A stretch of DNA of 63,251 bases, filler included, from Reclinomonas americana ATCC 50394 (lineage: Eukaryota): the NCBI GenBank assembly GCA_048213135.1. It is 7 parts of 2 records of this genome, joined end to end, with 100 filler letters (N's around TTAATTAATTAA, not from the genome) between each part and the next. Parts side by side here need not be neighbours in the genome. Positions count along the whole stretch, not along the records: positions 1 to 21,615 come from PS015085.1; 6 more parts are not named here. One strand, 5' to 3'. Made by a program: the position numbers and the translations under genes. Position 1 is the stretch's first letter. Every line of letters starts with the position of its first letter. The notes under the pieces were generated by a model that searched no databases, was not told the DNA's origin, and saw only the letters and a program-made list of their open reading frames with translations. Below, in pieces: positions 1 to 63,251 of the stretch.

Positions 1-83
1 CCTCCCTCCCCTTCCCTCCCCCTCCCTCCCTCCCTCTCTCCCTTTCCCTCCCCTCGCCCTTCCCCTCCCTCACCTTTCCCCAC

Positions 84-335
84 CGCCTTCATCTCCGGAT
101 GCACCAAGCGATCCTTCAAGCGATTCCACACATACAACTTGCGCCGGTGATGCTCCTTCAACAAGTGCCGCGACTGCGCCGCCGTCAGCTTGATGCCCGC
201 CGCCGACGACGAACACGCCTCCTTGACACACTCATCCAGTGCCTCCTCTGCTCGATCCAGCCACAACTGAGGAACAACAAGAGCACTACTGCTACTGGTG
301 GTGGTGGTGGTCGAGGTCGAGGTCGATCCGCTCAT
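84..335 (-). CDS. Hypothetical protein, first exon (gene continues off the left edge)
   Basis: ATG at 335 opens MSGSTSTSTTTTTSSSSALVVPQLWLDRAEEALDECVKEA...HPEMKA, ending at a GT donor (83) followed by a purine-rich intron on the minus strand. No family recognised. Confidence 0.55.
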
Positions 336-728
336 CGCTCTGTTGGTGTGTTGTGTGTGAAAAAAAAAGAAGATGATGGGAAATTTTGTAACGGTCAAAT
401 TTCAATATCCAGATGTTGCATTCACCAACCAAACAAGCAACAGCTAAGTCGAACCATATCCAAAACATCGGCACAAACACCATAGTCTTGACGGCAGCAA
501 CAGGTTTTCTAGTGTATGATCGCAGTTCTCGACTTGTTCGGAGCTCCGAATTCGAACGTGGCGATCAACACCAACACCAGGGCCTGCCTCGTGCGAGGTG
601 GCAAGATCTCAGCGTACACAAGTAGAACTGCCATCACTTTCCTCTCTCTCAGTGCCTCGTTTGCCGGGAGACCAGAATGTCACGGTGCCACTCGCAGGCG
701 ATGCTGGCCGTGTAATGTCCTCTGCAAT

Positions 729-1799
729 TCACCAGCGAGAGCCTAGATCAGCAAAGCTTCGATGCAGCACGACCTCGGCTTCCTCGACGATGAAGCACCG
801 CATCACCATCTCCGGCAGACACCGCGAATCGGCATCCTCACTCTGCATCTCCTGCACGACATGCATCGCCAACCTCGCCACATCGAGCTCCCTTCGAGCA
901 AGTCCGCGTGGCGTGGACCACACTCGCACCGTCTCATCGTGACTGCCGCTCACAATATGCTCGCCGTCGGCAGTGATGGCGACGGATGCGACTGCGTCAA
1001 CGTGTCCCTCCAGCCGTCGCACCTCCTTGCCGCTCTCCAGTGACCACACTCGTACATAATTGTCTTCACTTCCGCAAATGACGTGCATTCCGTCGCGGGT
1101 GACAGCGACAGACTGCACAGCGCTAGCGTGGCTGCTGAATTGTCGCACTCGTCTCCCGCTCGCCACAGACCGCACCAACACGGCGTTGCCACTCGCGCTG
1201 ACAATCAGCTCACCATTGGGAGTAAAGGCGATAGACGGCACAGGTGTGTGTCCATGCAACTGTCGCAACTCTTCTCCAGTCGCCAGAGACCACACTCGCA
1301 CGGTCATGTCCCAGCCGCCACTCACAACGTGCTGCCCATCGGGAGCGACGGCAACACACAACACACCATCTGTGTGTCCCTCTAACCGATGCACTTCCTT
1401 TCCGCTCGCCAGTGACCACACTCGCACAGTCTTGTCAGCACTCCCGCTCACCACATGCTGACCGTCGGGTGTGATGGCGACACTCCACACCCAGTAAGTG
1501 TGCCCCTCCAATCGTCTCACCTCCTCTCCCCGCACCAGTGACCACACTCGAACTGTATGGTCAGCACTCCCGCTCACCACGTGCTGACCATCAGGCGTGA
1601 CGGCGACACACCACACCCATCCGGCGTTGGCCCGCAAACATCGCACCTCCACTCCAGTCGCCAACGACCACACGCGGATTGTCTCGTCGTAGGCACCACT
1701 CACTATGAACTGACCATCGGGAGTGACGGCGACGGCCATCACCTGGTTGGTGTGCCCACGCAGACATTTGGAAGGGAGAGTGGCGGTGGGGAGTGACAT
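729..1799 (-). CDS. Intronless WD40-repeat protein (7 repeats) with conserved ~60-aa C-terminal tail, tandem copy 1
   Basis: 356-aa ORF; repeats of GHxxxVxxVAVTPDGQHVVSGSxDxTVRVWSLASGEEVRRLE; tail ...DSRCLPEMVMRCFIVEEAEVVLHRSFADLGSRW. Confidence 0.93.
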   Translation of the reverse strand: MSLPTATLPSKCLRGHTNQVMAVAVTPDGQFIVSGAYDETIRVWSLATGVEVRCLRANAGWVWCVAVTPDGQHVVSGSADHTVRVWSLVRGEEVRRLEGHTYWVWSVAITPDGQHVVSGSADKTVRVWSLASGKEVHRLEGHTDGVLCVAVAPDGQHVVSGGWDMTVRVWSLATGEELRQLHGHTPVPSIAFTPNGELIVSASGNAVLVRSVASGRRVRQFSSHASAVQSVAVTRDGMHVICGSEDNYVRVWSLESGKEVRRLEGHVDAVASVAITADGEHIVSGSHDETVRVWSTPRGLARRELDVARLAMHVVQEMQSEDADSRCLPEMVMRCFIVEEAEVVLHRSFADLGSRW

Positions 1800-1959
1800 G
1801 TGCTTGTGCGTGCAAAGGTGGATGGATAGGAGTCTTCGTCCTAGTCCTTTCGCGGTTCATCGACCTTCGGCAAACTTCTGCGGTGATTTCATTATAGCTT
1901 CATGTACGTCGCACAAGGGAGGAATACCACCACTCACAACAATCATCGGATTTCCAGAG

Positions 1960-3030
1960 TCACCAGCAAGAGCCGGGATCAGCAAAGCACCGACGCATTA
2001 TGACCTCGGCTTCCTCGACGATGAAGCACCGCAGCACCATCTCCGGCAGGCACCGCGAGTCGGCATCCTCATCCTGCATCTCCTGCACGGCATGCATCGC
2101 CAGCCTCGCAAGGTCAACTTCTTGTCGCGCCAGACCACGCGGCGTGGACCACACTCGCACCGTCTTGTCGTGACTGCCGCTGACGATGTGCTCGCCGTCG
2201 GGAGAAACGACGACGGACTTTACCACACTAGTGTGCCCCTCCAACCGTCTCGAATCCTTGTCGCTCGCAAGTGGCCACACTCGCACAGCATTGTCTTCAC
2301 TTCCGCGAATGATGTGCATGCCGTCGCGGGTGAGAGCGACAGACTGCACTAGCGCAGCGTGGCTACTGAATTGTCGCACTCGTCTCCCGCTCGCCACAGT
2401 TCGCACCAGCACAGTTTTGCCACTCGCGATGACAATGTGTTCACCATTGGGAGTAAAGGTGACAGGTGGCACGGGTATGTGTCCATGCAACTGATGCACT
2501 TCTTCTCCAGTCGCCAGCGACCACATGCATATTGCAGTGTCCCAGCTGCCACTCACAACGTGCTGCCCATCGGGTGTGACAACAACAAACACCACACCAT
2601 CTGCGTGTCCCTCCATCCGTCGCACTTCCTCTCCACTCGCCAGTGACCACATGCGCACAGTCTTGTCATAACTCCCACTGACGATGTGTCGGCCATCGGG
2701 AGAGACGGCAACGCATTCCACTCTCCCACCATGCCCCTCCAACCGTCTCACTTCCTCTCCCGTCGCCAGCGACCACACTCGCAGCAACCGATCACTGCCT
2801 CCACTCACCACGTGCTGACCATCGGGCGTCACGGCGACACAATGCACCCAGGGGGAGTTGCCCCGCAAACATCGCACCTCCACTCCAGTCGCCAACGACC
2901 ACACGCGGATTGTCTCGTCGTAGGCCCCACTCACGATGAACTTGCCATCGGGAGTGACGGCGACGGACACCACGTTGTCTGTGTGCCCACGCAGACACTT
3001 GGAAGGGAGGGTGGCGGTGGGGAGTGACAT
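1960..3030 (-). CDS. Intronless WD40-repeat protein with conserved tail, tandem copy 2
   Basis: ATG at 3030 gives MSLPTATLPSKCLRGHT, identical to the copy 1 start; 7 WD repeats; same tail. Confidence 0.93.
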   Translation of the reverse strand: MSLPTATLPSKCLRGHTDNVVSVAVTPDGKFIVSGAYDETIRVWSLATGVEVRCLRGNSPWVHCVAVTPDGQHVVSGGSDRLLRVWSLATGEEVRRLEGHGGRVECVAVSPDGRHIVSGSYDKTVRMWSLASGEEVRRMEGHADGVVFVVVTPDGQHVVSGSWDTAICMWSLATGEEVHQLHGHIPVPPVTFTPNGEHIVIASGKTVLVRTVASGRRVRQFSSHAALVQSVALTRDGMHIIRGSEDNAVRVWPLASDKDSRRLEGHTSVVKSVVVSPDGEHIVSGSHDKTVRVWSTPRGLARQEVDLARLAMHAVQEMQDEDADSRCLPEMVLRCFIVEEAEVIMRRCFADPGSCW

Positions 3031-3178
3031 GTGCGTGTGAGAGAATGACAAGGAATGTGTGATTTGTTGTCCTAGCAAAGTCCTTCGACGCAACAGTGTT
3101 ACTCACGGGGTGAGCCATGCGAGGGATACTTTTCATTAGCTTCATGTACGTCGCACCAACAACAAACAATTTCCATAG

Positions 3179-4261
3179 TCACCAGCGAGAGTCTGGATCG
3201 GCAACGCACCGGTGCAGGACGACTGCAGCCTCCTCGACGATGAAGCAGCGCAGCACCATCTCCGGCAGACACCGCGAATCCGCATCCTCACTCTGCATGT
3301 CTTTAATGGCCCGCATTGCCAGCCTCGCCACATCAAGCTCCCGTCGCGCGCGTCCACGCGGCGTCGTCCACAGCCGAATCGCTGTGTCGTGGCTGCCGCT
3401 CACCATGTGCTCGCCGTACGGACTGACGGCGACGGAAAACACCCAGCCAGTGTGTCCCTCCAGCACTTTCAACTCCTCGCCACTCGCTAGCGACCACACC
3501 CGCACAGCGTCGTCGTACCCGCCACTCACAATGTGTTGGCCGTCGGGCGAGACGGCGACAGACAGCACCCCTTTCTCGTGACCCTCACACCGGTACACCT
3601 CGCCTCCAACTGCCAGAGACCACACTCGCAGCGACCAGTCGTTACTCCCGCTCACCACAAACTGACTGTCGGGAGTGACGGCGACCGATGTTATAACACG
3701 TAAGTGGCCCTTTAGCCTTTGCACCTCCTCGCCACTCGCCAGTGACCACACTCGAAGCGTCTTGTCCAGACTCCCACTCACCGCACGCTGACCGTCGGGC
3801 GTGACGGCGACACAACGCACCGCTTCCGTGTGACCTTGCAACCGCTTCACCTCCTCCCCACTCGCCAACGACCACATGCGCACCGACTTGTCAGCACTCC
3901 CACTCACGACATGCTGCCCGTCGGGGGTAATGGCGACACACCACACCCAGTCGGTGTGCCCCTCCAGTCGGCGCACCTCCTCGCCCGTCGCCAGTGACCA
4001 CACTCGCACAGTCTTGTCATGACTGCCACTCACAACGTGCTGTCCATCGGGAGTGACAGCGACAGAGTACACCCCCCACGTGTGCCCCATCAATCGACGC
4101 ACCTCATGCCCACTGGCCAGCGACCACACTCGCACAGTCATGTCATCCGCACCGCCTCCGCTCACCACGTGCTGGCCATCGGGAGAGATGGCGACGGAGA
4201 GCACAACATCCGTGTGTCCGCGCAGGCACTCAGAGGAGGAAAGAATGGTGGAGAGAGACAT
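3179..4261 (-). CDS. Intronless WD40-repeat protein with conserved tail, tandem copy 3
   Basis: ATG at 4261 (MSLSTILSSSECLRGH) chosen by homology to paralogue starts; 7 WD repeats; tail RCLPEMVLRCFIVEEA. Confidence 0.92.
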   Translation of the reverse strand: MSLSTILSSSECLRGHTDVVLSVAISPDGQHVVSGGGADDMTVRVWSLASGHEVRRLMGHTWGVYSVAVTPDGQHVVSGSHDKTVRVWSLATGEEVRRLEGHTDWVWCVAITPDGQHVVSGSADKSVRMWSLASGEEVKRLQGHTEAVRCVAVTPDGQRAVSGSLDKTLRVWSLASGEEVQRLKGHLRVITSVAVTPDSQFVVSGSNDWSLRVWSLAVGGEVYRCEGHEKGVLSVAVSPDGQHIVSGGYDDAVRVWSLASGEELKVLEGHTGWVFSVAVSPYGEHMVSGSHDTAIRLWTTPRGRARRELDVARLAMRAIKDMQSEDADSRCLPEMVLRCFIVEEAAVVLHRCVADPDSRW

Positions 4262-4460
4262 GAGTGCGTGTGATCGTGGCTCGGTAAGGCAATGCAACGG
4301 GGTATTCGGTGTCCTCGCAATGTCCTTCGAAGCGCGCGACGGCTTTGCAGGCATGTAAGGAGCGAGTCTCGAGCCATATGAAGGATACATTCATTAACTA
4401 CCTACACGTCACCCAAGGGAAGGAGAAAAACACACAACAATAAATGGCGGATTTCCCGAA

Positions 4461-5543
4461 TCACCAGCGAGAGCCAGGATCAACAAAGCAGCTATGCAAC
4501 ACAACCTCGGCCTCCTCGACAATGAAGCAGCGCAGCACCATCTCCGGCAGACATCGTGAATCGGTATCCTCGCTCTGCATCTCCTGCACGGCCTGCATCG
4601 CCAGCCTCGCACAGGCGAGCTCCTGGCGAGCGAAACTACGTGGCGTGGACCACACTCGCACGGTCACGTCGTTGCTCCCGCTCACCACCTCCGAGTCATC
4701 GGGAGTGACAGCGACACACCACACCGGGCCAGTGTGTCCCCTCCACTGTTTCACCTCTTTGCCGCTCTCCAACGACCATACCCGCACAGTCTCGTCCAGA
4801 CTGCCGCTCACGATGTGCAGGCCATCGTGAGTGACAGCGATACACTGCACCACATCAGTGCGTCCCTCCAGTCGTTGCAGTTCCTCCCCGCTCGCCAGCG
4901 ACCACACTCGCACAGTGCTGTCCTCACTCCCACTCACAATACGCTGGTCATCGGGCGTGACCGCGACGCAATTCACCCACCCCACGTGACCGTCCAGCCG
5001 TCGCACTTGCTCCCCACTCGCCAGTGACCACACGCGCACGGTCCAGTCAACGCTGCCACTCACCGCATGCTGACCATCGCCAGTGACAACGACAGATGAC
5101 ACTCTTTTCGTGTGTCCCTCCAACCGTCGCACCTCCTCGCCACTTGCCAGCGACCACACTCGCACGGTCCTGTCTAGATTTCCACTCACCACATGCTGAC
5201 CATCGGGTGTGATGGCAACGCATTCCACCTTGCCAGCGTGTCCCTCCAACCTTCGCATCTCTTCCCCACTCGCCAGTGACCACACGCGCACACTGCTATC
5301 TGCATTCCCGCTCACAATGTACTGACCGTCGGGAGTGATGGCGACAGAGGTCACAAACAGTGCAAGTACCTCCACTCGTCGCACCTCTTCACCACTTGCC
5401 AGTGACCACACGCGCATCGTGTCGTCAAAACTCCCACTCACAATGGAGAGACCGTCTGGAGTGACGGCGACAGCGTACACTGCTCCAATGTGGCCCTGCA
5501 GGCACTTGGAAGACGAGGAATGGACTGCGGCGGAGAGCGACAT
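4461..5543 (-). CDS. Intronless WD40-repeat protein with conserved tail, tandem copy 4
   Basis: ATG at 5543 (MSLSAAVHSSSSKCLQGH); 7 WD repeats; same tail. Confidence 0.92.
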   Translation of the reverse strand: MSLSAAVHSSSSKCLQGHIGAVYAVAVTPDGLSIVSGSFDDTMRVWSLASGEEVRRVEVLALFVTSVAITPDGQYIVSGNADSSVRVWSLASGEEMRRLEGHAGKVECVAITPDGQHVVSGNLDRTVRVWSLASGEEVRRLEGHTKRVSSVVVTGDGQHAVSGSVDWTVRVWSLASGEQVRRLDGHVGWVNCVAVTPDDQRIVSGSEDSTVRVWSLASGEELQRLEGRTDVVQCIAVTHDGLHIVSGSLDETVRVWSLESGKEVKQWRGHTGPVWCVAVTPDDSEVVSGSNDVTVRVWSTPRSFARQELACARLAMQAVQEMQSEDTDSRCLPEMVLRCFIVEEAEVVLHSCFVDPGSRW

Positions 5544-5681
5544 GCGCGCGTGCGAGTGAAAGATACAGTAAGAGAGCGAGAGTGTGTCCCCACGATGTCC
5601 TTCGACGCGAGACCTTGATCTTTCATTAGCTTCGCGTAGGTACAATCGCACAAGGGAGAAAAACAACTCGGCTTTCCCGAA

Positions 5682-6761
5682 TCACCAATGCAAACTTGGA
5701 TCAACAAAGCATCGACGTAGCACGATCTCGGCCTCCTCGACAATGAAGCAGCGCAGCACCATCTCCGGCAGACATCGTGAATCGGCATCCTCACTCTGCA
5801 TCTCCTGTGCGGCCTGCACCGCCAGCCTCGCACACTCAAGCTCCTGGCGAGCAAGGCCGTGCGGCGTGGACCACACGCGCACCGTCATGTCTTCGCAGCC
5901 GCTCACAATGTGCTCGATGTCAGGAGCAATGGCAACAGAGCACACCTTGTCGTCGTGCTCCTCCAGCCGTCGCACCTCCTTGCCTCTCGCCAGTGACCAC
6001 ACGCGCACCGTACCATCATCGCCCCCGCTCACTACGTGCTGCCCGTCGGGAGTGACGGCAACACAACGCACGTCAGCAGTGTGCCCTTCGAATCGACGCA
6101 GCTGCTCGCCACTCGCCAGCGACCACACTCGCACAGTGCAGTCTTCACTTCCGCTCACAATGTGCTGACCACTGGGAGCGATGGCAACACTCCACACCCA
6201 GTAAGCGTGCCCCTCCAGTCGTCGCACTTGCTCGCCACTCGTCAGCGACCACACTCGCACATACTCATCCTCACCTCCACTCACCACATGCCGACCGTCC
6301 GGCGCAACAGCAACACAATACACCCTTCCAGCGTGCCCTTCCAACCGTCGCACCTCCTCCCCACTCGCCAGCGACCACACGCGCACACTCTTGTCATGAC
6401 TGCCACTCACCGCGTGTTGACAATCAGGGGCGACGGCCACGCATTCCACCCACCCCGTGTGCCCATACAACCGCCGCACCTCCTCGCCACTCGCCAGCGA
6501 CCACACTCGCACAGTCTCATCGCGACTGCCACTCACAACGAACTGACCGTCGGGTGTGACGGCCACAGATTGCACCGCGGACGCGTGGCCTTCCAATCGC
6601 CGCATCTCTTCTCCACTTGCCAGCGACCACACGCGCACAGTTTTATCGGAGCTGCCACTCACAATGAAGCGCGCATCGGGAGTGACGGCGACAGACAGCA
6701 CAAAGTGAACGTGACCGGGCAGACAACGGGAAGAGGAAGCAAGAACGCTGGCAATTGACAT
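5682..6761 (-). CDS. Intronless WD40-repeat protein with conserved tail, tandem copy 5
   Basis: ATG at 6761 (MSIASVLASSSRCLPGH); 7 WD repeats; same tail. Confidence 0.92.
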   Translation of the reverse strand: MSIASVLASSSRCLPGHVHFVLSVAVTPDARFIVSGSSDKTVRVWSLASGEEMRRLEGHASAVQSVAVTPDGQFVVSGSRDETVRVWSLASGEEVRRLYGHTGWVECVAVAPDCQHAVSGSHDKSVRVWSLASGEEVRRLEGHAGRVYCVAVAPDGRHVVSGGEDEYVRVWSLTSGEQVRRLEGHAYWVWSVAIAPSGQHIVSGSEDCTVRVWSLASGEQLRRFEGHTADVRCVAVTPDGQHVVSGGDDGTVRVWSLARGKEVRRLEEHDDKVCSVAIAPDIEHIVSGCEDMTVRVWSTPHGLARQELECARLAVQAAQEMQSEDADSRCLPEMVLRCFIVEEAEIVLRRCFVDPSLHW

Positions 6762-6990
6762 AAAATGCAGGTTACCGTGAGGCAATGTGGAATTTCTCCG
6801 AAACCAGTAACCCTTTCCAAAACACGCAGCGCTGTCGATGTATCTGTCGTCTCCATTGCCGTTCTTGCCTGTTTCCACGTCAGTAACCGCACGGCCGCAG
6901 ACAGGCTTCATGCGTTTTTTCGTGTGTGAGAAGTACGTATATGAGTCATCTGTCCCGCTTTGTCCCGAGATTCGCCGATTCTTTCGCGCA

Positions 6991-7575
6991 ATGGTTCTCC
7001 TGCTTCGGTACGCTCTTCCTTCAGCGTTTCATGTTGCACACAAGATCGCAGAGCACAAAAGCACACAGAGCTGTTTTTGCGTTTGTGTGTGTCGGCCATG
7101 ACTGAAAATGTCGCACTCACTCTCTCGCTCACTCACTCTCTCTTCTTTGTTGTTTGTGTTTTGTGTGCATGTGTGTAGAGGAGCGGTGTCGCGTGTGGGT
7201 GGTGCGTTCGCGTCTGTGCGACGAGGCCTTTGTGTGGCGAGTGTGAGTGGGGGTGATCAGACGGTGGTCATGCCGCGTCACAAGGGACTGCAGTTTGATG
7301 AGCCGCTCATCTTTGAGCAAGGTGAGTGTATCAGTGTGTGGAAGAGAGAGAGAGTGAGAGTGTGTGTGAGAGAGAGAGAGAAGGGGGGAGAGTCGGAGAT
7401 TCGGAGCTTGCATGGAGCAGTTGCATGCTTGCTTGTTGTTGTGCGCGCGTCTCTCTTTCGTTGTGTGTGTTTTGTTTGTGTGTATCAGTGCATGTGTGTG
7501 TGTGTGTGCGGTGAGGAGTGTTCTTCCGAGATCTTCTCACGCTTTCGTGTTCGGATTTTTGTGAAGTGTGATTGC

Positions 7576-7612
<37 letters not shown>

Positions 7613-8614
7613 GAGANNNNNNNNNNNNNNNNNNNNNNNNNNNNNNNNNNNNNNNNNNNNNNNNNNNNNNNNNNNNNNNNNNNNNNNNNNNNNNNNNNNN
7701 NNNNNNNNNNNNNNNNNNNNNNNNNNNNNNNNNNNNNNNNNNNNNNNNNNNNNNNNNNNNNNNNNNNNNNNNNNNNNNNNNNNNNNNNNNNNNNNNNNNN
7801 NNNNNNNNNNNNNNNNNNNNNNNNNNNNNNNNNNNNNNNNNNNNNNNNNNNNNNNNNNNNNNNNNNNNNNNNNNNNNNNNNNNNNNNNNNNNNNNNNNNN
7901 NNNNNNNNNNNNNNNNNNNNNNNNNNNNNNNNNNNNNNNNNNNNNNNNNNNNNNNNNNNNNNNNNNNNNNNNNNNNNNNNNNNNNNNNNNNNNNNNNNNN
8001 NNNNNNNNNNNNNNNNNNNNNNNNNNNNNNNNNNNNNNNNNNNNNNNNNNNNNNNNNNNNNNNNNNNNNNNNNNNNNNNNNNNNNNNNNNNNNNNNNNNN
8101 NNNNNNNNNNNNNNNNNNNNNNNNNNNNNNNNNNNNNNNNNNNNNNNNNNNNNNNNNNNNNNNNNNNNNNNNNNNNNNNNNNNNNNNNNNNNNNNNNNNN
8201 NNNNNNNNNNNNNNNNNNNNNNNNNNNNNNNNNNNNNNNNNNNNNNNNNNNNNNNNNNNNNNNNNNNNNNNNNNNNNNNNNNNNNNNNNNNNNNNNNNNN
8301 NNNNNNNNNNNNNNNNNNNNNNNNNNNNNNNNNNNNNNNNNNNNNNNNNNNNNNNNNNNNNNNNNNNNNNNNNNNNNNNNNNNNNNNNNNNNNNNNNNNN
8401 NNNNNNNNNNNNNNNNNNNNNNNNNNNNNNNNNNNNNNNNNNNNNNNNNNNNNNNNNNNNNNNNNNNNNNNNNNNNNNNNNNNNNNNNNNNNNNNNNNNN
8501 NNNNNNNNNNNNNNNNNNTGTGTGTGTGTGTGTGTCGGTGTACGGTAGTGTTCGTTCGTACGTAGTCGTTCGTCGTACGTCGTTCGTTGTTACGTAGTTT
8601 AGTAGTAGTAGTAG

Positions 8615-8660
<46 letters not shown>

Positions 8661-9123
8661 ATGCAGGAGACAGAGGCAGAGTGAGTCAGAAAGAAAGAGA
8701 GAGGCAAGTGTGCGTATCTGTGAGTGAGTGCGAGAGAGAAGTTGAGAGAGTGAGTCAGAAAATGAAGAGAGAATGCGGGAGACAGGATGCAGAGTGAGTC
8801 AGAGAAAGAAAGAGAGAGAGAGAGAGATGTTTGCATTGTTTGCCTCTCCCTTCTCCTTCATTTCCCTTCTCGCTCACCCTCGCTTCTCCCCACAGACTCG
8901 CCCGGTGTTGGTGGTGTCGACCTGCCGGCTTTTGAGGCGCCGAAGGGCGGACCACGACTTGGCGAGGCAGCGCGGAGTGACTCCAAGAAGATTGGACTGC
9001 CGTCGCTGGCCGAGAGCAGTGTGATGCGGTTGCGTCTTGCAAAAGAGAGAGGGAGGGAGGGAGAGAGGGGGGGCGAGAGAGATGGGAGAGAGAGGGAAAG
9101 AGGAGAGGGTGAGAAGAGAGAAA

Positions 9124-9155
<32 letters not shown>

Positions 9156-11957
9156 CAAACAGACGGAGATGATAATCATTGTTAGGGAGCGAGAGAACAG
9201 AGAGGGAGAAAGGGTGAGAGAAAGAAAGACAACCTGGCAGACTGACAAACAGAAAGGGAGAGAGAGACCGATGAAAAAGGGAGGGAAAGAAGATAGTGAC
9301 GCTGAGGTGAGACAGTGAGGCTATGATGAACAGAGAGATGTCATTGTGAGGGAGCGAGAAAAATAGAGAGAGAAAGGGAGAGAGAAAGAAAGAGAGCAAA
9401 CAGACAGACTGACAGAAAGGGGGAGAGGGAGAGAGAGAAGAGAATGACAGAGAAAGATATCATTGCGTGAGAGAGGGAGAATGAAAGAGAGACAAACAAG
9501 GAGAGGTGGAGATGAGAGTGACGCTGAGCTACGACTAGCAACGAGATATCACTGTGAGGGAGCGAGACGCTGTTTATTGCTGACGCTGACTGTCATTGTG
9601 CTTTCCCGCAGACACTACGTGCGCCTGTCGCAGAAGAACTTTTCGATCGATTCCGGCTTTTATCCGCTGGGATCGTGCACCATGAAGTACAATCCGCGCC
9701 TGAACGAGTCGGTGGCGCGCTTGCCAGGGTTGAGTGCACTCCTCCACACCTTGAACACAACTTCTTGCCACTCACAATGTTTCCCCGCGCAGTGTCGCCG
9801 ACGTGCATCCACTGCAGCCGGAGAGCACCGTGCAGGGAGCACTGGCACGCTACCATTGTGTCTTCCTCCTCCTCCTCCTCCTCACCCCACTCTGACACTT
9901 TTCTTCTCCTTCTTCATCGTAGGCCGTGATGAGCGAGTTGAGCGAGTGGTTGTTGAAGCTGACGGGCATGCAGACGGTGGCATTGAGCCCGGCTGCTGGC
10001 GCGCACGGTGAGCTGTGCGGCATTATGGCCATTAATCAGGCTCTCCGCGAGACGGGTCAGGTGCATACATGCATGTATCTCTTCTGTGTTGCTCCAAAAA
10101 TGGCTCCGTGTGTCTCACTCCTTTCCATGCAGACCAAGCGCCGTGTGGTGCTGGTCCCCGAGGCCGCGCACGGCACCAACCCGGCCACGGCCGCCGCCTG
10201 TGGCTTCGAGGTGGCCTTTGTGCCGCAGAAGCCGGACGGACGAGTCGACCCGGCTGGACTGAAGGCGATTTTGAAGGAGAAGGGGTGCGTGATGGAGCGA
10301 GGGTGAAGAGCGTGTGACGTGCTCGTCCGCTGACGCGTCGTTGCGCAGAGACATTGTCGCCGCCGCCATGCTCACCAACCCGAACACTCATGGACTGTTT
10401 GAGCGCGACATTATCGAGATTGCCGACGCGTTGCACGCTGCCGGGTTTGTACTATTCCACTCCCGATCCCTCGCCGCTTTTCCCTCGTCGCACTCACACA
10501 CGCACATACCCTCCCCTGCAGTGCCTACTTCTACTGCGACGGTGCAAACTACAACGCCCTGCTCGGACGTGTCAAGGTCGCCGATCTCGGCATTGACTGC
10601 ATGCACATCAATCTGCACAAGACCTTCTCCACACCGCACGGTGGTGGTGGCCCCGGCAGCGGCCCTGTGGTGTTTGCTCCGCGTCTCGCGCCGTACGTCA
10701 CCCTGCCGTATGTGACGCGTGAGGTGGACAAGTCGAAGCCGAATGGCGAGGTGTTCCGACTGGTGGAGTCATACGAGGGCGCACGTGCGCAAGGCAACAA
10801 GCCGCTTGGCCACCTGCGCGCCTACCCCGGCCAGATGGGCATGTGGGTGCGTGCGTTGGCCTACGCCAAGGCGTACGGTGTCGACGGATTGCGCCAGGTC
10901 AGCGGTGACGCTGTGCTGAATGCCAACTACTTGCTGGCCAGGTTTGTGGCAAGGAAGGGCGGAGCAAGAGGAGCAAGAAGAGAATGAGCAGTGTGTGTGT
11001 GTGTGAGAGAGAGATAGAGAGAGACAAGCAAGAGAAGAATAAGAGGAGCGCAAGACGAGCAAGAGGGGAGAGAGAGAGAGAAACGAGCGAGACGCAGAAT
11101 GAGACAAGCAAGAGGAGAGCGAGACTTGCAAGAAGCAGAACTCGGCGTGTGAGACCAGAATGAGATGGAGAAGAGGAGAACGGAACAAGGAAGAGCAGAA
11201 TGAGATGAGGTGGAGCAGAATGAGACAAGCAAGAGGAGAGCGAGACTTGCGAGAAGCAGAACGAGCGAGCGAGACCAGCATGAGAAGAGCAAGAGGAGAG
11301 AGAGAGAGAGAGAGCGAAGAGGAAGAGGGTAGAACGAGACGAGTGAGAAACAGATCAAGACGAGCAAGAGCAACGCACGGACCGCCACAGAGTTGCTGAT
11401 CCATCGTTGTCTTGCGATGTGTGCAGCCTGAAGGACACTCTGTCGGTGCCTTTCGGTATTGAGCGATGCATGCACGAGGCTCTGTTCAACGACAACTTTT
11501 TGGCGGGCACCAAGATCTCGACTCTCGATTTTGCCAAGGCCATGATTGATCGCGGTGCGTATGTACACAGATTCTTGTGTCCCTCTATTTGTCGATCTCC
11601 ACTCACTTCAGTGGCGTGCAGGATTCCACCCGCCAACCATGTACTGGCCGCTGACTGTGCGCGGTGCGCTGCTGATGGAGCCCACCGAGACTGAGAGCAA
11701 GCGCACTCTGGACGGCTACGTGGCAACGTTGAAGGAGCTGGTCGAGCGGGCGCGCAAGGGCGATGTGGAGTACTTTAAGGAGGTGCGTGAAGTGTGTTGT
11801 GAGAACAAAAAGGGCAAGAAAGAGTGCCTTGCAATCTCACTTGTTTCCCTTCTCCACCCACCAGGCCCCTCACGTGGCTCCCATTCGGAGGGCCGACGAA
11901 GTGCTGGCCGCCAAGAAGCCTCGCTTGCGCTGGAACCCGCCGACCGCGTCGGCATAA
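6991..11957 (+). CDS. gcvPB: Glycine dehydrogenase (decarboxylating) subunit 2 (glycine cleavage P protein beta/P2 chain), with mitochondrial-type presequence, 11 exons
   Basis: Phase-consistent exons 6991-7007, 7179-7321, 8896-9028, 9612-9728, 9793-9844, 9923-10060, 10133-10284, 10349-10444, 10522-10941, 11427-11554, then 11622-11782 and 11865-11957 (12 coding segments if the 17-nt first exon is counted). Motifs: [60 protein letters not shown]-lysine [31 protein letters not shown]. Confidence 0.95.
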
Positions 11958-12082
11958 TCTCACCCCCGCTGCATCCCACCCCAACGATGCCTCCGCGTTC
12001 ATCTGCCGCGCCGCATGAATGGCGGGCGTGTGTATGTGTGTGTTTTTTCTTTATAAACCAACCAAAACAAAACAAGCAGCCA

Positions 12083-13169
12083 TTATTCTGCCTCTAGCCG
12101 CGCCAGCACCTCTCGCAGCATGCTGGCCTCCTCCTCGCGATCCGCCAGCGAGCGAACCGGTCGACTGTGCTCCACTTGTTGCTCCTCGCGATTGGCCTTC
12201 CACATTTCCCTCCACCTGCAGAGCATGCATGATGAGCAGCAGCAGAAGGAAAGAGAGTGCAGGAAGAGAGACTCCCACAAACTCTGTGTCACTCTGTGGA
12301 TGGAGAGGAGCGAGAAGGGTGAAGTAATATGTGACTCAAGGGCTGTGGAGGAACAGAGAGCAAAGGGAGACTGCGGAGGACTGGGGAGCTCGAGCAGGGG
12401 TGAGACTACTCTCGGAGACTGGGTATCGAAAGGGCTGTGAGACAACTTCGTGAAATGCACGAAGAGTAGGATTCAAGACTGAGATTCGGAGAGAGGAAAC
12501 AACTGGCAGAGGCTTGAGGAGAAACTCACGAACTTGGGAGGGACACACAAGTTCCCGATTACCTCTGCACCCTCCGAGACTCTCATTCTCGTCTTCACCG
12601 GCGCCCTTCGTTCTCTAATCAATTCTCTGCTGTCCCTGATTCACGAGTTGTCTCATTTCTCTGTCTCTTTCTTTCTTCCCTCCCTCCCTTCTCTCCTCCC
12701 TCCTTTCTCCCTCCCTCCCTCCTTTCCCCTTGCCTCCCTCCCTCTCCCCCCTTCCGCCCTTCACCAACCACTCCGTTCCCTCCAAATCCCCTGGCACCCT
12801 CGGAATAATATGCACATGCAGGTGACGAATGCTCTGCCCACTGGCCTCCCCCTCCTGCAACAGCACATCATGACTGTCACAGTGGAAGGCACTGTGCAGT
12901 GCCGCAGTCACGCGATCAATCAGTGAGAGGAACTCGAGGCGCACAGAGGCATCGCGCAGGTGAGAGATGCGCTCAATGTGGTCCTTGGCGCATACCTGAT
13001 GAGGGGGAGTGAGTGAGTGAGTGAGTGTCTTTGACAGTGTTTTCACTCTCTCACTGACCAAGACGTGACCGGGAAGGATCGGCCGCAGGTTGCACAGAGC
13101 ATAGAAGTGCTCGGTCTCAACAAAGCGCCCCTCAGAGGACTTGCGCTCGTCGCAGAACGGGCATGACAT
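12083..13169 (-). CDS. HIT-family hydrolase (FHIT/Ap3A hydrolase-like), 3 exons
   Basis: CPFC N-terminus, [29 protein letters not shown] (HxHxH triad). Last exon [17 protein letters not shown] resembles the FHIT C-terminus; phase-2 intron at about 12216-12768. Confidence 0.88.
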
Positions 13170-13562
13170 TTGACAAGTATGACAAGGGACAGCTGTCAGT
13201 GTTGCCTGTCGTGAAGTCGTGAGAAGCTGCCTTGCAACAGGGAGTCTTTCGCCATGCGATAGTCAACTGTTGAAGTTTGCAGTCATTTTGTTTGTGTTCT
13301 CCTTCACACACCACCAAACTAGCGACAGCTGCCTTCCAGAACATCAACTCAAACACCAGTCTCAAGGGCAGCAGTACGTTTCTTTGTGTGTTCGTTGCCG
13401 AAGCTTCGAACAACTCAGAACTGCGATCTTCACCACATAAAGGGTGGCTTTCCAACTAATCCACAAGGGTACACTGCACACGTGCGCGACGCATCACCAA
13501 CAACATCGACGCTCTATAAAAAAAACAAAACCTTCTCTCCATCCGCTCGCTACTAAAGTATT

Positions 13563-14880
13563 TTAAAATCGGCTGCGCACCCGACCCATGCCCGACGGCA
13601 ACTCATCCATGCGTCTGCGTGTATCATATCATCGTTAGTCACCTCACCGAGCACAAGTGGACCAAAAACAAAGACGCAACGGCATCAGCATGCCCCCACT
13701 TGGCGAGTTCGGTGCCAACGAAGCGCCGGACATCAAGCCGAAACCACCCGGTCCGCCGCCGGATTGAGGCGCGTTCGCCAGTCCAAAGCCCATCTGCTGC
13801 TGCTGCAATTGCTGCTGCATCAATGGCGAGGGATAGGCCAGCGGTGCATACTCGTTGAACGACTGTGGTTGTGGTGGCGGCGGCTGGCCCGAAGGCGAGG
13901 CTGTGATGAAAGCAAACAAACAAGTCAGCAACAATCTCTCTCTCCCGTCAATCTACTTTCCCCTCTCAACACACCATAAACAGATCCGACAGCGTATGGA
14001 TTCGCCGACGGCGTGGGATAGTAAGAAGCACCTCCACCGCCTCCACCTCCGACTGGCGGCAAACCAGGTGGCGGGTAGGCCGGTGACGAGTACAGATACC
14101 CGGAGCCAGCGCCATACGGCGCATAACCAGGTCCGCCACCGCCATACCACGGCAACCCAGGAGCCTGCGGGCGAATGCCACCGAGGCCCTCCAGCGAGCC
14201 GTACCCGCCCGATGTGGGATAGTACAGGCCACTCTGCGTTGCGCGATGAGTGGTCATTTCTCCCGCAGGAAGTGTTCGAGTGAACGCAACTCGTGCCGTG
14301 CTGCGCTTCGCCTTGGCGGTGCCGTAGAGCTTGAGGACCTTTTTCATGCGCCTGCTCTCCTCGGCTGAATGGGGAAAGGGGGATGAGAAAAAAGGAAGAA
14401 TACTGGCAAGGCGAATGGCACACTCAACAGTCTTCGATCATGTCGCCGTAGTACGCACTCGGAGCGAATTCACCCGAGTATCGACGTGGGCCTGCACCAA
14501 GTCGCGAAAAAGTGAGTGACAGGATCGTCAGACGACCCTTGATGCACTTCAATGCACTCACTTCGAGTATTGTGCACTTGACTTCTTACGGCCCCTACCT
14601 TCGGTGCACTCACTTCTCTCTCTTTTCAACGAAACTCACTTCTGTTCCAGTCCTCGATGTTCCTCACTCTCGATCAATCTGTCCCTAAGTGCACACGATT
14701 CTAACATGCTTGTCTCATTCAACATCACTTGCTCACTCACTTGACATCTCCACGTTCCTCCCATCCGAACTCACTCACCAGTCTCTCCCAGTCTCTTTCG
14801 GTCATTCTCAGTCTCTCACACACTCTCACCTCAGTCTCTCTCTCCTAATATCTCTCTCACACACATTTTCTTCTCATTCA

Positions 14881-14911
<31 letters not shown>

Positions 14912-15885
14912 TCCATTCGCTTGCCTCATACACACAGTTCTTCCACCTTTCAGAACGCTCACTTGACTCCTGACTTCAATCCTTCTCGACCAGTACAACA
15001 CTAAAAGATTGCTGAATCCGGTCTTCTCTCTCCCCTCTCACTGCTCATTCCCTTCTCCTCCCTCTCACTCTCTCCCTTCTCACCCTCCTCTAACCGTTCT
15101 TTCCCTGCTCCTCCCTCTCACTCTCTCTCTCTCCCATCTCTCCTTCACCTTCCCCCCTTCTCCTCTCCCCACTTCCCTTCCCCTTTCTCCTCCCTCTCAC
15201 TCTCTCCCTTCTCACCCTCCTCTCGCCGTTCTTTCCTTATCCTCCCTCTCCCTTCTCTCCTTCACCTTCTCGCTTCTCCTCCACCTCCCTTCCCCCTTTC
15301 TCCCCCCTCCCGCTCACCATGCTCATCACTCAACGCCAGTGCACCCATGGACGCCCCCAGCCCGAACCCACCACCATCCGTCAGCTGCTGCTGCGCTCCA
15401 CCACTGCTCGCGCCCGAGTTGGCCAACCCAAACCCGCCGCCGGCTCCACTGCCACTACCTGCCGCTCCACCCAGATCGCCCGAGGAACTCATGAACGGCA
15501 TCGGCGGCAGGTGCAGCGCTTGTGACGCCGCCGTAGATGGCGCCACTGCAACCTCACTCTCCGTCGCCAGGCTGATGAGTGCCGCCAGTCGCTCCGTGGC
15601 ACCGCCGTCGTCGTTGTGCACCACGTGGTCGACCAGCTCGCTCAACACCTCACTCGGTGATCCTGTGCATTTTCATCAGCACACACGCACACACACGTCG
15701 CACTCTTTCTGAGCAATTCGCCACGCAACTGGTCGACACGCTGCGAATGACAGCACGGTAGACCTCCTGCGAGATGCGCTCGCCATAGTCGCGCTTGATG
15801 CGCGCCACGGTGTGCTGCAAGTCCACGGAGATATCGGCCAGGCGCAGTCGCAAAATGGCCACAATCTCCCGCTGAATGCGCTGCT

Positions 15886-15928
<43 letters not shown>

Positions 15929-18900
15929 ATGTGAGCGAGCTGCGACATACACACAATCTCTCACTCACTCAGCACACGCACCTCCAGCGGTGGCGATCGC
16001 TGCGCCTTGTACAGGACCAGAGCACGTTCACGGTACTCGGCCGACTTGTGTGGTTGATTGGCCTGCTCGGCAATCTGCGCCAGCTGCAGCAAGCTGTCGA
16101 GCGACGCTTGCTTCCGATTGGCACCCTCGCGAATCGACAGCGCCCGCACCGCATTGGTCTCCGCACGAGCAATGTCGCCCTTCTGTCGCAGCGCTTCGGC
16201 CAACCCAAACAACGTGTCCGACACGCGCAGACGCGACACCGACGCACGCAGGTCGCGCGCGCGCTGACTGTCCCGCGCCGACTTGTCGCCAAACATGACC
16301 AACCACTGCGCAGGCGAGAAGCCAACTGCCGACTGCTCCTCCTGTCCCACTCCCAGTGTGGCATCCAGCGACGACGGACCATGCACCACAATGTCGGAGA
16401 GACGAACAGAGGAGTACTTTTCCGCACCTGTTTCATGACGCAGATCCGTGTGAGAAAGACGCCACACGCAAAAGACAATCAACGCTGTGCTCTTCCGCAA
16501 CGTCGTTCCAAGTCAGCCTCCACCTCCAGATCCTCGCCCGTCTGCTGCACAGCAGTGCGGATCGACAGCGATTTTTCAAAGTGTTCTGCGCCACACGAGA
16601 AGCAAACGGTGAGTCATCCCGGGTAGCATGTACTTCCATTTCCGAGTCACAAACGCACCCTGCGCCGCCTCCGGTTGACGCAGCCGCAGTGCGCACTCGC
16701 CCAGCAAGTCGTACACAGTTGCCGTCACACGGTGGGTGTCACCCAACGCCAGTTTGCACACATGCAGCGCCTTGAGCAGGTATTTTTGCGCCTCGGCGGC
16801 GTTGTCTGCTTGCAAGTATCTGTGTGTGTCGCACCACAACTCAGTGAGTGGCTCAGTTAGCTGGGGCTCTGGCCACCGGCATGGTACACGCAACATTCTT
16901 GCCACCTCCAAGTGCATGTCGGCGAGAAGCGGATGGGAGGGACCAAACACGAATTGAGCAATCTCCTCCGCATGCCCAATGCACTGCGACGCCGGACCCT
17001 GATTGCCGACGGCGCGGTAGCTCCTGAACAGACTGAGATAGACGTCAGCGGCCTCGGAGCTCATTCTACAATCACCAAGCACACAAGTGTCAGCAGTGGC
17101 ATAAGTAAAAGGATGCATAGAGGAGACGCAACGCCAAGTGCCGCCGTTGTGCCACACCCAGTGCCGTAATCGCATACATGTAGCATTGATCCCAGTCGTG
17201 GCGAATGGCGTGAATGCAAGACAGATCTGCATGAACAAGAGCAGGATAAGCACCTTGCATCTCCCTCCATTCCTTTTCTCCTTGTTGCACGATTCATCCG
17301 CAAATCCGCTGAGAAATCACTGCCATGAATCTTTCTTTCTCTGCCTCTCTTTCTCTCTCTCACACACACATGCACACACGTGCACACAGCACACACAATC
17401 TCAGTCCAGCGTCGTAACCTTCTTTCCTGCAATAGTTCTTTTCGATGCCGATTTCTTCTGTCTCCAATCGATTCTCTCCTCCTCGCATCCCTCTCTTTGT
17501 CTTTCTCTCTCTCTCTCTCACACACACACACATACACACACACACACACATGCACACAGCACACACAATCTCAGTCCAGCGTCGTAACCTTCTTTCCTGC
17601 AATAGTTCCTTTCGATGCCCATTTCTTCTGTCTCCAATCGTTTCTCTCCTCCTCGCATCCCTCTCTTTCTCTCTCACACACACGCACATGCATACACAAT
17701 CTCAGTCCAGAGTCGTAACCTTCAACCCTGCAATACTTCCCCGCTTCCCACTTCTTCATATCTCATCTCGACTCCCTCTTCCTCACATCCCTCTCTTTCT
17801 CTCTCTCACACACGCACGCACATGCTGCGTCATTACCTTCTTTCCTGCAATAATTTCCCCGCTTCCCATTTCTTCACAGCTAATCTCGACTTCCTCTCAC
17901 TTACATTCTCCCTCTTTCTCTCTCTCACTGCGTTTTTCTCTCTCCCCGCCTCTCTCTTTGTGCGTGTGAGTGTGTGTCTGTCTGCCTGTCTCTATCCACT
18001 CTCGAATTTCGTATTCCGTGTACCTTTCTCTCTACATTCACCCTTCCCATGCCACCCTTCTCCTCACCACAACACTTCTTCTCTCCCTACGTTCTCCCTT
18101 TTCTTCTCCCCCTTCGTTCTCCCTTTTCTTCTCCCACTCCCTCTCCTTTCAGTCTTCCTCTCCCATATTCCCTTCTCCTTTCACTCTTCTCCTTCTGTCC
18201 CTTCACCTTCACCCCCTTTCCCTTCTCCCCCTTCTCCCCCTTCCCCTTCTCTCCCTTCCCCTTCTCCCCCCTTCCCCTTCACCCCCAAACCATTAAACAT
18301 GTACATGCCAACACGATTGTCGATGCCCTCCAGGAAATTCGTGAGCTGCAAGCGCACGTTCATCACACGCGAGGCGATCTCGTATTCGCCCTTCGCCAAC
18401 ATCTCGTCCAGCTTCTGCTGCAGCTGGCTGACGGCGAGGCCATCGGAAAACGTGTGTCGCGTGCGAGGCACAAAGCGCAAAAAGTCGGTGTTGGCAATCG
18501 GGCGCGCAGTGCCGGAGAAATCGTAGCGCTCTGCCACACGGAACACCACACCGCACTGTGGTCGGCAAAGCAGGGGAGGAGAGTGAGCCGTACGATAAAA
18601 CCAGAGAGAGAGAGAGACAGAGAGCAGCAGCTTGCTTAACGCAACATGTTGCTGCATGCTGACAAAGAGAGCGGCCTTGTGTGCAGGCTGCTCGACGAGT
18701 TCGTGTGCAAAGCGCAGTTGGACCTCTTGCTTGAGCACCGTGTTCCAGAACTGAATGTGCACACATATCGTCAGCGCATCGCAAAACAAGGGCACAATTG
18801 CACACAGCGCAACATTCGTCGACTCGTCACTCTGGCCCAACACCAAATTGAAAAAGTCCACGGCCTGCGACTGGAACTCGTCGCGCTTCTGCTCACTGTC

Positions 18901-21900
18901 GGACGGGAAAAGTGGCTCCGCGTAGTAACTCAGCTGCGAGGAGTGTAAGCAGGCGTCGACACCGCACGCGTGGCTATATCTCTTGCGGTCGCACGCAACA
19001 TAAGCATTGCGGCTGCGTTTCTTCTCCTGCGCCTCGCGCAACACGCGTCCAAAGATGCGCTTGCAGGTGCGCGCACACATTTCCACCACGCACAGCTCGC
19101 GAATGTGAGGCAGTCGTGTGCGCTCAGCAATCACTCCGAGATAGCGCATATTGATGCCGCTCTTGTGCATGCACTTGGCCAGCTGCGCTCCATGGTACGG
19201 CTTGATCCGCATGCCGTCCAACAGCTCCACAAACGCCGGGATTACCTGTCGCCCATTTCGTGAGCAAAATACTCACACACTCACCCCAAGCACCACGCAC
19301 ACACATACCTTGGTCTGCAGCTCGGCGCACGCCTGCGAAATCTCAAACGCATTGACCTCTGCGTCACTGACTCCCGGCATGTCGCGGAATCCGTCCGAGC
19401 TCAACGGTGCGCGATACTGGCGCAGGAACTCACGACGCAGACGATAAAACTGGCGCTCCTCTCGCAGCTCCGGTGCCGCACTGACGTCGACTGGCAACGT
19501 GCGCTGCAGGCCGGTCAAATAGTACCGTCCGTCGGCACCATGATGGCCCTCGGCATCCTGCGATGTGAAGATCTTGACCGGCCGCTCCCGCTCCCAGCAC
19601 ACAAAGTCTGCAATCACAACGAGATCAGTTATTTTGCTTCTCTGCTCGATTGCGTGCAGCACTCACGTTCTTTGACATTCATGGTCGTTGCACACTCGCG
19701 AATGAGACGCAAAAAGTCCTCTTCGCGGCGCACTCTGGGTGCATCCGCTCCGTAGATGAGCGTGCTGTCTGGATCGACGGGCAACTCGGCCGTGGCCTCC
19801 ACGCGGAAGCCCTTGAAATCAATGGACGTGCGCAGAGGGAAGCACAGCGCCGACGGAGCCACCTCGAGGTAGTACCGCACCGCTTCCATTTCGTGACCGA
19901 CAAAACGCATCTCTGCTTCGTCGCCATCAATGGCCGAAAACTCGTGTGTCACTGTACGGAAGTAGATTAGCCCCTGCATCGTAGATGGCTGGCATGGGAG
20001 ACGCGACGCAACGCGAGTCGGCGTGGCAGATGCGATACACCACATTGTCGACGGCGAAAATGTCGTCGCGCGGAGTCATGTACAGCGAGTACTCACTGAT
20101 GTTGGTCACCGGCTTGATCAACTTGTCGGCCGTCGGCTTGGTGTATTCGTTGATGATGAGTCGCGCAATGTGCCTGTCGATAGCGAAAGTCAAAGCGTGT
20201 GAGTGCGTTGTAAAATACGGCTTCTGGGGAGATGCCGCAGCAACGCAACTCGGTACGCCGAGCAAATTGCCCTAGCAAGTCGGCGACGGCCAGACCCTTG
20301 GCGATGCGGTCATTCACCTGCTCCTCTGGCTGTTGCATGCGATGCTGGTAGACTGCATTCCAGTCTGCACCGAATGGTGAAGTGTGAGGGACAAGGAGAG
20401 ACAGAATAGATGCACAATCCACGTACCAAAGTTGGTGTCCAAGTTCGGGATGGTGGCCGCCATTTGATCGAGATAGTCGTCGTCCACGGTCGAGGCCCTG
20501 GCGCAACGCAAAGCTTCAGTCAGCGAATGAGTTGGAATCACGAAGAGGAACGAGTTCACGCAACGAAAGCTCGGCTGGCGTCAGCGCCGACGGCGCAAAG
20601 TTGGTCAGATGGTTGGCGTTGAGCAGCTCGCCATGCTCAAATGTCGATCGCACTTGCACGGTGCGCTTCTTGAGACTGGTCAGCCAGTCGTCGAGCTGAC
20701 GCGGATCCTGGAAGGCCAGCCACGTGGTCTGCGTATCGCGCGCACTGTGAGTCTTATTGTCGAGGGAAGGGGCTGCTGAAGGCGACATCACCTTGCGACC
20801 GCCACTGGTGGTGATGCGAATGACAAACGGACGCTGCTTGAATTTGCTGCTCGGTCCCTGCGTAATGTCGGCACCCAGGAGCTGGAGAGCCTTGGCGCGA
20901 CCTGCCTGCGCCAGACTCTTGGCCACAAACAGAGTTGCGCCTTCCACGCTGTGCGTGGGAGAGAGAAGGAAATATCAGCACCAACTGTCGAGAGGTGATC
21001 CATGAAGTGTAGGAAAAGGACGAACCGGACGTAGCGCCGGTGCCACGAGGCAAACATGCCCGGCGAGTACTTTTCCAGCTCAGCCTCCAGCACACCGAGC
21101 GTCGGATCCACCACCGGCACCAGACTGTGAGAGAAATGAGCACAATTCAGCGTGCGCTAATGGACAGTGATGACGCAACCCCAGATCCGATGGCCCCTGC
21201 GCGCCATCGCCACCAACGGCCGTCGCCAGCGTGACATCGTCATCGCCTCCACGACCCGGCACCATTCCCGTGGCGGTCGAATCGGGAGCGGTCGCTGCAT
21301 GCGCGGTAGCGGCGGCTGGATCCGGGATCGTTGAAGCACCAAACTGTGGGGGCGAATCGGTAAGAAGGGAGGCAATAGACGAAAGAGAGAGAGAGAGAGA
21401 GAGGGAGAATGCGACGGAACTACGCCACGCGGTGTCGCCTCAGCGTGCTGCGGAGTGGACGGTCCAACTTCAGTGCCGACGCGCGACACGGCCGGACTGC
21501 TGGGCATGTCGGCGGAGCGCGACAGTGGACCAGCGTACATGGCCGACGCGGCAGCCGCAGCCGCCAGATCGGCATGGCTCGGCAGCGGTGCCATGCCCGC
21601 AAACGAACCAGCGGGNNNNNNNNNNNNNNNNNNNNNNNNNNNNNNNNNNNNNNNNNNNNTTAATTAATTAANNNNNNNNNNNNNNNNNNNNNNNNNNNNN
21701 NNNNNNNNNNNNNNNCGCAGCAGGTGCCGCCGGTGAAGCCGAGGACGCCGCCGGTGGCTGCTGGTACGAGACGAGCGGCGCCGACGGTGACTCGGGGGCG
21801 GCCATTACCGGCTGCGGTGGTGCCAGCGGCTGACTATATTGAGGAGTCGAGGACCACTGCTGCTGCTGCGGCGGCGGCTGCGGTTGAGTAGGAGGACGAG

Positions 21901-22192
21901 GTGGCTGCGGTTGCTGACCAGGAGGTGGAGCTGCAAACGGCGCCTGCGAGTAGCCAGTGGCGGTGGTCACCACCACGGGCGCCATGGTGCCCGGGGGCGG
22001 TGGGGGAGCAGCCGATGCTGGAGTCTACGAAAAGAAAAGTGAGGGCGCGATTAACGTGGAAGGCAGTGAGCGGAGCAGGTGACGCACATGCCAGCCGCGC
22101 ACTTCACTCGATCGAGCGCTCGGTGGCGACGACGATGCCGCTGACGAGGGAGCGCTCGGCTGTGCACGAGCATACGGGTCGGGGGTGTAATA

Positions 22193-22231
<39 letters not shown>

Positions 22232-22394
22232 TTGCTGCTGTTGTTGCGCCGCCGCTGCTGCCGCATCTTGCTGAGCCATTTGCTGCAGGAGCTCCACACG
22301 CTGATTCCACGCCTCGCGTTGCTCCAGCGTCCATGTGGCTGGCGGGGTGGGTGAGGTGAGCGGGAAGGGGGGAATAGGGGGGGAGAGGAGTGTG

Positions 22395-22439
<45 letters not shown>

Positions 22440-23455
22440 GACGACGCAGATGCATACNNNNNNNNNNNNNNNNNNNNNNNNNNNNNNNNNNNNNNNNNNN
22501 NNNNNNNNNNNNNNNNNNNNNNNNNNNNNNNNNNNNNNNNNNNNNNNNNNNNNNNNNNNNNNNNNNNNNNNNNNNNNNNNNNNNNNNNNNNNNNNNNNNN
22601 NNNNNNNNNNNNNNNNNNNNNNNNNNNNNNNNNNNNNNNNNNNNNNNNNNNNNNNNNNNNNNNNNNNNNNNNNNNAACCGTAGCCAGCAGGGCCCGCAGT
22701 GGAGGGGTTGACCTGAGGGAGAGATGAAAGGGAGAAGGAGGAGAGAGAGTGAGGGGGAGGAGGAGAGGGACGGTGAGTGAGTGAGTGAGAGAGAGAGGAG
22801 GGGGGGGGATGAGTGAGTGAGTGAGTGAGTGAGTGAGTGTGTGAGAGTGAGAGTGTGTGCGTGTGCGTGTGAGTGTGTGTGTGTGTGAGTGAGTGCGAGT
22901 GTGTGTATGTGTGTGTGAGAGAGTGTGTGTGTGAGTGAGTGTGAGAGAGAGAGAGAGAGTGAGTGAGTGCGAGTGTGTGTATGTGTGTGTGAGTGTGTGC
23001 GTGTGTGAGTGAGTGTGAGTGAGTGAGTGTGAGTGAGTGAGTGAGTGTGTGTGTGTGAGTGAGTGTGTGAAAGAGAGAGAGAGTGTGTGTGAGTGAGTGA
23101 GTGTGTGAGTGCGAGTGAGTGATGATCAGTGTCAGAGGATACGTATGAAAAGGCATGTAAACAGTGAGCGTAAGGCGAGTAAAAACACAAGCGGAACCAG
23201 AGCGGACCCGGTCACGATCTCAATCTCTTCTCTCACTCACTCACTCTTTCTCTCTCACACACACTCACCTGCACACTCAGTCCTTGCCTCGCCTGTAACT
23301 GTTGCTGTTGTTGATACTGTACACACACAAACAAACAAAGAGAGAGTCAGTCATCTGTCACACGCACACACAGTCTCTGTTGTTACACTCACTTGCGCCA
23401 ACATTGCCTGTGCTTGCGCCTCCAACTGTGCGCTGGAGACACTGGCCGCACTCAT
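13563..23455 (-). CDS. Large multi-exon protein: Q/P-rich N-terminus, PH domain, Clu (clustered mitochondria) domain, Clu-central region, TPR repeats, G/P/Y-rich C-terminus
   Basis: ATG 23455 (MSAASVSSAQLEAQAQ). PH-like LEKYSPGMFASWHRRYV...LDDWLTSL (~20660-21080). Clu motifs DWNAVYQ, FPLRTSIDFKGFRVEATAELP, AEGHHGADGRYY, RLRREF, MHKSGINMRYLG. TPR-like GPSHPLLADMHLEVA and LGDTHRVTATVYDLLG. Spliced through to ...GRVRSRF-TAA at 13563. Spans gaps. Confidence 0.82.
17357..17740. repeat. Intronic tandem duplication (~180-nt unit, 2-3 copies)
   Basis: cacacaatctcagtccagcgtcgtaaccttctttcctgcaatagttc recurs at ~17392, ~17562 and degenerately at ~17694. Confidence 0.85.
21616..21715. other. Artificial contig spacer N44-TTAATTAATTAA-N44 (also at 26841, 32948, 46196, 56686, 61286)
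   Basis: Identical 12-mer with stops in all six frames, centred in a 100-nt N block six times. Confidence 0.97.
22774..23120. repeat. (GAGT)n/(GT)n microsatellite field; further (GA)n tracts at 7581-7607, 8619-8655, 25171-25254 and 56579-56641
   Basis: Directly visible simple repeats, all intronic, many abutting assembly gaps. Confidence 0.95.
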
Positions 23456-23556
23456 TGCACGCACACAGATAGAGAGAGAGAGTAGAAAACAGGGCCGTCC
23501 CGAATTCGCCAACGGACCGGGTGTCCTGTTGTGGCGTCGTGCGAGAAAAGATCATA
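23456..23556. promoter_or_regulatory. Putative bidirectional promoter (Clu gene / rlmN)
   Basis: Divergent ATGs only 101 nt apart. Confidence 0.55.
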
Positions 23557-24091
23557 ATGCGGTGTCTGGTGGGAGCCGGACGCGAGGTGTTTTCCGGCGG
23601 AACGGCGTCGCTGCCCAAGTTCCGCGCGGCGCAGTTGTGGTCGGCGGTGTATAGGCAGGGGTGAGTGGCAAAGGGAAAGGGAAAGGGAGAGAGAGTGAAC
23701 GAGGCAAAGAGGGAGGGAGGNNNNNNNNNNNNNNNNNNNNAGAGAGAGAGAGAGAGATGCAAACAGAGAGGCATGGAAGAGAGCGGGAGATGCAGAGAGA
23801 TACAAATGAGAGAGAGAGAGAGGCAAAGAATGTGTTTGTGAGAGAGAGAGAGAGAGAGAGAGACGCAAGAGGGAGATTAGGAGAGAGGTGCAAAGGAGAG
23901 ACATGCCAGGGAGAGAAGCGATGCAAGACAGAGGGGAGAGAGAGAGAGAGACTGAGTGAGAGTGCAAGAGAGGCAAAGAGAGTGCATGTGTGCGTGACGC
24001 AAGAGGGAGAGCAAGAGAGATGAAAGGAGACATGCAAGAGAGCGGGAGATGCAAGAGGAAGTACACACAGACACACACTCACACACTCACA

Positions 24092-24132
<41 letters not shown>

Positions 24133-25166
24133 GGAGAGACAGAGCTCTCTCTCTCTCTCTTTGTTCTCATCACAGTTTCTCTCGCTCCCTCTCTCTCCTG
24201 CTATTCTCCTCTCTCTCACACACACACGCGCAAGAGACAAGGCGATCGAGATGAGCGCTGCAAACAAGGACTTTCCTTCAAACACGCCAAGGTCATCGTT
24301 CATTCACTCTTTCCTCTCCTCTCTCTCTCGCAGTGCCGAGACTTTTGACGAGATCACCACCCTCTCATCAAGCGTGCGACACACGCTCGCCCGCGACTAC
24401 ACGCTCACCCCGAGCGTGCAAATCGTGCGCGACACACTCGCGGCCGACGGGTGTCGCAAGCTGCTGCTGGAGCTGGGCGCGCCTCTGACTGCCTCCTCCT
24501 CCCCCACAAGTGAGAGCGAGTTGAGCAGCGAGAAGCAGGCGGTGGGCAGCAAGGCGTCGGCGCGCGTGGAGACGGTGTTTATTCCGGAGTTGGATCGCGG
24601 CACTGTGTGTGTGTCGAGTCAGGCCGGGTGCTCGTTGGCGTGCACGTTTTGCCACACGGGAACGCAGCCGCTGAAGCGGAATCTGACGGCGGCGGAGATC
24701 GTGCAGCAGGTGTTTGTTATGCGGAGGTTGTTAGGCGATTATCCGGTGAGTTGCTTTTTGGGGGGAAGGGGGCAAGGGGGTTATGCACTTTCTCCTTGTG
24801 TTCTGCTGCATGGAGACTCTTCTTCGTTGTTTCTTCCAAGGCGCAATTCCAGTGTGTGAATGTTTCATCGTTCTTGTCTCCATCTTTTTGCAGCTGCGTA
24901 TTGCTTTCTCGTTCCTGCTTCCCTTCCTCGATGTCAATCTCTGACGTACGCTCTCTTCTTCGACGCCTCACCCACAGCTGCGAGGATATGCTGAGCGAGT
25001 CATCTCAAACATTGTGTTCATGGGAGAGGTGAGCCGCTCACATGGTGTGTAATTCGTCGCTTTTCTCACACGTGCCACAGGGAGAACCACTGTACAATTG
25101 GCGAAACGTGGCCGAGGCTTGTGAGATTCTGGTGGCCACAGACGGCATGGTGCGTTTGCCATGCAT

Positions 25167-25255
<89 letters not shown>

Positions 25256-27556
25256 GACGAGACGACGACGACGACNNNNNNNNNNNNNNNNNNNNNNNNN
25301 NNNNNNNNNNNNNNNNNNNNNNNNNNNNNNNNNNNNNNNNNNNNNNNNNNNNNNNNNNNNNNNNNNNNNNNNNNNNNNNNNNNNNNNNNNNNNNNNNNNN
25401 NNNNNNNNNNNNNNNNNNNNNNNNNNNNNNNNNNNNNNNNNNNNNNNNNNNNNNNNNNNNNNNNNNNNNNNNNNNNNNNNNNNNNNNNNNNNNNNNNNNN
25501 NNNNNNNNNNNNNNNNNNNNNNNNNNNNNNNNNNNNNNNNNNNNNNNNNNNNNNNNNNNNNNNNNNNNNNNNNNNNNNNNNNNNNNNNNNNNNNNNNNNN
25601 NNNNNNNNNNNNNNNNNNNNNNNNNNNNNNNNNNNNNNNNNNNNNNNNNNNNNNNNNNNNNNNNNNNNNNNNNNNNNNNNNNNNNNNNNNNNNNNNNNNN
25701 NNNNNNNNNNNNNNNNNNNNNNNNNNNNNNNNNNNNNNNNNNNNNNNNNNNNNNNNNNNNNNNNNNNNNNNNNNNNNNNNNNNNNNNNNNNNNNNNNNNN
25801 NNNNNNNNNNNNNNNNNNNNNNNNNNNNNNNNNNNNNNNNNNNNNNNNNNNNNNNNNNNNNNNNNNNNNNNNNNNNNNNNNNNNNNNNNNNNNNNNNNNN
25901 NNNNNNNNNNNNNNNNNNNNNNNNNNNNNNNNNNNNNNNNNNNNNNNNNNNNNNNNNNNNNNNNNNNNNNNNNNNNNNNNNNNNNNNNNNNNNNNNNNNN
26001 NNNNNNNNNNNNNNNNNNNNNNNNNNNNNNNNNNNNNNNNNNNNNNNNNNNNNNNNNNNNNNNNNNNNNNNNNNNNNNNNNNNNNNNNNNNNNNNNNNNN
26101 NNNNNNNNNNNNNNNNNNNNNNNNNNNNNNNNNNNNNNNNNNNNNNNNNNNNNNNNNNNNNNNNNNNNNNNNNNNNNNNNNNNNNNNNNNNNNNNNNNNN
26201 NNNNNNNNNNNNNNNNNNNNNNNNNNNNNNNNNNNNNNNNNNNNNNNNNNNNNNNNNNNNNNNNNNNAGAAGAAGAAGAAGAAGAAGAAGAAGGAGAAGG
26301 AGAAGGAGAAGAGGGAGGAGGAGGAGGAGGAGAAGGAGGAGGATAAACAGGAGAAGGAGGAGCAAGGAATATTTGAAGAAGAAGAAGAAGAGGGAGGGGG
26401 AGACGAAGAGGCACGGGAGAAGCCAGAGAAGGAAGAAAGAAGAGGAGGAGGAGAAGGAGGGGATGATGATGATAATGATTACGAAGTGCTCGATGGAGCA
26501 CGAGACCATGAATAACATGAAGATATAGAGAAGAGAGAAAACGCGATCACGATGGACAGGGGAAGGAGAACAACAACAAACAACGACTGAGCACAAGAAC
26601 ATCAATACTCAGTAGAAAAGACGGAGAAGAACAAATAACAGGATCAAGATTGACAACAGGAGGGAGTGGAGGAGTGCACTCACCAATGCGGGGAATGGCA
26701 GGCGCTACTCCAGATGTTGATATCGTCACCTTTCGCTTTGAAAAATCCTGCTCGTGGCACGTGAGCGCGACTCCACTCTCTCTCTCTCTCTCTCTCNNNN
26801 NNNNNNNNNNNNNNNNNNNNNNNNNNNNNNNNNNNNNNNNTTAATTAATTAANNNNNNNNNNNNNNNNNNNNNNNNNNNNNNNNNNNNNNNNNNNNTTTG
26901 CCTCTTCTTATCTTTGCCTCTGCTCACCTCTTTGCAGCCAAACTCGGCGTCCAGCTCGCCCTCAGCCTCCACGCACCCAACGACGAACTGCGCTCCCGCA
27001 TCATGTCCATTAACAAGACCGTTGCGCTCCCCCCGCCCCTTCCAGCTGCTGACTTCCTGCTTTCCTCATCGTCCCCTCCACCCGCAGTACGACATTGCCA
27101 CGGTGATGGCGGCATGCGAGCAGTATGCACGCGACTCGGGCGGCCGGCGCGTGACCATGGAGTACGTGATGCTGAAAGACATCAACGACTCGGTGCCGCT
27201 GGCCCGCGAGCTCGTCGCCTTGTTGCGCCGCCACAAGTTCGAGTCCATGGTCAACCTCATTCCGTTCAACCCGTGGCCAGGCTCCGACTATGGGCGCACG
27301 TCCGACGAACAGATTGAAGCGTTTGCGTCGGTGGTGCGCGAGGCCGGCATCGTGGCCACGGTGCGGCACTCGCGGGGCCTCGACATCCTCGCTGGTGCGT
27401 TCTGTGTGTGTTTTCTTGTCCTCACATTCATCGGGGTCACATGAACTGACCGGCACCTCGCTTGCTGCAGCATGTGGCACACTCAAATCGGCCGCCGCCG
27501 GCCTCCTCGGGGCCAAGGAGCCAGCCGGCACCGCTGCAGCCGCCGCATGTAGATGA
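23557..27556 (+). CDS. rlmN: RlmN/Cfr-family radical SAM RNA methyltransferase (multi-exon; one exon lies inverted at 26684-26747)
   Basis: [37 protein letters not shown] (CxxxCxxC), [25 protein letters not shown] (inverted exon), [41 protein letters not shown]. Confidence 0.93.
26684..26747 (-). CDS. RlmN internal exon ([21 protein letters not shown]) on a mis-oriented contig
   Basis: Bounded by a CAG acceptor and GTGAGT donor on the minus strand. Its phases (0 in, 1 out) fit exactly between plus-strand exons ...DGM| and |(G)CC-AAA-CTC (A-K-L-G-V-Q). Confidence 0.85.
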
Positions 27557-27590
27557 CATCATTAATAACAGATACACTTGGAAAATAACA

Positions 27591-30145
27591 TTAGAATCTC
27601 CTCGCATTCCGCTCGACCAGCAGCGGTTGCTGCAGAGCAACACGAGGATTGCTGCCCAGTGTCGACATCTCGTAGGATCCACGATCCGTATCGGCGCTCT
27701 CCGAATGCAGATCGTCGGTCGCCACAGGCACAAGCTTGTTGGCGCTGTGCGAGCCTTGGCGCTTCGTTGAGGAATTCGGTCGCTGGTGCAGCAGTACCAC
27801 AAAGGCGATGGCGGCGATGAGGCCGACCACGTCCTGCGTGACGGAAGAGTGAGAGCGGGTCATAGACGCGCCACGATCCGTTTGCGAGGATCACGAAATC
27901 ACAGATCACCACATCACACAAAGAGGAACAACCCTCCCGCACCACTCACCAACACCAGCCACATGCCCTCCGCCATGAACGTGATCTTCATGTCGAGATA
28001 GAAGACCAGCGCTTGAATGACAAATAATAGGCTGAGCACGACGATGAGCGAGCACACCACCGAGGCCTGCGGAAACACAAGGCAATGAGAAGAGAGCATA
28101 TCCGCGCACACAACGTTTCCGTCACCAACACAGACCTTGACAAAGGCCCTTGTTAGCGCCTCGTTCTTGGCCGTCAGTGCACTGCGCCGTCGCAGGCAGC
28201 AAATGTAGAACGGCACCACGGTGGTCAGCACCAAGCAAATCACCACTGTCGCCGATCCAGTCGCAATACCGGCCCAGAAGAGCGCAAAGCACGGGCCGAC
28301 CATCGACAAGTAATAAATCTGCGGATCGTACTCCACTCGACACAGTGTGCCGGCAATGTAGAGGCCGCGCAACACGAGCGTCGCCACTGCGCACAAAATG
28401 TGCAGCGCAAACGCCGTCACCAGCACCCACGACAACGTCGACGACGGCCAGCACGAATCCGAGACGCGCGGCCGTTGCATCACCGTGTGCAATCGCAGCA
28501 CAATCAACACCCAGTGCAGTAATTGTACAGAGAGAAAGACGCTGCGAGTTGGAGGGCAGAGGGATGAGCGAGCGATAACAGAAAGTGCGTGTGCGCGCGC
28601 GTGCAATGCACGCAACTGTGTGGTGATAATGTACACGAGACTGGAGTTGACGAAACGCTCAAACTGTACGAGATTGCTGGGAATGAGGTACGTTTGCACC
28701 ATCGAGAACACCGAGGAGATGCTAAAGGCCAGCCGCGAAGCTTGCAAGAGCCAGTAGATGATGATGGTTCTGGAGAGGGAGCATGATGAGGGTGAAGTTG
28801 TCATGATTCTCCTCCATGCGAGAGAAACGGAGGCAGTGACACAGATTGAAAATCTGTCTCTCTCATTCTCTCCTATTCTCGTTGTGTACGTGCAAGAGAA
28901 GCAGTCTTCACGAACGACTGCCACTTCTCGTAGCGAAGAGAGAAACTGCCTGAGAAAAAATCTCTGTCTCTAACACTTCCTCTCTCACCCATACTCTCTT
29001 GTTGTGTGCGACCGTAAGCATAAGACAGGCAGTGAGCTTTCATAACGACGGCCACTCTACACTCAGAGAAAGAGAGATAAAAGGAAATACTGTCCGTGAC
29101 AGAGATTGAAACTCAGTCACTCTCTCGCTCTCCTCCATGCTCTCTCAGTCTCGTTGTGAGCGACCGTGAGTACCAGCGAAGCAATGAGCCATCGCGAACG
29201 AGTGCCACGCTATGCTCAGAGGAAAGAGAGAAAAGGAGAAACAAAGTCCGTGACAGAGATTGAAACTCAGTCACCTTCTCGCTCTCCTCCATACTCTCTC
29301 CCACACTCTCTCAATCTCATTGTGAGCGACCGTGAGTATCAGCAAAGCAGTGAACCTCCGTGTACAACCAGCACTCTATGCTCAGAGGAAAGAGAGAAAC
29401 GGAAGAAACAAAGTCAGTGACAAAGATTGAAACTCTGTCACACACACTCTCTCTCTCCTCCACGCCCTCTCGCTCTCATTGTGTGTGACCGCTAGCGTGG
29501 GTACAAGACAGGCAGTGAGCCTTTGCGAACGAGTGCCACGCTATGCTCAGAGAAAAGAGAGAAACAGACATGAACATAGACTGAAACTCTGACACTCACA
29601 CTCTCACTCTCTCCTCCACACTCTCTCACTCTCTCACTCTCGCTGTGTACAACCGTGAGTCAATAAGCCTTCATGTCACTCCCTGCTCTGCGATCAGTGA
29701 GAAAACGGATCACACAGATAGACTGAATCTCTGTCACTCCCTCTCCTCCACACTCACTCACTCACTCTCGTTGTGGTACACATGTGCGAGAGAACAAGCG
29801 CACACACAGGACTCTGCGTGCACTTCTTCCCACATGCAGCAACTGCGCGTGAGAGAGACTCTCACAAACACACACACTCTCGCTCTCTTCCCTCTCTTCT
29901 CTCTCTCTCTTAGTGTGATCACCTTTTCCTGGCCTTCCGCCTCTGCGGAAACGCACACAACAAGTGATACACAAACGAGATCAACATGATCACCGCCGCC
30001 AAGATGCTGAGCACTGCATGCACCACGCAGTACTGCTCCAACTGATGCAGCACACAGAGAGAAAGAGTGAGTGAGAGACTGGGAGAGAGAGAGAGAGAGA
30101 AGGAGATAACAAGGGGAGCATACACGCAACGAGGGAGCACTTCAT
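27591..30145 (-). CDS. Orphan multi-pass (about 7 TM, GPCR-like topology) membrane protein
   Basis: Spliced model MKCSL|LEQYCVVHAVLSILAAVIMLISFVYHLL..., TIIIYWLLQ.., LHWVLIVL.., WVLVTAFALHILCAVATLVL, FALFWAGIATGSATVVICLVL, VVCSLIVVLSLLFVIQALVFY, VVGLIAAIAFVVLL, then a polar S/T-rich tail. Exact exon boundaries uncertain. Confidence 0.6.
28830..29720. repeat. Intronic degenerate tandem repeat (~150-170 nt unit)
   Basis: gtgacagagattgaaactc and ctatgctcagaggaaagagag motifs recur several times. Confidence 0.8.
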
Positions 30146-30253
30146 AGTCGTCAATGCGCGCGCAGCAACGCGGAAAATTGGTTGTCCTCTCCCGCCCTCT
30201 CCCGCCCTCTCCCGCCTTCTCTCTTTTTACAGAAGCGCATTAACGCCGACACC

Positions 30254-31745
30254 ATGACTTCGCCTTCCCCTCTCTTCTTCTGCATGCGTATCACGCTGGA
30301 GCGCGTGAATCGACTGCAACTGTCCTTTGACAAGCTGAAGAGCGCCGCTGATGAATGGTGGCGCGCGGTCGATGAATGGTACCGGTGGCGCGCGCTCGAT
30401 CGCGAGAGCCGCGAGCGCATGGAATCCCAACGGCAACAGATCACGCTTAACTGGAGCTTTTTAGAACGCGAATCCCGAGAGCTCTGTGCGCCCTCTGCAG
30501 CGGTGCAAAGTCTTGCAGTCGCCCACGATGATATGGAAGTTGTCAGTGGCAGCTGCACAGACGGAGTAGTACTTCGAGTGTGGTCGCTGGCGAGTGGTGA
30601 AGAGCGAAGCTCCTTCTTCAATGGGCACTGGTCGATGGTGGCCTCTGTCGTCGTCACACGTGACTCTCAGTACGTGGTTAGTGGAAGGTATGACACAACA
30701 GTGCGTGTGCAGTCACTTGCGAGTGGTGCGGAGGTGCGCCGATTGGAGGGTCACACTGGCATGGTGATGTCAGTCGCCGTCACTCCCGATGGTCTGCATG
30801 TCGTGAGCGGGAGTAGTGATAGCACAGTACGTGTGTGGTCGCTGGCGAGTGGAGAACAAGTGCGTCGGCTGGAGGGACACAGCGACACAGTACAGTCTNN
30901 NNNNNNNNNNNNNNNNNNNNNNNNNNNNNNNNNNNNNNNNNNNNNNNNNNNNNNNNNNNNNNNNNNNNNNNNNNNNNNNNNNNNNNNNNNNNNNNNNNNN
31001 NNNNNNNNNNNNNNNNNNNNNNNNNNNNNNNNNNNNNNNNNNNNNNNNNNNNNNNNNNNNNNNNNNNNNNNNNGTCGCCGTCACTCCCGACAGTCAGCAC
31101 ATCGTGAGTGGTGGTTGGGACAGCACCGTGCGGGTGTGGTCGTTGACCAGTGGAGAGGTGGTGCGACAACTGGAGGGACACACTGGCATTGTCGAGTCTG
31201 TGGCTGTCACTCCCGATGGTCGGTTCATAGTGAGTGGCGGCGATGACAGGACAGTGCGAGTGTGGTCGCTGGCGAGAGGAATGCAAGTGCGACAGGTTCA
31301 AGGGGCACAAAGGTTGGGTCTTGTGTGTCGCCATCACCCCTGACGGCCAACACGTCGTGAGNNNNNNNNNNNNNNNNNNNNCGGCGGTGCAGACAAGACG
31401 GTACGAGTGTGGTCACTCGACCGTGGTCACGAAGTGCGACGGCTGGAGGGGCACACGAATTACGTAAGATCTGTGGCCATCACTTCCGACGGTCAGCACA
31501 TCGTGAGCGGTAGTGAGGACGAGACGATTCGAGTGTGGTCGACGTTGTACGGTCTTGCCAGTCGAGAACTGCACCGAGCGCGGAAGGCCTCGATGACGGT
31601 GTGCGAGATGATGCCAGAGGCAGATGTCGATCCACTGGCGGAACCTCCACGCTGCCTGGCAGAGATCGTGCTGCGCTGCTTCATCGTCGAAGAGGCCGAG
31701 GTCTTGTTGCGCCGATACCTCGGTGATCCGACCCTGCGCCTTTAA
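30254..31745 (+). CDS. Dispersed sixth paralogue of the WD40 + conserved-tail family, with N-terminal helical extension; apparent +1 frameshift near 31293 (pseudogene or sequence error)
   Basis: Same repeat consensus and tail RCLAEIVLRCFIVEEAEVLLRRYLGDPTLRL. Reading shifts at CGACAGGTTCAAGGGGCACAAA (FKGHKGWV is in another frame). Two N-gaps inside. Confidence 0.85.
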
Positions 31746-31801
31746 CCGAATGTAAATGTAGACGGTAGCTAACCACAGACCATCTACATGCATTTGACTG
31801 T

Positions 31802-34800
31802 TCAGCGTCGACGTCTACCACTTCCACCGCGACTGCCTCGGCCTCCACGCGCTCGCGGTGGTTGCCTCCTTGCTGCTGCTGGTGGTGGTGGCGGCGGCGG
31901 CGGTTGATCTTCGTCCTCATCCTCATCCTCATCTTCGCCTTCGTCGTCCTCCTCGTCGTCATCGTCGCCTTCCATCATTTGCAAAATGTCGTCGAGCGAT
32001 AGCGGGTTGCCCTCGGCGTCCACAAATTCACCTCCGTCATCATCGTCGTCGTCGTCGTCGTCATCGCCATCCTCATCCTCACCACCATCGTCGTCATCGT
32101 CGTCCTCTTGCTCATTTAGCACACGATCGTACTCGTCGGCATCGACGAGGTCCGGCCAGCCATCGCCTGGTGCCACCTCTAATTCTCCGTCGCCCTCCTC
32201 CTCTCCGCCCTCTTCCTCTTCCTCTTCCTCGGCCNNNNNNNNNNNNNNNNNNNNGGCAACACGCAGTGTGCCGCGATGTGGGCGACGACGCGTACATGCT
32301 CCCCACCGACAAAATTCGCGTGCTGGACGCCATTGACTATTCACTGATTCACATGGTGGAGATGGGCCGCTCGGTGCACCACATGGCCATGCACAAGACG
32401 GACGACTTTCAGATGGCGGTGGTTGAGGCCTCGCGTGAGCGGCACTCGCGAGCGCGTGTGCGTCTGTATGAGATTGGCCGGCGAGGGTATCACGAAGCCG
32501 ATCACTTTGTGGACGACATGGACGAGTACGACGACGATGACGATCAGGGCAATGGCACCGACAGTTCGGACGAGTTGCGCGCACTGTGGGCCGAGAATCA
32601 AAGGGGTGATGATTGTGATACTTATGGTGTGTGTGTGTGTGTGTGCAGCGGCGACGATGACGACGACGATGATGATGACGGCGGCGACTTGGACGACGCC
32701 GACATTCGCGAGCTGTTTGGTGATGACTTTATGCATCTCGACGATGTTGCCGAGATGCCCGACGATGACGAGGACGGCGACGGAGTCGACATCAACGCGG
32801 AGGATTTGCTGCGTGCGTTGCTGGGCCGCAGATTAGACTTTGTGGAGGGCGACGAGGCGGAGATTGTGGGAGAAGGCGATGATGACGAAGACGAAGGAGA
32901 GGANNNNNNNNNNNNNNNNNNNNNNNNNNNNNNNNNNNNNNNNNNNNTTAATTAATTAANNNNNNNNNNNNNNNNNNNNNNNNNNNNNNNNNNNNNNNNN
33001 NNNCGAATCTCGGTTTGCGCCACCACAGCGGCGCGTTCCCACCGTCGCAGCACGGGATCTGCGGACGAGCAAAAAGACCACGTCAAGCTCCGCATTTCAT
33101 CGTTTCCTGGCGTCGCACTCACCTGTGGCGTCGCCCATGGTAATATCGGCCGAAGACGGGACCATTTTGCGACTCGGCACGACCATGTTCTCGGCTCGCA
33201 CCACGTTCATCACGTGCAACGCCCACGATCGCAAGTCGCCGACAATCCGCGACTCGGTCGCCGAAAACTGCCCAACGTCCTCCACCGACATGTTTGAGAG
33301 CTGAAAGAGCGGTGAGACACTACGCAATGCAAGAAATGGAGAAGGAAAGAGTAGGGGAAAGAGACGAGGATGTACCATGTCGGTGATCAACTTGGGCACT
33401 TGAAGCTGCATGAGAATTTGACGAATGGTGTCGTCGGCGGCCATTGCAAGCAGACACTGCGCATGCAGCACAACAGCAGCAAGTTGGTCCCCCTGAGGCA
33501 GTGACAACGAGACCAACNNNNNNNNNNNNNNNNNNNNAGCATGACACACCTTGACAGCCTCGACTTGCGCTTGCAGCACATACAGCGATGGCTCTGCACA
33601 CTGTAGCACGGACAGCAGAGTGCGAATGCCATTGTGTTGACGGAATGCGGAGAAGACTGTGCGATCCATGTCCTGTGTGCCAAACAACAAAGGGTGTCAT
33701 TGATGAAAACTGGCAAGGCAAAGGGAGACTTGTGGCGTACCGTCAGTCGACGCTTGTACGACGGCGCAGCTGGGGCCGGATACACAGGTGACGAGTCAGC
33801 GGAGAGCGCGGCACGAGACGATGCGGCGGCAGCGGTCGGCGCCTCTTGAACCTGCAAAACAAGTCGTCACAGCCTCGAACGAGAAACATGATGGACAAAA
33901 GAAAAAGGCGTGTTACCAGTTGGGATCCAGGAGGTGCTATCAAAAATGTGAGCGCGACCAACGCTGCATGCAGCAACTCGTCGCCATTCTCGATCTCCGT
34001 CACACCCTCGGCATTGATGCAGCTGAGCACGAATTCCAGACCTGGGGAGGGGAACCAACAGAACAAATGAGAAGCACAGAAAAAAGAAGGAAAATACGGA
34101 ATAGGGCCGGTGTGTACCAGTCTGGCCACTGTCCAACGTGGTCATGGTCATCACTTCGCGGAAGCGTGCTGAGAACAACAGGAGAGCCATAATGCGGAGA
34201 GCGACCACGAGGCGCGCATCAGTGCCGATTCTGTTCAACGAGTGAGCCACTGTCAGCACAAGCGTCAGGTTGCCGCGGGCGTCCAGGGATGAGACCAGAT
34301 TCCAGTGTCGCAGAGTGGCAAGCACCGCTGGACCCAGGTAGGATAAGGACGCGTCAAATGAGGGCGCATGGCGGAAGAACAAACGACTGCGTCTGCTTCT
34401 TACCGCGAGTTTGCGACGCGAACGCAAGTAATCTGTGCTGTGTGCGAAGTCGCACGTCGATCGATGCCACTGGCGCGTACCGCGGAGTCGGGCGTGTGGG
34501 CAGCGGAGTAACCGTCGCGCCCGACTGTTGCGCAAACCCTGCAGACGTGGACAAATGTAGGTATTCCGGCATCGCTTACAATCAAGAATCACAGCATCCT
34601 CCGACAAACCATTGCACAGACACACATGTGCAAAGCGCACGTAGCAGTACATGTCAAACGCATCCAGTGCACTGTCCTGGAATTCATCGCTGCTGTCACG
34701 CATCAGACTGAGGCGCAGCAACTCTACGAATTCACCAAATGAGCTTCACCACGCGCAACAGCGACGTACAGGGACAACGGTCGCTCACCCACAAGAACGT

Positions 34801-36402
34801 CGAGACCGCCATTTTCATCGAAATGCGTGAGCACAGCCGTATACGGCAGCATAATGCGCAACAACTCGGCTGCATGCCTTCGAGCGTCGTCTGAAGGCGA
34901 CGTGGCCTGCTCAATGGCAAACTCAGCCAGCAGCATGCTTAGCCGCACCGTGTTGGCCTCCCCTGCAACAGCACACGTCAGTAGATGCAACGATGCCCCC
35001 TCTATCACTCTCTCACTCTCACACCCACCTCCAGTAGGCATCAGCACCGGTGATCCTACCAGTGCATTGGCCCCGGCGCCACCTTGCTTGGCAACCACAG
35101 ACGAGGGAGCACTGATTTGCATGTGCCACGCCTGATCAACGTCGACCACCAGCGGCGGAAGAAGCTTGGAGCGCGATGATGAACCGCCCCCCGTCTCACT
35201 CGATTCCGGTCCCCGCTGCCCCGATCTCCACGGTCGATTATTCAAACCCAGCAGTGTACGGCTGGTGCACACACGCTCCGCAATTGCAGGAGACTGTAGA
35301 GAAAGGGTGAGCGGCAAGCACCGGCGACACACTGTGCAGTCACTCACATGCAACATCTCGGCCAAACACCTGGCCACCGCGCCCTGCAGTCCGTATAACC
35401 TTGGCAACTGCAACAACAGAAACACTCCACCGGCGGCCGCAAATGCAGCCGCAAATCGACGGAAGCGACAAAAGCACGCCGTCATGATCACCAAGTCTAC
35501 AAGGGAATGCGTGTGAGTGCAACGCACACCAATCACCATCAACATAGCACACACACCAATGATTAGGAGCACGTCCTTGCGCTTGAACAATGGGCGCAGC
35601 AACTCGATGCCGTTGCGCTGCATGATCGCGTTAGTCTCAAGAGAGAAAAGCAATGCAGGCCAGCGAATGCAACTGCCTTACCGCCAGCAGCACCGGCGCC
35701 AGATCGAGATCATCGAATCGGTTGACAAAAAAGCGAAGCATTCGCCGCTGCGGACAGCCGCGTGAGTTGAAGATGGTCGGTCAGTGAGCACAGCAGCGTG
35801 CACGCACCAGCTCAAGAGTAATGGCTGCGCGTGATGAAATGTCGGGAATGTAGGTGTAACGATGCGGCTGCTCAAATGTCAGCGTCCACGTGGCCACCAT
35901 TTCCTCCGATGGCGCCACATTCGTCTGATGCAGATGCACATACGCGCGCACCACTGCCTCGAAGCGCAGAATCAACACATCTCGCTGCTCCCATTGCACC
36001 TCGCCCTCTCCGCCGACCACATGCACCGACTCGAGACCTGTTGTGCGGCCGACCGGCGGTGGTTGAGAAGGAAGAATGATAGCGAATGATGCTATTTTGC
36101 ATGATCACAGACCCGCGGCCAGACTCATCAGTGGCTGCTGCCCGCACGCGAAGAACCGCCCTCCGGCCGCGTCCAATGAGCCCTGCAATCGAGTCAATAA
36201 AAAAATCTTTTCCACTGGAATACGGAATACACACACCGGCGGCACGATGAAGCGATCAACGTCGTGCAGCTGAATCACAAGCCCCAGAATGGCCTCCACA
36301 TACTCCGTCGTCTGTGCGTCCTCTCTCTGATCGCGAGGATGGCCCAACACCGGCTCCACGTACTTCAGCCACAGCTGCACCAGCAACGACAGGCGTGTGA
36401 GG

Positions 36403-36435
<33 letters not shown>

Positions 36436-37727
36436 NNNNNNNNNNNNNNNNNNNNNNNNNNNNNNNNCGATCAACTTCATGCACCTTATACATGATGAGC
36501 GCAGGAATCATCTCGCGAAGAGCGCCAATCTCAAATGCTGGTTGCAGAGACGGAGAATTGTGAGGCCAACAACGAAAAAAGAAAGACCATGCAAAGGGTG
36601 CATGCACACCATCACGGTCATCTTCACCCTCGAGTGACAGGCATGACTTCCAGTAGATCGATTCGGCCGCGTTTAGCAGTGCATACAGCCTGCATCAGCG
36701 ACGTGAGAGGCGGTCGCACGCAAGCGGGGAACGACAATGCAAACCTCCGAATGCAGTACAGCGGCGTCGATTCTTCGGCAGCACGATCGCGCTCGGCGGG
36801 TGCTTGCATCTGCGGATGGCAGGGTGAGACTGACGGCGAAGTGGACGGTGTGGAGAGCTGAATCAATCGAGAAGTGTGCGAAAAGAGTGGAAAAGTGAGT
36901 AGTAGAGAGTGCAAAGGTGTGCGATCATATCACCAACTGCCCCAGCAAGCACCAGCGTGAGCAGCAGTGAGCAGAAGACACCGAGTCATTGTGACTGAAT
37001 CAATCAAGAAGTGTGCGAAAAGAGTGCAAAAGTGAGTGGAAGTGAGTGCAAAAGTGTATGATCATATCATCTAGTGCCCCAGCAAGCACCAGAGCGAAGA
37101 GTTGTGAGCAGAAGACACACACCGAGTCATCGTGACTGAATCAATCGAGAAGTGTGCGAAAAGAGTGCAAAAGTGAGTGGAAGTGAGTGCAAAGGTGTGC
37201 GATCACACTGTCGAATGTCTCCGCAAGCACAAGAGTGAGCAGCAGTGAAGAGAAGCCGTGCAAACGCATCGTGTTCAGATATTTCGTCACACGAACAACA
37301 ACACACATTGCAGACGATCGCTCCCGCCCCTTGCATGCACACAAGGGAAGAACAAAGAACAAAGGACACCCTCCTCTGTGTTCCGTCCTCGCATAGACAC
37401 CGCGGAGAGCGGCAGAGAGGCAAAACGGGCATGGACATGCACACACACGCACACACACACCTCCACCTCATCGCCCTCCCGCCTTTCTCCACTCCGCTCC
37501 GCATGCATCTCCTCCTCCTCTTCCTCTTCCTCATCCTCCTCATCGTCCTCATCGTCCTCATAATCGCCCTCCACAAAGCCATTCCTTTGACCGATCCCGT
37601 GCAAGTCGCGCACGAGTGGATCGACGTTCACGCCACGTACATCGGCATTCAGCACGCGAAGCAGTCGACGGACCTCGGAGACTGTCTCCGGAGCCACCAG
37701 CGGCGCCGCCATGGCTTCGCTGGCCAT
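31802..37727 (-). CDS. DCAF1: DCAF1/VprBP-like protein (CRL4 substrate receptor), multi-exon, incomplete (LisH and most WD40 sequence lost in gap)
   Basis: ARM-like segments FAAAFAAAGGVFLLLQLPR, ARRHAAELL..LTHFDENGGL, FRQHNGIRTLLSVL and QCLLAMAADDTIRQILMQL mirror DCAF1 motifs. The WD40 end VLDAIDYSLI..AVVE..RLYEIGR and part of the acidic tail lie on inverted contig 32255-32903; the remaining acidic tail is at 31802-32234. Confidence 0.78.
32255..32903 (+). CDS. DCAF1 C-terminal WD40 end plus acidic region, on a mis-oriented contig
   Basis: DAIDYSLIHMVEMGRSVHHMAMHKTDDFQMAVVE...RVRLYEIGRR followed by D/E-rich sequence; flanked by gaps on both sides. Confidence 0.75.
36858..37260. repeat. Intronic tandem repeat (~138-nt unit x3)
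   Basis: ctgaatcaatc(g/a)agaagtgtgcgaaaagagtg at ~36858, ~36995 and ~37135. Confidence 0.88.
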
Positions 37728-37926
37728 TGCTCGACGTCGACTTGCTAAAGTCGCAGGACACTGCATGATCACGCTTCAAAGACCGATCGCTGAAGCGCGG
37801 AAGTAAGCTGTATGCACTAAGTAGTGGTACATTAATGTCTCTCACCGATCCGTTCGTCGCGACGTCGTTGACTTTGCATTCAATGACGCGTACGTCGAAC
37901 GTCGACATTTAGTGCACTCGAGCTCG

Positions 37927-38205
37927 ATGTCGTTGCTTCCGACGTCAACTCTGTTCGTTGCTCATTGGCTTACTTTTCCTACTCGTGCCCCGCATGCACC
38001 TGCAGCACACGCGACTGCCGGATTTCAATTATGACAGGACTCGTATCCTGTCCACCCTCGACATCGATGTTGCGAGGAGGCGGTTGTGCCAGTTCCAAGG
38101 CAGTGGCCGCCACACCAGCGCCCTCTATTACCACCACTGACACAGTTGTGGCCGATCCCGCGCAAGTGCATGTCACAGTGGCGAGGGTGGAGACTGTGCA
38201 TGTGA

Positions 38206-38236
<31 letters not shown>

Positions 38237-41200
38237 ACCAGTGACAGTGACAGAGCAGCAGCCCGTCGTGGTAAGACCTCCCGTCAACAACACGCCTCTC
38301 ACATTGGCGCAAAAGATTGCCGCCTTGCATACCGCACAACACGCGGAACAATCGTCGTCGTCGTCGCCACAATCAGCCAGTGACCCGAGCAACATGTCGG
38401 CACTGGAGTGCCTGGTAAGCAGTCCTTCTTACTGAGTTGCTGCTACAGCTTGTGTGTCACTCCCGCGCGTTGCAGGTTCCTGTGTGGGCAAACACTCGCG
38501 AGACCGAGGCCGACAGCGTGCAAGGTCGAGCGACGGCCGTGCCTGCGGACGATTTGCTGGATGCGTTTGTGGCGCGACAGGGACCAATGGCCACTGCCAA
38601 GGTGGCGCTCAAGTGACTCTCTATTGTCGCCTGTGCACCAATTTCAACTCGCTTTTTTATTGCTCAGGTTGTGGTGGTGGCCGGCTGGTCGGGCGGCGGC
38701 AAGTCCGTGCTTCTGCGATCGTTCATGTCGCGCATGGCGGAGAGGAATGGTGATCCGGCTGCTGGTCACGCGGACAGGCCGCTCACGCTGGTCTTGTCGG
38801 CGAAACTGGCCGCTGTGCCGGCGTCGGTGCTCGACGGCAGCGGAGAGGAGCTGGTGCCGTACTTGGTGCAGCGGGCGAATGCGCTGGTGCCGGAGGAGCG
38901 ACAGCGCGTGACGGTCGTGGAGGTGAGAGTGGTTCATTCCATGAGTTGTGTGCGCACAGCCGTACTCATCGCCCTTGTTGCAGTGCCGGCGTGTGTCGTC
39001 TCTGGTGCTGGTGCTTGACGGCTTTGACGAGTGTGCACAGGCGCCGCGCAACCTCTACGTGTACCACCGACTCGCGGTGTGTGTGTGTGTTTGTCGACAC
39101 GACTCGGTGACTGCGTCTCTTCTCCTCACGCTGGGCCGTGTGGCGCAGGAATGGCCCAATGTGCAGCTGGTCGTCTCCGTGCGCCGCGAGTACATTAGTC
39201 GCGCCGGCCAGCTGTGGGCCGAGCAGTTCTTCGTGCCTGTGGACCCTCGAATGTCTCGTGCGCAGCTGGCGGGCGAGCCGGAACGCACGCTGGTGCGGTG
39301 CATGCTGCGCTCGTTCTCCCTGGAAGACGTGCAGCTCTTCTTGCAGCGGTCTGTGTCTGGCGCGTGAGCGGTGCTTGGTTCTGCAGCTGCGGTCTCATGC
39401 TGACACACGCAGTTACGCGGAGAAGCAAGAGAACAGCGCCGAAGTGTACCAGACGCTTCTCCAAGTCATCCAGGGTGTACATGGACTGCTGGAGCTGGCG
39501 TTCTCGGTTCGTTGCACGATTTATTCCATCAACTCCGCGCTTTTGGCTCATCTGCCTCCCCCCACTCACAGCCTATCATGCTCAACATGATTGTCAGCAT
39601 GGTGGAAGAGATTCGCAAGAACTCCAGCGGCCGGTGGACGCGCGCACGATTGTACCAGAACTTTATGAAGGCGAAAGTGCAGTGGGAACTGAAGCACCAT
39701 GCGGCCGACATTGAGGAGGTTTGCGGTGGTGGTCATTGTTTCCTTTCCCGTCTCCCTGCTCTGACTCGTTGTTGTATGTTGCAGCGCTTTGGAGAGGGTG
39801 GCAACGAGCATTTTTCCCGTGCAGTCTACAAGTTCAACAATTCTCTCGCCGGCGACATGGTGCAGAACAACATTGTCACGCTGCAGCAATACGTTGCGTC
39901 AACTGTGCAAGCTATCCTCTCAACAAACTCTCACGCCGCTCAATTCATTCTCCGCAGAGCCACGCTCAACTCCAGAAACTGGAGCGCGAGTCGCCCGCCG
40001 CCCTGCGACAAGCGCGCGCCGTCAATGACACCTGGGAGACGTACTTTGGTGTGGATGACGTGCAAAACGATGTGGTGATCCGTGCAGTTATGTCGCAGCT
40101 CATCTCCCTGCCCCTCGCCACATTCACTCATCTCTTTATATCGTGGCAGGGTCTGTTCAAGTGGACCGTCAGCCGAAACACCCCCTCCAGCGTGTGCTTC
40201 CTCCACAAGTCGTTTATGGAGTACTCAGCAGCACGCTTCTGGCTCGACACGGTGCTGGACATTGCCAACACCGACACACCTCTGGAGGTTCGGCTTTACG
40301 CGTGTGCATGCTCTCGCCTCTCTGTGCGTATCTTCTGCCTCATTTTCCTCCACGCAGGATCGACTCGATCTGCTCGCGGGAACCATGGTCGGCAACGTGC
40401 AACTCACCTCCGCGAACGATGTTGAGTGCCCTCTAGTGCTCCCTTCCTTAATTTTTGTCACCTCATTTTTCTTCTCTCCGCGCAGAGCCTCGACTCGATC
40501 CTCGCGTTTGCGGGCGAGATGGTGCGAGTGTTTGCCAACCTCGGCGACGCCTGCATGCGAGTCATCCTGCTGTCGCGTGACTTTCCCGACAAGCCACGCG
40601 TGGCCGTGGCCGCCTCCAGTGCGGCGTCAGTGCTGTGTGCCGCCATGTATTCGTTCAGCGGATGCGACCTGCATGGCGTAAAGCTGCGCGGCGCCGATTT
40701 GCGCGATGCACTGATGCACCACGTCGACCTGCGCGATGCCGACTTGCGCGACTGCAACCTGCGTGGCGCCTACTGTCGCGACGCCGACTTTCGCGGCTGC
40801 AACTTCACCGGCGCACAGCTGCCACGCCCGCCGATCGAGGCGCACGACGACGATGTGACAGTGGTGTTGGTGACTCGCGACGGCAGCAAGATCGTGTCCA
40901 GTGGGCTCGACGGCAAAGTTCGCGTGTGGTCGTTTGCCGACGGCAGCATGCTGCACTCGCTCGATGCCGACCGTGAGTACGTGTCCACCGCGGTGCTCAC
41001 TCCCGACGACACAAGCGTGTTGGCCGCCGGGGGCGAGGGAATCATCCGACAGTGGTCCCTTGCCACCGGGCAGCTGATGCGTGAGATCGACATTGGCGCC
41101 GTGCACTTTGCGCCAGACATTAGCACATTGGCGATCACCCCCGACGGTCTGCACGTGCTCCACGACGGTGGTCACGTGGAGAGTCACATCAACATGCGGT

Positions 41201-43391
41201 CGCTGGCCACTGGCGAACTGGTGCGTTCGTGGAAAATCAGCGACCGAACATCGGCTGTGCGCTTTATCCTATCGACCGACGGCCAGTCGGTGTTTGCGGC
41301 CGTCGGAAACTCTCTGACGCAGTGGACCGTGCAGTCGGGCGAGATGCTGCGCCAGTTCGCGCCGGTTCACAACGAGGACATTACGGCCATGGCGACGACC
41401 CCCGATGGCAAGTACTTCATCTCTGCCGACGACGAGGGCAACGTGGCACAGTGGGACATCGCCAGCGGCTTGCCGACCGGCGGCATGCAATTGCACTCCG
41501 CGACACTGACGTCGCTAGTGGTGAGCCGCGACGGACAGTCTCTGTTCTCCGGTGGCCAAGACAGCGCAGTACGCGAACTGCATTTGGCGACGGGGCAAGC
41601 CGGCAGCAGTGTCGATGTGCACAGTGACGGTGTCCGCTCGGTGGCGCTCTCTCCCGACGGCAAATACGTCGTCTCGGGCGGCGGCGACCGCAAGATCTTT
41701 GTGTCCATTGTTGACGCTGCACAAAAGACTCGGCGATTAGAGCGTCACGAGGGACCGGTGACTGGCCTCGCTGTGTCACTCACCTACGGTACCCTGATGA
41801 CATGCGGTGAGGACGGCACACTGCGCAAGTGGGCGCTGCTCCCTGGCTTCCAGGTTCATCAAGCGATGGCACATCCCAGCATTCATGGTGCGATGGCGCT
41901 GATCATGTTGACGGACGGCAAGCATGTGGCAACCGGCGGCGACGATGGCATGGTGCGCATTTGGCCGGCTTTCACTCCAGGCAAGGTACGCACGTTGCGC
42001 GGGCACACCCAGTGGGAAGGCGTGACGGATCTCGCTGCGACCCCGGACGGCAGACTGCTACTGAGTGCGTCGCATGATGGCACTGTGCGATCGTGGTCAT
42101 TGGAGAGGGACGAACAGGTCCATGTTTTTGAGGCCGAGGCGAAAGCTGGCCGGCACATGCATCTCGGCCAGAACAGGGTGTGGTGTGTTGTCGTGACGCC
42201 CGACTCGGCCCGTGCCGTGTCGGCGCATGCGGATCACGTGATACGCGTGTGGAATCTGGCGTCGGGGGCCATGGAACGCGACATCGATTTGAACCCCGCG
42301 TACGTAAGTGCGCTGGCTATGGCAGCTGACGGCCGCCGAGTCGTGTGTGGCACTAGAGCGCCCGCGGCGTCTGTCCGCGTGATTGCACTGGACAGCGGTC
42401 GCGAGCTCAGCCGCGTCAGCGGCCTCCCCGACGACATCGAATCGCTTCTCCTCCTTCACAACGATACGCAAGTGGTCTGCAGCGCCAGCTGCGAGCTGGT
42501 GGTGGCTTCGCTGGCGACCGGGCAAATTCTGCGCCGCCTCGTCGCTCCCGGTGACAAATGCACCATCACGAGACTTGTCGCTGCCCCCGACGGCAAGTCC
42601 TTCTTTGGTGGACTCGCCGACGGCTCTGTCTGGCAGTGGTCAATCCCAGCCGACGGCGCGACGGATCACAGGTAGGCGTCGTCGGTGCTGCGTGAAGCGT
42701 GGTGGCAGTTTTTTTCCTTTGCTGACTCGCGAGAGGTGCTGCAGCGGTGGCGTACTGATGCGTGTGTACGGCTCGCTGCGGCCGTCGTTTGACGGATGCC
42801 AGATCGACGGTGCTGTTGGCATGTCTCCGCTGCTGATGCGCCACCTCACACGACCACCACCACCGTCGTCATCGTCGGCGTTGACGACGACACAGTCAAG
42901 CTCGCCCTCCGCCGCCACCAGCAGTGGAGCAGGGGCAGCAGGAGGGGTACCGTTGCGTTGCAGTCCGCCGTCGACGTCGAAAAAACAGCTGAAAGCTCAC
43001 CTTTCTTTTTTTTTTCCGCAGCGTGCTGGTCGTCGACGGGTTCAAGAAGGGCGGCTTCCTGCACAACTCGTGGCAGGCGCGCCGACTGGAGCTGTCGGTG
43101 GACAACCGCGAGGTGCAATACTTTGAAACGAGTAAGAAGACAGCAAACGGCAGCTTCTCGCTCGAGGAGGCGCTATTTGAGGTGGCCCCGACACCGGCGA
43201 CGCACCAGGGCAACACGCTCACCGTCATCACCATCTCCCCGACCTCGGCCACCACCGGACGCAAGCAGTACGTTCTCGGCATACCCACGGCCAAGGGACG
43301 CGCCACCAAGTGGGTGTATGCCATGAAGCGCGCCGGAGCAATGCGGCGCAAGGAAGGCGAAGACAACGGTGGCGAAGAAGAGAATGATTGA
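37927..43391 (+). CDS. NLR-like STAND protein: LRGG-GCxSSK N-terminus, NACHT NTPase, pentapeptide repeats, ~14 WD40 repeats, C-terminal PH domain
   Basis: Walker A GWSGGGKS (~38683), Walker B LVLDGFDE (~39011), VVSVRREY, FLHKSFMEYSAA (~40198), pentapeptides FSGCDLHGVKLRGADLRDA...FTGAQL, 14 WD repeats in exon 40486-42671. Spliced via GCQIDGAVGMSPLLMRHL to PH exon 43022-43391 (GFKKGGFLHNSWQARRL...KWVYAM). Start ATG uncertain (37927, 38031 or 38067). Confidence 0.87.
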
Positions 43392-43629
43392 TTAAAAAAG
43401 AAAAGGGTTGTTAGCGGACGCGTGCATGATTCTCCGAGTTCGGCGAGCATTTCCTCCGCGGACTCGGTAAGCCCATGATGAGATCATAGAGCGTGTGGTG
43501 CTGCGTAAACAAGCGCCAAGAGAAGGGTAAAAAACAATGCATGATATCGAACAAGGAAACTGCCAAACGCGGCAGTTTTCTTCGTCCCGCGCGGCTCGCT
43601 GTGATCAAAAACACCTAGCGCGCCAAACG

Positions 43630-46151
43630 ATGTTGGCGAGGAGAGGATGGTGCCTGCTGGTTCTTGCCCTCCTCTTCCTCCTCCCCTCCGCTGTCTTCAC
43701 CCTCGCCAACACCACTGAGCGTCGCGAGTCAGTGCGATTCGCGCGCTCCTCATTATCGTTGTCGCCAACGCACGTGACGCTCTTTGACAATGCACTGTGC
43801 GCGCCACCGGCTCGCGCCACGGCTGTGGTGATCGCCGCCACCGCGGTCGATGTCGACCAGGCGGAGGTGGAGGCGCAGGTGGAGTGGTGGGACTCGATCG
43901 CTCCTCCACTCGCCTCTGCGCAGCATTGGTGTGTGCGCAGTCGATCTTCCTCCACTAGTGAGGAGGAGGAGGAGAGGTGGCGCCCACTGGCACCGCGACT
44001 GGGACCGCTGCTCATCGATCGCGTCGATATCCTGGGCGATGGCACTGTTGAGTCTCTCTCTCACTCATGTCTCTCTTTTGTCTTTGTGTCGTGCCTCTGA
44101 TGGTGGTGCACAGGTCGTTGTTGTGAGTGGCAGTGGTCTGTCGTGCAGCGATCGACTGGTGCTGGTGAGCGCGTCCGAGTCGCTGTTCGAGTTGCAGTGT
44201 CAGCGACAGACTACGGGAATGATTGTCGCCAGTGCGGCACTGGCGGTGCCTGCGGATGGGGAGTACGAGTTGCGGTGGCAGCGACCACAGGGCACAGTGG
44301 TGCTGGCCAGTGGAGTGCGGGTTGCTGCGATGACAGTGACGACACGCGATGCTGCCAGTGGTTTCGTATGCGAACAATTCCGTGGTGTTCGTAGTCGCAC
44401 TTCTCTCTGATATGTGTGCGATCACAGACACAGCTGGCAATGCAGCGCTTGACTTTGAGTGGCGCTGGCTACTGCTGCTGCTCATCATTCCGCTGCTGAT
44501 GTGCCCGGGACTCTGGTGGTTCTGCTGTCCGTGCTTTGCGGCGTGTTTGGCTCCGGGCAAGAAGAAGAGCAAGAAGAAGAAGAAGGACAGCAAGGACAAG
44601 AAGTACAAGGTCGGCAAGGGCACGAAGAGGGAGAAGAAGGAGAAAAAGAAGAAGAAGAAGACGAAGGCGAGGACTGGCGACGCAGTGCAGGTTGGGCTCG
44701 TTGTTTTTCCCTCCCTTTTTGCACTCCTCAGCGCACTCACGGTTGCGCTGCAGACGGTGTCGTACGAGTCGTCGTCGTCGGGTTCGTCGGCCGGCAGCAG
44801 TGACTCCGAGTCGTCGGATTCGGAGCGGCAGTCCACGGCGGCAGCGGTGCGACGCATCTGTGACTGATAGCGCAAGTCGCCAACACTCCTTGACTCACTC
44901 GTTCCGCCGCGCAGGATCCACCGCCACTGTATATCGCTCCGGATTCTGGCAGAGGCAGTGGTCTCATCTCACCCGCGATGCGTCGCATGCCCGCCTCGCC
45001 CGGTCAAGTGACGCCCTCCAGTGCTCGACTGTTGGTGTGTCTCAACACAGCGTCTCTATTTCCTGCAACTCGCGCTCACTCTTTTTTCTTGTGTGTAGGT
45101 GCCGACCGCTTGGACCCCAAAGGACGATGAGCCAGTGCGTTCATCTCCACTTCTCTCTCCCTGCAGCTGGGTTTTCCTGAACTATGTGTGTGTTTGTGTA
45201 GCTATTCCCGACGTTTATCGATCTGCCCAACATGATTGAGAGCGGTGCTCGTGTCGATCCGCCGCCGAGTGCGCCGGTGAGGGAGAGTCGACTCTTTCCT
45301 TTTTTCTTTCACCAGGAGAGTGTGCTGACACCCACATCACAGTCTTCCGCTGGTCCCTCGTCGGCGCGGTACCTGGCACGCACGGTGAGTGCGCTGCATC
45401 CGTTGCGATGCCGCGGTGATACCTTGTGCTCACCTCATCGCGCTCAACACGGACAGGTGCACTCTGTGCAAACAACACCCCGACATGCGCCAGTATCGTG
45501 TGCAGTGCAGACCGAGGCGCACGAGTGGATGCGCGACCAGTCGGTGCAGAACACGATCTGGTGGGAAACGCTCGTGGATCAGTCGACACAGACGGGTGAC
45601 GCCAGCGGCGAGTCGCGGCCATCATCGCCAGTGTCGTCGTCGGCATCCTCGTCGTCCGGCAGCTCTCATCCATCGCCGCGAGAGCGACACGCGGGTGAGT
45701 GTGAGTGGCCATTTTTGCCACTTTTTACGTGTGTTGTTGTGTGTTTGCTCACAATGTGCCAGCTGCCGGTGATGTTGAAGATGGCGACAAGCATCATCAC
45801 CACCACGATCACCACCACCACCACGCGATGCACTCGCACTCGACCCAGACGACGCCGCGAATCGAGGCGCCGTCGCCATCGCCGTCGACAGCAGCTGCAC
45901 CACCGCCAATGCGTCCGCACTCGACTCAGACGACGCCGCGTGCTGAAGCGCCGCTGCCTCCACCACCACCGCCACCTCCACCGCCACCGCCACCGCCAAC
46001 TGCTGCAGTACCGCCCCCCATGCACCCGCACTCGACGCAGACAACACCGCGCGACGAGGCGCCACAACACCACCATCACCGCCCGCCGTTGCACCCCCAC
46101 TCCACACAGACGACGCCACGAGAAGAGCAGCCACCTCCGCCAAAGGAGGTG
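43630..46151 (+). CDS. Type-I membrane protein (signal peptide, beta-rich ectodomain, TM, Cys cluster, poly-Lys, Pro/His-rich repeats); 3' end runs into gap
   Basis: MLARRGWCLLVLALLFLLPSAVFTLA signal; TM WLLLLLIIPLLMCPGLWWFCCPCFAACL followed by KKKSKKKKK...; four HSTQTTPR repeats at ~45830-46121. Confidence 0.62.
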
Positions 46152-46251
46152 NNNNNNNNNNNNNNNNNNNNNNNNNNNNNNNNNNNNNNNNNNNNTTAAT
46201 TAATTAANNNNNNNNNNNNNNNNNNNNNNNNNNNNNNNNNNNNNNNNNNNN

Positions 46252-60549: not shown

Positions 60550-61241
60550 TCATTTTTCAGCATAGCAGTCATCGAGCTCTGCCTCAAACTTCGAGATGTG
60601 ATGCATTGCCGGCATCGCCATCGGTTGCGGAGTCTCCAACACCATCGCGTCGCTCATCTCCTCATCCATCATCATCATCACCTCCACCGTCTTGTGCTGC
60701 GCCGCCGCTCCTGGCGCTTGCAACATGCCCAACATGTCGAGCTCCATTGCCTCCGCAACCAGCGGCGGCGGATTCGTATACACCTGGTTTCCGTCGATAT
60801 CGTATATCGAGCCTTCAATGTCCTCGTCGCGCGCAGCGGCAGACGACGATGCGGAGCGATGGACCGGAAGCTCGTGAGTAGTTTCCGTTTGGCCGAACAG
60901 TGCGTATGCAATGGCTGTGTATTCGGCACCGTGTGCGTCCACAACGAACCAGTTGCTGTAGCCTGTTTGAGCGCGAAGTGAGCAAAGTGTGAAGTGCAAC
61001 GAGCTCAGCATTCATGCAGACGCACATAGAATGTGGCAGATTTCGTGCTGCATAACAGCGATAAGGATGTCGAGCCTGTCGTAGCACGCGACACCGCACA
61101 CCATAATGGGCGTCTGGCTGGCCCCAGCTGGAAACGCCGCCTCAATTGGTCTCCACCATATCGTCAATACATGTTCCGTGCCTGCCCGGGAGTACAGGCC
61201 CGCGCTGTCGCTGTCCGTGCTCAGCACTCGAAACATCAACG
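60550..61241 (-). CDS. Zincin/SprT-like metalloprotease C-terminal part (HExxH), on a probably mis-oriented contig
   Basis: CYDRLDILIAVMQHEICHIL, then after a short intron ...DAHGAEYTAIAYALFGQTETTHEL (HExxH plus downstream HG third-ligand pattern). Confidence 0.65.
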
Positions 61242-61341
61242 NNNNNNNNNNNNNNNNNNNNNNNNNNNNNNNNNNNNNNNNNNNNTTAATTAATTAANNN
61301 NNNNNNNNNNNNNNNNNNNNNNNNNNNNNNNNNNNNNNNNN

Positions 61342-62802
61342 TGGCCGCCACGTAAACTGCTCCAGCAAGCGCACCTTGTGCAACTCCTCGCGCAGCGTCA
61401 GATACACGCCGTCGCTGAACTGGCGCCACGCACCCGCGTCTTGCGGCAGGTGCGGTAGCTGCTGCAGGAGCTGACTGCGCTGCTGAAACATGGGTGCCAG
61501 CTCGTCGATCTCGCCGCGCAATTCGCTAACCGAGCCCGCCGTGTGAACGTGGTCCTCGAGGCGGCGCTGCTGCTGGGGGCTGCCGGAAACCGAGCCACGC
61601 CGCCGATGCTGCAGCACCAGCAGCTCGGTGGCCAGCAACTGCCGCGGCACCACCGTGGTGGCGTCGCCGTAGCTGGCCGACGCCTGGTCGCAGCTCGTCT
61701 CCCAGCTGCGCCACAACTGCGATCGATCGAACGCCGCCTGTCGCGAGAAGGCGTCCATGCCGACCACGTAGCGCGAGGCCTCCAGTCGTGCCAGGGCTCG
61801 CTCGTACTCGTCGCCCACGGCGGCGGTGGTGGATGGTGGGTATTGCAGGGAGACGAGGCTTTCGTGGAATTTGACAATCTGGGGAAAAGGGGAAGGGTGA
61901 GGGGAATAAGGGGAAGGGGAGAGAGAATCAGAGAGACAGATCATTCCCTTCCCTCATACACACCTCTGCCATCGTACTCTCCACGTCGTCCACCATCAGA
62001 CGCATGGCCGCGCGAACCTCAGCCACGGCCGGCACCACCGAGGCGAGGCCGTCGAGACGGGCACGACACTCGTCGACCAGCGCGCTCGCCATGGTGGCCA
62101 GACGCAGCATGGAATCGTGCAGCGCAGCGTTCTCGGGCGACGACTCCTGTGCCGACTCGAGCAGCATGCGTACGGTGTCCTGCGCAGATGCGGTTACCGC
62201 CGGTGCTGGGGTGTCGTCGGCCGCCACCTCTTCCTCGGCGCTCGCAAAGCGCCGGAGAGCGCCAATCTTGTTGATGACCGATAGGCGCATCACGTGCAAC
62301 TCGAATTCAACGCCTGCGAGAAATGAACACAGAGCATGCATGCATCGTGCTTCAAGCGACACGCCACACACCTGGAACATTGCTGCTCAGCGTCTGCAGT
62401 CGTTCCGCCAGCTGCGAGACACGCTGCGCGAAGCGAACGCGCGACATGGCACGTTCCGGTGCGCTGCCGCTGCCGCCGGGTGACGACGGACCACCCTCCT
62501 CATACGGCGACTTCAATCGCTCCAGCAGACGCATTCGAGCGGCCTCACGATCGGCGCCAACGTCTGGTGCAGGAGTCAGGGAGATGAAGAGGAAAATGGA
62601 GGTGCATTAGCAGGACCACCAACCCTCGGCTTGCACGTCCCACCACCGCACGGTCTTGTCGTGCGAGGCGCTGACCAGTTCGCCCGTGTGGGTGAGCGAC
62701 AGTGCGTTGACCCAGTCCTTGTGTGACTGCAGTCGGCACAACTCGGCGGAGCGGCCGGATTCGAGCACGGCGGCAGAGGGGTCCCACACGCGGATTGTAG
62801 AG
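61342..62802 (-). CDS. WD40-repeat protein with long helical C-terminal region, partial
   Basis: DSTIRVWD...SHKDWVNALSLTHTGELVSASHDKTVRWWD spliced to the helical exons RMRLLERLK.., GVEFELHVMRL.. and IVKFHESL.. with consistent phases. Confidence 0.7.
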
Positions 62803-63251
62803 TCTGCACGAAGACAGGAGTGAGAAATGAGAGGGAGAGAGAGAGGAAGGGAACGGAAAAGAGGGAGAGAGTGACGGGAGTGCAAGAAAGAGAGAAAGAA
62901 TGAGGGGCAAGATTCAGAGCGAATGCCAAAGAGAGAGAGAAAGGGGAAGGGAAAGGGAAAGAGGGAGAGAGTGACGGGAGAGTGCAAGAAAGAGAGAAAG
63001 AGAGAGTGGGCAAGATTCAGAGCGACTGTCAGAGAGAGGGAGAAGGAGAGGGAGACAGAAAGCAAGAGACAGAGAGAAAGTGGGAGTGGGTAAGATTCAG
63101 AGCGAATACCAGAGAGAGAGAGAGAGAGAGAGAGGAAGGGAAAGGGAAAGGAGGAGAGAGAGACTGCAGATGAGCGAGAGAGACTCTTAGCAGGTAAGAG
63201 ACAGGAAGGAAAGAAGAATGAGCGCGAGAGAAACAGAGAGAAACCGACAAG

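What the first reader, a model, noticed from the sequence alone, without database searches (positions are those of the whole stretch)
729..6761. Tandem array of intronless WD40 genes with variable blade surfaces and a constant tail: candidate diversifying recognition repertoire
Seen: five head-to-tail ~1.2-kb units, each a single-exon 356-360 aa ORF, in a region where the other genes are spliced. Each has exactly 7 highly self-similar WD repeats. The scaffold (VAVTPDGQHVVSG, DxTVRVWSLASGEEVRRLEGH) is conserved, while the residues after GH and before D vary strongly (TNQVM, TYWVW, TDGVL, GGRVE, TWGVY, TEAVR, TKRVS, EKGVL; SGAYD, SGSAD, SGGWD, SGSHD, SGSLD, SGGED). Established: these loop positions form the top ligand-binding face of WD40 propellers, and equivalent positions are hypervariable in Podospora HET-D/HET-E (HNWD) non-self receptors. 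Inference: an expanding family of variable binders on a fixed effector or adaptor tail, without any NACHT domain; possibly an undescribed innate-immune or ubiquitin-targeting system in a protist.
Basis: partly seen in the sequence, partly recalled or inferred. Interest (0 to 1): 0.82.

Follow-up and report, generated by a model that had tools for sequence, protein, structure and literature searches.

The report
Tandem WD40 propeller genes, orphan tail
Five neighbouring intron-free genes of a protist (probably a jakobid flagellate) encode near-identical seven-bladed propeller proteins that differ mainly on their ligand-binding face and share a short tail seen almost nowhere else, which suggests a small family of adaptors with different targets and one common docking end.

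Summary
Window 729-6761 carries five head-to-tail, single-exon minus-strand genes (356-360 aa). Each is a seven-bladed WD40 propeller built from 42-residue repeats, followed by a conserved ~62-residue tail.

- **Variable face.** Variation is concentrated at repeat positions 16, 17, 19, 35 and 37, which include the published top-face hot spots R1-2, R1 and D-1.
- **Selection.** My own codon-model fits give omega of about 2.8 at the hot spots (p about 3e-8), against 0.05-0.35 elsewhere and 0.15 in the tail. The result survives blade-specific trees and a simulation control.
- **The tail.** It matches no Pfam or PDB entry. It recurs in only 2 of 1.84 billion representative proteins, one being a Reclinomonas americana EST product. 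A sixth, diverged copy lies at 30254-31745.
- **What does not fit.** The Podospora HET-E analogy holds only for the selected face. There is no NACHT domain, blades are only about 62% identical in DNA with no homogenisation, every copy has seven blades, and the paralogs are old (dS 0.4-1.1).
- **Untested.** Immune or ubiquitin roles were not tested.

Best reading: a lineage-restricted family of adaptors with diversified top faces and a common tail. This is a new variant of the known repetitive-WD40 kind, and its function is unknown.

The parts
729..1799 (-). g1: 356-aa single-exon gene, 7-blade WD40 propeller plus tail. Blade 5 is degenerate.
1960..3030 (-). g2: 356-aa paralog, 76% identical to g1. 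Blade 5 is degenerate.
3179..4261 (-). g3: 360-aa paralog with a 2-aa insertion in blade 1.
4461..5543 (-). g4: 360-aa paralog, the one modelled. AF2 mean pLDDT is 87.3. The model shows 7 blades and two tail helices at residues 301-324 and 332-353.
5682..6761 (-). g5: 359-aa paralog.
729..917 (-). Tail of g1 (last 62 codons plus stop). The equivalent tails are at 1960-2148, 3179-3367, 4461-4649 and 5682-5870. Its core is the invariant block S-R-C-L-P-E-M-V followed by R-C-F-I-V-E-E-A, and it ends in W.
   Evidence: no Pfam/PDB/Atlas match; omega 0.15
1800..1959 (-). Intergenic spacer g2>g1. The other spacers are 3031-3178, 4262-4460 and 5544-5681. They are partly conserved, so whole units including spacers were duplicated. 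A 21-nt motif occurs at 3131-3151 and 5621-5641.
30254..31745 (+). g6: a sixth, diverged family member. It has a ~95-aa N-terminal extension, WD blades, and a tail 50-58% identical to the array tails with an insertion. It is interrupted by N gaps at 30899-31073 and 31362-31381 and by a frame break next to the second gap, so I cannot tell whether it is intact.

Best explanation
This is a lineage-restricted multigene family, probably jakobid. It has six members in this window and at least two relatives elsewhere.

Each member is a stand-alone seven-bladed WD40 propeller built on an unusually uniform, consensus-like scaffold. Each is followed by a conserved two-helix C-terminal tail that has no known relatives.

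The family evolved by birth-and-death duplication of whole ~1.2-kb units, with occasional exchange of single blades between copies. Purifying selection acted on the scaffold, the bottom face, the rim and the tail. Positive selection acted on the top-face contact residues.

Inferred mechanism: each paralog binds a different ligand (a protein or peptide) on its top face. All paralogs hand that ligand to, or are anchored at, one common partner through the shared tail. They would then be a set of interchangeable adaptors or substrate receptors.

Shown here: the gene structure, the fold, where the variation lies, the selection pattern and the rarity of the tail. Inferred: ligand binding, the role of the tail and the cellular process.
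For: Anatomy.

Fold: AF2 mean pLDDT 87.3 with 7 blades. The best Foldseek matches are repetitive or designed propellers: 5yzv at E 2.6e-34 and 39% identity, 7big and 2ymu.

Variable positions: 16, 17, 19, 35 and 37. They lie in the d-a loop, at the start of strand a and in the b-c turn of the model (DSSP). Positions 17, 19 and 35 are the R1-2, R1 and D-1 hot spots of Wu et al. 2012 (passages read).

Selection, all from my own codon-model fits:
- M1a vs M2a gives 2dlnL 35.1; M7 vs M8 gives 46.0; M8a vs M8 gives 37.5.
- All 9 (M2a) or 9 (M8) sites with posterior >0.9 sit at repeat positions 16, 17, 19 or 35.
- The fixed-site model gives omega 2.82 at R1-2/R1/D-1 (LRT against 1: 30.5, p 3e-8). 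It gives 1.5 at positions 16/37 (p 0.055), 0.05-0.35 in eight other classes and 0.15 in the tail.
- With blade-specific topologies and branch lengths, omega is about 3 and 2dlnL is 29.3.
- In simulation under omega=1, 0 of 400 replicates reach the observed conditional LRT of 23.1.
- Tree-free pairwise fits give omega_top >=0.99 in 10 of 10 pairs, with p<0.05 in 6 of 10 (five-position set) or 7 of 10 (three-position set).

Tail rarity: 2 hits among 1,835,955,588 representatives. Both hits have the tail directly after a WD blade. One is an EST-derived Reclinomonas americana protein.

Native composition: GC3 is 0.65-0.71 in the array against 0.60-0.69 in neighbouring ORFs.
Against: - No ligand, partner, localisation or phenotype is known.
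- The tail is predicted with low confidence (pLDDT 45-72). I could not see the model coordinates, so whether the tail docks on the propeller is unknown.
- The omega estimates of 63-72 from M2a/M8 are not credible in size, because those sites are saturated.
- Three pairs (g1-g3, g2-g3, g3-g5) are not significant with the five-position set.
- Blades 3 and 5 contribute negatively to the blade-wise test.
- There are only five sequences, dS is 0.8-1.1 for most pairs and positional orthology of the middle blades of g3-g5 is weak. Only 22 of 35 blades have a same-index blade as nearest neighbour.
- Codon bias could depress dS.
- The five-position set was chosen from these same data. Only the three-position set is a priori.
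Confidence: 0.55

Rival explanations
1. An innate-immune or non-self recognition repertoire that works like the Podospora HET-D/HET-E (HNWD) receptors. The variable propeller faces would recognise foreign or altered-self molecules and be kept diverse by an arms race.
For: Omega exceeds 1 at the same kind of top-face positions that are selected in HNWD (Paoletti 2007, passages read). The genes form a tandem family and are lineage-restricted.
Against: - There is no NACHT, NB-ARC or death/effector domain. The protein is only the propeller, about 10 N-terminal residues and the tail.
- There is no concerted evolution. DNA identity between blades is 0.624 within genes and 0.621 between genes, whereas HNWD repeats reach 100%.
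- There is no repeat-number variation among the 5 array copies.
- The paralogs are old (dS 0.4-1.1) and few are known.
- There are no population or challenge data.
Confidence: 0.1
2. Substrate receptors of a cullin-type ubiquitin ligase. The tail would be a divergent docking helix, comparable in role to an F-box, SOCS box or H-box. This is a special case of the best explanation.
For: The architecture, a variable WD40 face plus a short conserved helical module, is that of WSB and FBXW-type receptors (my own knowledge, not from a call). The invariant L-P-E-M-V-L-R-C-F stretch recalls the start of an F-box (recalled resemblance only; searches give the sequence).
Against: Pfam finds no F-box, SOCS-box or any other family in the 5 of 5 tails, even at E<=10. 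The PDB profile search has no hit better than E=1. An F-box normally lies N-terminal to the propeller (own knowledge). No Skp1, Elongin or DDB1 of this organism was available to test.
Confidence: 0.15
3. Ordinary, largely redundant tandem duplicates. Their top-face positions would simply be unconstrained, and the omega>1 signal would be an artefact of saturation, blade exchange between copies or depressed dS.
For: - Gene-wide omega is 0.25-0.37.
- Blades 3, 4 and 7 have deviating best trees, which shows exchange between copies.
- The M2a/M8 omega values are unrealistic.
- For the least saturated pair, g1-g2, omega_top is only 1.9-2.0 (p 0.014 and 0.052).
- Variable hot spots on a conserved scaffold are a general trait of repetitive WD40s (Hu 2017, passages read).
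Against: The excess over neutrality persists with blade-specific trees, in tree-free pairwise fits including both independent cherries g1-g2 and g4-g5, and against simulation (0 of 400). All five ORFs are intact. Exposed rim and bottom positions are constrained (omega 0.21-0.35), so the proteins are not drifting.
Confidence: 0.2

Closest known systems
Highly or moderately repetitive WD40 proteins of prokaryotes, fungi and protists (Hu et al. 2017, PMC5587647; structures 2ymu and 5yzv)
   Same: The blades are consensus-like, with a conserved scaffold and diverse hot-spot positions (passages read). These are the closest structural matches. The best sequence matches are 33-59% identical over the propeller only.
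   Different: Mean identity between blades is 0.46-0.61, which falls in the 'moderately repetitive' band rather than the >=0.7 band. The blades are old at the DNA level. The protein is a single stand-alone propeller with an orphan C-terminal tail, and it forms a tandem gene family in a spliced eukaryotic genome.
Podospora anserina HNWD / HET-D / HET-E NACHT-WD40 allorecognition genes (Paoletti et al. 2007, PMC1805685)
   Same: Both have 42-residue WD repeats with positive selection on a few codons that form the interaction surface, and both are multigene families.
   Different: This family has no NACHT or HET domain. Its repeats are not near-identical, there is no concerted evolution and no repeat-number variation among copies (paper passages).
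WD40 substrate receptors with a short docking module (WSB SOCS-box proteins, FBXW F-box proteins, DCAFs); from my own knowledge
   Same: A propeller whose top face selects the ligand, joined to a small conserved helical element that plugs into a common machine.
   Different: No sequence match of the tail to any such module was found, and no partner was tested.
Gcp1-Gcp3, the Pex7-like WD40 proteins co-occurring with the mitochondrial T2SS in jakobids and heteroloboseans (Horvathova et al. 2021, PMC8134430)
   Same: They are lineage-restricted WD40 proteins reported from jakobids (passages read).
   Different: Those are described as Pex7 relatives, some with a PTS1 signal. The proteins here are consensus-type repeats ending in W with an orphan tail. 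No direct sequence comparison was possible, because I had no Gcp sequences.

Membership tests
WD40 repeat beta-propeller (Pfam PF00400) | Multiple WD40 repeat matches above the gathering score | tested here: met
   Scores are 204.6-274.7 bits against a cutoff of 27, with 6-7 stretches per protein, in 5 of 5 proteins.
WD40 repeat beta-propeller (Pfam PF00400) | Closed seven-bladed propeller fold | tested here: met
   The AF2 model of g4 has pLDDT above 90 over 265 residues and 28 strands. Foldseek matches solved WD40 propellers at E down to 2.6e-34 and TM up to 0.97 on the target.
Repetitive WD40 (Hu et al. 2017): HR >=0.7, MR 0.4-0.7 internal identity | High identity between the repeats of one protein | tested here: inconclusive
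   Mean pairwise identity between blades is 0.46-0.61, which fits the MR band and not HR. My measure is a simple mean, not the paper's exact procedure.
Repetitive WD40 (Hu et al. 2017) | Diversity concentrated at predicted top-face hot spots | tested here: met
   Entropy is 3.2-3.8 bits at positions 16, 17, 19, 35 and 37 against at most 2.4 bits elsewhere. Positions 17, 19 and 35 are R1-2, R1 and D-1.
HNWD / HET-E type fungal NLR | N-terminal effector (HET) and NACHT NTPase domains | tested here: not met
   The ORFs begin about 10 residues before the first strand. The 25 best Pfam families listed per protein are all propeller families. The upstream in-frame extensions are not conserved.
HNWD / HET-E type fungal NLR | Near-identical repeats homogenised by concerted evolution within and between genes | tested here: not met
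   DNA identity between blades is 0.624 (same gene), 0.621 (different gene, different blade) and 0.692 (same blade, different gene). The nearest blade lies in the same gene for 1 of 35 blades.
HNWD / HET-E type fungal NLR | Repeat-number polymorphism | not testable with these tools
   All 5 array copies have 7 blades. No strain data exist: no sequencing run was listed.
HNWD / HET-E type fungal NLR | Positive selection on a few interaction-surface codons per repeat | tested here: met
F-box / SOCS-box WD40 substrate receptors | A recognisable F-box or SOCS-box domain | tested here: not met
   0 of 5 tails match any Pfam family at E<=10. The best PDB profile hit has E=1 and is an unrelated ribosomal protein.
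F-box / SOCS-box WD40 substrate receptors | Binding to Skp1 or Elongin B/C | not testable with these tools
   No genome is held for this window, so the organism's adaptor proteins were not available.

The most novel reading that the evidence does not exclude
Jakobid flagellates carry a previously undescribed family of germline-encoded 'variable-face' propeller receptors. These are stand-alone WD40 binders whose ligand face is driven apart by positive selection. All of them plug, through an orphan two-helix tail, into one still unknown effector machine. This would be a recognition or targeting system built without any NTPase domain. It would also be independent of fungal, plant and animal NLRs, in one of the deepest-branching eukaryotic lineages.
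Probability: 0.15. Interest if true: 0.8.

Novelty: new variant of a known kind. Interest (0 to 1): 0.5.

Why it matters
Repetitive WD40 propellers with variable contact residues are known as sensor ends of large bacterial and fungal signalling or immune proteins. Here the same design appears stripped down: a bare propeller plus a 62-residue orphan tail. It is multiplied in tandem in a free-living protist, and there is a measurable excess of amino-acid change exactly at the contact residues.

If the tail proves to be a docking module, it would define a new adaptor system. It would also offer a clean natural series (same scaffold, different faces) for studying how propeller specificity evolves. 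If it does not, this remains a tidy example of birth-and-death evolution with positive selection in a little-studied eukaryotic lineage.

Tried and rejected
- **Whole genome.** None is held, so no family census was possible.
- **Sequencing runs.** None was listed for 500-7000. No RNA holder was listed, and read laying was therefore not used.
- **Tail searches that found nothing.**
  - Word-indexed search of residues 296-360 among proteins of 198-630 aa: 53 candidates, none at E<=1.
  - Pfam at E<=10.
  - NCBIfam and PADLOC.
  - PDB sequence profile: best E=1.
  - ESM Atlas features: no usable hit.
- **Metagenome scan with the tail profile.** One locus, L001. It is spurious: the 26-codon match lies out of frame inside a bacterial metal-transporting ATPase gene.
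- **Tail self-association.** Two copies of residues 296-360 of g4 were submitted. The verdict was 'no answer', which is evidence neither way.
- **Organism identification through the CLU exon.** Only one hit, at 28% identity, which is not informative.
- **Failed or weak computations.**
  - The first fixed-site script returned NaN and was fixed by clipping.
  - NG86 dS computed on the hypervariable codons alone is unusable, because it rests on only 16-21 synonymous sites.
- **Considered and set aside.**
  - Gcp1-3/Pex7-like identity: only passages were read and no sequences were available.
  - PTS1 or CIA-targeting C-terminal tripeptides. Both motifs are recalled, not taken from a call. The ends SRW, SCW and LHW do not fit them.
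  - Bacterial origin of the propeller by transfer. The best structural matches are prokaryotic and the genes lack introns. However, composition matches the neighbours, and consensus-like repeats make such trees meaningless, so the question is left open.
- **Not attempted.**
  - A tail-only structure model and fold search, because tail confidence was already low.
  - Inspection of model coordinates, which the tools do not return. The face assignment therefore rests on the DSSP string and the published topology.
Full report
**1. What is there**

The minus strand of window 729-6761 holds five uninterrupted ORFs. They run from a conserved MSL/MSI start to a conserved W-stop.

| Gene | Coordinates | Length (aa) |
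|---|---|---|
| g1 | 729-1799 | 356 |
| g2 | 1960-3030 | 356 |
| g3 | 3179-4261 | 360 |
| g4 | 4461-5543 | 360 |
| g5 | 5682-6761 | 359 |

- The in-frame extensions upstream of these starts are not conserved.
- The spacers are only 160, 148, 199 and 138 bp. They are partly alignable, so whole ~1.2-kb units were duplicated.
- A 21-nt spacer motif recurs at 3131-3151 and 5621-5641, where none is expected by chance.
- Downstream of g1 lies an unrelated gene. Upstream of g5 there is no further copy before a 902-N gap.

**2. The neighbours are spliced**

Pfam matches to a single CLU/eIF3-p135/TPR protein are scattered over several frames at 16579-20075 on the minus strand. A 59-nt GTGAGT...TTGCAG stretch at about 19608-19666 joins two of these frames. 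The intron itself is an inference. The array genes have the same GC3 (0.65-0.71) as neighbouring ORFs (0.60-0.69), so they look native.

**3. The protein**

- **Pfam.** All five are WD40 proteins, at E 1.6e-75 to 2.3e-84, with 7 repeat stretches in four genes and 6 in g2.
- **Repeat structure.** The period is exactly 42 residues. Blade 5 of g1 and g2 is degenerate.
- **Model.** AlphaFold2 on g4, with a five-sequence alignment, gives mean pLDDT 87.3 and pTM 0.85. It shows seven four-stranded blades and then two helices at 301-324 and 332-353. These helices have pLDDT of only 45-72.
- **Fold search.** Foldseek puts the model closest to the Thermomonospora PkwA propeller (5yzv, 39-40% identity), designed symmetric propellers (7big, 7bie) and a 'highly repetitive propeller' (2ymu).
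- **Internal identity.** Mean identity between blades of one protein is 0.46-0.61. That is the 'moderately repetitive' band of Hu et al. 2017 (passages read).

**4. Where the variation lies**

- Over the 35 repeat units, entropy is 3.19, 3.22, 3.84, 3.48 and 3.44 bits at positions 16, 17, 19, 35 and 37. It is at most 2.37 bits everywhere else.
- Mean identity at these five columns is 0.09, against 0.61 for the rest.
- In the model's DSSP string, strand d covers positions 7-12, strand a 18-23, strand b 29-34 and strand c 38-43.
- The variable positions therefore sit in the d-a loop, at the start of strand a and in the b-c turn, which together form the top face.
- Positions 17, 19 and 35 are exactly R1-2, R1 and D-1. 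These are defined by the V-R1-R2-V fingerprint and the residue before the tetrad Asp, and Wu et al. 2012 found them generally required for top-face binding (passages read).
- I could not inspect the model coordinates. The face assignment rests on this mapping.

**5. How the family evolved**

- The tree is ((g1,g2),g3,(g4,g5)), with 89-100% ultrafast bootstrap support.
- Nei-Gojobori dS is 0.41 for g1-g2 and 0.82-1.11 for the other pairs. Gene-wide dN/dS is 0.25-0.37, and 0.16-0.31 in the tail.
- DNA identity between blades is 0.624 within a gene and 0.621 between genes for different blade indices. It is 0.692 for the same index in different genes.
- The nearest blade has the same index in 22 of 35 cases and lies in the same gene in 1 of 35.
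- There is therefore no homogenisation of repeats. The uniform scaffold is kept by purifying selection on old sequences.
- Blades 3, 4 and 7 prefer other topologies than the gene tree. For example, blade 3 groups g1 with g3 at 85% DNA identity. This indicates occasional exchange of single blades between copies.

**6.

I wrote a Goldman-Yang codon likelihood (F3x4, five taxa). Its M0 omega of 0.29 agrees with the counting method.

| Test | Result |
|---|---|
| M1a vs M2a | 2dlnL 35.1 |
| M7 vs M8 | 2dlnL 46.0 |
| M8a vs M8 | 2dlnL 37.5 |
| Fixed-site, R1-2/R1/D-1 (21 codons, a priori) | omega 2.82; LRT against 1 = 30.5, p 3e-8 |
| Fixed-site, positions 16/37 | omega 1.50, p 0.055 |
| Fixed-site, eight scaffold classes | omega 0.05-0.35 (exposed rim strand d 0.35; bottom loops 0.21-0.27) |
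| Fixed-site, tail | omega 0.15 |
| Blade-specific topology and branch lengths | optimum omega about 3, 2dlnL 29.3 |
| Tree-free pairwise fits | omega_top 0.99 or more in 10 of 10 pairs |
| Simulation under omega=1, 400 data sets | largest conditional LRT 12.95 against 23.1 observed |

- **Site models.** All sites with posterior above 0.9 lie at repeat positions 16, 17, 19 or 35 (9 sites under M2a, 9 under M8). The fitted omega of 63-72 is not credible in size, because those sites are saturated.
- **Blade-specific fit.** Blades 1, 2, 4 and 7 carry the signal, blade 6 adds little, and blades 3 and 5 count against it.
- **Pairwise fits.**
  - They are significant in 6 of 10 pairs with five positions and 7 of 10 with three positions.
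  - For the least saturated pair, g1-g2, omega is 1.9-2.0 (p 0.014 and 0.052).
  - g1-g3, g2-g3 and g3-g5 are not significant with five positions.

Remaining caveats:
- only five sequences were available;
- dS is near 1 for most pairs;
- codon bias is possible;
- exchange may occur within blades;
- the five-position set was chosen from the same data.

I read the result as real excess change at the contact residues among old paralogs. It is not evidence for a current arms race.

**7. The tail**

- The last ~62 residues are 87% identical on average. They contain an invariant block, S-R-C-L-P-E-M-V then R-C-F-I-V-E-E-A, and end in W.
- The tail matches no family in any library searched:
  - no Pfam family at E<=10 in 5 of 5 tails;
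  - no NCBIfam or PADLOC model;
  - no PDB chain better than E=1;
  - no Atlas cluster.
- A profile search of 1,835,955,588 representative proteins gives two hits.
  - P0122 is 116 aa (E 2.7e-25). The collection names it as a product of a Reclinomonas americana EST.
  - P0123 is 147 aa (E 1.7e-5) and comes from an unnamed assembly.
- In both hits the tail follows a WD blade directly.
- P0122 is at most 67% identical to any array gene. It is therefore another member or an ortholog, and it shows that the family is transcribed in a jakobid.
- The window's own proteins are not in these collections. Among the 120 best whole-protein hits listed, none covers more than 87% of the query, which corresponds to the propeller only.
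- tblastn of the tails against the window finds a sixth copy on the plus strand at 30254-31745.
  - Its tail is 50-58% identical.
  - It has a ~95-residue N-terminal extension.
  - It is broken by two N gaps and a frame break beside the second.

**8. Interpretation**

Shown: a small, old, lineage-restricted family. Its scaffold, rim, bottom face and tail are held constant. Its top-face contact residues have been driven apart.

Inferred: each paralog binds its own ligand on the top face, and the common tail, perhaps with the conserved bottom and rim, connects all of them to one partner.

The mechanism of diversification is birth-and-death with positive selection. It is not the repeat shuffling with concerted evolution that defines the Podospora HNWD genes. 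Nothing here speaks for or against an immune or a ubiquitin role.

**9. Novelty**

The design principle is in print for repetitive WD40s and for HNWD. My searches for the jakobid context found no description of this family:
- 'Reclinomonas americana' / 'nuclear genome' / 'WD40';
- 'Andalucia godoyi' / 'WD40'.

The only jakobid WD40 proteins discussed there are the Pex7-like Gcp1-3 (passages read). Supplementary files of these papers were not consulted and might list further WD40 genes.

Earlier notes of this scan describe similar variable-face WD40 arrays in bacteria. They did not change my reading.

I rate this a new variant of a known kind, of moderate interest.

Noticed in passing
window 40426-42675 (+): A second kind of intron-free WD40 gene: a 749-codon ORF with pentapeptide repeats (PF00805, E 8e-19) followed by about 12 less regular WD blades. 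It has no tail of the array type. Pentapeptide plus WD40 is an architecture I know mainly from cyanobacteria (own knowledge).
   Followed up: partly
window 16579-20075 (-): A spliced CLU (clustered mitochondria / eIF3 p135 / TPR) gene. A candidate 59-nt GTGAGT...TTGCAG intron lies at about 19608-19666. The best database relative of its largest exon is only 28% identical.
   Followed up: partly
window blades 3, 4 and 7 of the array (e.g. g1 blade 3 vs g3 blade 3): Single blades have gene trees that differ from the whole-gene tree. Blade 3 groups g1 with g3 (85% DNA identity) and g2 with g5; blade 7 groups g1 with g5. This suggests patchy gene conversion between paralogs.
   Followed up: partly
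window 3131-3151 and 5621-5641 (-), and just after each stop codon: There are conserved spacer elements: a 21-nt motif upstream of g2 and g4, and a short TGA-TCGGGAAATCCG-like block with a 4-bp inverted repeat immediately after the stop codons. They could be promoter or 3'-end signals in spacers of only 138-199 bp.
   Followed up: no
window 21616-21715, 26797-26896, 32904-33003, 46152-46251, 56642-56741, 61242-61341: Paired 44-N blocks separated by 12 bases recur six times. This is probably a scaffolding or masking artefact of the assembly.
   Followed up: no
window 3-350 (-): There is a short serine/threonine-rich ORF downstream of g1. It ends at a GTGAGG donor-like site followed by a GA-rich stretch, and it has no Pfam match.
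   Followed up: no
window 11546-12094 (+), 12618-13262 (-), 57595-58521 (+): Fragments of glycine dehydrogenase (GcvP C-terminal domain), a HIT-family protein and a pfkB-type sugar kinase. These are ordinary housekeeping neighbours.
   Followed up: no
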